The notes: generated by a model not told the origin, from the letters alone. A stretch of DNA of 64,000 nucleotides from Alphaproteobacteria bacterium (GCA_964291395.2 OZ219856.1:32001-96000), one strand, 5' to 3'; counted from the stretch's first letter, positions 1 through 64,000 are shown. Translations and numbers: made by a program.

Positions 1-1
1 C

Positions 2-727
2 GGGATAGACAAAGCAGTGATCCAATCCCGTGGGGTCGGGGGAGTCAACGAGGATGTTGCTCGCGCGGTTGAGCGGTATCCAGACAGACTCGTCGGCCTG
101 TTCCGTCCTGTCTACAAGGTGAAGGACAGTGGACCACAATCGACAATTGACTACGGGGAATTGGGCGCTCAAGTAGACATCTGGGTTTCGGAATTAGGCC
201 TCAAAGGCATGGGTGAAATCCGGTTGAGTCGTTTTACGTCAGAGGCCGCGCCGGAAAGGATTTCGCAAGATCTGATCCCCCTCATGGAAATCATGGCGTG
301 TCATAAAGTGCCCGTCATGTTCTTAACGGCGTGGACTCAGTTCGGGACCGCGCTGTACCACGGAATGCCTTTGTTTGTAGACGATCTCGCTGAACGTTTT
401 CCCGAAGTACCAATCATCATCACAAAAATGGGTCGTGGATACGATATCCTTTTCGAAATGTGTCTTCTGATAGCCTACAAGCACCCAAATGTTTATCTGG
501 ACACGGTACAGAGCAAACCTGAGCACGTGGCACGGGCGGTGTCCGAAATTGGTTCGAATAGGGTCATGTTTGGGACAGACTGGGAACAATCGTGGCGGGC
601 TGTTCAAACAGAAGACGATTTCTACACACGGTCACTAGCTGTCGTTGCGGGCTCGGGCATATCGCATGAAGATATGAAGGCTGTTCTTGGAGGAACGGCG
701 GAAAAACTGTTCGGATTCGTACAATGA
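2..727 (+). CDS. Amidohydrolase_2-family metal-dependent hydrolase (5' truncated by window edge)
   Basis: Frame is open from base 2 (GIDKAVIQS...). Motifs NEDVARAVERYPDRLVG, GMGEI, HPNVYLDT and RVMFGTDW are typical of amidohydro_2 TIM barrels. Confidence 0.8.
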   Translation, partial: GIDKAVIQSRGVGGVNEDVARAVERYPDRLVGLFRPVYKVKDSGPQSTIDYGELGAQVDIWVSELGLKGMGEIRLSRFTSEAAPERISQDLIPLMEIMACHKVPVMFLTAWTQFGTALYHGMPLFVDDLAERFPEVPIIITKMGRGYDILFEMCLLIAYKHPNVYLDTVQSKPEHVARAVSEIGSNRVMFGTDWEQSWRAVQTEDDFYTRSLAVVAGSGISHEDMKAVLGGTAEKLFGFVQ

Positions 728-886
728 CGAGTATGGAGAAAGGTGTTTTGTGAGGTAGGAATCTCTGCTTGCATATGTGTGTTTGGATATAATCGAAGCC
801 TATCTTGGATGTAAATGGATTTCTTATAGTCATCGAAGAAATGAAATCTTAAATCTTCTGCGTAAGATGTGGGCGAGCCGTAAGGC

Positions 887-1684
887 ATGACGGAAATATT
901 GCTCAACGTTGACGGGGTCACACTGCAGTACAAGACTGCCCGCGATCTTGTCACTGCTACATACAAGGTCGATTTTGCAGTCCATGAAGCCGATAGGTTC
1001 GTAATTCTCGGGCCCTCCGGATGTGGCAAATCGACCCTTCTCAAGGCGGTTGGCGGATTCATGGAACCGGTGGAAGGCCGCATGACCATCAGTGGGCGGC
1101 GCATCGAAGGACCGGGTCCGGACCGGATGATGGTATTCCAGGAATTCGAGCAACTTATGCCTTGGAAGACTGTAAGGCAGAACGTACTTTTTCCTATGCG
1201 CGTCACGCGCAAGTTCCCTCACAAGGAGACACAGGAACGGGCAACTGCCGTGATCGATACCGTCAAACTCGGCGCGTTCGCGGATGCCTACCCACACATG
1301 TTGTCTGGCGGCATGAAGATGCGGGTGGCCATCGCACGGGCCTTGGCGTTGGAACCCGACATCCTCCTGATGGACGAGCCTTTCGCGGCTCTCGATGCCC
1401 TTAGCCGCCGCAACATGCAGCAGGAACTATTGGAACTATGGGACCAGGTCCGTTTCACGGTCCTGTTTGTGACCCACTCGATTGAGGAAGCGTTGCTCAT
1501 CGGGTCCCGAATCCTGGTCTTGTCGCCACACCCTGGGCGGGTGCGGGCGGAATTCAACGCAGATCAATTCAGTTTTGACAACATCGACCAGACTAATTTC
1601 GGTGTAATGGCCAAAAGAATTCACGGTCTGTTGGTCGATTCGGAATACGTTCCGACAACTACTCCCGAGCCAGAGACGATATGA
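887..1684 (+). CDS. NitT/TauT/SsuB-type ABC transporter ATP-binding protein
   Basis: Walker A GPSGCGKST, signature LSGGMKMR, Walker B LLMDEPF, H-loop FVTH. Confidence 0.92.
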   Translation: MTEILLNVDGVTLQYKTARDLVTATYKVDFAVHEADRFVILGPSGCGKSTLLKAVGGFMEPVEGRMTISGRRIEGPGPDRMMVFQEFEQLMPWKTVRQNVLFPMRVTRKFPHKETQERATAVIDTVKLGAFADAYPHMLSGGMKMRVAIARALALEPDILLMDEPFAALDALSRRNMQQELLELWDQVRFTVLFVTHSIEEALLIGSRILVLSPHPGRVRAEFNADQFSFDNIDQTNFGVMAKRIHGLLVDSEYVPTTTPEPETI

Positions 1685-2571
1685 GCGACCGCTCTGTCAG
1701 TAAGGCCTCGAAACATGCCGAAAGGCCTGATTTCGAGTGCCAACCCATCGAAGTCGACAGTAACACGGCGTACGAACGCCCTTTGTCTCTGGTGAGTCGC
1801 GTTTTGCGCAGCGATTTCGCTCAACGCGTGGCGATTCTGCTGGGGTTGATCTCGACGTGGCAGCTTTATGCCCTTTTTCTTGATAATCCGCTCTTGTTCC
1901 CGACTTTCACGGAGACTTTGCGTGTATTCTATGAGGACGTAGCCAGCGGATTTCTGCCAGACCGTATCAAAACATCCCTGAGCACCTTGGCAATGGGGTA
2001 TGTGCTCGGGCTCGTCTGCGCCGGGTTGTTCACGGCACTCGCGGTGGCGACTGAAGTAGGCGCGAGGCTCTTGTCGACACTCACCGCCATGTTCAACCCT
2101 CTCCCAGCGATCGCGTTGCTACCCTTGGCATTGATCTGGTTTGGTTTGGGCCCAGCTTCTCTCGTATTCATCCTGATACACTCGGTCTTGTGGGCTGTGG
2201 CCCTGAACACATTGACAGGGTTCCGAGCTGTTCCGGAAACATTGCGGATGAGTGGACGTAATTTCGGTCTGAGTGGTCCACTTTATATCGCTCTTATTCT
2301 CATACCCGCGGCGTTTCCCTCAATCCTGGCAGGAATGAAAATTGGGTGGGCGTTTGCGTGGCGCACTCTGGTTGCCGCCGAATTGATATTCGGTGTCTCG
2401 TCACGATCTGGCGGGATCGGATGGTATATTTTCGAAGCTCGTGCTCACCTAGAAACTTCACGTGTTTTCGCCGGGTTGTTCGTTGTTATAATCATTGGAC
2501 TGCTAGTAGAGACTGTAATTTTTCGAGGTATCGAGAAGCGTACCGTCGATTTATGGGGAATGCAGAGGTGA
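1681..2571 (+). CDS. NitT/TauT/SsuC-type ABC transporter permease
   Basis: Multiple TM segments, PLPAIALLPLALIWFG and AWRTLVAAEL motifs; ATGA overlap with the ATPase gene. Confidence 0.9.
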   Translation: MSDRSVSKASKHAERPDFECQPIEVDSNTAYERPLSLVSRVLRSDFAQRVAILLGLISTWQLYALFLDNPLLFPTFTETLRVFYEDVASGFLPDRIKTSLSTLAMGYVLGLVCAGLFTALAVATEVGARLLSTLTAMFNPLPAIALLPLALIWFGLGPASLVFILIHSVLWAVALNTLTGFRAVPETLRMSGRNFGLSGPLYIALILIPAAFPSILAGMKIGWAFAWRTLVAAELIFGVSSRSGGIGWYIFEARAHLETSRVFAGLFVVIIIGLLVETVIFRGIEKRTVDLWGMQR

Positions 2572-2689
2572 TTGTTCTCCTGCATTGACTATAGCGAGTA
2601 GTTGCCGCTACTACCATTGCCTGTTATTCGGCGCCCAAGTTTAACCCTACAGGATCACGTAAAATCAATGAGTTATCGCGCCGCTCAAC

Positions 2690-2975
2690 AGTCCAATGCT
2701 CCCATAGCCCGGCGAAGGCGAACGGTCTGCCGTCCTTCAGCCCGAACAGCCACGGCTGCCTCTTCCCGCCCCTGCGGGTCCACTCGTAGAAGCTGTCGGT
2801 CGGGATCAGGCAGCGCCACGCGCGCCAGGCGGCCCGGAAAGAAGGCTTGGCGCTTGCCGTTTCGGCCCGGGCATTGATCAGCTTTTAGCCGATGTTCGGC
2901 TCCCTGGCCCAGAACGGAATCAAGCCCCAACGCAGCATCGAAAGGCGACGGCCGTCCCCGCCCGCGCGCACCGCC
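2690..2975 (-). pseudogene. SOS response-associated peptidase (SRAP/YedK/HMCES family) fragment
   Basis: Manual minus-strand translation: MLRWGLIPFWAREPNIG*KLINARAETASAKPSFRAAWRAWRCLIPTDSFYEW...PFAFAGLWEHW. Internal TAA at 2885-2887; both termini missing. Confidence 0.85.
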
Positions 2976-3009
2976 GTCCGCCTCTTTGTTAGAGCCACCA
3001 AGTCGCAGC

Positions 3010-3235
3010 CGGGCCTTGGCGTGCGCTTCATCACGGCCTTCTATCTGGTCCATGAACTGATCGAGGCGCGCGACGAGAAGAAGCTGCTCCGCCTCCGGGA
3101 CCTGCTCGCCAAGGTCAGCCTGCTGATCGTCGACGAGCTCGGATACGTGCCCCTCTCGCAGACCAGACCGGCAGCGAGCTCCCATCGACGTCTTCAGCCA
3201 GCGCTTCGGCGCATGGGCGGAACGCGCATCCGGGG
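3010..3235 (+). pseudogene. istB: IS21-family helper ATPase (IstB) fragment
   Basis: VRFITAFYLVHELIEARDEKKLLRL...LLIVDELGYVPLSQT (IstB Walker B region), then a frameshifted DVFSQR; no Walker A and no istA. Confidence 0.8.
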
Positions 3236-3240
3236 TTACG

Positions 3241-3392
3241 AGAGTCTCGGTTACAGAGTAGGAAGGCCCGGCACCCTTGCCCACGCCGGGACGTGAGATC
3301 GTACACGCGGGGGCATTTCCGGTCCTCGGACATGGCCTCACCGACACCGCTCAACTAACATTCAAGCTGGACCACTCGGTAGGGGCTGGTCA
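3241..3392 (+). mobile_element. IS3-family (IS407-group-like) right-end remnant with terminal inverted repeat
   Basis: SLGYR transposase-tail motif followed by CTAACATTCAAGCTGGACCACTCGGTAGGGGCTGGTCA (3355-3392), which ends in CA and resembles IS407-group right ends. Confidence 0.6.
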
Positions 3393-3464
3393 GTCCCCTA
3401 GCCGCTTGAGGTCTGGACTCGGCCGGTCGTTGCGCGCCAGAAGGAACAGGATTGGCGGTCCTCC

Positions 3465-4490
3465 ATGTTCGAGGAACTGGGATTCGAGCAGCTGACACCG
3501 CTCACGGCGTCTGTCCTGCTGGGTTTGGTGCTCGGCTGCACCTACGGCGCCCTGGCCCAGCGCAGCGCTTTCTGTCTGCGCCGCAGTCTGGTCGGCCAGT
3601 GGCGCGATCGCCTGCCGGCACTGGGCGCATGGACGATGGCGCTGGCGTGCGCGATCGCCGGAACCCGGCTTGCAGTCGCCATGGACCTGATCTCCTTCGA
3701 GGCGCACCGGTTTCTCGCGTCTGACCTGCCGGTAGTCTCCGTGCTGCTGGGTGGCGCGCTGTTCGGGGCCGGCATGGTGCTCGCGGGCGGCTGCGTCTCG
3801 CGCCTCACGGTGCTGGTCGGCAGCGGCAATCTGCGCGCCCTGATCGTCCTGATCGTCTTTGCCGTCACGGCCCATGCAGTGATGAAGGGCGCGCTGGCAC
3901 CGATACGCCAGGCGCTCGGCGACGCATCCCTCTCCGGCGGAGAGGCGACGGCGCTCTCGGCATGGCCCGGCGGCGAGGTCTGGCCGCTGGTCATCGCGGG
4001 TGCCGCGTTCGTCTTCGCGCTCTTCTCCCGCGCGCGGATCGCCCATTTGGCGATGGCCGCCGCGATCGGTCTTCTGGTACCGCTCGGCTGGATCGGCACG
4101 GGCTTCGTACTGCTGGATGACTTCGACCCGATTCCCGTACAGTCGATGGGCTTCACCGGGCCGATGGCCGACACGCTGTTCTGGGTCGTGGCGGCGACGT
4201 CGATTCCGGCCGGCTTCGGCACAGGCCTCGCGGCAGGCGTTCTTCTCGGCAGCTTGGCGGCGGCGCTGGCGGCCGGCGAGTTCCGCTGGCAGAGCCTGGA
4301 AGGGCCGCGGCAGACCGGGCGTTACCTCGCCGGCGCCGTGATGATGGGCGTGGGCGGTGTGCTGGCAGGCGGCTGCACGGTCGGCGCCGGGCTCTCCGGC
4401 GTTTCCACCGCAAGCCTTGCCGCTCTCCTCGCACTCGCCGCGATGGTGGCTTCGGCGCGGGCCGTCGGCGTGCTCCTCGCCGCCCGATAG
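3465..4490 (+). CDS. YeeE/YedE-family sulfur compound transporter (SoxT/TsuA-like)
   Basis: Conserved Cys motifs RSAFCLR, LAGGCVSR and LAGGCTVG; about 9 TM helices; convergent with soxF. Confidence 0.9.
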   Translation: MFEELGFEQLTPLTASVLLGLVLGCTYGALAQRSAFCLRRSLVGQWRDRLPALGAWTMALACAIAGTRLAVAMDLISFEAHRFLASDLPVVSVLLGGALFGAGMVLAGGCVSRLTVLVGSGNLRALIVLIVFAVTAHAVMKGALAPIRQALGDASLSGGEATALSAWPGGEVWPLVIAGAAFVFALFSRARIAHLAMAAAIGLLVPLGWIGTGFVLLDDFDPIPVQSMGFTGPMADTLFWVVAATSIPAGFGTGLAAGVLLGSLAAALAAGEFRWQSLEGPRQTGRYLAGAVMMGVGGVLAGGCTVGAGLSGVSTASLAALLALAAMVASARAVGVLLAAR

Positions 4491-4544
4491 TGTGGCGGAG
4501 GGGCTACGGCGCTCCCGCCCGGGGCGTAAGCGCCGTCAGCAGGA

Positions 4545-5831
4545 TCAGCTGAACATGTCCCCGGTAATGGCGGCATACCAGCCGAGCGATTCCTCGTAGG
4601 TCGCCTTGCGCAGCTCCGCGCTTTCCCCGGTCTTGGAAATGAAGCCGTCGGTCTTGGCGATCTTCTCGTCGGTCGCTTCGTAGGAAGCGCCGACCTTGAC
4701 GCCGTCATCGGTGCCGATGAGCGACCAGCAGGTGTTGGAGAACCGCGCCGGGAACACCGAGGACCCGGTAAGCGCCCCGCGCACCGCCATGGCGCAGACC
4801 TTCGCCTGGCTGTTGGCCGAGAAGCCCGACTTCGGCATGTCGCCCTGCAGCGCCGCGTCGCCCAGCACGTGAATGTTGGCGTCCGCGCGACTCTCCATGG
4901 TGTGCGGCACGACCGGCGCCCAGCCGGACTCGTCGGTGACGCCCGCGAGCGCCGCGACGCGCCCCGCCTGCTGCGCGGGAATGACGTTGCAGACATCCAC
5001 CTTCGTCGCCTCGCCGTCCACCACCACCTCCAGGCTGTCGGGCCGCACCTCGACCTTGTCGCCGCCGAAATCCGGGCCGACGCGCTCGATCATGCCGGGG
5101 TAGTGGCGCTGCCAGCCGTCCTCGAACAATCCCTGCTTGGAGAACTTCTCCTTGGGGTCGACGATCAGGATCTTCGCCGTCGGGTTGGCCTGTTTCAGCA
5201 CGTGGGCCACCATCGAGATCCGCTCATAGGGCCCCGGCGGGCAGCGGAACGGGTTCGGCGGCGCCACCATGCAGTAGACGCCGCCTTGCGGCATGGCTTC
5301 GATCTGTGCCTTGAGAAGTTGGGTTTGCGAGCCGGCCTTGTAGGCGTGCGGCATGCGGTTCTGCTGTGACAGGTCCCATCCGGGAACGGAGCCTTCGCGG
5401 AAGTCGATGCCCGGCGAGAGCACGAGGCGGTCGTAGGCGAGGCTGCCCCCGCCCGCGAGCCCCACGCTCCGCGCGTCGCGGTCGATGGAGACCGCCCAGT
5501 CGTGCACGACGTTGATCCCGTGATTCGCGGCCAGCGCTCCGTAGCTGTGACCGATCGACGCGAACTCGCGGAAGCCGCCGATATGGAGGTTCGAGAAGAA
5601 GCAGGTGTAGTAGGCGCGGCTCGGTTCCACGAGCGTCACATCCACGGCACCCTTCGAATCCTTGGCGATGTAGCGCGCCGCCGTCGCACCGCCCGCGCCG
5701 CCGCCCACGACCACGACGCGGGGGCGGCCTTGCGCGAGCACCGCCGGCGCTGACAGCGCCGTAGTTGCCGCGGCCGCAGCTGCAAGAAAATGGCGCCGGT
5801 TCAAGCCGCTCTCTCCGTTCCGTTTGCTCAT
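4545..5831 (-). CDS. soxF: Flavocytochrome c sulfide dehydrogenase flavoprotein subunit (SoxF/FccB)
   Basis: Tat signal NRRHFL, GGGAGG FAD motif, RCPPGPYER, MPKSGFSANSQAK, NTCWS. Start set at MSKRN (5831). Confidence 0.93.
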   Translation of the reverse strand: MSKRNGESGLNRRHFLAAAAAATTALSAPAVLAQGRPRVVVVGGGAGGATAARYIAKDSKGAVDVTLVEPSRAYYTCFFSNLHIGGFREFASIGHSYGALAANHGINVVHDWAVSIDRDARSVGLAGGGSLAYDRLVLSPGIDFREGSVPGWDLSQQNRMPHAYKAGSQTQLLKAQIEAMPQGGVYCMVAPPNPFRCPPGPYERISMVAHVLKQANPTAKILIVDPKEKFSKQGLFEDGWQRHYPGMIERVGPDFGGDKVEVRPDSLEVVVDGEATKVDVCNVIPAQQAGRVAALAGVTDESGWAPVVPHTMESRADANIHVLGDAALQGDMPKSGFSANSQAKVCAMAVRGALTGSSVFPARFSNTCWSLIGTDDGVKVGASYEATDEKIAKTDGFISKTGESAELRKATYEESLGWYAAITGDMFS

Positions 5832-5848
5832 GACGTGTTTCTCCTGGC

Positions 5849-6551
5849 TCACGGGCTGTCTTCCGCCCTGTGGAAATGTGCGGCGAGGGCAGCGATCTCC
5901 TCGTCCGAGAGGCGCCCGGCCACCATCTGCATGACGGGATGGACCCTCTTTCCGCCCTTGTAGGCGTGCAAGGCTATCACGAAGTCGTCGAGCGGCCATC
6001 CGATTATCGAGGGGATGCCTTCGACGGTCCCGTCCATGCGGTGGCAGGTGATGCATTCACCCGCGAGATAGGCGCCGTATTCGGGGTCTCCCTCGATGGC
6101 GAGGATCCGCGGATCGAGGCCGAATTCCTCGGGCGTCGCGGTCGGTTCCGCCGACGGAAGATCGGAGCGGGGGCCGGAAAAGCCGCCTAGCCACGTCAGC
6201 AGCGCCGCCCTGTCGTCCGCTCCCGCCATTCCCGCGAAGCTCATGCGTGAGTGCGGCACGAGAGCGACCGGGTCGGAGAGGAAGGCGTCCAGAGTCGCCT
6301 CGGTCCAGACCAGGCCGCCGGCGCCGGCCGCCTTCATCGCCCGGGAATAGCGATAGTCCGCAAGCGAGCCGGCCGCGCGGCCGAAGACATCGTTGAGCTG
6401 CGGACCGATCCGGTGTTCCGCGCCGTCGCCCACCTGATGGCAACGCTTACATTGGCCGAAGAGCGCCTTGCCGCGGCTGGCATCGGCGCTCCATGCGGCG
6501 GCCGGGAGAACCGCCAGCAGCGCCACGGAAAGCAGTCTGGATGCGAGACAT
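5849..6551 (-). CDS. soxE: Diheme c-type cytochrome (SoxE-like)
   Basis: Two CxxCH motifs (CKRCH, CITCH); c2-like domain followed by a c4-like domain; lies directly upstream of soxF. Start uncertain: in-frame GTG at 6526 or CTG at 6535, while the ATG at 6551 is 1 nt out of frame. Confidence 0.82.
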
Positions 6552-6593
6552 GCCGTGAGGCTGGCCGGCCGGGGACGGTGCCGGCCGGAGGCT

Positions 6594-6920
6594 TTAGTCG
6601 ACCTCAATCCGTTTGCTGAGGCTGTACACGGAGCCTTCATCGTCGATCCATTGGAAGTCCAGGTGGCCCGATTCCGGAACGGCCATCTGAAACTGTATGT
6701 AGGGATCGGCCGAGACCGCCGGCTCCAGATCGACGGAGACTGCCACCTCGCCGTTGAAGCTCACCACAAAGCGATTGATGATCTGGCGCGGCACGAGCAC
6801 GCCCTCGCTGTCATGGCGCTGCCCCGTATGCATCGGATGGGTGATCCGGGTCTTGACCGTGAAGGGGACGCCCGCCGCCACCGACTTCGGCAGCTTCACG
6901 CGCGGCCTGGGTTCCGCCAT
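6594..6920 (-). CDS. soxZ: Thiosulfate oxidation carrier complex protein SoxZ
   Basis: PRVKLP...ITHPMHTGQRHD...PRQIINRF...AVSADPYIQF...WIDDEG. Confidence 0.93.
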   Translation of the reverse strand: MAEPRPRVKLPKSVAAGVPFTVKTRITHPMHTGQRHDSEGVLVPRQIINRFVVSFNGEVAVSVDLEPAVSADPYIQFQMAVPESGHLDFQWIDDEGSVYSLSKRIEVD

Positions 6921-6930
6921 CGTCCGTTCC

Positions 6931-7350
6931 TCAACCGCAGCCGCCGACTGTCACCGCGATTGCCTGGGAGGTCTGGCGGAACGTGCCGTCCGCCATCTCC
7001 GCCACCGCATACACGGTCTGGCTCCCGGCCAGCCGGATGCGGATCGTGGCTTCCGGCGGCACCAGCCTTCCGAACGTGAAGACCGCGACGCCGGGATTCG
7101 GGTTTCCGTCGTTGAAGAGCGCAATGCGTCTGGCACCCTCGGCAACGACCCGGATCGGCACGGCGCCGCCGTTGTCGAAGATTTCCGGCGCATCGAGAAT
7201 CACGCCGCCTTCCAGGCGGAATGCGCCGCCTGTGAACGCGTCGATGGCCTGCCGGACCCCGTTCGAGGCCTCTACCGCGCCGACGGGGATCAGCGTGGCC
7301 GCGCTGGCAGACACGCCCATCAGCAACACATCCCTGCGCGTCGGAGCCAC
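6931..7350 (-). CDS. soxY: Thiosulfate oxidation carrier protein SoxY
   Basis: Tat signal TRRDVL, PEIFDNGGAVP, RIRLAGSQ, C-terminal swinging arm VTVGGCG. Confidence 0.93.
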   Translation of the reverse strand: MAPTRRDVLLMGVSASAATLIPVGAVEASNGVRQAIDAFTGGAFRLEGGVILDAPEIFDNGGAVPIRVVAEGARRIALFNDGNPNPGVAVFTFGRLVPPEATIRIRLAGSQTVYAVAEMADGTFRQTSQAIAVTVGGCG

Positions 7351-7641
7351 GATGAGGCCTCCTCCCGCTCGCCGGCCGATTAGTGATATGGCTCCCCGTT
7401 GCGGCGCACGTCAAGCCTCTGTCGCCCGATGCCGAGGGCGGCGGCTTGCGTGTCACGCTACGCTGCGACTTCGGCACGATCCTAGAACGGGCGGGAAATG
7501 GGGACAAGAGAGAGGCGACCGACACCCCCCGCTCGTGGGCATCGCGGTCGTGATAGAGTGGTGAACGTCGACGATGAGCCGCCGGGGAGCGAGACGGACG
7601 ACTGTCCGATGTCCTCCTCCCGACGATCAGGATGGGTAACG

Positions 7642-8574
7642 ATGGACGGAGACGGTTCGCTCCGACGAACGGTCGATCATCGAGATATCGTCGGGCGGCT
7701 CAGCCGTGTCGAGCGGCGCAGCCTGTTGCGGCGCTCCGATCTGAGAGGCTTGGTCCATCTTGCCGGCCATCTGGCGGCGCTGGGCGTTACCGGTTCGCTG
7801 ATCGCTCTCGAGGTGCCGGGCTGGCCGGTCCTGCTGCTGCCTCACGGCATTCTGCTCGTCTTCCTGTTTTGCCTGCAACATGAGGCGGTGCACGGAACGC
7901 CCTTCCGCAGCAACTGGCTGAGTACGGTGGCGGCCTGGGCAACGGGGCTGGTATCCGTCCTGCCCCCGGCCTGGTTTCACCATTTCCACATGGCGCATCA
8001 CCGCTACACTCACGATCCGGCGCGCGATCCGGAACTGGCAAGGCCCCCGCCGAGATCTAAGCCCGGTCTCGTCTGGACCGTCGCCGGCGGTCCCTACTGG
8101 GTGGGCCAGGTGAGGACTTTGCTGAGCAACGCTGCCGGGCGGAACCGCGACGCGTTCGTGCCGCCGCGGGCCCGATCGGCCGTCGTCCGGGAAGCGCGCC
8201 TGTTTCTCGCCGCCTACCTCGCCGCCGCCGGGTTGTCGGTGCTTTGGGGAGCGACCGCGCTGCTCTGGTGCTGGCTCGTTCCCGCGCTCCTCGGGCAGCC
8301 CTTCCTGCGCCTCTATCTGCTGGCCGAGCATACCGGATGCCCGCACGTGCCCGACATGCTCCGGAACACGCGCACGACCTTCACCAATGCGGCAGTGCGC
8401 TTCGTCGCCTGGAACATGCCCTATCATGTCGAGCACCATGTCTACCCTGCCGTGCCGTTCCACAAGCTGCCGATGCTCAACGCCATGATGCGGAGCGATT
8501 TGACCGTCACGGCAAACGGCTACCGGGCCGCGGCACGCGCCACTATTCCGGCCATCCTGCGCGGCCAGGCATAG
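7642..8574 (+). CDS. Membrane fatty acid desaturase / MocD-like di-iron oxygenase
   Basis: Histidine boxes HEAVH, HMAHH and HVEHH; LAEHTGC...NTRTT...WNMPYH. Start uncertain (7498-7642). Confidence 0.85.
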   Translation: MDGDGSLRRTVDHRDIVGRLSRVERRSLLRRSDLRGLVHLAGHLAALGVTGSLIALEVPGWPVLLLPHGILLVFLFCLQHEAVHGTPFRSNWLSTVAAWATGLVSVLPPAWFHHFHMAHHRYTHDPARDPELARPPPRSKPGLVWTVAGGPYWVGQVRTLLSNAAGRNRDAFVPPRARSAVVREARLFLAAYLAAAGLSVLWGATALLWCWLVPALLGQPFLRLYLLAEHTGCPHVPDMLRNTRTTFTNAAVRFVAWNMPYHVEHHVYPAVPFHKLPMLNAMMRSDLTVTANGYRAAARATIPAILRGQA

Positions 8575-8655
8575 CCGCGGTTTCCCTGACGCCTGCACGG
8601 AATCAGTGGAATGTCGCGCTGCTTGCCCGTCCGAGATGGCGACGCCATCGCCGTT

Positions 8656-10073
8656 TCATCGTGGCAGCGACGACTCACCCATCAGGAATTCGTCCACGGC
8701 GTAGGCGCATTGCCGGCCCTCGCGGATAGCCCAAACCACGAGCGACTGGCCACGGCGCATGTCGCCTGCAACGAACACGTTGGGCAGCGACGTGATGTAT
8801 CTCTCCGTATCGGCGAGGACGTTGCCGCGCGTGTCGAGTTCGACTCCCAATTTCTCGATCATGCCTTCATGGACCGGATGAACGAAACCCATCGCCAGCA
8901 GAACGAGCCCCGCCTGCAGGTCGAATTCAGTTCCGGGAATCTCCTGCATTCCTTCGTCTAGGCGGACCGCGTGAAGTTTCGAGACGGTCCCGTTGGCGCC
9001 TGAAAGGCACTTGGTCGCGACGCTCCAATCGCGCTCCGCCCCTTCCGCATGGGACGAGGACGTGCGGAGCCGGAGCGGCCACAGGGGCCATGTGGTGCCT
9101 TTGTCGGGTTTCTCCGGCGGCATCGGCAAAATCTCCAGCTGCGTGACCGAGACCGCGCCTTGGCGGAACGACGTGCCGATGCAATCGGAGCCCGTATCGC
9201 CGCCGCCAATCACGATGACATGCTTGCCTTGGGCATGAATCTCTTCCACTTCGCCGAGGGGCTCCCCGCTGATACGCCGGTTCTGCTGGGGCAGGAAATC
9301 CATGGCGAATTCGACACCGCGCAACCCCCTTCCTTCGACCGGCAGGTCGCGCGCCTTCTCCGACCCACCTGCCAGGACGACGGCGTCGTATTCCCGGACA
9401 AGGTCCTGGGCTTCCATATCGACCCCGACATGCACCCCGGTGCGGAAGATCACGCCTTCCGCCTCCATTTGGGTGACGCGCCGGTCGATGTAGTGCTTTC
9501 CATCTTGAAGTCGGGAATGCCGTATCGGAGCAACCCGCCCGGTTTGGCGTTCTTGTCGAACAGCGTGACGTCGTGCCCGGCGCGCGCCAGCTGTTGCGCG
9601 CAGGCCATGCCGGCGGGACCCGCTCCGACGACGGCGACGCGTTTGCCGGTCCGGCCTGCGGAGATGTCGGGAACCGCCCAGCCTTCCTGCCAAGCCCGAT
9701 CCGCGATGGCGCACTCGATCGTCTTGATTGTTATCGGGGCGTCATCGATGTTCAGCGTGCAGGCTTCCTCGCAAGGTGCCGGGCAGACGCGACCGGTGAA
9801 TTCGGGGAAGTTGTTGGTCGAGTGCAGCACTTCGATGGCTTCCCGCCACTGGTCGCGGTAAACGAGGTCGTTCCAGTCGGGGATGATGTTGTCGACGGGG
9901 CAGCCGGTGTGGCAGAACGGGATGCCGCAATCCATGCAACGCGCGCCCTGCTGCTTCAACGTATTCTCGTCCAGCGGCACCACGAACTCGTTGAAATTAC
10001 GGACGCGTTCGGCGACCGGCGCGTAGCGCTGCTCCTTCCTGTCGAATTCGAGAAAACCCGTGACTTTGCCCAT
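8656..10073 (-). CDS. gltD: Glutamate synthase small subunit, split by a 1-bp frameshift near 9498-9500
   Basis: The N-part ([10 protein letters not shown]...[10 protein letters not shown]...YGIPDFKME) and C-part (KHYIDRRV...GGGDTGSDC...[15 protein letters not shown]) are in different frames. GAAAG is one A short of GAA AAG. Confidence 0.93.
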
Positions 10074-10076
10074 GGG

Positions 10077-14730
<4,654 letters not shown>

Positions 14731-14738
<8 letters not shown>

Positions 14739-15549
14739 GCCTGTCCTGCGTTCCCCCTTCGCCTCCGTGGGGTCGGCCTTCCCGGACCCGTCTACGTTCC
14801 CTGATCGCTTCGCCGAACGCTCGAAACAAGGCGCGGTTCACCGGGTTGGTTTGCGGATCGTGCTCGGCGTGCCACTGAACGCCCAATGCGAACCCGGGCG
14901 CGTCGGCAATTCGAATGGCCTCTATCGTGCCGTCCTCCGCCACGCCCTCGACCACGACGCGGTCTCCCGGTTCCAGAATGCCCTGACCGTGGAGCGAGTT
15001 GACGCGGATCGTCTCCCGGTCGAAGAGCCGGGCGAAAACACCTCCGGAAACGAGACGGACGTCATGGCGGTCCGCGAAAACGACTTCCGGGTCGGGATGG
15101 GGATCCCCGTTTTCCAGCCTGGGCGCCCGGTGGTTCATACGTCCGGGCAACTCGCGGATTTCCGGATGCAGGGTGCTCCCGAATGCGACTCCCATCTCCT
15201 GGATGCCGCGACACAGGCCCAGGATGGGGACGCTCCGTGCAACACAGGCCTTCGCCACCCGCAGCGCCACCTCGTCCCGGTCCCGGTCGTAGGGTTCGTG
15301 GCTTGGATGGGGTTCGGCGTTGAAATGGATCGGATGAACGTTGGCGCGTGCGCCCGTCAGCAGGATACCGTCGACCGTGTCCAGCAGCGGCCCGATATCC
15401 GTGAGATCGGAGGCGCCCCCGAACATCAGGGGCAGGGCATCGGCGACTTCCGCCACGGCGCGAAGGTTTTTCTCCCCGACCAGCTGCGCGGCATATCGAC
15501 CGTTGACGAGAAATCCGGATCCGATGATACCGACCAATGGCTTTGGCAT
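14731..15549 (-). CDS. Gamma-glutamyl-gamma-aminobutyrate hydrolase family (peptidase C26, PuuD-like)
   Basis: [19 protein letters not shown] nucleophile elbow, [15 protein letters not shown]; overlaps the gltB start. Confidence 0.9.
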
Positions 15550-15823
15550 GGATTGACTCACACCCTCCCGTACCTCGTCTACATTCGCTCCCAATCTGCC
15601 CGCCTCGATGTGGCTTCAGACCACGTGAACGGTTCGATTGTGGCAGGCTCCAGGACCCGTCGGCGGTTCGTAAGGCCCCAGGTCCTTCTTGTCCAGACCC
15701 GCGGTATCGTTGTTCATGAAACTCGTTGTCCCGCCCGGTACGCGCGGGGCTGCGGTGTCGACCGGCGGATGCCGGAATGGCCGCTGCGGCAGGATCGGGA
15801 CCGGTGCCGGCGCGGATCGACGG

Positions 15824-16258
15824 TCAGGCGGCCGTTTCCACGGTGATCACGAGGCGCTTTCCGAACCGCGCCAGGGCTTCCTCCAGCCGGCCGATCTTGG
15901 TGGCGTGGCGGGGGTCGAGCATGCGGCGGACCTCGCTTTCCTGAACGCCCAGGGCCACCGCGAAGGCGCTGTTGGACAGCTGCTGCTCGCGCAGGGCCTC
16001 GTAGAGGGCCGTCTTGGCGGCCAGGACCGCGCCGGGAACCGCCACCGGCCGGCCCTTCGCCGGACTCGGCGCGGGAATGTCCTCGCGCCGCGCCATGCGG
16101 CCCGCGAGCGCTTCCTCGAGACAGTCGGTGGCTTCCGCGACCGCCTCGGCGCACGTCTCGCCGTCCGTGAAAGCCTCGTCGAAGTCCGGGAAGGTCACCG
16201 AGAACCCGCCCGTGCGCTCCTTGTGAAGGTCGATGGGGTAGCTGTATCGCGTTGCCAT
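15824..16258 (-). CDS. hicB: HicB-family antitoxin with C-terminal HTH
   Basis: YPIDL...GGFSVTFPDFDEAFTDGET..EA...A.DCLEEAL, then EVRRMLDPRHATKI; GGAG SD upstream. Confidence 0.88.
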   Translation of the reverse strand: MATRYSYPIDLHKERTGGFSVTFPDFDEAFTDGETCAEAVAEATDCLEEALAGRMARREDIPAPSPAKGRPVAVPGAVLAAKTALYEALREQQLSNSAFAVALGVQESEVRRMLDPRHATKIGRLEEALARFGKRLVITVETAA

Positions 16259-16484
16259 GATCGGAACTCCCTGAAGGTCGTTCGGGTCGATGCCGAGCTG
16301 TTTGCACATGCCGCGGAGCGTGCCGGCCTTGAGCGGTTTCCTGCGGTCCTTCACCACCGTGAAGCACTCGCCGTAATACAAGGTCCCGTGACTCCCTTTG
16401 CCTCTTGTCCTGTCGAACCTGACCGCGATCCCGTTCCTGCGCGCCAGCCTTCTCACTCTCGTTATGAATTCACGCCCGCCTCAC
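16259..16484 (-). pseudogene. hicA: HicA-family toxin, reading in frame into hicB; native start apparently frameshifted
   Basis: REFITRVRRLARRNGIAVRFDRTRGKGSHGTLYYG...MCKQLGIDPNDL (GKGSH motif). CAG at 16271-16273 where a stop is expected; upstream GTG is out of frame by one base. Confidence 0.75.
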
Positions 16485-16597
16485 GGGCGGCACCCTCGCA
16501 CAAAAATGCGCGAATAGCTACTCGTCTCCCCGGACATTTTTGTGCGAGCCGGTGAAGGTAGGAGGCCGGACGACGAGCGCCGGCGCCGCCGCCGGGG

Positions 16598-17212
16598 GTG
16601 CTGGCCGATATGTCAGTAATCGCGGGATGGCTGGCGCGGACCGGCTGTTGTCTCTCGACCGGCGGAGCGGACGGGGCCGATACTGCGTTCGTCGGGGGCG
16701 CGCCGACCGGCCGGCGGACGATCTGGCTGTCGTGGCGGGGCCACGACGGGCATCGGGGACAGGACTGCCGGGTACTGTCGGTGTCGGCGGTGGCGGCGTG
16801 CCCGGAGACCGCGGCGCCCCTGCATCCGGCGTGGGAGCGGTGTTCGCCGGCCGCCCGGAATCGGACGCTATTCCGCTGCCGTGCCTCCCCCGAGCCCTTC
16901 GTGCTGGGCGAGCTCGCCATCGATTACGACAAGCGCCTTGTCACGGTGGCCGGGCGCGCTGTCGAGCTCACCCCGACTGGGTACGAGCTGCTGCGCGCGC
17001 TGTCGCTCGAGGCGGGCCGGGTGGTGACCTACGAAACCCTGCTCCACCAAGTCTGGATCGAGCGCCGCCATGCTAGCTGGAAGGTGGTGCGTGCCTTCGT
17101 TAAGCAGCTCCGTCCCAAGCTCGGCGACGACGCGGCCGGCCCCGCCTGGATCTTCGACGTGCGCGGCGTCGGCTACCGCATGCCCCGACCGGGCGAGCCG
17201 TCGGGAGCCTGA
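16598..17212 (+). CDS. Chimeric ORF: SLOG/DprA-like N-terminal fragment fused to an OmpR/KdpE-type winged-helix DNA-binding domain (possibly a relic)
   Basis: STGGADGADTAF...LHPAWERCSPAAR (SLOG-like), then ELAIDYDKRLVTVAGRAVELTPTGYELL...QLRPKLGDD...VRGVGYRM (Trans_reg_C); no receiver domain. Confidence 0.6.
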   Translation: MLADMSVIAGWLARTGCCLSTGGADGADTAFVGGAPTGRRTIWLSWRGHDGHRGQDCRVLSVSAVAACPETAAPLHPAWERCSPAARNRTLFRCRASPEPFVLGELAIDYDKRLVTVAGRAVELTPTGYELLRALSLEAGRVVTYETLLHQVWIERRHASWKVVRAFVKQLRPKLGDDAAGPAWIFDVRGVGYRMPRPGEPSGA

Positions 17213-17449
17213 TCGCCGGCACGCGCGCGCCCCGAACGGCCGAAACAGACGCTGATCGGTCGCGATCCCTGTTTAGTATCCGCCGGGGTACTCGCCGTTA
17301 CGCATCGGGGTCGGCGCGAGAGCGCCAACGACAGCGCCGAGCACGGCGTCATGCTACGCGGCGCATCGCGGAGAGCCTGCGCCAGCCCGGTCGGCCGGCT
17401 GAGGACGTGCTGGAGGTGCTGTCCTTCCGCCCCGCCGGACGGCGGCCCG

Positions 17450-18556
17450 TCACCTCCCGCGCGAGGACCGACGGTTCGCGGCGATCCGGTCGAGCGCAAT
17501 GCCCACGACCTCCTTGCCGCGCTCCCAGATCAATTCCTTCCATCCCGCTTCGTCCGGGAAATAGCAGTCCTTGAAGTCGCGGAGGATCTTCCGGCCGAGA
17601 TCGCTGTTCCGGTTGCCATGGAGGTACAGCCAGGAACTGGCGAGTGTGCAGCGGCGGATATGCTCGCGCTCGCGGGTACCGTACTCGAGCCCCACCGCGG
17701 CCCAGTCCAACCCTTCCCCGGGCGGCCGGAAACCGGCGAGAATGCTGCCCTTGGAACCCGCATACGGGCTCTCGCCGGCCGTCGTGCTGTGCACCTGCTC
17801 TCCATACCAGTCGAACAGCAGGTCATAGACCGGTTCTCCAGGTTTGCCGGGCGTCATCAGTTCGCCGTAGCCGTAGGGGCCGAGGCCCGTGTGCAGGTCG
17901 ATCATCACCGCCGATTTCGCCCGGGCCAGATAGTCCGCGCAGATGCGGCTCAAGGTGCGGTTCGACCAGGTCGCCTTGTCGCCGCCGTAGTGAATGCTGT
18001 CGGGATGGCGGTACTGCCCCTTATGCATCGCCTTGCGGACCGGCACCTCACCGTACTTCGCGTTGAGGTCAGCGATTCCCGCCATGTACGTCTCGTAGGC
18101 CTCGTCGTCCCAGACCTCGGGCACGAGGAAGTCGACCAGTTCCTCGAAGAGGTCGTTTTCGGGGTAGTTGCCGCCTTCGTGGTCGACGAAATTCCGGTTG
18201 AGGTCGACGTTGTCCTCGTTCTCGCGCCGGAGCCACGCCATGCCGTGAGGATTGAGGGCGTGGATGAGCAGCATGGCGGTGCCCGGTCCCGGCTTCGGTG
18301 CATCCGGGTCTCGCAGCAGGCCGACCTGGATACCCGATCCGGCGTACCCCTCCACGCCATGGGTCGCCGAAGTCACGACGATCACGCCGCCAGCGGTGCG
18401 GTCTCCGATCCAGGCTGCATCGCAGTAGAGCGACTCCCCCTCGGGTCCACGCTCCGGATTGCGGTGACTCCCGACGGCTGCGCCGGCGTCACGACACGCG
18501 GAGAGGAAGCTTTCCCGTGCCTCGGTATACGTTGTCGAAAAGTATTTCTCCGGCAT
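17450..18556 (-). CDS. DUF2817 / M14-like metallopeptidase
   Basis: SATHGVEGYAGS, HALNPHG...RRENEDNVDLNRNF, IDLHTGLGPYG, LEYGT. Confidence 0.85.
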   Translation of the reverse strand: MPEKYFSTTYTEARESFLSACRDAGAAVGSHRNPERGPEGESLYCDAAWIGDRTAGGVIVVTSATHGVEGYAGSGIQVGLLRDPDAPKPGPGTAMLLIHALNPHGMAWLRRENEDNVDLNRNFVDHEGGNYPENDLFEELVDFLVPEVWDDEAYETYMAGIADLNAKYGEVPVRKAMHKGQYRHPDSIHYGGDKATWSNRTLSRICADYLARAKSAVMIDLHTGLGPYGYGELMTPGKPGEPVYDLLFDWYGEQVHSTTAGESPYAGSKGSILAGFRPPGEGLDWAAVGLEYGTREREHIRRCTLASSWLYLHGNRNSDLGRKILRDFKDCYFPDEAGWKELIWERGKEVVGIALDRIAANRRSSRGR

Positions 18557-18723
18557 GTCTGATCTCGATTCGCGGGCCCGGATTTAAGTTGTCGCCGGAA
18601 GTGAGTCGACGAGGGCGTCGTCGCCATGCCTTTTCCGTCGGAATATCTTGCAATATCGCCGCGAAGCTGTCATTGGAGCGCCGCCATCCTTCATCCGCCG
18701 GCGGAGAGGTGGGGTCCACGGCC

Positions 18724-20238
18724 ATGCCGAAGTCCTATCTGGAGCGGGTTCTCCGTGCGAACGTCTATGACGTAGCCCGGGAAACTCCCCTCGAGCGGAT
18801 GACTCTGCTGTCCGAGGCGATCGGGCACAACGTGCTGCTGAAGCGCGAGGATCTGCAGCCGGTCTTCTCGTTCAAGATCCGGGGCGCTTACAACAAGATT
18901 GCCAATTTGGATAGGGCCGCCTGCGCCGACGGCGTGGTTTGTGCGTCGGCGGGCAATCATGCTCAAGGCGTGGCGCTTGCGGCGTCGGCACTGGGCCTGA
19001 GAGCGGTCGTCGTCATGCCTACCACGACGCCGCGGATCAAGTCCGATGCCGTAGCGCGGCTCGGCGGAGACGTCATCCTGCATGGGATTTCCGTCGACGA
19101 ATCGTTCCGGCGGGCTCATGTCATCGCGGACGACGAGGGTTTGACCTTCGTTCATCCCTTCGAGGACGCCGACGTGATTGCCGGACAGGGCACCATCGGT
19201 CTGGAGATCCTCCGCCAGCACGGCAACGGCATCGACGCCATCTTCGTGCCCATCGGCGGGGGCGGCCTGATCGCCGGCATCGCGGCCTACGTCAAGGCGC
19301 TTTGGCCGGGCATCAAGATCATCGGCGTGGAGCCGCAAGATGCCGCCACCATGCACGCCGCGCTGAAGGCGGGGCACCCGATGGAACTGAACGAAGTGGG
19401 CCTGTTTGCCGACGGCGTCGCCGTGCGCACGGTCGGACGGGAGACCCATCGCATCGCGGCGGAATGCGTGGACGACATCGTTCTCGTGAGCACCGACGAG
19501 ATCTGCGCCGCCATCCTGGACATTTACGAGGACACCCGCTCGATCGCCGAACCCGCCGGGGCCCTCGCCGTCGCCGGACTGAAAGCCTATGCCGCCGCGA
19601 GGCAGTCCCGCGACGAGACGCTGATCGCGATCCTGTCCGGCGCCAACGTCAACTTCGACCGCCTGCGGCACATCTCCGAGCGCGCCGACATCGGGCGCGA
19701 GCGCGAGGCCTTGTTCGCCGTCACCATCCCGGAGCGGCCCGGCAGTCTCCGGCAGTTCTGCGAGGTCGTCGGCAAGCGCTCCATCACCGAGTTCAACTAC
19801 CGCTTCGCGGACACCGAGGCCGCACAGATCTTCGTCGGCCTCGAGCTGCAGCAGGGGCGGCAGGAACGGGAAGGTCTGCTCTCGACCCTCGAGGGCGCGG
19901 GCTTTCCGGTCGTCGACATGACCGACAATGAGCTCGCCAAGATCCACGTCCGGTACATGGTCGGCGGGCACGGCGGCGGCGACCTCGAGGAGAAACTCTA
20001 CCGTTTCTTCTTTCCGGAACGGCCCGGCGCCTTGCTCGGCTTCCTGAACGAGATGGGGCAGCGCTGGAATATCAGCCTGTTCCACTACCGCAACCATGGA
20101 TCGGCCTATGGGCGTGTTCTGATGGGCTTTCAGGTGTCGACGTCCAGCGAGCGTGAATTCCGGGAATTCCTCGAGAATGCGAACTTCCAGTATGTCGAGG
20201 AGACCGAGAATCCTGTCTATCAGGTGTTCCTCAAGTAG
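18724..20238 (+). CDS. ilvA: Threonine ammonia-lyase, biosynthetic
   Basis: KREDLQPVFSFKIRGAYNK, SAGNHAQG, two regulatory ACT-like domains (PERPGSL, PERPGAL, HYRNHG). Confidence 0.96.
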   Translation: MPKSYLERVLRANVYDVARETPLERMTLLSEAIGHNVLLKREDLQPVFSFKIRGAYNKIANLDRAACADGVVCASAGNHAQGVALAASALGLRAVVVMPTTTPRIKSDAVARLGGDVILHGISVDESFRRAHVIADDEGLTFVHPFEDADVIAGQGTIGLEILRQHGNGIDAIFVPIGGGGLIAGIAAYVKALWPGIKIIGVEPQDAATMHAALKAGHPMELNEVGLFADGVAVRTVGRETHRIAAECVDDIVLVSTDEICAAILDIYEDTRSIAEPAGALAVAGLKAYAAARQSRDETLIAILSGANVNFDRLRHISERADIGREREALFAVTIPERPGSLRQFCEVVGKRSITEFNYRFADTEAAQIFVGLELQQGRQEREGLLSTLEGAGFPVVDMTDNELAKIHVRYMVGGHGGGDLEEKLYRFFFPERPGALLGFLNEMGQRWNISLFHYRNHGSAYGRVLMGFQVSTSSEREFREFLENANFQYVEETENPVYQVFLK

Positions 20239-20274
20239 AGCCGGCGGACCGCCGGAGCCTCCGCTCGTGCGGGG

Positions 20275-21189
20275 CTAGACCTTCGCCATGATGTCTCCGG
20301 CAATCCGTTCGTGGGCGTCGACCCACTGATCGTACTCCTTGTAGATCGGCTCGAAGAGCACCATGCCGATACCCATTTCCTTGAGGCGGCCCAGGCTGTC
20401 GATGATCTGCTCTTCGGATCCCACGAACATGACCTTGTACTTGGAATCCATCGCTTCGAAGGCCATGCGCGCCCGCAGGCAGATCACCAGTTCGCCGTAG
20501 TCTCGGCCCTGTTGCTCGCATCCCTTCTGCAGCGTCGCGATACCGTCTTCCAGCATCTCGAAGGTCGAGTTCGACGGCAGCCAGCCGTCGCCCTGCTTGA
20601 CCACCCGGCGCAGTGCCGGTTTCGACGTGCCGCCGATCAGGATCGGGATGCGTTTGTTCACGGGCTTGGGCTGGAATCCGACGTCGGGGATCTGGAAATA
20701 TCGGCCCTGGAAGCTTGCTTTCTCTTCGGCCCACATGACGCGCATCAGATCGATGGCCTCGGTGCACCAGGCGCCCCGCTCTGCGAAGGGCTGGCCGAGC
20801 ATGGTGATCTCCTCCTCCATCCAGCCGACGCCGGCGCCCAGGATCACGCGCCCGCCCGTGAGATAGTCGACCGACGCCAGCTGCTTCGCGACGAGCAGGG
20901 GATTTCGATGGGGGAGGACGAGGATTGCCGTCGCCACCTTGATGCGCTCCGTCGCGATGCCGACGACGGACATGGCGATGATCGGATCGATGATGATGCC
21001 TTCCTTCGGGAACGGGAAGTGGCCGTCGGCGGAGCCCTTGTAGACGGGTTTGATCTCATAGGGGATGACGACGTGATCACTGGCGAACAGCGCGTGGAAG
21101 CCCAACGTCTCGGCCTTCTTGGCGAAGCTGATCAAGTTTTCCGCCGTCGCGTGTCCTTCCATCATGGGCATGAGGGCTGCGTATTTCAT
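20275..21189 (-). CDS. LLM-class (luciferase-like) flavin/F420-dependent oxidoreductase
   Basis: AETLGFHALFASDHVV, TERIKVAT, RNPLLVAKQLASVDYLTGGRVILGAGVGW, PILIGG. Confidence 0.88.
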   Translation of the reverse strand: MKYAALMPMMEGHATAENLISFAKKAETLGFHALFASDHVVIPYEIKPVYKGSADGHFPFPKEGIIIDPIIAMSVVGIATERIKVATAILVLPHRNPLLVAKQLASVDYLTGGRVILGAGVGWMEEEITMLGQPFAERGAWCTEAIDLMRVMWAEEKASFQGRYFQIPDVGFQPKPVNKRIPILIGGTSKPALRRVVKQGDGWLPSNSTFEMLEDGIATLQKGCEQQGRDYGELVICLRARMAFEAMDSKYKVMFVGSEEQIIDSLGRLKEMGIGMVLFEPIYKEYDQWVDAHERIAGDIMAKV

Positions 21190-21303
21190 GGCGATTTGGG
21201 CCTCTCGTCTTGATTTTCGGTGGTCTTCCCCTTTACGTGAAGTTACCTTCTCGGCCCCGTCCTGTCTCGGGAGCACGGGCTGAACGCTGACTGGAATGGG
21301 AAG

Positions 21304-22320
21304 GTGGACGGACCGACGGAGCAGAGGGACTTCATTGCCGGCCTGCCGAAGGCCGAGCTTCACCTTCACATCGAGGGGACGCTGGAGCCCGAGTTGATGT
21401 TCCGTCTTGCCCGGAAGAACGGCGTACCCCTCCCTTACGCTTCGGTTGAAGAATTACGGGCGGCCTACGACTTCCCGGACCTGCAGGGATTTCTCGATCT
21501 TTACTACGGCGGCATGGCGGTGTTGCGCGAGGCCCGGGATTTCCATGATCTCACGATCGCCTATCTGGAAAGGGCGCGAACCGAGAATGTCCGGCACGCG
21601 GAGATTTTTTTCGATCCCCAAGGGCACACGCGACGCGGCATACCATTGGGGTCGGTGATCGCGGGCATCGCGGGCGCGCTGTCTGAAGGCGTCCGGACTC
21701 TCGGTATCACATCGCGCCTCATCATGTGTTTCCTCCGGGATCTGCCTGCCGGGGACGCGATGGCTACGTTGGAGGCTTCGCTGCCCTACCGAGACCGTAT
21801 CGTCGCCGTCGGCCTCGATTCGGCCGAGGTGGGGAACCCGCCGTCGAAGTTTCGCGACGTGTTCGCCAGGGCGCGCTCCGAAGGGTTTCGGACCGTGGCG
21901 CACGCGGGCGAGGAAGGCCCGGCGGATTACGTGCGCGAAGCCCTTGATGAGCTCGGTGTCGAGCGCATCGATCATGGCGTGCGGGCGATGGAAGACCCGG
22001 ATGTCGTCGCCCGGCTCCGGCGGGAGCGCATACCGCTGACCGTTTGTCCTCTCTCCAATGTCCGTCTCAAGATATTCGACGGTATCGCTGCGCATCCGAT
22101 CGAGGCGATGCGGGAGGCGGGCCTGTTCGTGACGGTGAACTCGGACGACCCCGCGTACTTCGGGAGCTACGTCAATGGGAACTATCGCGCGCTGCGGGAC
22201 GCGTTCGGACTCGGTGAGCGTGAACTCGCCGAACTGGCCCGGAATTCGTTCGAAGCTTCGTTCCTCGACGAGTCGGAGAAGCGGGAATACCTGGACGAGG
22301 TTGACGCCTACCTGGCGTAG
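21304..22320 (+). CDS. Adenine/adenosine deaminase
   Basis: PKAELHLHIEGTLEP, EIFFDPQGH, AHAGEEGP, RIDHGV, CPLSN, NSDDPAYF. Confidence 0.93.
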   Translation: MDGPTEQRDFIAGLPKAELHLHIEGTLEPELMFRLARKNGVPLPYASVEELRAAYDFPDLQGFLDLYYGGMAVLREARDFHDLTIAYLERARTENVRHAEIFFDPQGHTRRGIPLGSVIAGIAGALSEGVRTLGITSRLIMCFLRDLPAGDAMATLEASLPYRDRIVAVGLDSAEVGNPPSKFRDVFARARSEGFRTVAHAGEEGPADYVREALDELGVERIDHGVRAMEDPDVVARLRRERIPLTVCPLSNVRLKIFDGIAAHPIEAMREAGLFVTVNSDDPAYFGSYVNGNYRALRDAFGLGERELAELARNSFEASFLDESEKREYLDEVDAYLA

Positions 22321-22322
22321 CG

Positions 22323-22793
22323 TCACCCCTGCGTGATCTCCGCCTCGTGTTCGACGGAGAAATTGACGGACCGGGCGATGAAGCACATGGCATTCGCCTT
22401 TTCGTGCAGGCTTTCCGCCTTCGCCAAATCGCTTTCGGGCGTAACCGTAATCCGGGGTTTCAGCGTCACGCTCGTGAACTCGCCGGATCCGTCCGGATTG
22501 GTCTGCATCGCCCCTTCCGCGGTATCCTCGTAGGCCGTCACCACGACTTTGCTGACCGCGCAGAGATGCAGGTACCAGAGCATGTGGCAGGCGGATAGGG
22601 CGGCCAGCAGCATGTCCTCCGGGTTGTGACAAGCGGCGTCGCCCATGTATCCGGGATCGGCGGAGCCCTTGATCACCGGCTTGCCGTCGCAGGCGATGTC
22701 GTAGTGGCGGGTATAGGCCTTGTAGTCGGTCGTCCCCTCGCCCCGGTTTCCCGTCCATGTCACGGTCGCCGAATAGGTGTGTTCTTTCGCCAT
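22323..22793 (-). CDS. OsmC-family protein
   Basis: WTGNRG..T..Y, GSADP, NPEDMLLAALSACHML, CFIARSVNF. Confidence 0.9.
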   Translation of the reverse strand: MAKEHTYSATVTWTGNRGEGTTDYKAYTRHYDIACDGKPVIKGSADPGYMGDAACHNPEDMLLAALSACHMLWYLHLCAVSKVVVTAYEDTAEGAMQTNPDGSGEFTSVTLKPRITVTPESDLAKAESLHEKANAMCFIARSVNFSVEHEAEITQG

Positions 22794-22912
22794 GTTCCGA
22801 TCCTCGTTCTTCGTGATCTCGAAGTTGCCCCTTGATACCACAAACGGCGCTGGCGGCGACCCGGCGGACGTGGTCTGATTGGCCGTCGGAGGATGGATGA
22901 CGGGAGAGCGGC

Positions 22913-23680
22913 ATGCGGTTGGAGAACAAGGTGACGGTCATCACGGGCGCAGGCAGCGGGATCGGCGCCGCGATCGCCAGGGCGTTCGTCGCGGAAGGCG
23001 CGCGAACGGCCTTGCTCGACGTGAACCTGCCGGCCGCGGAAGAGCTTGCCGCGGAGCTGGGCGGTGATGCCGCGGCGTTCGAGGCCGATGTGACCGAACT
23101 CGATCAGCTCGAGGCTGCCGCCGACGCCGTCAGCGAACGATTCGGCGGCATCGACGCGCTCGTCAACAACGCCGGTATTCGTATCGTCAAATCCTTCCTC
23201 GACCACACGGAGGAAGACTGGCGGCGCATCCTCGACGTCAACCTGACGGGACAGTTCTTGGCTGCCAAGGCCGTGGTGCCTCACCTGATCACGCGTGGAA
23301 AGGGCAAGGTCGTCAACGTCGCCTCGATCGCGGGGATCGGCGGGCGGCCCAACCGCGTGGCCTACGTGGCCGCCAAGTTCGGGATCGTCGGCCTGACCCG
23401 GGCGCTCGCCATGGATCTTTCGGAGAACAACATCTGCGTCAACGCGCTCTGTCCCAGCATGATCGCCTCGCCGCTCAATATCTCGCTCGCCGAAGACGGG
23501 GAGATCGGTCCCCAGTGGGCGAAGGACAACCTGGCGCGTCGCTGGGGCCGGCCCGAGGACGTCGCCAAGGTCGCCGTGTTTCTGGCTTCTGACGACGCCG
23601 ACTACGTGACCGGCTCGGAGTATCGGGTCGACGGCGGCGAGGCGACGGGCCTCATCCGCGCCGGTGAGATGGCGATCTGA
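22913..23680 (+). CDS. Short-chain dehydrogenase/reductase
   Basis: TGAGSGIG, VNNAG, YVAAK catalytic motif. Confidence 0.92.
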   Translation: MRLENKVTVITGAGSGIGAAIARAFVAEGARTALLDVNLPAAEELAAELGGDAAAFEADVTELDQLEAAADAVSERFGGIDALVNNAGIRIVKSFLDHTEEDWRRILDVNLTGQFLAAKAVVPHLITRGKGKVVNVASIAGIGGRPNRVAYVAAKFGIVGLTRALAMDLSENNICVNALCPSMIASPLNISLAEDGEIGPQWAKDNLARRWGRPEDVAKVAVFLASDDADYVTGSEYRVDGGEATGLIRAGEMAI

Positions 23681-23686
23681 AGCGAC

Positions 23687-25141
23687 TTACGCCGGCGCGA
23701 AAGTGAATGGCGTGGTGCGGCGCACGTTTTCGTCGATTTTCAGGCGGTAGTTGAGTGGTGGGTGCGCCCGCTGCCGACAGTCGAGGCGCTCGCAGACACG
23801 GCATGCCACGCCGATCGGGGTCGCCGCCCGTTCATTTCCGAGGTCGAGGCCGTCGGCGTAGACGAGCTGTCCGGCGTCTCGGATGTCGCACCCCAAGCCG
23901 ATGGCGTATTGCGGCGGCTGTTCCCATGTCCGGGATTCGATCGGGTCGACGGTTCGGGCAATCGTGAAGAACCGCGAGCCGTCGGGCATGGCGGCTACCT
24001 GGGTTCGAATCTGTCCCGGCATGCGAAAGGCGTCATGCACGATCCAGCGCGGACAGGTGCCGCCGAACCGGGCGAAGTGAAATCCGCCCCCGCTGAGGCG
24101 TTTGGAAACGTTGCCGGCGTTGTCGACCCGGATGAAGAAAAAGGGGACTCCCCGCGCACCGTGGCGGTCGAGGGTGGTCAAGCGGTGGCAGATCTGCTCG
24201 AAGCTGGCGCCGAAACGGCGTTGCAGGATCTCGATGTCGTAACGCAAGGTCTTGGCCGCGTCGAGGAACCGCCCATAGGGCATGATGACGCAGCCCGCGA
24301 GGTAGTTGGCGAGCGACAGGCGGCAGAGGCGCTCCGCCTCCGGACTTGAGAGCTCCGCCCGTTCCACGTGGCGGTCGAGCAGGTCGCGGCGCGTGTTGAG
24401 GGCGATCTGAACGGCGAGTTGGAAGCTTCGCGCCGCCGGCGAGAGCAATTCGGAGAGAAGCACGCGCCGGCGGTGGAGATCGTAGCGGCGCGTGGTTTCG
24501 GGCATCACGTCGACGGGGAGCACGCGCGCCTCGATGCCGTGAGCGTCACGCAGGTAATTGCCGAGACCGCGAAACACGTCCGTCGGATCCAGGTCGGCTT
24601 CGATCCACAGGTCTTCCGCGCTCGTTTCGATCTCGGGGAAGTGGTTCGACTCCGATTGCAGATGTTCGCGGACCTCCTCCACCGGAAATACCTGCCCGCC
24701 GATCCCATGCGGCGTGTCCCGGCTCGCCATCTGTTCGGCCAGGATCTGGGAATCTTCTCGCAGTTCCCGGTAGGACTTGTAGAGCGTAAGTACGGCCTCT
24801 GCCGCCGTCGGACCGGCTTCGGCGATGGCCCGGATGTCCGCATCCCGTGCCGGACGGTCTCCGAACAGCGGGTCGCCGAATACCTCCCGGAGTCCCGCGT
24901 AGAGCCGGGCATTGTCGTCTTCGGCGAATTCTTTGAGGTCGATGTCGAACGCTTGTCCGAGGCGAAACAGGAGTTGAACCGTCACCGGCCGCTGATTGTG
25001 TTCGATGAGGTTCAAGTAACTTGGCGAGATCTCGAGCTGTTCCGCCATCTCGCTCTGCTTGAGGGCGAGATCCTCGCGAAAGCGGCGGATTTTGTGTCCC
25101 AGCAGGACTTTTCGTTCCACGGACCGATCCGTCATCGACAT
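23687..25141 (-). CDS. Short-chain fatty acyl-CoA regulator (ScfR/RamB family, XRE-HTH)
   Basis: N-terminal HTH (ISPSYLNLIEHNQRP), FEQICHRLTTL, RVDNAGNVSKR, GGTCPRW, CRVCERLDCRQRAHPP; divergent from aceA. Confidence 0.92.
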   Translation of the reverse strand: MSMTDRSVERKVLLGHKIRRFREDLALKQSEMAEQLEISPSYLNLIEHNQRPVTVQLLFRLGQAFDIDLKEFAEDDNARLYAGLREVFGDPLFGDRPARDADIRAIAEAGPTAAEAVLTLYKSYRELREDSQILAEQMASRDTPHGIGGQVFPVEEVREHLQSESNHFPEIETSAEDLWIEADLDPTDVFRGLGNYLRDAHGIEARVLPVDVMPETTRRYDLHRRRVLLSELLSPAARSFQLAVQIALNTRRDLLDRHVERAELSSPEAERLCRLSLANYLAGCVIMPYGRFLDAAKTLRYDIEILQRRFGASFEQICHRLTTLDRHGARGVPFFFIRVDNAGNVSKRLSGGGFHFARFGGTCPRWIVHDAFRMPGQIRTQVAAMPDGSRFFTIARTVDPIESRTWEQPPQYAIGLGCDIRDAGQLVYADGLDLGNERAATPIGVACRVCERLDCRQRAHPPLNYRLKIDENVRRTTPFTFAPA

Positions 25142-25165
25142 CGTCCACAGTCTACAATTATTTTC

Positions 25166-25204
25166 TAACTTTACAAATTCACAAAATTAAAATTTGCAAA
25201 GTTA
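25166..25204. promoter_or_regulatory. Putative RamB/ScfR operator (inverted repeat)
   Basis: TAACTTTACAAATT-N11-AATTTGCAAAGTTA (13/14 inverted match) in the AT-rich regulator-aceA intergenic region; half-site matches the RamB motif AACTTTGCAAA. Confidence 0.7.
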
Positions 25205-25314
25205 TCTCGATTACCCTTTTACATTCAGAGAGGTATAGACCGTTCCGATTTTTGTCAATTAAGTTGCGTCGAACACGACGCATCACAGTTTGAGCTTGAA
25301 GTGGGGAGGGACCG

Positions 25315-26607
25315 ATGCAGCGGGAGATGGAGCAGCGAAACGGGGCGCCGTCCGGCCGCTTTGCCGGCATTCGTCGGGACTACACGGTGGCCGATGTCGA
25401 GCGGCTTTCCGGCAGCATTCGCATCGAGCACACCCTCGCCCGCCGGGGTGCGGAGCGGCTTTGGCAGTTGCTGCAGCATGAGGAGCCCGTGCGGTCTCTT
25501 GGCGCCGTCACCGGCAATCAGGCCATGCAGATGGTGCGGGCCGGTCTCAAGTCCATTTACCTGTCCGGCTGGCAGGTCGCCGCGGACAACAATAAAGCGG
25601 GCTCGATGTATCCCGATCAGAGCCTCTATCCGAGCGACAGCGGACCCGAACTCGTTCGGCGCATCAACAATACCCTGCGTCGGGCTGACCAGATCCAGAT
25701 GCTGGACGGCGAGGGCGGCATCGACTGGTTCGTCCCCATCGTCGCCGACGCCGAAGCGGGGTTCGGAGGCGTCCTGAATGCGTTCGAGGTCACCAAGGCC
25801 TATATCGAAGCCGGTGCCGCGGGTATCCACATCGAAGACCAGCTCGCTTCCGAGAAGAAGTGCGGGCATATGGGGGGTAAGGTCCTCATTCCCACCCAGC
25901 AACACATCCGCAACCTCCAGGCGGCCCGCCTCGCGGCCGATGTCATGGGGGTACCCACGATCATCCTCGCGCGGACCGATGCGGAAAGCGCCAAGCTGAT
26001 CACCAGCGATGTCGACGAGCGGGATCGCGAGTTCCTCACGGGTGAGCGCACGCCGGAAGGTTTCTACCGGCTCAGGGAAGGTACGAGCTTCGAGCGCTGT
26101 GTCGCCCGCGGTCTGGCGTATGCCGAGTACGCCGACCTCCTCTGGATGGAGACGTCGACGCCCGATCTGGAGCAGGCGCGGCGCTTCGCGGAGGCCATAC
26201 ACGCGGAATTCCCGGGCAAGATGCTCTCCTATAACTGTTCGCCCTCCTTCAACTGGTCGGCCCACCTCGACGTTCCCACCATGGAACGGTTCCACCGCGA
26301 GCTTGGTGCCATGGGCTACAAGTATCAGTTCGTGACCCTCGCCGGATTCCACGTCCTCAACTACGGCATGTTCGAGCTCGCCGGGGCTTACCGGGACCGC
26401 GGCATGGCCGGGTATGCGGAGCTTCAGGGTGCCGAGTTCGACGCCGAGGCCAAGGGATACACCGCGACGCGTCACCAGCACGAGGTGGGCACCGGGTACT
26501 TCGATGCCGTTGCCGAGGCCATCGGCGGCGGTCGGTCTTCGACCACGGCCCTTGCCGACTCGACGGAGGCCGCCCAATTCGAAACGCCGGCCATTGCGGC
26601 CGAATAG
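25315..26607 (+). CDS. aceA: Isocitrate lyase
   Basis: [55 protein letters not shown]. Confidence 0.97.
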
Positions 26608-26635
26608 CGCACATCAATCGGCGGGGGATCCTGTG

Positions 26636-26839
26636 ATGGATACGAGATTCTGGGTCGTTGGCGGCGAGTACACGGATACGAGCTTCAACGAGCTCGTGAG
26701 CGGCAGCGAGCGTGTGATGGGTCCCTATTCGGATCGTGACGCGGCGTTGGTTGCGTGGCGCCGGGTCGCCGAGGAGACCCGCGGCGATTGCTACGCCCGC
26801 TTCACGGTCGCCGAGGAGCCCGCCCGCCGGAGCATCTGA
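26636..26839 (+). CDS. Small DUF4170-like protein
   Basis: MDTRFWVVGGEYTDTSF...GPY...A..AW pattern; 67 aa downstream of aceA with an SD. Confidence 0.7.
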   Translation: MDTRFWVVGGEYTDTSFNELVSGSERVMGPYSDRDAALVAWRRVAEETRGDCYARFTVAEEPARRSI

Positions 26840-27134
26840 TCGGCGTCCGTAGGCGCTTACCCGATTTCATGCGCCAGGCTGACGACCGCGGCGGGAAACG
26901 GCCCGTGGAGGCTGAAAGTGTCGTGACGACGCCGGGCGTGGAGCGAGTCCCATGCCTGCCGCGACCGGGTGAACGCGCTCGACGTCCTGCGCGGCGCCGA
27001 CGGTAAATCCGGCCTCTTGAATCCGTATTGGACGTATCGGTTTCGGAGAGCTAGGACTCCGCCGAGTTCTCGAGGCTGAGGCAGGTCGCCGAGCGGAACT
27101 TCGCGATCCCCTCGGCGCTTGTACGGGCGCGTTC

Positions 27135-28715
27135 ATGACGGAAGTCGAACCCAGGATATTCGAAAGTCTGCCCGCGCTGATCGAGTTGCGGGCGACGGCG
27201 ACGCCGAATCGCCCCTTCCTGACCGCCCCGGATGACGACGCCGAGTTGACCTACGCCGAATTGCGCGAAGCGACCCGCGCTGTCGCCCGGTGCCTGCGCG
27301 ACCAGTGGGGCGTGAAGCCCGGCGACAACGTCGGCCTCGTGATGGCGAACGGCCTCGACTTCGTCGTCGTCTATTTCGGAGTCATGTCGCTGGGCGCCGT
27401 CGCCTGCCCGATCAACACGGCGTTGCGGGAAAGCGAGGTCGACTTCATCCTCGCCAATGCGGCGGTCGAGGTCGTCTGCGCCGACTCGGACTTCGTTGAG
27501 CTGGTGCGGCGCGACGGATGCCCCGCCAAACGCGTTTGCGACGATCCGAAGTCCCTGTGGGGTTCACGTGAACCTGCCGGCCGGGGCGGCACGTCCCTGC
27601 CGCACGTGGACGCCGACTCCGTCGCTCAGATCGTCCATACCTCGGGTTCTACCGGCCGTCCCAAGGGGGTCATGCTGAGCCACCGGAACATCCTGGCGGA
27701 TTGCTATTACATCGTTGATTGGATGGGATTCGGCCCCGAGGATCGTTCCCTCTGTATCCTGCCGCTCTATCACACCAACGCCGAAATGCACTCCGTGATC
27801 GCGGCCCTCGTCGCGGGGGCCAGCGTCGTTGTGCCGCGGCGGTTCAGCGCGTCCGCGTTCTGGACCCTCGCTGCGGAGACCGGAGCGACCTACTGCAGCG
27901 CCGCGCCCACCGTGCTTTACATCCTGCTCGAGGCGCATCGGGCGTCGGGCGCGTCGGCGCCTCCGGCCCATGGCCTTCGATTGTTCATCTGCGGCTCCAG
28001 TTCGCTGCCGGTGCCGTTGCTGGAGGAGTTCGAGCGCGCGTTCGGCACCGTCATCATCGAGGGTTACGGCCTAACCGAGACGGTCTGCCGCGTCACGTTC
28101 AACCCCGTGCCGCCGCAAGGGGTGTTTCGGCCCGGCCGGGAAGAGGGTTATCGCCGCTTCGGCTCCGTCGGTCGGGCGATCGGCGACGCGCGTATTGCCG
28201 TCGCGGACGATGACGGCCGTCCCCTCGCGCCTGAAGCGCGGGGCGAGGTCATTCTTCGGGGCAGCGCCATCACGCGGGGGTACTTCAACGACCCGGAGGC
28301 AACGGAGGCCGCCTTCCGGGATGGTTGGTTCCTGACCGGCGACATCGGCTACTTGGACGCCGACGGCTACCTCTACATCGTCGACCGGAAGAAGGACCTG
28401 ATCATTCGCGGCGGCCAGAACGTCTATCCGCGAGAGGTCGACGAGGTTCTGCTGCAGCACCCCGAAATCCGGGAGGCGGCCGTCGTCGGCGTCGGCGATG
28501 CCAAGTACGGCGAAGAGGTCGGGGCGTTCGTGGTGCCGGTCGAAGGGGCCACGCCGGCCGTGGAGGAGATCATCGACTTCTGCCGCCGTCGCTTGGCGGC
28601 GTACAAGTGTCCGAAGACGGTCCGGTTCGTCGAAACGATGCCCAAGGGTCCCACGGGTAAGCTGCTCCGCCGCCGTCTGGTGGAGATGTACCGGACGCTG
28701 CCGCCGACGTCGTGA
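27135..28715 (+). CDS. Acyl-CoA synthetase (AMP-binding, long-chain fatty acid-CoA ligase-like)
   Basis: HTSGSTGRPKG, EGYGLTE, TGDIG, DRKKDLIIRGGQN, KGPTGKL. Confidence 0.93.
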   Translation: MTEVEPRIFESLPALIELRATATPNRPFLTAPDDDAELTYAELREATRAVARCLRDQWGVKPGDNVGLVMANGLDFVVVYFGVMSLGAVACPINTALRESEVDFILANAAVEVVCADSDFVELVRRDGCPAKRVCDDPKSLWGSREPAGRGGTSLPHVDADSVAQIVHTSGSTGRPKGVMLSHRNILADCYYIVDWMGFGPEDRSLCILPLYHTNAEMHSVIAALVAGASVVVPRRFSASAFWTLAAETGATYCSAAPTVLYILLEAHRASGASAPPAHGLRLFICGSSSLPVPLLEEFERAFGTVIIEGYGLTETVCRVTFNPVPPQGVFRPGREEGYRRFGSVGRAIGDARIAVADDDGRPLAPEARGEVILRGSAITRGYFNDPEATEAAFRDGWFLTGDIGYLDADGYLYIVDRKKDLIIRGGQNVYPREVDEVLLQHPEIREAAVVGVGDAKYGEEVGAFVVPVEGATPAVEEIIDFCRRRLAAYKCPKTVRFVETMPKGPTGKLLRRRLVEMYRTLPPTS

Positions 28716-28753
28716 GAGCGGCATCGGAATCCAATCGCGGGGGAACGGAAACC

Positions 28754-29740
28754 ATGATCACCAACATCGACCATCTCGGCCTGGCCATTCTTGACCGGCG
28801 GAAGGCCATCGACTTCTTCGAGAACGTTCTCGGCACGCCGGTCTACGGCATCGCTACGGATCCGACCAGCGGTCTGAAGAACGGTCTCATCCGTTTCGGG
28901 GAGGGGGATTTCGTCATTCAGCAGCCGCCGAGGCCTGGCGTCGATTCCGAGGCGGAGCCCGACTACGTCCCCCCGCGGGACCCGTCGCGACTGCGCCAGG
29001 TCGGGAAGGAAGGGAATCTGCACCTGGATACGGCCGTGTTCATCCGCTACCTGGAACGGTGGGGCGAGGGGGTCCATCACATCGGTGTGAAAGTGCCGGA
29101 TCTCAAGGCCGCTTGGCGCAGGTTGAAGGCTCAGGGCGTACCCCTGTTCGACGATCTGGCAGGCGGCGAGCGGCCCGGCATCCGAGGTAGCCAGCTCTTC
29201 TTCCCCGATCCCAAACATACCTTCGGCGTGCTCCTCCAGTTCACCGAGCGCAGCGAGTCCGACGGATTGGTCTGGAACGACGAGGAAGGCGGCTGGCTCG
29301 ATACGCTCGATGGCGGGGAGACGCCCGTGTCATCCTATTTCGATGGCATCGACCATGTGGGGATTCTTGTCGACGGCGTCGACGCGGCCACCGGCGTCTG
29401 CGAGAAGGTCATCGGAATGACCGTCCGGGAGCGCGGCGCGGAGAACGGATCGGGCCTGCCATGGTCGCGCGTCAAGATCGGCGACGCGGACCTCCAGTTC
29501 CGCGAAATCGTCCATGACTTCGGGGAAGGGCATCCGCTGACCCGATTCCGCCCCACCCGGGGCAAGGGCGTCCACGACGTCGTTCTGCGCTGCAAGGACC
29601 TCTGTGAAACGCGCGAGAGTCTGAAGGAGCGCGGTGCCGCCATCGTTGACAACGACGTCCGTCAAGATGACCGGGATCCCGCTTTCTTCCTCGACCCGGC
29701 CACGTCTCACGCGATCGTTTTCGGGTTCGTGGCGGCTTAG
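28754..29740 (+). CDS. Two-domain VOC/glyoxalase protein (methylmalonyl-CoA epimerase-like)
   Basis: IDHLGLA...GEGVHHIG...FFPDPKHTFGVLLQF, repeated as IDHVGI...GKGVHDV...FFLDP. Confidence 0.8.
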   Translation: MITNIDHLGLAILDRRKAIDFFENVLGTPVYGIATDPTSGLKNGLIRFGEGDFVIQQPPRPGVDSEAEPDYVPPRDPSRLRQVGKEGNLHLDTAVFIRYLERWGEGVHHIGVKVPDLKAAWRRLKAQGVPLFDDLAGGERPGIRGSQLFFPDPKHTFGVLLQFTERSESDGLVWNDEEGGWLDTLDGGETPVSSYFDGIDHVGILVDGVDAATGVCEKVIGMTVRERGAENGSGLPWSRVKIGDADLQFREIVHDFGEGHPLTRFRPTRGKGVHDVVLRCKDLCETRESLKERGAAIVDNDVRQDDRDPAFFLDPATSHAIVFGFVAA

Positions 29741-29755
29741 GAGAAGGCGCAGGAG

Positions 29756-30700
29756 CTACATCGGCCGCACGGAGGCCTTGATCTGTGTGCGGTGCATGAC
29801 GCGGCGCATGGCCGAGTTGAAGGGACCGCGCCGGTGCATGACGCAGCGGTTGTCCCACATCACGTAGTCGCCCACGCGCCACTCGTGGTACCAGGCGTAC
29901 CGCTCCTCGGCGACGAATTGCCAGAGTTCGTCGAGAAGCGTGTCCGACTGGGCGCGCGACATACCTAGGACGAACGTCGCGCGCTTGTCGCCGTTCCAAT
30001 GGCGTCCAAGATACAGGGCTCTTCGGCGGGTCTCCGGATGCGTGCGTACGAGAGGGTGCACGGGTCCGGGTGCCGACTCGATGTGTTCGTATGCCTCCGC
30101 ATCGAAGCCATGTCGAACCTCACCCTGCAGAGCGTGGGCGGGATCGTGTTTCAGCCGCAGCGAGGCGATGCGGTTCCTCAGTGCCGCGGGCAGCGAGTCG
30201 AGCACCTTGTACATGTTGATGAAACCGGTGCTGCCGCTTCCGTCTTCTGGCACTTCCAGGGCGTGGAGCGTGCTGGCCTTCGGAGGCACCTCGGTATACG
30301 ACATGTCGGTGTGCCACGGCAGTAGGCGGTCATCGAGAAACCCGATCGGCTGTCCGTCCTCCAGCACGTTCGAAACGACGAAGATTTCCGGATGGGTGTC
30401 GTGGTCCGCCGCACGCGGCATGGGCGGGCTGTGGTCGAGGTCGCCAAAGCCGCGGCTGAACCGAATCAGGTCCGCATCGCTCAGCCGTTGGTCCCGCACG
30501 AGGATGACACAGTGTTCGAGCCAGGCACGGTGCACCGCGGCACGGGCTGCCGGGGTGAGTTCATTCCTCAGGTCGAGGCCGCGAATTTCGGCGCCGATGG
30601 CGTCCGTAACCGGAACCACGTCGACTCCCGCGTTCCGGTATATCTCCGTCGCGGTCGTCGACAGGTCGGGTTGCAAGGTATCGAGTTCGGTATTACTCAT
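29756..30700 (-). CDS. TauD/TfdA-family Fe(II)/2-oxoglutarate dioxygenase
   Basis: IGAEIRGLDL, WHTDMSY, HPLVRTHPET, WDNRCVMHR, RVMHR. Confidence 0.92.
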   Translation of the reverse strand: MSNTELDTLQPDLSTTATEIYRNAGVDVVPVTDAIGAEIRGLDLRNELTPAARAAVHRAWLEHCVILVRDQRLSDADLIRFSRGFGDLDHSPPMPRAADHDTHPEIFVVSNVLEDGQPIGFLDDRLLPWHTDMSYTEVPPKASTLHALEVPEDGSGSTGFINMYKVLDSLPAALRNRIASLRLKHDPAHALQGEVRHGFDAEAYEHIESAPGPVHPLVRTHPETRRRALYLGRHWNGDKRATFVLGMSRAQSDTLLDELWQFVAEERYAWYHEWRVGDYVMWDNRCVMHRRGPFNSAMRRVMHRTQIKASVRPM

Positions 30701-30907
30701 GATCCGCCAAGGCTGGCCGGTGACGTGGGTCCGACCATACTCCCGGATTCCCGAGTGCCTCAAGCGATATCACGGGATGCCCGCCGTTTCCGCCTGGTCG
30801 CGGGTGGCCTCCGTGCTGTGGCCGCGGGCATATTCTGGAAGGGAAGGTTTTCGGCTGCGCCGGCGGCTGGTGAAGCTTCCTCGACCGACGACGACTGGGA
30901 ACGGGAC

Positions 30908-32362
30908 ATGAGCGACATCGCCTATCTTCCCGCGTTCGAACTCGCGCGCCGCGTGCGGGCCAGGGACGTGGGATGCCTCGAGCTCCTCGACCACTGCCTG
31001 GACAGGGTCGACCGCTACAACCCGGGCCTCAATGCCATCATCGAGCTCGATCCGGAGCGCGCCCGGGAACGTGCGCGCCGGGCCGACGAGGCGCTGGCGA
31101 GGGATGAGATCTGGGGACCGCTTCACGGCGTGCCCATGACGATCAAGGAAGCCTTCGGCGTCGCCGGCCTGCACATGACATGGGGCGATCCCAGCCTCGC
31201 GTCGCACGTCCCGGAGGAGAACGCCGTCGTGGTCGATCGTCTCCTCGACGCCGGCCTCATCCTGTTCGGCACGACCAACGTGCCGCTCTGGCTTATGGAT
31301 TGGCAGACTTTCAACGTCATGTACGGCACGACGAACAATCCCTGGGACCTCTCGCGCGCACCCGGAGGCTCGTCCGGCGGGTCGGCCGCCGCTCTCGCGG
31401 CAGGTCTCTCCGCCCTCGATGCAGGCAGCGACATCGGCTCCTCGATCCGCAATCCGGCGCACTATTGCGGCGTCTACGGACATAAGCCGACCTTCGGCAT
31501 CCTGCCCACCACCGGCCACGACTTTCCGGGCTATCCCAAGCCTCTCGACATCCTCGTGGTCGGGCCCATGGCGCGCAGTGCCGAGGATCTGGCGATCGCG
31601 CTCGACGTGATGGCCGGCGCCGACGGCCTCGATGCCAAGGCCTGGAAGCTCGAGCTGCCGGGGCCGCGCCACGCCAAATTGTCGGACTACCGCGTCGCCG
31701 TGCTGCTGGAGTCTCCGGTTTGCGCCGTCGACGGCGACGTCACCGACCGTATACAGGCGGTCGCCGATGCCTGTGCCAGGGCGGGCGCCCTGGTCTCCGA
31801 CTCGGCCCGTGCGGAGATCGACATGGCGGAGGCTCATGCCAACTACGTTCAACTCCTGAGGGGCGCCTCGGCGGGCATCCTGCCGCAATCCTTCATCGAC
31901 CACGCGGCGAAACGGGCCGTGGCCCTGTCGGCCGACGACGAGAGCTTCCGGGCCCGGGCGCTGCGTGCCGCGGTCCAGTCTCATCGGGACTGGTCCGTCG
32001 CCGATCAGCAGCGCACGCGGGACCGGGCCGCCTGGGAGGCCTTTTTTCGGGATTGGGACGTGCTGCTGTGCCCCGTGGCGGCGACCGCCGCCATGCCGCA
32101 TCAGCAGGACGTGGAACGGTTCTTCCGGACCGTCACGGTCAACGGCAGGCAGGAGAATTACAACGACCAGCTCTTCTGGGCGGGCATCAGCTGCAACGTC
32201 TACCTGCCGGGAACGTCGGCGCCGGCCGGCCTGACGCCGGACGGTCTCCCGGTCGGCGTGCAGATTGTCGGTCCCCATCTGGAGGACCACACGACGATCG
32301 AATTCGCACGCCTGCTTGCCGACGAGATCGGAGGCTTCGTGCCGCCGCCGGGATACGACTAG
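30908..32362 (+). CDS. Amidase (amidase-signature family)
   Basis: GPLHGVPMTIKE, GGSSGGSAAA, GSDIGSSIRNPA. Confidence 0.93.
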   Translation: MSDIAYLPAFELARRVRARDVGCLELLDHCLDRVDRYNPGLNAIIELDPERARERARRADEALARDEIWGPLHGVPMTIKEAFGVAGLHMTWGDPSLASHVPEENAVVVDRLLDAGLILFGTTNVPLWLMDWQTFNVMYGTTNNPWDLSRAPGGSSGGSAAALAAGLSALDAGSDIGSSIRNPAHYCGVYGHKPTFGILPTTGHDFPGYPKPLDILVVGPMARSAEDLAIALDVMAGADGLDAKAWKLELPGPRHAKLSDYRVAVLLESPVCAVDGDVTDRIQAVADACARAGALVSDSARAEIDMAEAHANYVQLLRGASAGILPQSFIDHAAKRAVALSADDESFRARALRAAVQSHRDWSVADQQRTRDRAAWEAFFRDWDVLLCPVAATAAMPHQQDVERFFRTVTVNGRQENYNDQLFWAGISCNVYLPGTSAPAGLTPDGLPVGVQIVGPHLEDHTTIEFARLLADEIGGFVPPPGYD

Positions 32363-32389
32363 GGAATCCGTCGCACGAGGAGAAATGGG

Positions 32390-33361
32390 ATGAGAGCTGC
32401 CTACTATCGCCGGAAGGGCGCGGCTGCCGACGTATTGGAAGTCGGCGAAGTGGACACGCCGACGCCGGCTCCCGGCGAGGTGCGGATCCGCGTCGCGGCG
32501 TCGGGCGTCAATCCGTCCGACGTGAAGAAGCGCCAGGGGATGGACTTGGAATTCCCCACCATCATTCCCCACAGCGACGGCGCCGGAGAGGTTGACGCGG
32601 TCGGCGACGGGGTACCCGAGTCCCGCATCGGAGAGCGGGTCTGGACGATCAACGGCCAGTGGCGCCGGCCGCAAGGTACGGCGGCCGAGTACATCGCGAT
32701 CGGATCGGATTATGCCGTTCCCCTGCCCGAAGGCACGGACGAGGCCGCCGGTGCCTGTCTCGGCATTCCCGTGCTCACGGCCTATCGGGCGCTGACTCTG
32801 GATGGCGATGTCTCGGGGCAGACGCTTCTCGTGCCGGGCGGCGCGGGTGCCGTGGAACACTACGTCGTACAGATCGCGAAGTTGCAGGGTGCGACCGTGA
32901 TCGCCACGGTGAGCTCGGCGGAGAAGGCGGCCCACGCCAGGGCCGGCGGGGCCGATCACACGATCGATTACAAGACCGAAAACGTGGGCGAACGGGTCCA
33001 GGAGATCACGGGAGGGCGTCGTGTCGATCGCATTGTCGAGGTCGATCTCGGCGGCAATGCGGGTCTGATCCCGGACGTCCTGCGGCCTGGGGGGACGGTC
33101 GTCGTCTACGGCTCGACGCCGCCGACCGCCCAGATCCCCGCCATGTGGTGCGTGCGCAACGACATCACCTTCCGTTTCTTCATCATGTATCAGTTGACGG
33201 ACGAGGTGCGCGCCGCCTGTGCGGCGGCGGTCAACGAGCTGTTGAAGGCCGGGTCGCTCCGGCACACGATCGCCGGGACGTATCCGCTGGCCGACATCGT
33301 CGAGGCGCACGAGGCCGTGGAAAGCGGTAAGGTGATGGGCAACGTCGTCGTCACCCTCTGA
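32390..33361 (+). CDS. NADPH:quinone reductase (MDR superfamily)
   Basis: SGVNPSD, PHSDGAG, GTAAEY, PGGAGAV, GNVVV. Confidence 0.9.
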   Translation: MRAAYYRRKGAAADVLEVGEVDTPTPAPGEVRIRVAASGVNPSDVKKRQGMDLEFPTIIPHSDGAGEVDAVGDGVPESRIGERVWTINGQWRRPQGTAAEYIAIGSDYAVPLPEGTDEAAGACLGIPVLTAYRALTLDGDVSGQTLLVPGGAGAVEHYVVQIAKLQGATVIATVSSAEKAAHARAGGADHTIDYKTENVGERVQEITGGRRVDRIVEVDLGGNAGLIPDVLRPGGTVVVYGSTPPTAQIPAMWCVRNDITFRFFIMYQLTDEVRAACAAAVNELLKAGSLRHTIAGTYPLADIVEAHEAVESGKVMGNVVVTL

Positions 33362-33380
33362 CCGGCGCCCCGGCCTCGAG

Positions 33381-34775
33381 ATGTCGATGACCGAATTGCC
33401 GGCGTTCGTATCGGCGGCGCGACGCGCGGTCCCCCTTCATCCGCTGAGCGAGGACGCCTTGCCGTCCTGGCTGGCGTCCCAACCCCCGGCGGTCAGGTCG
33501 TGGGTGAAATCCAACGGCTTCGAAGGCAGGTGCGGACAGCACCTGTTGGTCCCCGGCAGAGGCGGTGCGCCGTCATTGGCCTTGTGCGGCATGGCGGCCT
33601 CGCCGGCCTTCTGGGATTTCGCGACTCTCCCGTCATCGTTGCCGCGCGGCACTTACCGGTTGGAGAGGTCCCTCGAGGCAGGTCTCGTGACCAAGGTGGC
33701 CTTCGGATGGGCGTTGGGCGGCTATGCCTTCACGCGCTACGGCAAGGGGAAGGACGAGACGTGCGCCCGCCTGGTGTGGCCGTCGGGCGCGGACCGCTCC
33801 GGAATCCTGCGAACGTACGGCGCGGTCGCGCTTGTGCGCGACCTGATCAATACGCCCGCCGCCGATCTCGGACCCGCAGAACTGGCCGCGGAGGCCAAAC
33901 GGGTCGCGCGGGCGGGCGGCGCGAGATGCCGGGTCATCGTCGGCGACGCGTTGCTCGAGCGGAACTACCCCATGATCCACGCCGTGGGCCGGGCGAGCGA
34001 CCGGGCGCCCCGCTTGATCGACGTGCGATGGGGGTCGGCGAGACACCCGAAGGTCACGATCGTGGGCAAGGGCGTTTGCTTCGATTCCGGCGGCCTCGAT
34101 CTGAAGCCGGCGTCCGGCATGGCCTTGATGAAGAAGGACATGGGAGGTGCCGCCGCGGCGCTGGGGCTCGCGCAGATGATCATGGACGCCGGGCTCAGGG
34201 TTCGTCTGCGCGTCATGATCCCGGCGGTCGAGAACAGCGTCTCGGGCAACAGCTTCCGTCCCGGCGACGTGCTTGCGAGCCGCAAGGGCGTGACCGTGGA
34301 GATCGGCAACACGGACGCCGAGGGGCGCCTCATCCTGGCGGACGCCCTGGCCGAAGCCGATCGCGAGAAACCCGAGCTGCTGTTCGATTTCGCGACGTTG
34401 ACCGGTGCCGCCCGCATCGCTCTCGGACCCGATCTCGCCGCGTTGTACACGCACGATGACGGGCTTGCCCGGGATCTCGCCCGCTTCGGCGCGTCGGTTT
34501 CCGATCCGGTGTGGCGCATGCCTCTCTGGCGGCCCTACGTGTGCATGATCCGCGGGCGGGTCGCCGATATCAGCAATGCCGGCGAGGACCGGATGGCGGG
34601 GTCGATCACCGCGGCGCTGTTTCTGGACCGCTTCGTCGAGCACGCGGGCGCCTGGGCGCACTTCGACATCTATGGCTGGAACCGCCGCTCCCGCCCCGGG
34701 CGTCCCGAGGGCGGCGAGGCTCACGCCATGCGCGCCGTGTACGCCCTGATCGCCGATCGCTATCCCGCTGCGTGA
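33381..34775 (+). CDS. Leucyl aminopeptidase (M17, PepB-like)
   Basis: VGKGVCFDSGGLDLK, MKKDMGGAA, NTDAEGRL, ATLTGA. Confidence 0.93.
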   Translation: MSMTELPAFVSAARRAVPLHPLSEDALPSWLASQPPAVRSWVKSNGFEGRCGQHLLVPGRGGAPSLALCGMAASPAFWDFATLPSSLPRGTYRLERSLEAGLVTKVAFGWALGGYAFTRYGKGKDETCARLVWPSGADRSGILRTYGAVALVRDLINTPAADLGPAELAAEAKRVARAGGARCRVIVGDALLERNYPMIHAVGRASDRAPRLIDVRWGSARHPKVTIVGKGVCFDSGGLDLKPASGMALMKKDMGGAAAALGLAQMIMDAGLRVRLRVMIPAVENSVSGNSFRPGDVLASRKGVTVEIGNTDAEGRLILADALAEADREKPELLFDFATLTGAARIALGPDLAALYTHDDGLARDLARFGASVSDPVWRMPLWRPYVCMIRGRVADISNAGEDRMAGSITAALFLDRFVEHAGAWAHFDIYGWNRRSRPGRPEGGEAHAMRAVYALIADRYPAA

Positions 34776-34812
34776 CCGTTTCGTTTCGGCCTCTTTGTCT
34801 GCCTCGGCCGGG

Positions 34813-36450
34813 CTAAGCCCGCACCGTGCCCGACTCGTCCGCCGCCAGGTCGAAGGCGGCGGCCATCAGCGCCTTCGTATAGGCGGTTTGGGGATCCTCG
34901 AACACCCGGTCCGCCGGCCCCTGCTCGACGACCTTGCCGTCGCGCATCACGATGATCTCGTCGGCGAGGGCGCGAACCACCTTCAGATCGTGGCTGATGA
35001 ACAGGTAGGCCAGATCGTGGCGCTCCTGCAGGTCGCGCAGCAGGTCCACGATCTGGGCCTGCACCGAGCGGTCGAGCGCCGACGTCGGTTCGTCCAGCAC
35101 CACGAAACGCGGTTTCAGCACCATGGCGCGGGCGATGGCGATGCGCTGACGCTGGCCGCCCGAGAACTCGTGCGGATAGCGGTCCTGCATGTCGGGGTCG
35201 AGCCCCACTTCCCGGAGCGCCTCGCCGATGATCCGGCGGCGCTCCTCGTAGGTGCCGCCGAGACCGTGCACCAGCAGGCCTTCCTCGACGATCTGCCCGG
35301 CGGACAGCCGCGGGCTGAGGCTGGCGAAGGGGTCCTGGAAGACGATCTGCATCTCCCGGCGCAGCGGCCGCAGGTCCTTGAATCCCCGGCCCTGGATCGC
35401 CTGGCCGTCGAAACGGATGGCGCCCCCGCTCTTGATCAGCCGCAGCAGCGCGAGGCCCAGGGTGGTCTTGCCCGAGCCCGATTCGCCGACGACGCCCACC
35501 GTGTGCCGCTCGCGCACGTTGAGGGAGACGCCGTCGACCGCGCGGACGTGATCGACGGTGCGCCGGAAGACGCCGGCCTTGATCGGGAAGTGGACCTTGA
35601 CGCCGTCCCCGGTCACGACCTCGGGCGCATCGGGCGGCGGCCTGCTCTTGCGGCCGCTCGGCTCCGCCGAAATCAGCATCCGCGTGTACGCGTGTCGGGG
35701 ACTTCCGAACACCAATCGGGTGTCGCCCGTCTCCACCAGCTCTCCGTCCGACATGACGCAGATCCGGTCGGCCATGTGCTCGACGATGCCGAGATCATGG
35801 GTGATCAGCAGGATCGCCATGCCGAGGCGTTCCTGGAGGCTGCGGAGCAGGGCCAGGACCTGCGCCTGGACCGTCACGTCGAGCGCCGTGGTCGGCTCGT
35901 CGGCGATCAGCAGCTCCGGCTCGTTGGCCAATGCCATGGCGATCATGACGCGCTGGCGCTGGCCTCCCGAGAGTTGATGGGGGTAGGCGTCGAGCCGCTG
36001 TTCCGCGTTCTGCAGGCCGACGAGCCGCAGCAGCTCCAGCGTGCGCGTGCGCGCCGCTTGAGCCTCCATTCCCCGATGGACGGACAGGACCTCGTTGATC
36101 TGGCGTTCGATCGTCTGCAGCGGATTGAGCGACGTCATCGGCTCCTGGAAGATCATGGAGATGCGGTTGCCGCGGATGCTCCGCAACACGGGCTCCGCCG
36201 CGCCGACGACCTCCTCGCCGTCGACCCTGATGGAGCCCGTCGGATGGGATGCCTTGGGATAGGGCAAGAGCTGGAGCACCGAGAGCGCGGTGACCGACTT
36301 GCCGGAACCGGACTCGCCGACGAGCGCCAGCGTCTCGCCTCGGTCGATGTCGAACGAGACACCGCGGACCGCGGGGATCTCCCGGTCCTCCACGCGGAAG
36401 GTGACGGACAGGTCCTCGACCTCGAGGAAAGGGGTCGCGCGGCCGGTCAT
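34813..36450 (-). CDS. yejF: Peptide ABC transporter double ATP-binding protein (YejF)
   Basis: Two GESGSGK(S/T) Walker A motifs and two SGGQRQR signatures. Confidence 0.88.
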
Positions 36451-37511
36451 CCGACGGTCTTTCTTGGATCGAAGGCGTCGCGAATCGCCTCGCCGACGAA
36501 CACCAGCAGGGTCAGGGTGCAGGCGATGACGACGAAACCCGAAATGCCGAGCCACGGGGCCTGCAGGTTGGCCTTGCCCTGGGCCAGGAGCTCGCCGAGG
36601 GACGGGGAACCCGGCGGCAGCCCGAACCCCAGGAAATCGAGCGACGTCAGCGTGGTGATCGAACCGTTGAGGATGAACGGCAGGAACGTGACCGTGGCGA
36701 CCATGGCGTTGGGCAGCAGGTGCTTGAACATGATGGTGGCGTTGTCGACGCCGAGCGCCCGCGCCGCCTGCACGTACTCGAAATTGCGCGCGCGCAGGAA
36801 CTCGGCGCGCACCACGCCGACGAGCGCCATCCAGCTGAACAGGAGCATCAGGGTGAGCAGGGTCCAGAATCCGGGTTCGATGACCGACGCGAGGATGATC
36901 AGGAGGAACAGCACCGGCATGCCGCCCCAGATCTCCATGAAACGCTGGAACAGCAGGTCGAGCCAGCCGCCGAAATAGCCCTGCACGGCCCCCGCCATGA
37001 CGCCGATGACGGAGCTGAAGGCGGTCAGCACCAGCCCGAACAGGACGGAGATGCGGAACCCGTAGATCACGCGGGCGACGACGTCACGGCCCTGGTCGTC
37101 GGTGCCGAGCCAGTTCTCGGCCGAGGGCGGCGCGGGCGCGGGAACGGGCAGATCGTAGTTGATGGTGTTGAAGCTGTAGCGGATCGGCGGCCACACGATC
37201 CATCCTTTCGCTTCGATGAGCTCCGTCACGAAGGGGTCCCGATAATCGGCCTCCGTCTCGAAATCGCCGCCGAACTTCGTTTCCGGATAGGCCGCGACGA
37301 TCGGCATCAGGAGCTCGCCCTCGTAGGCGACGAGGACCGGCTTGTCGTTGGCGATGAACTCGGCGAAGAGGCTCAGGACGAAGAGCGCCGCGAAGATCCA
37401 GAAGGACCAGTAGCCGCGCCTGTTGGCGCGGAAGTTCTGCAGACGCCGCCGGGTCAGCGGCGTGATGCGGAGCCCCAGGAAACGGTCCTGGCTCGGGATC
37501 TGCGGCCGCAT
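36447..37511 (-). CDS. yejE: Peptide ABC transporter permease (YejE)
   Basis: RRLQNFRANRRGYWS, ANDKP, FGGDFETEADY, LGTDDQGRDV. Confidence 0.9.
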   Translation of the reverse strand: MRPQIPSQDRFLGLRITPLTRRRLQNFRANRRGYWSFWIFAALFVLSLFAEFIANDKPVLVAYEGELLMPIVAAYPETKFGGDFETEADYRDPFVTELIEAKGWIVWPPIRYSFNTINYDLPVPAPAPPSAENWLGTDDQGRDVVARVIYGFRISVLFGLVLTAFSSVIGVMAGAVQGYFGGWLDLLFQRFMEIWGGMPVLFLLIILASVIEPGFWTLLTLMLLFSWMALVGVVRAEFLRARNFEYVQAARALGVDNATIMFKHLLPNAMVATVTFLPFILNGSITTLTSLDFLGFGLPPGSPSLGELLAQGKANLQAPWLGISGFVVIACTLTLLVFVGEAIRDAFDPRKTVG

Positions 37512-38623
37512 CAGGCCACGTCCCGCCGTTCGAAATCGATCCGTGGATCGATGACGACGTACATCAGATCGCCCAGCAGATTGAGGACGAGGCCGAGCAG
37601 GGTGAAGACGTAGAGCGTGCCGAACATCACCGGATAGTCGCGGTTGATGACCGCTTCGAAGCCCAGCAGGCCCAGCCCGTCGAGCGAGAAGATGATCTCG
37701 ATGAGCAGGTTCCCGGTGAACAGGATGCCGACGAAGGCCGACGGAAAGCCCGCGACCACGATCAGCATGGCGTTGCGGAACACGTGGCCGTAGAGCACGC
37801 GGCCCTCGGTCAGGCCCTTGGCCCGCGCCGTGAGCACGTACTGCTTGTTGACCTCCTCGATGAAGGAGTTCTTGGTCAGCATGGTGAGCGTGGCGAAGCC
37901 GCCGATCACCATGGAGATGACCGGCAGCGTGATGTGCCAGAAGTAGTCGGCGATGCGGTCGGGCCAGCTCAGGTCCGACCAGTTCTCCGAGACCAGGCCG
38001 CGCAGGGGGAAGATGTCCCAGAAGCTGCCGCCCGCGAACAGCACCACCAGCAGCACCGCGAACAGGAAGTTCGGGATGGCGTAGCCCACGATGATGGTCG
38101 CGCTGGTCCAGATGTCGAAGCGGGTGCCGTCGCGCACCGCCTTGGCGACGCCGAGCGGGATGGAGATGAAGTAGACGAGCAGCGTCGTCCAGATGCCGAG
38201 CGAGATGGACACCGGCATCTTGTCGACGACCAGGTCGACGACGGAGCGGTCGCGGAAGAACGAGTCGCCGAAGTCGAAGCGCAGATAGTTGCCGATCATC
38301 TGGAAGAGCCGCACGTGCGCCGGCTTGTCGAAGCCGTAGAGCTTCTCGATCTCCTTGATGAACTCCGGGTCGAGCCCGCGGGCGCCCCGGTACTTGCTGG
38401 CGAGGGACGCGTCTCCGGCCTGTGCCGCCTGCGCCTGCCGGGTCTCTCCGAGGTCGGCGCCGCCGATGCGCGCCGTCGCGTCGACCGCCGTGCCGCTGAT
38501 CTGGGCGATCAGCTGCTCCACCGGTCCGCCGGGCGCGGCCTGCACGATGAGGAAGTTGATGACCATGATCCCGAGCAGCGTCGGGACCATGAGCAGGACG
38601 CGCCGAACGACGTAGGCGAGCAC
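37511..38623 (-). CDS. yejB: Peptide ABC transporter permease (YejB)
   Basis: [41 protein letters not shown]. Confidence 0.92.
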
Positions 38624-38634
38624 CGCGGCGCGTC

Positions 38635-40530
38635 CTACCGGTTCGCGGCGCGCCGGGCTTCAAGGTCGGCGGCCTTGCCGGGATCGATCCACCAGGTGTC
38701 GAGGAAGCCGAAGTTGTTGTCGTACTTGGGAGCGGTCCCGGGGCGTCCGAACTTGTCCCAGTGGGCGACGTTGTGAGCGGGATTGAACCACTGGGGAATG
38801 ACGTAGCGGTTCCACAGCAGCACGCGGTCGAGGGCGCGGGCCGCCGTCTCCAGGGCTGCGCGGTCCGGCGCGTCGGCGATCTTCTCGATCAGCGCGTCGA
38901 CGGCGGGATCGGCGATGCCGGCGTAGTTGATGCTTCCGGGGCTGCGGGCCGCCTCGGACCCCCAGAAGTTCCGCTCCCCCACGCCGGGCGTCGGAGAGGT
39001 GCCGAATGCCGCCGTGGTGACGTCGAAATCGAACTCCTGCATGCGATTGGCGTATTGCGCGGAGTCGACGATGCGGATCGCGGCCTCGATGCCGAGGCGC
39101 TCGAGGTTGCGGACAAGCGGCGCGTACACCCGTTCGAACGTGGGCGAGAAGGTCAGGAACTCGATTCTGACGGACCGGCCCGACGGGCTCCGCAGCGTCC
39201 CGTCTTTCACCGAGTATCCGGCCTCGCCGAGCAGCCGCTGCGCCGCGCGGAGGTTGCGCCGGACGTTTCCCGAGCCGTCGGTCGCCGGGGGCTCGAAAAC
39301 CCGGGTGAAGGCCTCGGCCGGCAGCCTGTCGCGGTACGGTTCCAGCAGCGCCGCCTCGCCGGGGGCGGGAAGGCTGCGCGCGGCCATCGGCGTGTTCTGG
39401 TAGAGGCTCTTGGTCCGGGTATAGAGCCCGTAGAAGATGTTCTTGTTCGTCCATTCGAAATCGAAGGCCAGATCGAAGGCGGCGCGGACGCGCGGGTCCT
39501 TGAATATCTCGCGGCGCTGGTTGAGGACGAAGAACTGCCGGTTGGCGGGCGACTCGTCGGGGATCGATTCCCGCTTCACCAGACCCTCCCGGATGGCAGG
39601 GAAATCGTAGGCCGTGGCCCACATTTTCGAGGTGAATTCCTCGCGGAAGTCGTATTCGCCGGCCTTGAAGGCCTCGAGGGCGATGTTGCGGTCGCGGTAG
39701 AAGTCGAACCGGATGGTGCCGTAGTTGAAGCGCCCCCGGTTCACCGGCAGGTCCCTGGCCCAGTAGTCGGCCACCCGCTCGTAGACGATGGTCCGGCCCT
39801 GGTCGGCCCGGACGATGCGGTAGGGTCCGCTGCCGAGCGGCGGATCGAGGGTGGTCCTGTCGAACTCGCGCGTCTCGTAGTAGGCCCTGGAGAGGATCGG
39901 GATGCCGGCCACCGTCAGCGGCAGGTCGCGGGTCACCGCGCCCTCGCGAAACGCGAACCGCACCTCGTGCGGGCCTTCGGCGACCGCCGATTCGACGTCC
40001 CGCAGCACGATCCGGAAGCTCGGCGCCCCCTTGGATTTCAGGATCTCGAACGAGAACACGACGTCCTCGGCCGTCAACGGGGATCCGTCGTTGAACCGCG
40101 CCTCGGGCCGCAGGCGGAACGACGCCCCGGACCGGTCGGGCGCCACCTCGGCGCTCTCGGCGACGAGGCCGTACACGGCGTCGGGCTCGTCGCCCGCGGA
40201 CGTCATCAGCGTGTCGAAGGGCAGCCCTGAGATCGCCACGGCCCCGGTTCCGCGGAGCCGTATGCCCTTGAGAATGAACGGATTGAGGTTGTCGAAGGAT
40301 CCCAGGTCGCGAAGCCGGACCTCGCCCCCCTTCGGGGCCTCCGGGTCGACGTAGTCGAAGTGCGGAAAATCCGGCGGATACTTCAGGTCGCCGAACGACG
40401 ACAGCCCGTGGCGGGGCTCCGCGAGGGCGGCCCCGGCCGCCCCGACCGCCCCGGCCGCCCCGACCGCCAAGCCCAGGTGAATGGCGGCGACGGCCCCGAA
40501 AGCCCTGGATATCGACCGCGACCCGATCAC
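38635..40530 (-). CDS. yejA: Peptide ABC transporter substrate-binding protein (YejA-like, copy 2)
   Basis: [51 protein letters not shown]. Start is GTG 40530 or 40575. Confidence 0.88.
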
Positions 40531-40571
40531 CCGCGGATGATAGCAGAGACCTCCGCCCGGCAGGAGCGCCG

Positions 40572-42413
40572 TCACCGGGACTCGGCGGCCGTCCGGCGTT
40601 TCAGGTCGGCGTCCTTTTCGGCGTCGATCCACCAGGTGAACAGGCCGAGGCCGTGCTTGGGCGTGATCTCCGGACGCGAGAACCGGTTCCAGTAGGCGAC
40701 CCGGTACACCCGCGTGTGCCATTGGGGGATCACGTAGTGGTTCCACAGCAGCACCCGGTCCATGGCCCGCGTCGCGGCGACCAGGGACCCGCGGTCGGGC
40801 GCCTTTATGATCTCGTCGATGAGGGCGTCGACCACCGGGTTCTTGATGCCGATGACGTTGCGGCTTCCCGGGATGTCCGCGTTCGCCGAGGCCCACCAGT
40901 CCCGCTGCTCGTTGCCCGGCGAAGACGACTGGGGAAACGACTGCACGGACATGTCGAAGTCGAACCCGTCGATCCGGTTCTGGTACTGGGCCGTGTCGAC
41001 CGTCCGGACGCGCGTCTCGATCCCGAGCCTCTTCAGGTTGCGGGCGAAGGGCAGCACGATCCGTTCGAATCCCGGGTTGATGAGCAGGATCTCGAATTCC
41101 ATGACCTGGCCGTCGGCGCCGTTCGTCAATCTGCCGTCCCGGATCGTCCAGCCCGCCTCCTTCAGAAGCCGCTGCGCCTTCCTCAGGTTCGCGCGGGCGT
41201 TGCCCGAGCCGTCGGTCTCCGGCGGCTCGTAGGCCGTCGTGAACACTTCCTCGGGAACCTGGCCGCGAAAGGGTTCCAGATAGCGAAGCTCCGCCTCGCT
41301 TGGCGGACCCGACGAGGTGAGTTCCGAGTTGGAGAAGAAGCTCCTGGTGCGCGTGTACTGCCCGTGGAAGAGGTTCTTGTTGGCCCATTCGAAATCGAAG
41401 GCATGGGACAGCGCCTCCCGCACCCGCCGATCCCGGAACCGCTCCCGCCGGATGTTGAAGGCGAACGCCTGCATCCCCGTCGGATTCTCGTGCTCGATCT
41501 CCTCCGTGACGATCAGTCCTTCGCGGACCGGTGGAGCGTCGTAGCCGGTCGCCCAGACCTTGGCCGTGCTCTCCTGGCGGAAGTCGTACTCGTTCGATTT
41601 GAACGCCTCGAGGGCAACGGTCTGGTCGCGGTAATAGTCGTAGCGGATGCCGTCGAAGTTGTAGTGGCCGCGGTTGACCGGAAGGTCGGCGCTCCAATGG
41701 TCCTCGACGCGCTCGTACGTGATCGACCGTCCCGGGTCGACGTCCACGACGCGGTAGGGCCCGCTGCCCATGATGGGGTCGAGGGTCGTCTCCTCGAAGT
41801 TCCGGTTCTCGAACGCCGCCCTGGGCAGCACCGTCAGTTGGCCCACGATCTGGGGCAGCTCCCGGTTGAGCCCGCCGGCGAAGGTGAATTTCACGGTCCG
41901 CGGCCCCGTGGCCTCGGCGGTCGCGACGTTCGCGTAGTAGGCCCGGTAGAACGGATGCCCCTTGGACTTCAGGGTCTCGAAGGAGAAGATGACGTCGTCC
42001 ACCGTGATCGGCGAGCCGTCGTGCCAGCGGGCCTCCGGCCGCAGGGTATAGGCGGCCCAGCCCAGGTCGTCGGGAATCTCGACGCTCTCCGCGACCAGGC
42101 CGTACGCGGAATCCGCCTCGTCCTCCGACGAGGTCATGAGGGACTCGAAGGTCAGCCCCAGGCCGGCGGCGCCGCGGCCCTTGAGGATGAAGGGGTTGAG
42201 GCTGTCGAACGAGCCGATGGCGGAGAGGCGTATGTCGCCGCCCTTCGGCGCCTCCGGGTCGGCGTAGTCGAAGTGCCCGAAGCCGGCCGGGTACTTCGGC
42301 TCCCCGAGCAGCGAAGTGCCGTGCACGACCTTGGTTTGGGTGTTGCCGACGGCGCTCGGCGCGAGCATGGCCGCCGCGAGCAGGGTCATGGCCAGACGGT
42401 TCGCCATGGTCAC
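40572..42413 (-). CDS. yejA: Peptide ABC transporter substrate-binding protein (YejA-like, copy 1)
   Basis: Signal peptide, [46 protein letters not shown]. Confidence 0.9.
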   Translation of the reverse strand: MTMANRLAMTLLAAAMLAPSAVGNTQTKVVHGTSLLGEPKYPAGFGHFDYADPEAPKGGDIRLSAIGSFDSLNPFILKGRGAAGLGLTFESLMTSSEDEADSAYGLVAESVEIPDDLGWAAYTLRPEARWHDGSPITVDDVIFSFETLKSKGHPFYRAYYANVATAEATGPRTVKFTFAGGLNRELPQIVGQLTVLPRAAFENRNFEETTLDPIMGSGPYRVVDVDPGRSITYERVEDHWSADLPVNRGHYNFDGIRYDYYRDQTVALEAFKSNEYDFRQESTAKVWATGYDAPPVREGLIVTEEIEHENPTGMQAFAFNIRRERFRDRRVREALSHAFDFEWANKNLFHGQYTRTRSFFSNSELTSSGPPSEAELRYLEPFRGQVPEEVFTTAYEPPETDGSGNARANLRKAQRLLKEAGWTIRDGRLTNGADGQVMEFEILLINPGFERIVLPFARNLKRLGIETRVRTVDTAQYQNRIDGFDFDMSVQSFPQSSSPGNEQRDWWASANADIPGSRNVIGIKNPVVDALIDEIIKAPDRGSLVAATRAMDRVLLWNHYVIPQWHTRVYRVAYWNRFSRPEITPKHGLGLFTWWIDAEKDADLKRRTAAESR

Positions 42414-42414
42414 C

Positions 42415-43197
42415 TCATCCGGTAAGCCGGGAGACCGCCGCCCGATGCAGTTCTGCGCTGCCGGCGGCGACCACGCGGGTGTCCGTCCCGAGCGTCACCG
42501 GCGCGCCCTGCCAGTTCGTCATCACGCCGCCGGCGCTCTCGACCACGGGCACCAGCGCGCAATAGTCGTGGTCTTTCAGGCGGCACTCGATGGCGATGTC
42601 GGCGTGTCCGGCGGCGACCAGTCCGAAGGCATAGCAATCCGCGCCGTAGCGGACGAGGCCGGCGTCGCCGCGCAGCCGGTCGAGCGCCTCGAGGTCGTCG
42701 CGCTCGTAGAGGTCCGGCGACGTGGTGAAGAGCACGGCGTTCGTCAGGTCGACCCCGCCGCGGCAGGCCGCCCGGCCCTCGTTGAACGTGCACGGATGCC
42801 CGCCGCCGCCGGCCCAGCGCTCCCCGCTCACCGCCTGGTCGATCACGCCGAACAGGGGCCTGCCCCCGCGGGCGAGCCCGATCAGGGTGCCGAAGACGGG
42901 AACGCCCGCGATGAAGGCCTTGGTGCCGTCGATGGGGTCGAGGTACCAGACGTGCTCGGCGTCGCCGCGGGCGGTGCCGAACTCCTCGCCGGAAATGCCG
43001 TGGTCCGGCACCGCCTCTTCCAGGATGTCCCGCATGGCCCGCTCGGCGGCGCGGTCCGCCTCGGTGACGGGCGTCGAGTCCGCCTTGGTGGCGATGTCGT
43101 AGGACCGGCGGAAATACGCGCGCACGATTTCGCCGGCGGCGTCCGCCAGTCTGTGGGCCAGTTCCACGTATGCAGCGGGACAGCGGTCGGTCACCAC
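42415..43197 (-). CDS. hisN: Histidinol-phosphatase (inositol monophosphatase family)
   Basis: KADSTPVTEADR, GEEFG, WYLDPIDGTKAF, YGADCYAF. Confidence 0.85.
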   Translation of the reverse strand: MVTDRCPAAYVELAHRLADAAGEIVRAYFRRSYDIATKADSTPVTEADRAAERAMRDILEEAVPDHGISGEEFGTARGDAEHVWYLDPIDGTKAFIAGVPVFGTLIGLARGGRPLFGVIDQAVSGERWAGGGGHPCTFNEGRAACRGGVDLTNAVLFTTSPDLYERDDLEALDRLRGDAGLVRYGADCYAFGLVAAGHADIAIECRLKDHDYCALVPVVESAGGVMTNWQGAPVTLGTDTRVVAAGSAELHRAAVSRLTG

Positions 43198-43270
43198 GAC
43201 TCCAGGTCAAGCACGTCGCGCCGCGTGGGCGCAGGCGGCGCCACGCATCGGGATCGTCGTCGAGAGTAGC

Positions 43271-43813
43271 CTATTCGCTGGGCAGTGGCTGCGGCGAATC
43301 GCTCAAGGTGCGCAGGTAGGCGATCACGTTGGCGCGGTCCGTGGGCTTCCTGAGCCCGGGGAACGCCATCTTGTTGCCCGGCATGTAGGTTCTGGGCTTG
43401 GTCAGGAACTCGTCGAGGCCCGCGAAGCTCCAGGTGCCCTCGGCCTTCTTCATCGAGGACGAGTAGGAGAACCCTCCCACGGTCGCCATGTCGCGGCCGA
43501 TGACGTTCCAGAGATTCGGTCCGACCTTGTTCTTCCCGCCCTGCTCGAAGGTGTGGCAGATCGCGCATTTCTTGGCCACCTTCATGCCCCTCTCCACGTC
43601 CGCGGCGGCCAGCAGCGCGGCCAGCGAGGGGCCTTCTTCCTCGGCCGCGGCGGCCGCCTCCGGGGCGGCGGCGTCCACTCCGGGAACGGGATAGGCGACC
43701 GACTCGAGGACGCGCGGGCTGACCGCGACGTTGCCGACGACGTTGAGGACGTAGAGTACCAGCAGGGTGGCGAGAATTCCGCCGGCGATCTTGTTGATTT
43801 CGAAGGTGTCCAT
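43271..43813 (-). CDS. Membrane-anchored cytochrome c (CycM/c552-like)
   Basis: MDTFEINKIAG anchor, CAICH, GPNLW, PGNKMAFPGL. Confidence 0.92.
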   Translation of the reverse strand: MDTFEINKIAGGILATLLVLYVLNVVGNVAVSPRVLESVAYPVPGVDAAAPEAAAAAEEEGPSLAALLAAADVERGMKVAKKCAICHTFEQGGKNKVGPNLWNVIGRDMATVGGFSYSSSMKKAEGTWSFAGLDEFLTKPRTYMPGNKMAFPGLRKPTDRANVIAYLRTLSDSPQPLPSE

Positions 43814-43956
43814 GGAGAATCCGTACTCGAACCACGAGGCGGGCGAAGATTACCGACTTCCCGAGGGCCGGCGCAAGCCGTATAAGTCGACGTCGCGGCT
43901 CCGCCGGCGCGGGACCCGCCCGGACTCCGTCGCCGCGCCATGATCGACGCTCGCCA

Positions 43957-44736
43957 ATGACGCTCCCGGCCCACCCGATCATCGTCATTCCGGCACGCCT
44001 GGCCGCGCGGCGGCTGCCGGGCAAGCCGCTCGCCGACATCCACGGCGAACCGATGATCGTGCACGTCTGGCGCCGCGCCGTGGAGAGCGGCGTCGGCCCC
44101 GTGCTGGTCGCCTGCGCCGACGCGGAGATCGCGGCGGCCGTCGCGGCGGCCGGCGGCGAGGCGCTGATGACGCGGCCCGATCACCCGTCGGGTTCCGACC
44201 GCGTGTTCGAGGCCGTGCGGTCCGTGGACCCGGCCGGCGTCCACGACGCGGTGATCAACCTGCAGGGCGACCTGCCGACGATCGCCGCTTCCGCGATACA
44301 CGCGGTGCTCGACCCGCTGCGGGAACCCGAGGTCGACATCGGAACCGTGGCCTGCCCCGTCTCGGACGACGCCGGCCGCGGCGATCCCAACGTCGTCAAG
44401 GCCGTGGTCTCGTTCGCCCCCTCGGCGGCCACCGGGCGGGCGCTCTACTTCACGCGCGCCGCGGCGCCGTCCGGAGACGGCCCGCTGCTTCACCACATCG
44501 GCGTTTACGCCTTCCGCCGCCCGGCGCTCGAACGGTTCGTCGGCCTGCCGCCGGCGCCCTTGGAAACCCGCGAGAAACTCGAGCAGTTGCGGGCTCTCGA
44601 GGCCGGCATGCGCATCGGCGTGGCCGTCGTTGACACCCTGCCCCTCGGTGTCGATACTCCGCCCGATCTTGAGCGGGCCCGCGCGATTCTCGCGCCCCCG
44701 CGGGGCGGCGCCCGAGAGCGTTCCGGAGTGACATGA
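43957..44736 (+). CDS. kdsB: 3-deoxy-manno-octulosonate cytidylyltransferase
   Basis: IPARLAARRLPGKPL, SGSDR, NLQGD, HHIGVYAF, EKLEQLRALE. Confidence 0.95.
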   Translation: MTLPAHPIIVIPARLAARRLPGKPLADIHGEPMIVHVWRRAVESGVGPVLVACADAEIAAAVAAAGGEALMTRPDHPSGSDRVFEAVRSVDPAGVHDAVINLQGDLPTIAASAIHAVLDPLREPEVDIGTVACPVSDDAGRGDPNVVKAVVSFAPSAATGRALYFTRAAAPSGDGPLLHHIGVYAFRRPALERFVGLPPAPLETREKLEQLRALEAGMRIGVAVVDTLPLGVDTPPDLERARAILAPPRGGARERSGVT

Positions 44737-45683
44737 CCCGACAACTCTATTCCGGGGGGACCGTGGCCTTTCAGGGCGAGCGGGGCGCCTATTCGGACCT
44801 CGCGTGCCGCCTGAAGTTCCCCGACATGGAGTCCCGTCCCTGTCCGTCCTTCGAGGACGCGTTCGCGGCGGTGGAGAACGAGCGGACGACGCTGGCGATG
44901 ATCCCGATCGAGAACTCGATCGCGAGCCGTGTCGCCGACATCTACTACATGCTGCCCAGGACGCACCTTCACATCGTCGACGAGACGTTCCTGCGCGTGA
45001 ACCACTGCCTGCTGGCTCCGAAGGGCGTCGGCCTGTCCGACCTCAGGACCGTCAGCAGCCACCCGCAGGCCCTGGCGCAGTGCCGCCGCACGATCAGCGA
45101 GCTGGGGCTGGAGCCGGTCAGCACCGTCGACACGGCGGGCGCCGCGCGGCAGGTCTCGGAGGGGAACGACGGGCATGCGGCCGTCATCGCCTCGTCGCTG
45201 GCGGGGCGCATCTACGGCCTCGACTGCCTGCGCACGAACATCGAGGACGCCGAGCACAACATCACGCGGTTCATCGTGCTGTCGCGGGAGTCCGTCGTGC
45301 CCGAACAGGGCGCCGGGCGGGTGGTCACGTCGTTCATGTTCCGCGTCGGCAACGTCCCGGCGGCGCTCTACAAGGCGCTGGGCGGGTTCGCCACGCGCCG
45401 GGTGAACCTCACCAAGCTCGAGAGCTACGTCGTCGGCAGCCGCTTCGAGGTCGCGCGCTTCTACGCGGAGATCGAGGCGCACCGCTACGACCCCGACGTT
45501 CGGGGCGCCTTCGACGAGCTCAGCCTGTTCTCCCCCGAGGTGAAGCTGCTCGGCATCTATCCGGCCCACGAGTATCGCGGCGAAGGGGGCCGGCCGATGT
45601 CCGACCTCGACCCGAACGGTGCCGGCCTCCCGGCGGGGGAGGCCGCGGCGTCCGGCCGGGGCGCCGCCGCCGGCACGGTCTAG
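44733..45683 (+). CDS. pheA: Prephenate dehydratase
   Basis: FQGERGAYS, PIENS, SHPQALAQC, NITRF, ACT domain NLTKLESY. Confidence 0.95.
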   Translation: MTRQLYSGGTVAFQGERGAYSDLACRLKFPDMESRPCPSFEDAFAAVENERTTLAMIPIENSIASRVADIYYMLPRTHLHIVDETFLRVNHCLLAPKGVGLSDLRTVSSHPQALAQCRRTISELGLEPVSTVDTAGAARQVSEGNDGHAAVIASSLAGRIYGLDCLRTNIEDAEHNITRFIVLSRESVVPEQGAGRVVTSFMFRVGNVPAALYKALGGFATRRVNLTKLESYVVGSRFEVARFYAEIEAHRYDPDVRGAFDELSLFSPEVKLLGIYPAHEYRGEGGRPMSDLDPNGAGLPAGEAAASGRGAAAGTV

Positions 45684-46165
45684 CGGCGGAACAGCAGCCG
45701 GTCGAGGGAGATCGGTCCCGGCCCGAGAGCCGCCACGGCGAACAGGATCGCCGCCCAGAACATGTGGGCGCTGACCCAGGCGTCGGGATAGACGAACAGC
45801 TGGATGACCATGGTCATCGTCAGCATGCCGAGCGCGCCGAGCCGCGTGAACAGGCCGACCACCAGCAGAACCGGCAGGATGTGCTCGGCCAGCGCGGTGA
45901 CGTGGGCCATGAGCTCGGGCAGCGGCAGGCCGAACTCCTCGCGGAACAGGAAATACTGGGTGTCGTTGACGGCGAATATGTTCCAGCCCTCGACCTTGGT
46001 GCGGCCGGAACGCCAGAACACCAGCGCCACCGGCAGCCGCAGGGCCAGCAGCGCCGCCGGCCCCAGCCAGCGGGTGGCGGAGTCGGCGGTGCGGTTGCCC
46101 TGATCGATCAGCGGCGCCAGTCTGCTCCACGCGCCGCCGCCGGCCTTCCGTTCGACATCGTTCAC
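45680..46165 (-). CDS. DoxX-family membrane protein (BufD-like)
   Basis: VFWRSGRTK, LFREEF, EHILPVLLVVGLFTRLGA, IQLFVYP.AW..H..W. Confidence 0.88.
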   Translation of the reverse strand: MNDVERKAGGGAWSRLAPLIDQGNRTADSATRWLGPAALLALRLPVALVFWRSGRTKVEGWNIFAVNDTQYFLFREEFGLPLPELMAHVTALAEHILPVLLVVGLFTRLGALGMLTMTMVIQLFVYPDAWVSAHMFWAAILFAVAALGPGPISLDRLLFRR

Positions 46166-46947
46166 GTCGGTTCTCCTTCGCTCGGTTCGGGGGCGCCGCC
46201 GCGGAAGGCGCCGGCGACCAGCAGGTCCCTGAACGCCGGGACGACGTCGAAACCTTGGTCGAGCGCCGCCGCCGCCGCGTGCGCGGCCGCCAGGTCGCCG
46301 CCGCCGAGCAGGGTCTCGGCGAAGGCGCATTGCCCCGGCGTCAGCGGCGCGACCGCGACGGCATGGCCGGGCCGCAGCACCAGCGCGCCGGCCGCCCCGG
46401 TGGTGAAGACGAGATTGCCGGCCGGCGCCGCGTCTCCGCTGTTGGCGTGCCAGATGTCGGCGACGGGATACGCCGAGCGGACCAGCCGGGTCGCCGGGTG
46501 CGGCGTCAGCCGCGCCGCCGCGAGTCCGTCGCCGAGCGCCGTCAGCGCGGCCGGGTCGAGCGCCGCCGCGTCGGCGGCGTGGCGCGCCTCCAGGACCGCC
46601 CGCTCGAGCCGGGCGACGTCGGCGAGGTAGGGCAGTTCGCGCGCCGGCGCGAAGCCCGCGACGAAGTCGGCGAACTCGCCGCCGTAGAGATTGAGCGTGC
46701 GTTCCCGCGCCGGCCGGTCGGCGACGTAGACGCGGGCGATCCGGTCGAAGAACGGCGCGCCGACGAGCCGCAGGACCACCGGATAGGCCGCCGCCAGGGC
46801 CTCGATCAGCGCCACGCGCACGTTGTTGCGATAGACGCGGAAGCGCCGCGCGGCGGCGCCGGAGAAGCCGGCCGGCACGGCGTCCGGCGACGGGTCGCGC
46901 AAGGCCGCCGCGAAGTCCGACTGCAGGGCCGCGGGCGACGTGTCCAT
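46162..46947 (-). CDS. DUF2063 MNIO partner protein (BufC-like)
   Basis: Q..FAAAL, RFRVYRNNV, YGGEFADF, YLADVARLE...HAAD. Confidence 0.88.
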   Translation of the reverse strand: MDTSPAALQSDFAAALRDPSPDAVPAGFSGAAARRFRVYRNNVRVALIEALAAAYPVVLRLVGAPFFDRIARVYVADRPARERTLNLYGGEFADFVAGFAPARELPYLADVARLERAVLEARHAADAAALDPAALTALGDGLAAARLTPHPATRLVRSAYPVADIWHANSGDAAPAGNLVFTTGAAGALVLRPGHAVAVAPLTPGQCAFAETLLGGGDLAAAHAAAAALDQGFDVVPAFRDLLVAGAFRGGAPEPSEGEPT

Positions 46948-46957
46948 GTCCTCCGCC

Positions 46958-47833
46958 TCACGCGGCCGCGGGCGCGGCGAGACGGGCCAGGCGGGTTTCG
47001 GCCTTCGTCGCCTCGGCGTGCAGCACGTCCCAGGCGGGAACGTCCCGGTCCCATTCGATCAGGGTGGGCCGCGCGCCGACGCGGCCGATCAGCCGCTCGT
47101 AGAGCCGCCAGACGGCGTCGTCGACCGCCGCGCCGTGACTGTCGATCAGCAGGCGCTCGCCGCCGGCGTCGTCGACCGCGAACCCGGCGAGGTGGATCTC
47201 GCCGATCAGGTCGCCGGGAATGGCGTCGACGTAGGCTTCGGCGTCGAGGCCGATGTTGGCCGCGCTGACGTGGACGTTGTTGACGTCGACGAGAAGGCCG
47301 CAGCCGGTCCGCCGGGCCGCTTCGGCGACGAACGCCGCCTCGTCCGTCCCGCGGTCGGGCGGCGCCAGGTAGCTGGCCGGGTTCTCGATCAGGATCGGCC
47401 GCCCGAGGGCGTCGTGCGTCTCGTCGATGTTGTCGCACAGGAGGTCCAGTCCGGCCCGGCCGAGGCTCGGCGGCAGCAGGTCGGCGAACCAGACGCCGTC
47501 GCGCGCCGACCAGGCGATGTGCTCGGAGACGAGTCCCGGCTGGAACCGCTCCACGAGCGCGCGCAATGCCGCCAGGTGGCCGCGGTCGACCCGTTCGGCG
47601 CCGCCCAGCGACAGGCCGACGCCGTGCAGCGACAGCGGATAGGCGCCGCGCAGCGCCTCGAGCGCGGCGAGCCGGGGTCCGCCGGCGACCATGTAGTTCT
47701 CGGGATGGACCTCGAACCATCCGATGTCCGGCCGGTCCTCGCGGACCGTCTCGGCGTGCTCGTCCTTGAAGCTGGCGCCGGCTCGCGGCGGCAGCGGCGG
47801 AGAGGAGGCGGAAAAGGGAGACGAGGCCGGCAT
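46958..47833 (-). CDS. DUF692 multinuclear non-heme iron oxidase (MNIO, BufB-like)
   Basis: WFEVHPENYM, SLHGVGLSLG, SEHIAWS, LIENPASY, LLVDVNNVHVS, EIHLAG, IDSHG, LIEWD. Confidence 0.95.
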   Translation of the reverse strand: MPASSPFSASSPPLPPRAGASFKDEHAETVREDRPDIGWFEVHPENYMVAGGPRLAALEALRGAYPLSLHGVGLSLGGAERVDRGHLAALRALVERFQPGLVSEHIAWSARDGVWFADLLPPSLGRAGLDLLCDNIDETHDALGRPILIENPASYLAPPDRGTDEAAFVAEAARRTGCGLLVDVNNVHVSAANIGLDAEAYVDAIPGDLIGEIHLAGFAVDDAGGERLLIDSHGAAVDDAVWRLYERLIGRVGARPTLIEWDRDVPAWDVLHAEATKAETRLARLAAPAAA

Positions 47834-47856
47834 GGCGGGCGGGCGCCCCCGTCCGG

Positions 47857-47886
47857 CCGCCGCCGGGCGCCGGGCCCGGGCGGCGG
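47857..47886. other. GC-rich stem-loop between the RiPP precursor and MNIO genes
   Basis: CCGCCGCC-GGGC-(GCCGG)-GCCC-G-GGCGGCGG; no U-tract. Confidence 0.55.
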
Positions 47887-47902
47887 GTCGAACGGTCGCC
47901 GA

Positions 47903-48205
47903 TCAGCCCTTCGGCAGGTCGCGGTCGAGCTCGGTCAGGCTGCCCTTGACCGTGCGGCCGTCGGTGGTCTCGAAGGTCATCGACTCGCAGGTGCCCGAGG
48001 GGACGAGCGTCCAGGCGTTGCCCTGGTAGTCGACGGTCGAGCTGCCGGCGCAGGTCGTGCCGGGTCCCGCCTTGCAGTCGTTCTTGCCGGCCATCGAGAC
48101 GCCGTAGCACTTGACCTTTTCCTCGCCTGCGGCCGCCATGTCGACGGTCGCGATGTTGGCGGCGGCCAGCAGCGCCGACGCCAGGAACAGCGGGGTCTTG
48201 TTCAT
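47903..48205 (-). CDS. DUF2282 bufferin-1-type precursor peptide (BufA1-like)
   Basis: Sec signal plus four Cys: [23 protein letters not shown]...WTLVPSGTC; GGAG SD upstream. Confidence 0.92.
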
Positions 48206-48478
48206 CGAAGAATCTCCTTCTCTTGGTCCGGTACGGAAGCTCGCACCCTGTCGTCCAGTGTACAGAGGCATCGCCGACTCCAATATGGGAATTCCCGCCC
48301 GGAACATCACGACGCCTGACAATATCGTGATCGGGATCGTGATCGGGCCGCCGGAGGTTTTTCGTTCGGGCCGGATCGCGGCGCCGGCACCCCGCCCAAC
48401 CCGGGGAACGAAGCGAGACAAGCCGGGACTAGCCGAGACTAGGCGTGATGAGACCGCGTCACGGGGGGTGCCTTGCTC

Positions 48479-48507
48479 TTGCGATTACTACCCCAATGGG
48501 GTATATG
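48479..48507 (+). promoter_or_regulatory. Sigma70-like promoter with palindromic operator
   Basis: TTGCGA-N17-TATATG; perfect palindrome TACCCCA-A-TGGGGTA (48489-48503) across the spacer, upstream of the HTH antitoxin. Confidence 0.6.
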
Positions 48508-48517
48508 GGTCCCGGCA

Positions 48518-48799
48518 ATGAGCACGTTCGGCGAAGACCCGATCCGGTCCCTCGGAGAGGCCGTGGCGCAGGCGCAGGGCAGGGGCCCCGCGACTCTTCA
48601 CGCTTCCGCGACCCCCCGCGAGATTCGCAAGCGGAGCAGGCTCACGCAGGCGCAGATGGCCTCTCTGCTGGGCATGAGCCTGTCCGGCTACCGGAAATGG
48701 GAGCAGGGGACCCGTCGGGTCAGCGGCCCGGCTGCGGCGCTCCTGCGCGTGATCCAGAAAGAGCCGGAGGCCGTCCGCCGGGCGTTGCTCTCGGCATGA
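48518..48799 (+). CDS. Orphan XRE-HTH (HigA-like) antitoxin
   Basis: FGEDPIRSLGEAV...REIRKRSRLTQAQMA...YRKWEQG.R..SGPAAALLRVI..EPEAV. Confidence 0.82.
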   Translation: MSTFGEDPIRSLGEAVAQAQGRGPATLHASATPREIRKRSRLTQAQMASLLGMSLSGYRKWEQGTRRVSGPAAALLRVIQKEPEAVRRALLSA

Positions 48800-48900
48800 G
48801 AAGGTCGAAGGCCGCCGGAGGTTTTTCGTTCGTGCCGGACGATTTCGACGGCATGGGCGCCGCGGAGATCCGAGCCATGTTCTCGGGTGGCAACGGCTGA
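48796..48900 (+). pseudogene. Remnant resembling the C-terminus of a Phd/VapB antitoxin
   Basis: FVPDDFDGMGAAEIRAMFSG resembles the VPDDFD...EI..MF tail of prevent-host-death antitoxins. Confidence 0.45.
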
Positions 48901-48905
48901 CCGAC

Positions 48906-49301
48906 TCAGCCGGGATTTGCCGCAAAGTCCACGGCAAACGGGGCGGAATGGGGTGAGGTACCCACACCCCGCAGGATTCTTCCCAAGACATCCGACGGCA
49001 TTGGCGCTTCCTGTACCGCGGCACCGCTTTCCAGCATCTTGATCACGTGGGCCTCTGACCGCAGGAACATTCGGCTGTAGTCCACACAGCTTGGGTGCTT
49101 TATGAACGGATGGTCGCCGACCTGGATAACGCATGTGAGGTCGCACCGTCTGCGCTGCGTTATGATGGGGACGACCAGCACCATGCGCCCCACAGCGAGG
49201 TCCGGGTCGGTCAGTACGACGGTGAGATGTAGTTTGTCGGGGTTGGTATGTGTGCCGGGGTACTGGAACGTCGCGCCTGGAACAAGCCGCCCGCTAGCCA
49301 T
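48906..49301 (-). CDS. Putative toxin partner of the Panacea antitoxin (possibly PemK/MazF-like fold)
   Basis: 131 aa, overlaps the DUF4065 stop; HLTVVLTDP...VLVVPIIT...TCVIQVGDHPFIKHPSCVDY. Confidence 0.6.
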   Translation of the reverse strand: MASGRLVPGATFQYPGTHTNPDKLHLTVVLTDPDLAVGRMVLVVPIITQRRRCDLTCVIQVGDHPFIKHPSCVDYSRMFLRSEAHVIKMLESGAAVQEAPMPSDVLGRILRGVGTSPHSAPFAVDFAANPG

Positions 49302-49881
49302 GCGCCGCCGAGAGTTCGTCTACCGCCCGCGCGGCAGCCACTTCTTGGGCAAGACCGACGGCGTCTTCGGCCCCGAGGGCCTCGAACAGCTCTTGATATG
49401 AGATGGGATCGCTCCCTCCGGCAACTTCCTTGTACTCGGGACAGTTCGCATGGGTGTAGTTCCGCAGTTGCGCAGGTGTGTGGCCGCCAAACCGCTTCCA
49501 GACGATCTGGAGGACTTTGAACTCCGCTTTGCTGACATGGTCCAGGTCTGCTCGTCCCACCGCCCTCGATGCCACGATGGTGTCCCGGCCGTGGCGCCGT
49601 ATGTAACCGTCCCACAGCGCAGGGTCGCCGGTGCCCTCCATTCCGCCCAGCGCTCCCGAGCACACGGGGCCGTGCTCCAGAGAGTAGAGGTCGTCATGGA
49701 GCATGGGCTGGTGGTGGTCCATGAGGAACCGTCTTTCCGCCAGATAGACGAGCTTGGAGAGTTTGAGCTTGTCGATCCGTCCACCTGCCCGGGTAGCGAA
49801 ATAGGCGCAGATCTGCGCCGCCTTGCGGGCGCGGAAGCCCGCAGGAGGCTGTCCTCCAGGATTTGCTGGCTTTCGTGTCAT
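49294..49881 (-). CDS. Panacea-domain (DUF4065/SocA-like) antitoxin
   Basis: KLKLSKLVYLAER, YSLEHGPV, QLRNYTHANCPEY, ISYQELF. Confidence 0.85.
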   Translation of the reverse strand: MTRKPANPGGQPPAGFRARKAAQICAYFATRAGGRIDKLKLSKLVYLAERRFLMDHHQPMLHDDLYSLEHGPVCSGALGGMEGTGDPALWDGYIRRHGRDTIVASRAVGRADLDHVSKAEFKVLQIVWKRFGGHTPAQLRNYTHANCPEYKEVAGGSDPISYQELFEALGAEDAVGLAQEVAAARAVDELSAAHG

Positions 49882-50046
49882 GCTGGCCGATCTCCCGGTG
49901 TCCGACACCACAATTGGGTATTGCGCCGCGCCGCGCAAGGGAATTGTCGCCGACCGATCGACCCGGAACGAGCGGTGTGAAGGCCTTGTGGCCTGCTCGG
50001 CGCATCGTCGCCGGCCATGTTGCATCGATTCCCCGGCGCCCGCCGC

Positions 50047-51477
50047 TCAGGCCGCGGGTTCCGGCCGCTCGTCCAGGAAGTGCGCGATCGAGTTGGCGTA
50101 GTACCGCAGCAATTCGCGCTCGGCGCCGTTCGCGCGGTAGAGGCCCCCGGTCTCCTCGACCAGGTGCCGCAGCGTCAGCATCCGCAGGCCGACCGTGACC
50201 GCGTAGTCGTGGTCGGCGCGCGGTATGTGGACGTAGGCGCCGCGCCGCCTCAGCTCGTCGATCAGCGCCTGGGCCTCGGCCTTCACCTCGAGGCCGCTCA
50301 TGGCGTCGCTCCGGCGGACGAACACCGTCGCCACCAGCGGGACCGGCAGCACCGGGACCGCCGCGGCGATCGCCTCGAGCAGCTCGCCGCCCAGCCGCTC
50401 CACCGCCTCCCGCCGGGCGTCCCGCTCGAGGGTGCGGAAGTCGGTCTTCCGGCGCCGGGCGTAGCGCCGCATCGAGATCGGCGCGCCGAAATTCACGCAG
50501 GCGTAGCCGAAGCGGTACCAGCGCCGCCTCAGCATGAGGCCGGCGTTGCGGGCGGCGAACCCGAGCAGCGTCGCGACGGCGAACGTCCTGCCGCGCGGGG
50601 CGGCGTCCGGGTCGAGCGCGCGCAGCAGCGACCGGTCCTCCGGCACGCGGTCGTAGTTGAGCCCGACCGGGACGAACACGAGGTCGCGCTCGCCGTCGGG
50701 GTCGAACGACGAGAGCATGTAGCTGATGAGCCCGAGCTTGGGCTCGCGCAGCCGCCCGTCGCGGCTCAGGCCGCCCTCCGGGAAGACGGCCTGGACGATG
50801 CCGCCGGCCGTCGCCGCCTGGACGTAGCGTGCCAGCACCTGGCGGTAGAGGGGATTGCCCGAGTCCCGGCGCACGAAGTAGGCGCCGAGCGACCGGATCA
50901 GCGTCCTCAGCGGCCAGATCCGCGCCCACTCGCCGACGGCGTAGCTGAGCGCCGAACGCTTCGCCGCCATGTACGCGACGACGACGTAGTCCATGTTGCT
51001 GCGGTGGTTCATGACGAAGACGACGCTCGCCCCCGGGTCGATCGCGGCCAGCGCCTCGTCGTCGGCGTATCCCAGGCGCAGCCGGTAGAGGAGCTGGACG
51101 GTGCGCCGCGCCAGGAAGTAGCCGATGCGGAAATAGGCGTAGGCGTTGAACGACGGGACGATCTCGCGCGCGTAGCGCCGGACCTCGCCGATCAGCGCCT
51201 CCCGCGGCAGGTCCGACGCTTCCGCCCGCGCTTCGACGGCCTGCATCACCACGGGGTCGTACGTCAGCCGGTCGACGAGGACCTGGCGCCTCGTCTGCTG
51301 GAACGCCGGGATCCGCAGGTGCAGGCGCGTGTTCAGCTCGTCGATCGCGCGGTTGGCCCGCCGGCGCAGGAACCAGCGGGCGCCCGGGACGAGAAGCCTG
51401 TCCAGCAGCGCCCACGCCGCCAGGGCGCCGGCCGGGGCCGCCAGCCAGATCGGCAGCGAGATGGGCTCCGTCATCAT
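50047..51477 (-). CDS. Glycerol-3-phosphate/lysophospholipid acyltransferase (PlsB-like)
   Basis: NHRSNMDY (HxxxxD), GAYFVRR, FPEGGLSRDG, VPVGLNYDRV. Confidence 0.88.
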   Translation of the reverse strand: MMTEPISLPIWLAAPAGALAAWALLDRLLVPGARWFLRRRANRAIDELNTRLHLRIPAFQQTRRQVLVDRLTYDPVVMQAVEARAEASDLPREALIGEVRRYAREIVPSFNAYAYFRIGYFLARRTVQLLYRLRLGYADDEALAAIDPGASVVFVMNHRSNMDYVVVAYMAAKRSALSYAVGEWARIWPLRTLIRSLGAYFVRRDSGNPLYRQVLARYVQAATAGGIVQAVFPEGGLSRDGRLREPKLGLISYMLSSFDPDGERDLVFVPVGLNYDRVPEDRSLLRALDPDAAPRGRTFAVATLLGFAARNAGLMLRRRWYRFGYACVNFGAPISMRRYARRRKTDFRTLERDARREAVERLGGELLEAIAAAVPVLPVPLVATVFVRRSDAMSGLEVKAEAQALIDELRRRGAYVHIPRADHDYAVTVGLRMLTLRHLVEETGGLYRANGAERELLRYYANSIAHFLDERPEPAA

Positions 51478-51585
51478 CGTCGTTCGGCGCGGGATGTCGA
51501 CCCTTTATACTCGAACGCGGCCGATGTGTTGATGCGCCGGCCGGCGCCGGCCGACCGAGATGGGACCCGCGAGAGTTCAGCGCCC

Positions 51586-53946
51586 GTGAAGACGCCGCTC
51601 CACGCCCTGGTTCTCTGCGTCCTCTTCGCGATGGCGGGCTGCGGCGGCGGGGGCGGAGATCTTCGATCCGAGCCGGCCCCGCAGGAGGAAGGGGAAGTGC
51701 CCTCCCTGCCGCCCGTGTCCTGCATCCGGACGGCGCTGGGCTGCATCTCCCCGGCGCAGTACCGGCAGGAGCGCCAGGCCATCGAGGACGGGCACGCCGG
51801 CGCGGACGGTTTCAGGAACCAGTGGGGGCTGGGCGCCATCCGGGCGGACCGCGCCTGGGCGCAGCTCGAGCTGGAGCACGGCGGCGGCACGGCGCCGGGC
51901 GCCGGCGTCACGGTCGGCGTCGTCGACACCGGCATCGACGCCGGGCACCCGGTGTTCGCGGGCAAGACGGTGAGCGAGGAGTTTCTCGGCGGGGCGCCGG
52001 ACGAGACCGGCGACAGGAGGTCCCACGGCACCGCCGTGGCGGGCGTGATCGCGGCGCGGCCGGACGCCTCGTTCACCGGCGCGGTGGATGCGGCGCCCGG
52101 CGTCGCCTGGGGCGCCGACCTCGCGGTGTTCGCGGTCCGCACCGGGGAGAGCGGCGGCGTCTACGTCCCGATATCGCTGTCGGGCCTCGGCGGCGGCGAC
52201 GATCGCTGGGCCTCCCGGGCCCGTCACGTCGTCGACTGGCGGCGCGGCGGCCGGACCCTCGACTTCGTGAACATGAGCGTCGGCTTCCACGGCATCATCG
52301 ACCAGTACGGCGAGCGGCAGCTCCGCGACGGTTTCGGCGGCGTGATCGCCGCCCTCGCCCAGCCGGGCGCGGCCGACAAGACCGTTTTCGTCTGGGCCGC
52401 CGGCAACGCCCATGGGGACCCCTGCGAGGCGGCCGACTTCGCGGCCGACCCGGACCTCTGCGTCGAGGCCGTCGAGGGCGGCCAGACCGTGCGCCGCGTC
52501 GACGCCAGGTCGGTCGAGGTCATGCCCGGCCTGCCGGCGCGCATCGCCGAGCTGCGCGGGCACCTGATCGCCGTCGTGGCCGTGGCTCCCGACGGCGACG
52601 GCGACGGGGACTACGAGATCGCCCCCTTCTCCAACCGCTGCGGCATCGCCAGGGAGTGGTGCCTGGCGGCCCCCGGGGCGGCGGTCCGGGTGGCCTATTT
52701 CGGCCCCGACCCCGACGACGGGAGTCCGGGCGCCCGGGGCGCCGCGACGTTTAGCGGCACGTCCTTCGCCGCGCCGATGGTGACCGGCGGGCTCGCCGTG
52801 ATGAAGCAGTTCTTCCGCGGCCAGCTCTCGAACGTGGACCTGGCCGCGCGCCTCCTGGAGACGGCCGACAGGCGGGGCGTCTACGCCGACGGCGACACCT
52901 ACGGCCGGGGCCTGATGGACCTCGCCGCGGCGACGGCGCCGGTGGGCGACGCCGTGATCGCCGGCGGCGGACGGGTGGACCGCTCCGGCGCCGCCGTGGC
53001 CGCGACCCGCCTCGTCGCGGGCCCGGCCCTCGGCGACGGGCCGGCGCGGGCCCTGGCCGGACGGGAGGTCGCCGCCTTCGACGCCCTGGGGGCGCCGTTC
53101 TGGTTCTCCCTCGGCGATCTCGCCGGCGCCGCGCTCGGCCCCTCCGTGGCCGCGCGGCTCCGAGCCTTCATGGCGCCTTCGCGGGAGGATCGGGAGTCGG
53201 GGCCGGACGGCCTGCGGATCGGGCTGCTGGAGGAGCCTTCCGCGGACGCCGGCGGCGGCCACCTCTCCCTCGCCGGACGGGCCCTCGCCGTGCGCGCGGC
53301 GGCGCCGGGCGGCCTCGGCCTCGCGGTGTTCTCGAACCGGGGCCTGCGCGGACGGTCCCCGGCGTCGGGCGCGCTGCTGTCGTGGGTGCCGTCCGGAGCG
53401 CCGGTCGGCGTGCGCGGCGGCCTGGTGGCGGAGCGCGAGACCCTTTTCGGCAGCAGGGCGGCCGGCGCCTTCGGCCGTCTGTCCGCCGGCTCCGCCTTCG
53501 CCGGCGTCGACGGCAGCGCCCGCGTCGGCGCCTGGCGGCTCGCCGCCGGCGCCGAGGTCGGCATGGCGGCCGCGGCCGCGGCCGACGGCATTCTCGCCGG
53601 CCTCTCGCCGCTCTTCAGCAGCGCCTTCGCGCTCCGGGCGGAGCGGCCGACGGCCGGCGCGGGCTCGCTGCTGCTCTCGGTGTCCCAGCCGCTGCGCGTC
53701 GAGGCCGGCCGCGCCCGGTTCTCGGTCCCGGTCGGCCGCACGACGGACGGCCGGGTGCTGCGCCGGTCGCTGGCGGCCGATCTCGCCCCCTCGGGCCGCC
53801 AGGTCGAGGTCGCGGCCCGGTGGCGCCGCCCCCTCGCGGCCGGCGGGGAGGTCCGCCTCGGCGCGAGCTGGACCCGGCAGCCGGGCCACGCGGCGTCGGC
53901 GGATGCCGACGTCTCCCTGTTCGCCGGCTGGCGCCGCGCCTTCTGA
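51586..53946 (+). CDS. Lipoprotein S8 subtilisin-like serine protease with probable C-terminal beta-barrel (autotransporter-like)
   Basis: Lipobox MAGC followed by GGGGG; catalytic triad VVDTG, HGTAVAG, GTSFAAP; AAGN oxyanion motif; YGRGLMDL; beta-strand-rich C-terminus ending in F. Confidence 0.85.
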   Translation: MKTPLHALVLCVLFAMAGCGGGGGDLRSEPAPQEEGEVPSLPPVSCIRTALGCISPAQYRQERQAIEDGHAGADGFRNQWGLGAIRADRAWAQLELEHGGGTAPGAGVTVGVVDTGIDAGHPVFAGKTVSEEFLGGAPDETGDRRSHGTAVAGVIAARPDASFTGAVDAAPGVAWGADLAVFAVRTGESGGVYVPISLSGLGGGDDRWASRARHVVDWRRGGRTLDFVNMSVGFHGIIDQYGERQLRDGFGGVIAALAQPGAADKTVFVWAAGNAHGDPCEAADFAADPDLCVEAVEGGQTVRRVDARSVEVMPGLPARIAELRGHLIAVVAVAPDGDGDGDYEIAPFSNRCGIAREWCLAAPGAAVRVAYFGPDPDDGSPGARGAATFSGTSFAAPMVTGGLAVMKQFFRGQLSNVDLAARLLETADRRGVYADGDTYGRGLMDLAAATAPVGDAVIAGGGRVDRSGAAVAATRLVAGPALGDGPARALAGREVAAFDALGAPFWFSLGDLAGAALGPSVAARLRAFMAPSREDRESGPDGLRIGLLEEPSADAGGGHLSLAGRALAVRAAAPGGLGLAVFSNRGLRGRSPASGALLSWVPSGAPVGVRGGLVAERETLFGSRAAGAFGRLSAGSAFAGVDGSARVGAWRLAAGAEVGMAAAAAADGILAGLSPLFSSAFALRAERPTAGAGSLLLSVSQPLRVEAGRARFSVPVGRTTDGRVLRRSLAADLAPSGRQVEVAARWRRPLAAGGEVRLGASWTRQPGHAASADADVSLFAGWRRAF

Positions 53947-53970
53947 GGCCTTGGTCGCCACTCCGCGAGG

Positions 53971-54085
53971 GCCGGCGCCCGGCGCCGAGCGCGCCGGCAT
54001 GGGCGCCGGTGTCGAAGGCGCCCCGTGTCCCGGCATGGCCGGGGCCTTTCCCTCTCCGTGCGGGCGGCGCGCCGGCTTCGACGTC
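53971..54085. repeat. REP-like GC-rich palindromic repeat (copy 1)
   Basis: Stem GCCGGCGCCC...GGGCGCCGG; shares CGCGCCGGCATGGGCGCCGG and GCGCCGGCTTCGACGTC with 61915-61958. Confidence 0.5.
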
Positions 54086-54473
54086 AGATCAGCTCCATTT
54101 CGGCATTCACGCCCGGCGTGCCGGCCAGCCTTCGATCGCCGGTGACGAGCACCGTGGACAACGCTTCCGCCAGCGCCACGTACACGGCGTCATATGCGCT
54201 GACGTTGGCGCGAAGCTGCCACACCCTGTCGAGGAAAGGCTCGTGGGGATAGCGCTCGACATCGAGGCCGCGCCACCGATGCAGGGCCGTCGCCGCGAGC
54301 CGTTCCTCCAGCGTTCCCTGCAGGACGTATCGGCGAAGCACCTGGGCGATCTCGATATCGATGAGATGCGGTGCGTGAACGGCGTCGGCATCGTCCGCAA
54401 GCCGCGCCGCCAGCCTCTTGCCCGATGCGGTGTTCAACAGGAATTCGACGGCCGCGGACGCGTCCACGACCAT
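54084..54473 (-). CDS. vapC: VapC PIN-domain toxin
   Basis: MVVDASA, APHLIDIE, NVSAYDAVYVALAE, LVTGDRRL. Confidence 0.92.
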   Translation of the reverse strand: MVVDASAAVEFLLNTASGKRLAARLADDADAVHAPHLIDIEIAQVLRRYVLQGTLEERLAATALHRWRGLDVERYPHEPFLDRVWQLRANVSAYDAVYVALAEALSTVLVTGDRRLAGTPGVNAEMELI

Positions 54474-54703
54474 CAGCGCGGCCCCCGTTCCTCGCGCAAG
54501 ACCTCGGCCGGCGACGGCTCCAGCGGGATTTCCGGCTGGGAGCGGATGGCTTCCAGCAGCTCCTGCCGGCTCGGGCGGTCGAGCGCCTTCTCGATCGTCC
54601 GCAGAACGTAGCTGGACATCGAGACCCCCTCGATGGCGGCCCGGGCCTTCAGCCGCCGATGCAGCGACGCCGGAACGTTTCGAACCTGGATCATCATGTT
54701 CAT
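54473..54703 (-). CDS. FitA/VapB-like ribbon-helix-helix antitoxin
   Basis: IQVRNVPASLHRRLKARAAIEGVSMSSY; stop overlaps the vapC start; upstream TTGACA-N17-CATGCT with CATGC repeats. Confidence 0.88.
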   Translation of the reverse strand: MNMMIQVRNVPASLHRRLKARAAIEGVSMSSYVLRTIEKALDRPSRQELLEAIRSQPEIPLEPSPAEVLREERGPR

Positions 54704-54848
54704 GCAAAAAGCATGAAAGCATGTGCACTGCATGTCAAGTCGGACGTCCCGCAACGATCGAACGACGTCATGATACTGAACCGGGTTCGCTCGAGCCGCT
54801 CAAAGGAAAAGAAAGGGGCTTGTCCCGAACGGTTGGCGGCTCACGCGT

Positions 54849-55136
54849 TCAGGCGGCGGCGAAGCGCCGCACCGGCACGTCCTCGCGGCCTTCGAGGGCG
54901 TGCCAGAGGTCGTACTGCATCTGCTGCTGCAGCCAGCTCTCGGGGCTGCCGCCGAACGCCTGGGAGAGCCGGATGGCCATCTCGGGAGAGATCCCGAGGC
55001 GGCCGTTGAGCAGCATCGAGAGCGTGTTGCGGGAGACCGAGAGGCCCCTGGCGGCCTCGGTCACCGTCAGCCCGAGGGGCTCGAGGCACTGACGGCGGAT
55101 GAATGCGCCGGGATGGGGAGGATCGTGCATGAGCAT
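54849..55136 (-). CDS. higA: HigA-family addiction module antidote
   Basis: PPHPGAFIR...LTVTEAA..L.VSR.TLS.LLNG...[24 protein letters not shown]. Confidence 0.92.
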
Positions 55137-55149
55137 GGCGCGCCCTTTC

Positions 55150-55261
55150 CTGGCCGGGCGAGGATGTCGCGCACCTTCTCGCGGTGCTCGGGGGACAGAC
55201 GCCGCGCGTCGCCGCGTTCCATGACCCGTCCGAGGACCCGGCTCTTGAAGCTGCGTATCAC
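55150..55261 (-). pseudogene. higB: Truncated HigB (plasmid maintenance killer) toxin
   Basis: [10 protein letters not shown]....[22 protein letters not shown], then homology stops; the catalytic C-terminal half (LH.LKG...NWR.TF) is absent. Confidence 0.75.
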
Positions 55262-55426
55262 GGTACCACCGTAACGTGCATCTTGTCGGTTGTCAGTGGT
55301 CGTGGAGCGAGGCTGAATACAAGGCGACCCGGACCGTGTGAAAAAGTCGGCGATGACGCTCGTGGCGGAGTCCCTCCGGCCGATGAGGTGGTAGAATGCG
55401 CCATGGCGCACTAGCCGGTGAAGGGA

Positions 55427-55497
55427 GTATGAACGGGCTGCGCCGCGTCCGGCGCGGAGGCCCAGGTACGAGAGAGGTTCGGAGGAAAGTCCATGCA
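55427..55497 (+). repeat. 71-bp leader repeat upstream of lipoprotein 1 (hairpin plus SD)
   Basis: Differs at 2 positions from 56508-56578; GC hairpin followed by GGAGG and ATG. Confidence 0.85.
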
Positions 55498-56470
55498 CGG
55501 AATGACGATGATCTCCCTCGCCGTCGTCGTGGCGCTGACGGCGGGCGCCTGCTCCCGCCGCGAGGACCCCCCGCCGCCCGACGACTCCATCACCTTCGAG
55601 AGGAACTCGGAGTTCTCGACGCTGCACCTGCGGGTGTTCCTGACGTTGGAAGACGGCACCGACGTCTCCGTCAACACGACCCACGACGCCGTCGCGACGG
55701 AACCCGGCGCCACCCCCATCCCCGGCCATCGGGCGCGGAACTGGACGTTCGTCAAGGACGCGGACATCGGCACGTCGGTGGCCTACGCCCTGCTGAGCTG
55801 GGATCCGGACGACCCGGCCGACTACCTGATGGCCGGCTGGTGGGCGCAGTTCCCCGGGCAGCATCTCCCCGACCTGTCGTTCAGGGACTCCATCCAGTAC
55901 TCCATCGTCGACGGGCCGGAGTTCGACCTGTCGGCCCCCCGCCGATTGCCGGTGGAGGGGCGGGCGACCTACGTCGGGCAGGCCGGCGGGCTCTATGCGT
56001 ATGAGGCCGGGAGCGACTGGGGAGAGGACGAGGGCGCCTACGTGCTCGACGAGTATGAGGGAGTCGTCACGATCGCGGCGGACTTCGCCGACGGCACCGT
56101 GAGCGGCTGCATCGGCTGCGCGGGCGATCTCGTCACCCGGCGCGCGCATTTCGGCATCTTCCTGGGAGACGAGGTGCGCGACGCCCGGGCCATTGCCGCC
56201 GACTACGAGCTGCACTTCGGCGTCACGCCCATCGACCCGGACGGCACCTTCGAGCGTGACGGCGTGGAGGTCAGGCACCCCGATCGCGCGGTCACGCATT
56301 CGGAGGGGGGCTGGGGCGGCACGCTTTCCAACATCCCCGACGGCGACGGCAACCCCCGTCTGGTGGGCGGTTTCAGCAGTGCCGACTTCGAGGAGAGCGA
56401 CGGCAGCGCCGGCCAGTTCGTCGGAACCTTCGTCGCCCTGAGCGAGCCCTTCCGGGCGACCGGCAGGTGA
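55493..56470 (+). CDS. Putative surface lipoprotein 1 with TbpB-like C-terminal beta-barrel
   Basis: Lipobox TAGAC; LPVEGRATYVGQAGG, ADFADGTVSG, CIGC, GWGG, GNPRLVGGF. Confidence 0.65.
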   Translation: MHGMTMISLAVVVALTAGACSRREDPPPPDDSITFERNSEFSTLHLRVFLTLEDGTDVSVNTTHDAVATEPGATPIPGHRARNWTFVKDADIGTSVAYALLSWDPDDPADYLMAGWWAQFPGQHLPDLSFRDSIQYSIVDGPEFDLSAPRRLPVEGRATYVGQAGGLYAYEAGSDWGEDEGAYVLDEYEGVVTIAADFADGTVSGCIGCAGDLVTRRAHFGIFLGDEVRDARAIAADYELHFGVTPIDPDGTFERDGVEVRHPDRAVTHSEGGWGGTLSNIPDGDGNPRLVGGFSSADFEESDGSAGQFVGTFVALSEPFRATGR

Positions 56471-56507
56471 GACCGCTCCTTCCCCGTCGCGGGCGGCGGG
56501 GGAGGGG

Positions 56508-56578
56508 GTATGAACGGGCTGCGCCGCGTCCGGCGCGGCGGCCCAGGCACGAGAGAGGTTCGGAGGAAAGTCCATGCA
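56508..56578 (+). repeat. 71-bp leader repeat upstream of lipoprotein 2
   Basis: Near-identical to 55427-55497; repeat period 1081 bp. Confidence 0.85.
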
Positions 56579-57548
56579 AAGAATGACGACGATCTCACTC
56601 GCCGTCGTCCTGGTCCTGACGGCGGGCGCCTGCGTGCGCCGCGACGAGGCGCCGTCCGGACACATCATCGAGCTCGAGAGGAACACGGAGTTCGACGGCG
56701 CGAGCCTGCGGCTGTTCGTGTCGCTGGACGACGGAACCGAGGCCTCCGTCAACACGGCCGACGACGTCATCGAGGTGCTGCCCGCGGCTACGCCCATGCC
56801 CGGCCACCGGGCGCTGGCCTTGACGTTCCTGAAGGTCGAGAAGGACGACACGTCGGTCGCCCACGCCCTGTTGAGCTGGGACCCCGACGATCCGGGGGAC
56901 TACCTCGTGTTCGGCTGGTGGGCGCTGTTCCCCGACCAGCACCCGCCGGAGCTATCGTTCAGGGACTCGGTACGGTACGCGCTCGTCGACGGCCCGGAGC
57001 TCGACCATGGCGTGGTGCCGCGGCTGCCGGTCGACGGGACGGCCACCTACGCCGGCCAGGCCGGGGGGCTCTACTCATACGTGTTCGGGAGCGACTGGGG
57101 GGAGGACGAGGGCGGCTTCGTGATCGACGAGTACCAGGGGACGGTCACCCTCACCGCGGACTTCGCGGACGGCACCCTGAGAGGCTGCATCGGCTGCGTG
57201 GGCGACCTCGTCACGCAGCGCGCGCATTTCGGCGTGTTCCTCGGCCGGGAGCTGATCGACGTGCAGGGGTTGGCCAGGGACTACGAGCTCCACCTCCCCA
57301 CCGCGATCTTCCGGGAGGACGGCCAGTTCCACCGCGACAAGGTGGTGTTGCGGCATCCGGAACGGACCGTCACGCTGTCGGAGGGGTACTGGGGCGGCGC
57401 CCTGTCCAGCCGCCGGGACGAGGACGGGAACCCCCGGCTGGTGGCGGGCTTCAACGGCGTCTCCTTCGAGGAGAGCGACGGCAGCGAGGGTGAGTTCTTC
57501 GGGTCGTTCCTGGGCCTGAGCGGGCCCTTCAGGGCGTCCGGCAGGTGA
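56574..57548 (+). CDS. Putative surface lipoprotein 2, paralog of lipoprotein 1
   Basis: Lipobox TAGAC; same motifs (LSWDPDDP, FPDQHPP.LSF, ATYAGQAGGLY, CIGC). Confidence 0.65.
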   Translation: MQRMTTISLAVVLVLTAGACVRRDEAPSGHIIELERNTEFDGASLRLFVSLDDGTEASVNTADDVIEVLPAATPMPGHRALALTFLKVEKDDTSVAHALLSWDPDDPGDYLVFGWWALFPDQHPPELSFRDSVRYALVDGPELDHGVVPRLPVDGTATYAGQAGGLYSYVFGSDWGEDEGGFVIDEYQGTVTLTADFADGTLRGCIGCVGDLVTQRAHFGVFLGRELIDVQGLARDYELHLPTAIFREDGQFHRDKVVLRHPERTVTLSEGYWGGALSSRRDEDGNPRLVAGFNGVSFEESDGSEGEFFGSFLGLSGPFRASGR

Positions 57549-57590
57549 GGCCGCTCCTTCCCCGCCGCGCGCGACGGGAGAGGGCGCTAT
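57210..57590 (+). repeat. Left copy of ~380-bp direct repeat (3' third of lipoprotein 2 plus downstream spacer)
   Basis: Aligns with 59804-60183 from GTCACGCAGCGCGCGCATTTC to AGAGGGCGCTAT. Confidence 0.9.
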
Positions 57591-57714
57591 CGAGACCCTC
57601 TTCATCGGTCTCTTCCTCGGCGCCCGTACGCGGGCGTCCGAACCGTTCTGCGGTCGGCGGTGGCGCTGGTCGTCTTGGTCGAGCCTTGAGGCTGCGCCTG
57701 GTGACCGGCATCAT

Positions 57715-57772
57715 ATCCTCACAAAAATATATACCTCATTCAGAATGTGAGGTATCTTTTTTCACTGAGGAT
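57715..57772. promoter_or_regulatory. Nested inverted repeat, putative AbiEi autoregulatory operator
   Basis: ATCCTCA...ATACCTCA-N9-TGAGGTAT...TGAGGAT in the AT-rich segment before the module. Confidence 0.65.
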
Positions 57773-57791
57773 TATCCTTTCGGTGATTGAC

Positions 57792-58799
57792 GTGACAAGC
57801 AGCAACGCAGCCCGCCGTTCCGAGGCGGCAGTCGCGGCCGTGCTCCCTCCTTCGGTCCGGATTCGGCGGTGCCGCGAGGACGGTCATGTGATCGGCCTCG
57901 AACTCAACGGACAGCCTATCACGGTCGAATGGCTGGGCGAGGGCGGATTGCGCCAGGCGCGCGAGTTGCTCGCCGGCCGCAAGGAGCGCCCGGACGTCGC
58001 GGCGGCTCGCCATATGTCGCCCGGCGCACGCAAGGCGCTGTCGGCTGCCGGGATGGGCTGGGTGGACGAGACCGGCGCGGCAGAGATCACGCTGGAGGCA
58101 CTGATCGTTTCCAGGAGCGGGCACCCCATCAAGGTGCCGCAGAAACCGCCTCGCTGGTCGCCCTCCGTCCTCGCCGTCGCCGAGGCATTGCTCTGCGGCG
58201 GGCGCGCCACCGTCGGCGCCATGCAGGAAACCACGGGGCTTTCCGCCGGAAGCGCCACGAACGCCCTGCGAGCTCTCACGGATCTCGGGCTCATAAGCGC
58301 CGCAACGCGTCGTGGGCGCAACTCCGCGCGCCGAATTCCCGATCACGACCGGTTGCTCGACGCATACGCGGCTGCGGCCGCCTCGATGATGCCGGAGACC
58401 GCTCTCGCGGTCGGTGTGACGTGGCGCGACCCGGCGACGGCCCTGGCTGAAACCGGCCGGCGATGGAACGACACAGGTATCTCGTGGGCGGCCACGAGCA
58501 CGGTGGCAGCATCGGTGTTCGCTCCCTATCTCACCACGGTCACGACCGGCGAGGTCTATGTCGACAGGAAGACGATTGCCGGGCTTGAGGAAGTGGCCGC
58601 AAAGGCGGACCTGCGACCGATCGAAGGCGGGCGTCTCACCCTTCGACCATTCCCCACGGTTACGGCCAGACTGCTTGCCGTGGTGAAGAACGGACTGAGC
58701 CTCGCTCCATGGCCCCGAGTGTACGCCGACCTGCGCGTCGTCGGCGTGCGAGGCGAGGAAGCCGCCGAGCATCTCCGGGACGTGATCCGTGGCCGATGA
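57792..58799 (+). CDS. AbiEi-like type IV TA antitoxin (winged HTH)
   Basis: GMGWVDETGAAEI, HTH TGLSAGSATNALRAL, LLDAYA, RVYADL...GVRGEEAAEHLR. Start uncertain (57747-57792). Confidence 0.75.
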   Translation: MTSSNAARRSEAAVAAVLPPSVRIRRCREDGHVIGLELNGQPITVEWLGEGGLRQARELLAGRKERPDVAAARHMSPGARKALSAAGMGWVDETGAAEITLEALIVSRSGHPIKVPQKPPRWSPSVLAVAEALLCGGRATVGAMQETTGLSAGSATNALRALTDLGLISAATRRGRNSARRIPDHDRLLDAYAAAAASMMPETALAVGVTWRDPATALAETGRRWNDTGISWAATSTVAASVFAPYLTTVTTGEVYVDRKTIAGLEEVAAKADLRPIEGGRLTLRPFPTVTARLLAVVKNGLSLAPWPRVYADLRVVGVRGEEAAEHLRDVIRGR

Positions 58800-59631
58800 T
58801 CCGCCTCCCCGCTCCCGGGCCGCGCGTGAAGCGGCCGAGAGGGCGCTCGTGCGCATCGTCCACCACTACGGGGCGCGACCGGAGTTCGTCCTGCTCGGGG
58901 GGCTGGTTCCGGAATTGCTCTGCGCCGGCAGCAGATTCCAGCACGCCGGGACCACCGACGTGGACGTGCAGGTCGATCTTGAAATCGCCTATGGCGCCGC
59001 GAATGCCGCACGACTGGAGCAAGCCCTTCACAATGCGGAGTTCGAGCCCGAGGACGACCGAATTTGGCGTTGGGTGGCGGACGGAGCTGTTGCCGGGACG
59101 GTTGTGAAGTTCGAGCTTCTGGCCGATCTCCACGATCAACAGACGGGCGCGAGGATCTCGTTCGACGCGTGCGAGAACCTCGGCGCGGTGAACCTCCATG
59201 GTACGGGCTTTGCGTCCCGCGACATCCAAGTGCGCGATCTCAGCGCCCGGATCGGCGGTGTCGCCTACAATGCCCAAGTGAACGTTGCGGGACTGGCCGG
59301 CTTCTTGCTGGCCAAGGCAGCGGCCGCATACTCAAGGCGGGCACCCAAGGATTGGTATGACATCGCCTTCGTACTCTTACATAACGACGCCGGCGGGCCG
59401 GCAGCCGCAGCCACGCTTGTGCGGGAACGATTCGTTGACGACCTCCGCTCGGTGCACACGGCTCTCGACGATCTGGAAGCCAATTTCGAGACCCCGGCGG
59501 CCCAGGGAGCCCAGGCCTATGTCCGTCAGATGCTGATCGATCACCCCGAGCTCGATCCACCAAGCCTTGCCGCCGACGCTTCGCTCGCCGTTCGGGAATT
59601 CCACAGGAGCCTGCGCGCCCATTCCGATTGA
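58789..59631 (+). CDS. AbiEii/MenT-like nucleotidyltransferase toxin
   Basis: VLLGGLVP, GTTDVD, K..A...R..PKDWYDI motifs; overlaps the antitoxin stop. Confidence 0.78.
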   Translation: MADDPPPRSRAAREAAERALVRIVHHYGARPEFVLLGGLVPELLCAGSRFQHAGTTDVDVQVDLEIAYGAANAARLEQALHNAEFEPEDDRIWRWVADGAVAGTVVKFELLADLHDQQTGARISFDACENLGAVNLHGTGFASRDIQVRDLSARIGGVAYNAQVNVAGLAGFLLAKAAAAYSRRAPKDWYDIAFVLLHNDAGGPAAAATLVRERFVDDLRSVHTALDDLEANFETPAAQGAQAYVRQMLIDHPELDPPSLAADASLAVREFHRSLRAHSD

Positions 59632-59803
59632 GTCAGACGCTTGCTGCCCGGTGTCACCGAGTGCTTCCGTTCGGTCTTCCCTACTCGCGAGAAATGCGGG
59701 CCAGACACTCCGGGAACGGGATTTTTCGTTCGAGGCGGTACGTCGGGCGACGGGACGTCAACACCACCTGAGGTCGGGAAGCCCCGATCCGGGAGGTGCC
59801 TTG

Positions 59804-60141
59804 GTCACGCAGCGCGCGCATTTCGGCGTGTTCCTCGGCCAGGAGCTGATCGACGTGCAGGGGTTGGCCAGGGACTACGAGCTCCACCTCGCCACCGCGA
59901 TCTTCCGGGAGGACGGCCAATTCGACCGCGAGAGGGTGACGGTGAGGCATCCGGATCGCACCGTCACGCAATCGGAGGGTTCTGGGGCGGCGCCCTGTCC
60001 AGCCGCCGGGACGAGGACGGGAACCCCCGGCTGGTGGCGGGTTTCAACGGCATCTCCTTCGAGGAGAGCGACGGCAGCGCCGGTGAGTTCGTCGGGTCGT
60101 TCCTGGGCCTGAGCGGGCCCTTCCGGGCGTCCGGCAGGTGA
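59804..60141 (+). pseudogene. Start-less 3' fragment of a lipoprotein-2 paralog (within the right copy of the direct repeat, which extends to 60183)
   Basis: VTQRAHFGVFLG...SGPFRASGR*; about 21 substitutions and one G deletion versus lipoprotein 2 by manual alignment. Confidence 0.88.
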
Positions 60142-60208
60142 GGCCGCCCCTTCCCCGTCGCGCGCGGCGGCAGAGGGCGCTATAGTGGAGAGGAGGAGGT
60201 GCCCGACC

Positions 60209-61140
60209 ATGACGAACGGAACGATCATGCGCCTCGCCGCGCTCGCCGGCGCCATGCTCCTCGCCGGCTGCCTTCACGGCGGGGGCGGCGGGGGCACGCT
60301 CAGCCCGGAGGACATCGACGAGGTCCGGTCCGATCCCAGGATCGTTCGGGCAAAGGGAATCTTCGAGCGGGCCGACACCCTGCTGATCCCCTCCCTCTAT
60401 CTCGAGGCCACGTCCAGCATCCGGGGAAGAAGCAGGAGCGAGGAGTGGGCTCTCCGCGGGCAATGCTCGGGTACGAACTGCGACCTGAGAGACGACAACG
60501 CGCGGTTCACCTTCACCTTCGATGATCTGATGATCAAGGAGCTGATAACCCCCACCGATGTGGATTTGGACAAGGCCGAGATCGGGAAACGCGACGGTTT
60601 CGACACCCTGGTCCTCGAAGGCAGGTCTCAGGTCGCGGAGGAGATCAGCGATAACGAAATTGCCACCGCCGCTGGTTCCGCGACGAGCTGGGGCCTCTGG
60701 GGCCAGCACGGCTACGCGGCGGTGGAACTCGTCACGGGATCGGTGCAGGAAGCCTTGATCAGTGGGCGCATAAGCGGCGCCCTCGGATACGCCTTCGGCC
60801 AGCGCAACCCCACCAACCCCGGGGGCACCGGGAGCGCGACCTGGGAAGGTCCGGCCGAAGTGATCTCCACCCGGACGTTCACGCGCTCCCAAGGCAAGGC
60901 GATCCTCACCATTCCGGACCTGGCCCGGTCCAGGATCGGCGCCGAGATCGAGGTGGCCGGCAACGATATCAGCAAGCCCTCCTGGAAGGACATGGCCCTC
61001 TCGCAGGGCCGCTTCACGGGGGGACGGTGGCGGGGGAAGACTACATGGCGGGCAACTTCCACGGCCCGAAACACGAGGAGGCCTACGGCGTCTTCGATAC
61101 CGGGGCCTACGTCGGCGCCTTCGGGGCGATGCAAAAGTAG
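60209..61140 (+). CDS. Surface lipoprotein with TbpB-like beta-barrel, frameshifted in a G6 tract (61018-61023)
   Basis: Lipobox LAGC plus poly-Gly; GSATWEG. Adding one G restores the C-terminus GNFHGPKHEEAYGVFDTGAYVGAFGAMQK*, the TbpB-barrel-type ending. Confidence 0.75.
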
Positions 61141-61243
61141 CGGATCCTCGTCGTCGGCTCGGTGTCCGCGCGGCCATGACGCCGCCGGGGGCGCGGACGG
61201 TGCCCGGTTCGCCCGACGCGGCGGGCGCGGGGCCTGCCGGCCT

Positions 61244-61597
61244 TCAGTCCGTCGGCGGCTGCCCGCTCAGGGCGTCGAACGCCCGCTCGCGGGATTTCGC
61301 GATGTGAATGACCTTGTCGAAGCCGCTGACGGTGAACATCTGGTGCAGGGGCGTGGACAGGCCGCACACCAGCCCCCTCCCGCCCTGCGCCTTGAGCCGT
61401 TTCGCCATCGCCAGGATCACCCTGAGGCCGGAGCTGTTCATGTAGGTGACCCCGGCGAGGTCGACGATGAGATAGCGGTCCGTTTCCCGGACCGCTTCCC
61501 GGAGGTCGGCGTCGAACCGGGGCGTCGTCTCTCCGTCGAGCCGGCCCGTGACGGTTGCGCACAGGACGTGCTCCCGGCGGTCGAAAGTCATCTCCAT
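61244..61597 (-). CDS. STAS-domain anti-sigma factor antagonist
   Basis: VTGRLD, IVDLAGVTYMNSSGLRVIL, MFTVSGFDK. Confidence 0.9.
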   Translation of the reverse strand: MEMTFDRREHVLCATVTGRLDGETTPRFDADLREAVRETDRYLIVDLAGVTYMNSSGLRVILAMAKRLKAQGGRGLVCGLSTPLHQMFTVSGFDKVIHIAKSRERAFDALSGQPPTD

Positions 61598-61654
61598 CTG
61601 GAATTCCCCCTTCGCCGCGGGGCGCGGCGCCCGTTCCGCCATGCGGCGCTCATT

Positions 61655-62206
61655 CTACACCGCCGTCTCCGCGGCCGGGAGGGAGAAGCCGCCCTCACGA
61701 CGCCGTGACGAGGATCGCGGCCACGCCGATGCCGGCGCCGGCGATCGCGGCCAACAGGTACCAGGACCACTTCCGCTCCCTGCCGAAGGGTGGAGAGGCG
61801 GGGGCGAAGCTGGAATCGGGCCTGGACCGGCGCCAGCGTGGAGGACGGAAGAGGCGGAGCACCGGCCTCCTGCCGCCCGCCCGCGGGTGTCCGCGGCGGA
61901 GTCTCCCGCCGGCCGCCCGGCGCCGTGTCGCGCCGGCATGGGCGCCGGCTTCGACGTCGGAACAACCTCGCGAACCTGCATTCGCCTTTGACCGTAAGCC
62001 CGCCGGGTCACCTGCCGCAATTCCCCGCACCTGTCGCAGAAGCCCTTCTCCCGGGTGAACTCTCCGGTGGTGGTGAGGGACACGGACACGCCGTTGACCT
62101 GGGTGCGGTTCACTCCGAGGGTCTCCACGGTGCAGGGGTCGCAGACGCCGGAGTGCAGCCCCGACGCTATGCAGCCGTGCACGCGCTCCGCGACCGTCGA
62201 AGCCAT
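61655..62206 (-). CDS. Hypothetical protein with two CxxC motifs; C-terminal part doubtful
   Basis: CDPC...TTTGEFTREKGFCDRCG in the first ~70 aa; the remainder is low-complexity and runs through a REP-like repeat. Confidence 0.4.
   Translation of the reverse strand: MASTVAERVHGCIASGLHSGVCDPCTVETLGVNRTQVNGVSVSLTTTGEFTREKGFCDRCGELRQVTRRAYGQRRMQVREVVPTSKPAPMPARHGAGRPAGDSAADTRGRAAGGRCSASSVLHAGAGPGPIPASPPPLHPSAGSGSGPGTCWPRSPAPASAWPRSSSRRREGGFSLPAAETAV
61915..61958. repeat. REP-like repeat (copy 2)
   Basis: GCCCGGCGCCGTGTCGCGCCGGCATGGGCGCCGGCTTCGACGTC matches both ends of 53977-54085. Confidence 0.5.
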
Positions 62207-62216
62207 TTCCTTCCCC

Positions 62217-62248
62217 AAAGAAAAGGGCGGCTCCCGAAGGAGCCGTCC
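62217..62248 (-). terminator. Rho-independent terminator of the porin gene
   Basis: Minus strand GGACGGCTCC-TTCG-GGAGCCGCCC-TTTTCTTT (cUUCGg tetraloop plus U-tract). Confidence 0.88.
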
Positions 62249-62328
62249 TCCAAACCGAGCGGACGGGGTGTCATGACAACCCGTTCAGGAGGTACCTGAG
62301 AGGTTATGCGCCCGTCCGAGCAGACTGA

Positions 62329-63456
62329 TCAGAAGCCTACGTTGATACCGACCATGAGCGCCTGGCCGGAGTTGTCGGCATCCCCTTCGCCGTCCATCTC
62401 GGCATCCTGGTAAGACGCCAGGAACCTCAAGCCCGGACCGATCGTGTAGCCGAAGCCCAGGGACCACGCGGTGTACGTGGCATCTCCAGGCGCATTGGTG
62501 TGCTGGTTCTCGCCGTCGAATCCCGTGATGCTGATCGCCCAAGGGCCTTGGCCGTACATGGCCCCGGCCTGCACGGCGGTGCCGCCGCCGCATCTCATGT
62601 CATCGTCCACGTCGGCAACCTGGGCGCCGACGGTGAAGCCCTGGGCGCTGAGCTGCATGCCTGCGTTCAGGGTCTGGTAGTCGTCGCTGCCGCAAGCGGC
62701 CGCGTCCGTGATGTTCGGCGCCGCTGCAACGCCCGCGCCGGCCATCATGGCCACGCCCACGCCGCCGACCTCTCCTTGGTAATGGACCGAGCCGTCGAAG
62801 GCATTGTGGTACTGCGTGTCCTCGTCGGCCACGCGGCCGTAGCCGGTCGTCGCCGAGTTGTCGATACGGTAGCGGTAGGAGCCGGTGAGACGGAAGCCGT
62901 TGAAGCGCGGCGAGTAGTATGTGAGGGTTGGCTGGTCATCCCCGACGTCCGTGTAAACCGAACCGAGGGGACCTTCGAACCTGCCGCCGACCGTGTCGTC
63001 GAACCAGAAGTGCGTGTGGCCCGAGCTGACGCCGTAGGCCGCGCTCGGTGGTGCCACCGCGGAGGTGTCTCCGTAGCGCCCGGACTGCATGTAACCGGCC
63101 CGGACCAAGCCCCAGCCGCTCGAAAGATCGATCCAGGTATGATCGATGCGGGTGCCGCCGGTGGAAGCACCTTCGAACTCGACCCGACCGCCGACCTTGA
63201 TGCCGTTTTCCATCTCGCCGGCGATGTTGACGAACACCTCGATGTTGTTCCGGGACGAGATGTTGCCCCGGTTCTCGCCGTCGTGGGCGTCCTGATTGGC
63301 GAAGTGGGTGGTGTGGTTGAAGAACCCGCCGAGCGACGCGCTCGGCGGCGTTGGCTCCATCATTTCCTTCTCTTCGGCAAGCGCACTGCCTGCCGCCAAG
63401 CTGACGGCGGCGGCAAGGGCCGTGGTGCCGAGAAGTCGTGATTTGGAAATCTTCAT
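62329..63456 (-). CDS. Outer membrane porin (alphaproteobacterial type)
   Basis: Signal LLGTTALAAA, ENGIKVGGRVEFEG, TYYSPRFNGF, YTIGPGL, C-terminal F. Confidence 0.9.
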   Translation of the reverse strand: MKISKSRLLGTTALAAAVSLAAGSALAEEKEMMEPTPPSASLGGFFNHTTHFANQDAHDGENRGNISSRNNIEVFVNIAGEMENGIKVGGRVEFEGASTGGTRIDHTWIDLSSGWGLVRAGYMQSGRYGDTSAVAPPSAAYGVSSGHTHFWFDDTVGGRFEGPLGSVYTDVGDDQPTLTYYSPRFNGFRLTGSYRYRIDNSATTGYGRVADEDTQYHNAFDGSVHYQGEVGGVGVAMMAGAGVAAAPNITDAAACGSDDYQTLNAGMQLSAQGFTVGAQVADVDDDMRCGGGTAVQAGAMYGQGPWAISITGFDGENQHTNAPGDATYTAWSLGFGYTIGPGLRFLASYQDAEMDGEGDADNSGQALMVGINVGF

Positions 63457-63585
63457 TACGCTGTTCCCTCCTTTAAGGGCCTTAGTTGTCTAGACGCCCG
63501 CAGTCTAAGGGACGGGGTGCGTGAAGGCACTAGGGCGCACCGTTTCGGTGGCGGGTTTCCCCGTTGTGTGACATTTCCGCTACGG

Positions 63586-63999
63586 TCAGGGCGTGATCGC
63601 GGCACAGTCGAAATATTCCGCGACCTCCCCGCACGTCCGGCCCTTGCGCACGTCGTCGAAGTACACGACTCGCGTGGGAACCTCTCCTCCGTATATCTGA
63701 CTGGTGTAGATGCCGAACTTGAAGAACACGGCGTTGTGCGTCCTGCGGTTCGTCGGCCCGAGCCATTCGTAGGAGGGCTCGGGCCGGCCGTTGACGTAGA
63801 CCCGGAGGAAGCCCTCGTCCCCCGCGCTCCATCTGACGTGGACGAGGAAGTCCGACCACCTGCCCCGCATGTCGTCGACCTTCAGAAGCTCGTTGCTCAC
63901 ATGAACATATCTGTAGCCGGGGTCCATCTTGTTCCTGACCAGGTAAAACTGGGTGAACTCGTACTCCCCGTCGATGACCCTCGCCTCCCCCCTGATTTG
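63586..63999 (-). CDS. Polysaccharide lyase / heparin lyase I-like beta-jelly-roll protein (5' truncated by window edge)
   Basis: GRWSDFLVHVRWS..DEGFLRVYVNG, FFKFGIY, VVYFDDVR; frame is open to the window end. Confidence 0.7.
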   Translation of the reverse strand, partial: QIRGEARVIDGEYEFTQFYLVRNKMDPGYRYVHVSNELLKVDDMRGRWSDFLVHVRWSAGDEGFLRVYVNGRPEPSYEWLGPTNRRTHNAVFFKFGIYTSQIYGGEVPTRVVYFDDVRKGRTCGEVAEYFDCAAITP

Positions 64000-64000
64000 A

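Follow-up and report, generated by a model that had tools for sequence, protein, structure and literature searches.

The lipoprotein cluster and the AbiE module within it

The window analysed in this work is a stretch of 64,000 nucleotides from an uncultured alphaproteobacterium (GCA_964291395.2, OZ219856.1:32001-96000), whose sequence recurs in sponge metagenome runs. It contains a cluster of surface-lipoprotein genes, within which a two-gene AbiE module lies between two direct repeats of a lipoprotein 3' end. The features of this region, counted from the first letter of the window, are as follows:

54084..54754, minus strand: VapC (PIN) and VapB-like (RHH) toxin-antitoxin pair (PF01850, E 5e-10; PF22513, E 6e-9), left of the lipoprotein cluster
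54849..55136, minus strand: HTH_3 (HigA-like) regulator (PF01381, E 3e-11)
55493..56470, plus strand: lipoprotein 1, 325 aa, paralogous to lipoprotein 2 at 62% amino-acid identity
56574..57548, plus strand: lipoprotein 2, 324 aa, intact, with a predicted fHbp/TbpB-like surface-lipoprotein fold
57210..57590, plus strand: left direct repeat, viz. the last 113 codons of lipoprotein 2 and the hairpin spacer (57549-57590)
57591..57680, no strand: orphan DNA on the left side of the module, for which neither its own genome nor 80 AbiE loci contain a relative
57681..57791, plus strand: AbiE promoter/operator with a palindrome; homology with the nearest relative of the module (L027) begins at 57681
57792..58799, plus strand: AbiEi-like antitoxin/regulator, 335 aa, with a GTG start that aligns with the ATG of its relatives and a central winged-helix signal
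58789..59631, plus strand: AbiEii toxin (DUF1814 nucleotidyltransferase, PF08843), 280 aa
59632..59803, no strand: orphan DNA between the end of the module and the junction with the lipoprotein fragment
59804..60183, plus strand: right direct repeat, viz. a 5'-truncated lipoprotein-2-type 3' end and hairpin, lacking 1 nt at about 59976
60209..61140, plus strand: next lipoprotein (lipoprotein 4), with a frame shift at a G-run near 61016-61023, its C-terminal motif going on in another frame to a TAG at 61138

The lipoproteins of this cluster are predicted to have an fHbp/TbpB/HpuA-like fold, and a Slam gene is present near them. In its AF2 model (pLDDT 86, pTM 0.82), lipoprotein 2 has a predicted handle and C-terminal beta-barrel, and in Foldseek searches this model matched fHbp (E 6e-7), the TbpB C-lobe (9e-6), hemophilin (1e-5) and HpuA (2e-5) among 65 matches at E <= 0.001, the global TM being just 0.34-0.48. 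A signal peptide with a lipobox (...LTAGAC) is present, and Cys20 is invariant across 71 aligned sequences. The Slam gene (PF04575, E 1.4e-25) is found on the sister contig C2 (C2:1805-2707), and a 77%-identical Slam stretch at C1:97971-99082, about 2 kb past the end of the window. Four full lipoprotein copies, in two pairs, are present in G000. The metagenome relatives of lipoprotein 2 (L021-L025, 69-73% amino-acid identity) are single-copy, the five longer of the six metagenome loci found carry one lipoprotein copy each, and the flanks of L021-L025 showed no match to lipoprotein 4, AbiEi, AbiEii, or the HTH, STAS, porin, VapB, VapC and S8 protease proteins. Synteny within the genus was set aside as a guide to the ancestral locus, as the S8 protease and porin homologues lie far apart in G001, G002 and G004 and the lipoprotein homologues of the genus relatives are just 32-37% identical. 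An Rfam search of 53500-64000 gave no match.

Between the repeat copies there is the AbiEi-like and AbiEii pair with its operator and nothing else, and no integrase or recombinase was detected among the ORFs scanned at 54-63.5 kb, where the neighbours are lipoproteins and the HTH, VapBC, STAS and porin genes. The original prediction had described exactly this content, and the ORF scan and Pfam results confirm it. The AbiEii protein matches PF08843 over residues 20-258 (E 8.5e-7, 29.6 bits against a gathering score of 22.5) and the PADLOC AbiEii model (E 2e-4), and it keeps 77 of the 78 columns that are at least 95% conserved among 78 subfamily members, including G37-G38 and D57/D59, which we take to be the nucleotidyltransferase motif. 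The AbiEi-like protein matched no AbiEi model in Pfam and nothing in PADLOC, giving only a weak MarR_2 signal (E 0.004, residues 136-169), and two of its five subfamily relatives that were scanned give AbiEi_2 below threshold (17.6 and 19.1 bits against 21). The two genes overlap by 11 nt (58789-58799) with the antitoxin gene first, and this bicistronic order, together with the putative inverted repeats in the promoter, is that of AbiE systems. The predicted operator is a palindrome, ATACCTCA-N9-TGAGGTAT, at 57731-57755, which lies within an outer ATCCTCA...TGAGGAT pair and is conserved together with the module, aligning with palindromes upstream of it in nine relatives. Inserts flanked by repeats are normally erased by RecA. 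The pair probably acts as an ordinary addiction or abortive-infection module, and it would incidentally work against the RecA-mediated loss of the DNA between the repeats.

The module moves independently and is promiscuous in its surroundings. Relatives at 57-77% amino-acid identity are found in many phyla, always in unrelated contexts; an AbiEii relative is present in all 80 loci compared, from many phyla, and the partner gene lies directly upstream of it in 76 of them. With its nearest relative, L027 (87.5% nucleotide identity), the common part is limited to 57681-59613, and in G004 the segment 57721-59602 is found at another location in the chromosome, where no lipoprotein is present. The orphan DNA at 59632..59803 had no match in its own genome and a single 25-nt match (E 0.008) among the 80 loci.

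The direct repeats and the orphan tail

In a blastn comparison, the sequence at 57210-57590 (381 nt) recurs at 59804-60183 (380 nt) with 93.2% identity (E 7e-161), and a separate repeat search sets the copies at 57201-57590 and 59795-60183; the offset between them is 2593-2594 nt. Each copy comprises the 3'-terminal ~113 codons of a lipoprotein gene, followed by a 42-nt GC-rich hairpin spacer, and the right copy leads into the SD and ATG (60209) of the next lipoprotein. The copies differ by 25 substitutions, of which 21 are coding and 4 lie in the spacer; reading through the frame, this amounts to 13 amino-acid differences. Their longest identical blocks are 60, 49 and 37 nt. The original description of a repeat with its 42-nt spacer, recurring 2.6 kb downstream and differing by about 21 substitutions and about 13 amino acids, thus holds. 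The hairpin (-19 kcal/mol) is also found 3' of lipoprotein 1, and it was ruled out as a genome-wide repeat or recombination site, as there are just three copies of it in the genome, all behind these lipoprotein genes.

However, the right copy should not be interpreted as an open alternative C-terminus of the lipoprotein, as had been proposed, because it is a 5'-truncated and frameshifted orphan. It begins within the gene (at about codon 213), without an upstream region, and 1 nt is missing from a G-run at 59976 (compared with 57383 in the left copy), a deletion that the earlier interpretation had missed. Two ORFs in different frames, 59567-60112 and 59641-60141, cover this copy. The six matches of the lipoprotein family in the genome are four full genes and the two frames of this fragment. 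The frameshift in the run of four Gs could be an assembly error, in which case the orphan would be an open tail of 113 codons; the comparison of C1 with C2, where 19 one-base gaps are present in 31.5 kb and just 3 of them fall in homopolymers at least 3 nt long, does not point to rampant homopolymer error, without settling the deletion in this G-run.

The two copies have diverged at the level of alleles and not of paralogs. The dS value between the orphan and lipoprotein 2 is 0.083, similar to that between lipoprotein 2 and its C2 counterpart (0.087), whereas for the paralogs lipoprotein 1 and lipoprotein 2 it is 0.44-0.49. Due to this, the repeats are unlike what a fresh target duplication would show. 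When the changes were polarised using six outgroups, seven were specific to the orphan, five of them at third positions, and eight fell on the lipoprotein 2 stem, seven of them at first or second positions, both being small counts; among the 13 diagnostic residues, the wider family mostly has the states of the orphan within the variable block. Hence, as the outgroups show, it is the orphan that retains the ancestral residues and lipoprotein 2 in which the derived non-synonymous block is located. The dS and polarised comparisons also indicate that the orphan evolved as a coding sequence over most of its history, and this history is near-neutral-free. Some of the variants match lipoprotein 1, as had been observed, but the states shared by the orphan and lipoprotein 1 are also present in outgroup homologues; the resemblance therefore reflects shared ancestry, and gene conversion from lipoprotein 1 to the orphan is ruled out on the same ground.

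Origin of the repeat-flanked structure

Based on these results, we consider it fairly probable that the downstream copy is a static orphan, which was left when the AbiEi-like/AbiEii islet recombined into the surface-lipoprotein cluster, and that it represents a recombination scar and not a working switch. In such an event, a donor segment from a related strain would have carried a full lipoprotein-2 allele, the terminator hairpin, a spacer of ~90 nt, the AbiE module and ~170 nt more. Homologous pairing would have involved the left side of this donor, within the lipoprotein gene or upstream of it, while the right side of the donor would have been joined illegitimately within the resident gene at ~59800, a process corresponding to homology-facilitated illegitimate recombination (HFIR) or C-terminal displacement. 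The intact gene now present would then be the imported or derived allele, and the resident tail, belonging to an allele or a very recent tandem paralog, would have lost the 5' two-thirds of the gene and its promoter and later gained the frameshift. Both the one-sided route, which is read back from the end product, and the identity of the resident copy are what we infer. The original prediction, that the AbiE pair arrived by recombination using lipoprotein homology and without an integrase, is in outline supported by the lack of an integrase at 54-63.5 kb and by the allele-level dS.

In regard to which copy was resident, lipoprotein 2 is 95.3% identical in nucleotides to the C2 copy and its flanks are 96-98% identical to C2, whereas the orphan is 91.9% identical, and these values, if taken alone, would make the orphan the foreign piece and not the resident. 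However, the C2 copy is non-syntenic and flanked by repeats, due to which this argument is weakened. The repeats around the C2 lipoprotein-2 cassette are 149 nt long and 94.6% identical (9502-9650 and 11161-11309), one of them being a 3' remnant of an HTH gene (the 3' end of the regulator at 54849..55136), and they form another scar of this type, a second partial duplication at this cluster.

A less likely explanation, though one with some claim to consideration, is that the orphan is the remnant of a third tandem paralog, i.e. that the cluster was once lipoprotein 1-2-3-4, and that the AbiE insertion and a deletion took the upstream region and the first two-thirds of lipoprotein 3. Tandem paralogs with the common hairpin are already present at this locus, the end product predicted would be identical to that observed, and the long coding history of the orphan is also accounted for. 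However, no genome or contig searched has three such genes in a row, the copies in G000 being in two pairs, those of the five metagenome loci single and the genus homologues just 32-37% identical, and the divergence of the orphan from lipoprotein 2 is again that of alleles. Further, a natural full-length allele (P0002, known from its protein alone) joins the lipoprotein-2 signal peptide to an orphan-type end, in which the terminal 52 of 52 residues are those of the orphan, including an Ile otherwise unseen. The refuting case that the original prediction had set for itself did not arise: a complete third paralog was not found in 40 relatives or five metagenome loci, and P0002 is one allele that looks mosaic.

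The original prediction that excision or gene conversion would switch the tip of the barrel is undercut by the frameshift. Crossing over at a point upstream of 59976 would leave the gene broken, and a crossover in the 60-nt block just downstream of it would change three residues only (V/I, E/A and F/V), leaving the QFHRDKVVL block unswapped. No in-register skip of 2593/2594 nt was present at 55300-61300 in the Logan contigs of four runs; contigs cannot show rare forms, and the search for excised forms and circles, being made in contigs only, is uninformative on these either way. The joints listed in contigs (e.g. 57267>59879, with 17 letters between, 59917>57349, 57206>60022 and 56251>59947) were dropped as evidence of excision or a circle, as they are short-sided (24-43 nt) and are either out of register or due to variant alleles that fit either copy. 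Although P0002 is mosaic-looking, its variable block is neither that of lipoprotein 2 nor that of the orphan, and it is therefore not a direct product of this pair; as it carries the last 52 residues of the orphan, exchange among alleles may take place. The terminus of P0002, and the excess of direct repeats around modules of this subfamily (found at 12 of 55 loci, against 5 of 101 control pseudo-sites), are compatible with a cassette stabilised by the toxin-antitoxin pair. In this reading, which we consider quite improbable, AbiE makes deletion costly at this locus and for its subfamily as a whole, and the orphan tail persists as a homologous source of C-terminal barrel strands, shuffling alleles in the symbiont population. 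Very unlikely is a working variation device, where the orphan is a silent donor locked in place by AbiE, and conversion or deletion swaps the C-terminal strands. Besides P0002, one could cite in its favour the many variant lipoprotein tails present as loose ends in the contigs of the four runs, the known ability of AbiE to stabilise the DNA that carries it (plasmids and an ICE, as described in parts of PMC3985639 and PMC11062541), and the recombination of an orphan with the main gene at rhs (work cited in a part of PMC5361080); however, there is a single orphan, it is frameshifted, and its variable block is the common state of the family.

The least probable of the explanations is the origin put forward in the original prediction, a Campbell-type integration, by one crossover with the chromosomal gene tail, of a non-replicating ~2.6-kb circle carrying AbiE and a lipoprotein 3' fragment. 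The geometry is an exact fit, as the repeats are co-oriented, the gene upstream is intact and the toxin-antitoxin pair alone lies between the copies, the identical blocks would permit a RecA crossover, and direct repeats are commoner around this AbiE subfamily, as noted above. However, this is only one of several routes to the same structure and nothing singles it out; it requires an earlier illegitimate joining of AbiE to a gene fragment and therefore explains nothing beyond the linear one-sided event, no such element was found, AbiEii being without a match among 72,556 plasmid and 50,697 phage records, and the repeats that flank other AbiE loci are of mixed kinds (tRNA ends, IS, intergenic repeats and gene 5' ends), with no common att-like core found among them, and are common to close relatives only (L078/L089, L091/L100 and L060/L067). 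One of these loci, L037, provides an analogue of the present structure, the 3'-terminal 527 nt of a TraG/VirD4-like gene being repeated (95%) behind the AbiE module.

If the interpretation as a scar is correct, this locus shows how defence or addiction islets lacking an integrase enter the chromosomes of uncultured bacteria via the homology of polymorphic surface-protein genes, and C-terminal displacement extends from toxin loci to Slam-type lipoproteins. In annotation, such tails should then be regarded as remnants and not as alternative exons. If the bolder reading were true, addiction modules would be tied to the upkeep of antigen-variation material, the toxin-antitoxin pair keeping both the scar and a donor for tail exchange from deletion.

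Comparison with known systems

The lipoproteins resemble the Slam-dependent surface lipoproteins (TbpB, fHbp, HpuA and hemophilin) in their predicted fold, the invariant lipobox Cys, the PF04575 gene in the cluster and a high diversity of alleles, but those in the window reach no Pfam family by sequence and their host is an uncultured alphaproteobacterium. In systems of the pilE/pilS type, silent partial cassettes serve antigenic variation. The promoterless partial copy of a surface protein beside expressed copies, and the mosaic appearance of alleles in the population, are similar here; however, in place of several silent donors, there is a single frameshifted cassette, whose variable block is common rather than novel. 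The prophages e14 and phage 21, which use an integrase and a short core site, provide a substitute end for the icd gene of E. coli. As with these, a protein gene bears the insert at its 3' end without being disrupted, and the other end of the insert carries a copy of the tail that differs slightly, but the repeat is 381 nt rather than a short core site, and the element consists of two genes only, with no integrase in or beside it among the ORFs scanned.

Similar to the AbiE type IV toxin-antitoxin systems, as these are described in parts of PMC3985639 and PMC11062541, the module has bicistronic overlapping genes, a DUF1814 toxin, a predicted upstream palindromic operator and a location in mobile DNA, whereas its upstream protein reaches no AbiEi model of Pfam or PADLOC, the helix-turn-helix signal of this protein is central and not N-terminal, and no member of the subfamily was found in the plasmid and phage collections searched. 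The closest parallel to the arrangement as a whole is C-terminal displacement at rhs, cdiA and T6SS effector-immunity loci, for which displacement by HFIR, leaving orphaned 3' regions, is proposed in a part of PMC5361080 citing Jackson 2009 (rhs) and Koskiniemi 2014. The present gene encodes a surface lipoprotein and not a toxin, the cargo is an AbiE pair instead of a new toxic tip with its immunity gene, and the one orphan present is 93% the same sequence and not a different domain. Nevertheless, in both cases a full gene is followed by a co-oriented, promoterless and 5'-truncated copy of its own 3' part, here diverged and separated from the gene by foreign DNA, and both would share entry by one-sided homology without an integrase, the orphan being able in principle to recombine back; the locus has the look of a recombination scar whose kind is already known.

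Repeated lipoprotein tail and the AbiE pair behind it

Two paralogous lipoprotein genes lie in tandem in this region, and behind each of them a 42-nt GC-rich hairpin spacer is found. Their positions and that of the downstream toxin-type gene in the window are as follows.

Genes of the lipoprotein pair and of the AbiE module
55493-56470, lipoprotein 1 gene, in tandem with lipoprotein 2
56574-57548, lipoprotein 2 gene, in tandem with lipoprotein 1
58789-59631, AbiEii gene (DUF1814), PF08843 at 29.6 bits versus a cut-off of 22.5

The stretch 57210-57590, comprising the last ~113 codons of lipoprotein 2 and the spacer, is repeated at 59804-60183 (blastn: 381 nt, 93.2%, E 7e-161; bounds in the repeat search, 57201-57590 and 59795-60183), and this right copy, referred to here as the orphan, leads into the Shine-Dalgarno motif and start codon (ATG, 60209) of a further lipoprotein gene, viz. 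lipoprotein 4. Compared base by base, the copies are set apart by 25 substitutions (21 in codons, 4 in the spacer) and by the loss of a single G from the orphan (57383 versus 59976), and when the frame is read through, the orphan differs from lipoprotein 2 in 13 residues. The original prediction, which gave about 21 substitutions and about 13 amino acid changes, was thus right in its counts. However, its description of the downstream copy as an alternative C-terminus overlooked the frameshift: owing to the G deleted at 59976, the reading of this copy is divided between two ORFs in different frames (59567-60112 and 59641-60141). Lying in a G-run, this deletion could be an assembly error. A frame change is also observed in lipoprotein 4 (60209-61140), at a G-run near 61016-61023, and the typical C-terminal motif runs on in the other frame to a TAG at 61138; the gene may be a pseudogene, the tract may be phase-variable, or the assembly may be in error here.

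As originally described, an AbiEi/AbiEii-like pair alone is present between the copies, where ORF, Pfam and Rfam scans detected no further gene, integrase, tRNA-like element or Rfam RNA. Of the 78 alignment columns with at least 95% conservation among 78 subfamily members, the AbiEii protein retains 77. Its gene is overlapped by 11 nt by an upstream partner gene, whose start, based on alignment with nine relatives, is the GTG at 57792. We designate the partner AbiEi-like, because it gave only weak winged-helix signals and matched neither the Pfam nor the PADLOC models for AbiEi; sub-threshold AbiEi_2 matches were obtained for two of five relatives. A palindrome upstream of the module (57731-57755), located inside a second inverted pair, is conserved along with the module, which is present in a single copy in the genome. 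Directly to the left of the lipoproteins, a VapBC and an HTH_3 (HigA-like) gene are found at 54084-55136, and therefore three toxin-antitoxin-type modules are located within 6 kb of the surface-protein cluster.

Lipoprotein family and ancestry of the orphan

No Pfam family was reached by the lipoproteins. The AlphaFold model of lipoprotein 2 (71 sequences, pLDDT 86) yielded 65 structure matches at E <= 0.001 with modest global TM-scores (0.34-0.48), the top-ranking PDB entries being factor H binding protein, the TbpB C-lobe, hemophilin, HphA and HpuA. Cys20 is invariant in the alignment of these 71 sequences, a PF04575 Slam gene is present in the sister cluster on a second contig of this genome (C2), and a 77%-identical stretch is found on the window's own contig (C1, the window being positions 32001-96000 of it) ~2 kb past the window end. 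Based on the model fold, the invariant Cys20 and the nearby Slam gene, the lipoproteins are classed as Slam-type surface lipoproteins. In the model, the repeat corresponds to the latter half of the C-terminal barrel and the variable block (residues ~241-271) is on short strands and turns.

The sister contig is collinear with C1 in inverted orientation over about 85-90 kb at 96-98% identity (C2:7261-92809 with C1:1-89567, reaching over window 1-57567), and the homology stops within the hairpin behind lipoprotein 2. This collinearity could stem from duplication of a large segment or from co-assembly of a second strain; contamination is 9%. An S8 protease/autotransporter-like gene of C2 (12185-14786) contains a TAG and is split across two frames, unlike its C1 copy. 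The C2 lipoprotein-2 cassette lies between VapB and the HTH gene, with a direct repeat on either side; one of the two repeats is a leftover 3' piece of the HTH gene.

Direct repeats on C2 (coordinates of C2:1-16000)
9502-9650 and 11161-11309, 149 nt, 94.6%, flanking the lipoprotein-2 cassette

These repeats are a second partial-duplication scar in the lipoprotein cluster, with allele-level divergence and without a toxin-antitoxin pair.

A codon alignment was made of lipoprotein 2, its C2 counterpart, the orphan, lipoprotein 1 and its counterpart 1', and four metagenome homologues. The orphan and lipoprotein 2 differ by 6.5 synonymous and 14.5 non-synonymous changes with a dS of 0.083; for lipoprotein 2 and its C2 counterpart the value in the same region is 0.087, and for paralogs 1 and 2 it is 0.44-0.49. 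Polarised with six outgroups, the orphan's own changes number 7 (1/1/5 by codon position) and those on the stem common to lipoprotein 2 and its C2 counterpart 8 (3/4/1), both being small counts. Where the 13 diagnostic residues fall in the variable block, the wider family mostly agrees with the orphan, and the P..H/D.DKVL..E block is a derived feature of the lineage of lipoprotein 2. Because of this dS value, the polarised changes and the family-like residues, the orphan appears, within the limits of such small counts, to be an ancestral-type, allele-level relative of lipoprotein 2 that was coding-like until recently. The likeness of some variants to lipoprotein 1, noted in the original prediction, is real, and the outgroup states and diagnostic residues indicate that it is due to shared ancestry; conversion from lipoprotein 1 into the orphan is thereby ruled out. 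In the lipoprotein-2 lineage, 7 of the 8 changes are at first or second positions and cluster around residues 241-263, a burst which hints at diversifying selection on the barrel turns.

Public protein sets contain 432 relatives. One natural full-length protein of the lipoprotein-2 type (P0002, 324 aa) has the signal peptide of lipoprotein 2, a variable block unlike those of both lipoprotein 2 and the orphan, and a terminal stretch of 52 residues that matches the orphan throughout, down to an Ile absent from all others among the 10 closest proteins tabulated. Due to this combination and the many variant tails (loose ends) in contigs from four sequencing runs, of which three are sponge metagenomes, the alleles are mosaic-looking, which is usual for such antigens.

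Spread of the AbiE subfamily and repeats at its loci

A search of species-representative genomes gave 155 stretches with relatives of AbiEii (57-77% amino acid identity), and the best 80 are spread over Alphaproteobacteria, Actinomycetota, Spirochaetia, Bryobacterales, Gammaproteobacteria and other groups. Among these best 80 of 155, the partner gene is directly upstream in 76 and the lipoprotein is absent from all 80; the nearest module relative (L027, 87.5% nucleotide identity) shares only 57681-59613. A same-genus genome (G004) shares 57721-59602, at another chromosomal place. The sequences adjoining the module, 90 nt on its left and 172 nt on its right, have no match in their own genome, and in the 80 loci they have just two short matches, of 40 nt (L027, E 4e-5) and 25 nt. 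No match to the subfamily was obtained in 72,556 plasmid or 50,697 phage records. The module is promiscuous.

When 3.5-kb flanks were compared, leaving out loci with <200 nt on a side, direct matches were found at 18 loci and inverted ones at 4. With 1.2-kb flanks, direct repeats are present at 12 of 55 testable loci versus 5 of 101 pseudo-sites and inverted repeats at 3 of 55 versus 2 of 101, where the pseudo-sites were drawn from the same loci and the loci are non-independent (L060/L067/L096; L091/L100; L078/L089). The repeats are locus-specific and heterogeneous.

Repeats flanking AbiE loci
L100, overlaps the 3' part of tRNA-Arg; homologous repeat copy in L091
L060, L067, L096, sequence adjoining tRNA-Met
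L036, sequence adjoining an integrase
L085, IS6-family copies
L032, gene 5' end
L037, 3757-4283 and 7546-8069, last 527 nt (95%) of a TraG/VirD4-like coupling-protein gene, behind the AbiE module
L033 (G004), 4448-4787, 6879-7347 and 8220-8544, intergenic, 3 copies of 130-340 nt

In G004, the repeats set the AbiE pair apart from a Gp49/HTH toxin-antitoxin pair, resembling a small cassette array. Genes for tmRNA or tRNA adjoin the module at L045, L066, L057, L060, L067, L096, L091 and L100, in several phyla; this adjacency and the tRNA-Arg repeat form a pattern typical of decayed integrative islands.

Origin of the repeat

The simplest account of the repeat and the AbiE islet is a static scar, which we consider probable. 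The incoming DNA would have carried an allele of lipoprotein 2 and, beyond its hairpin, the AbiE islet; its left side would have recombined by homology and its right side would have been joined illegitimately within the resident gene, leaving the resident tail over. The orphan could instead be the remnant of a third paralog, which would yield an identical picture and which we regard as rather unlikely. The same picture would also result from Campbell-type integration of a circle, as originally predicted, but this requires an additional prior event and seems very improbable. The programmed switch by allele exchange, also proposed originally, is unlikely, since the genome holds a single orphan, this orphan is frameshifted, and the longest identical block (60 nt) directly follows the frameshift, so that the likeliest crossover would alter three residues only. 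No in-register joint between the copies was seen in the contigs of four runs, where, contigs alone being covered, rare forms are not visible. As AbiE stabilises plasmids and an ICE, according to PMC3985639 and PMC11062541, it is reasonable to suppose that the pair would disfavour deletion between the repeats.

The closest analogue of the window is the L037 locus, from a sponge-symbiont MAG, whose architecture is alike in that a gene tail is copied behind an AbiE module. For T6SS, rhs and cdi loci, homology-facilitated displacement has been proposed in PMC5361080, and the route suggested here for the scar would be of this kind.
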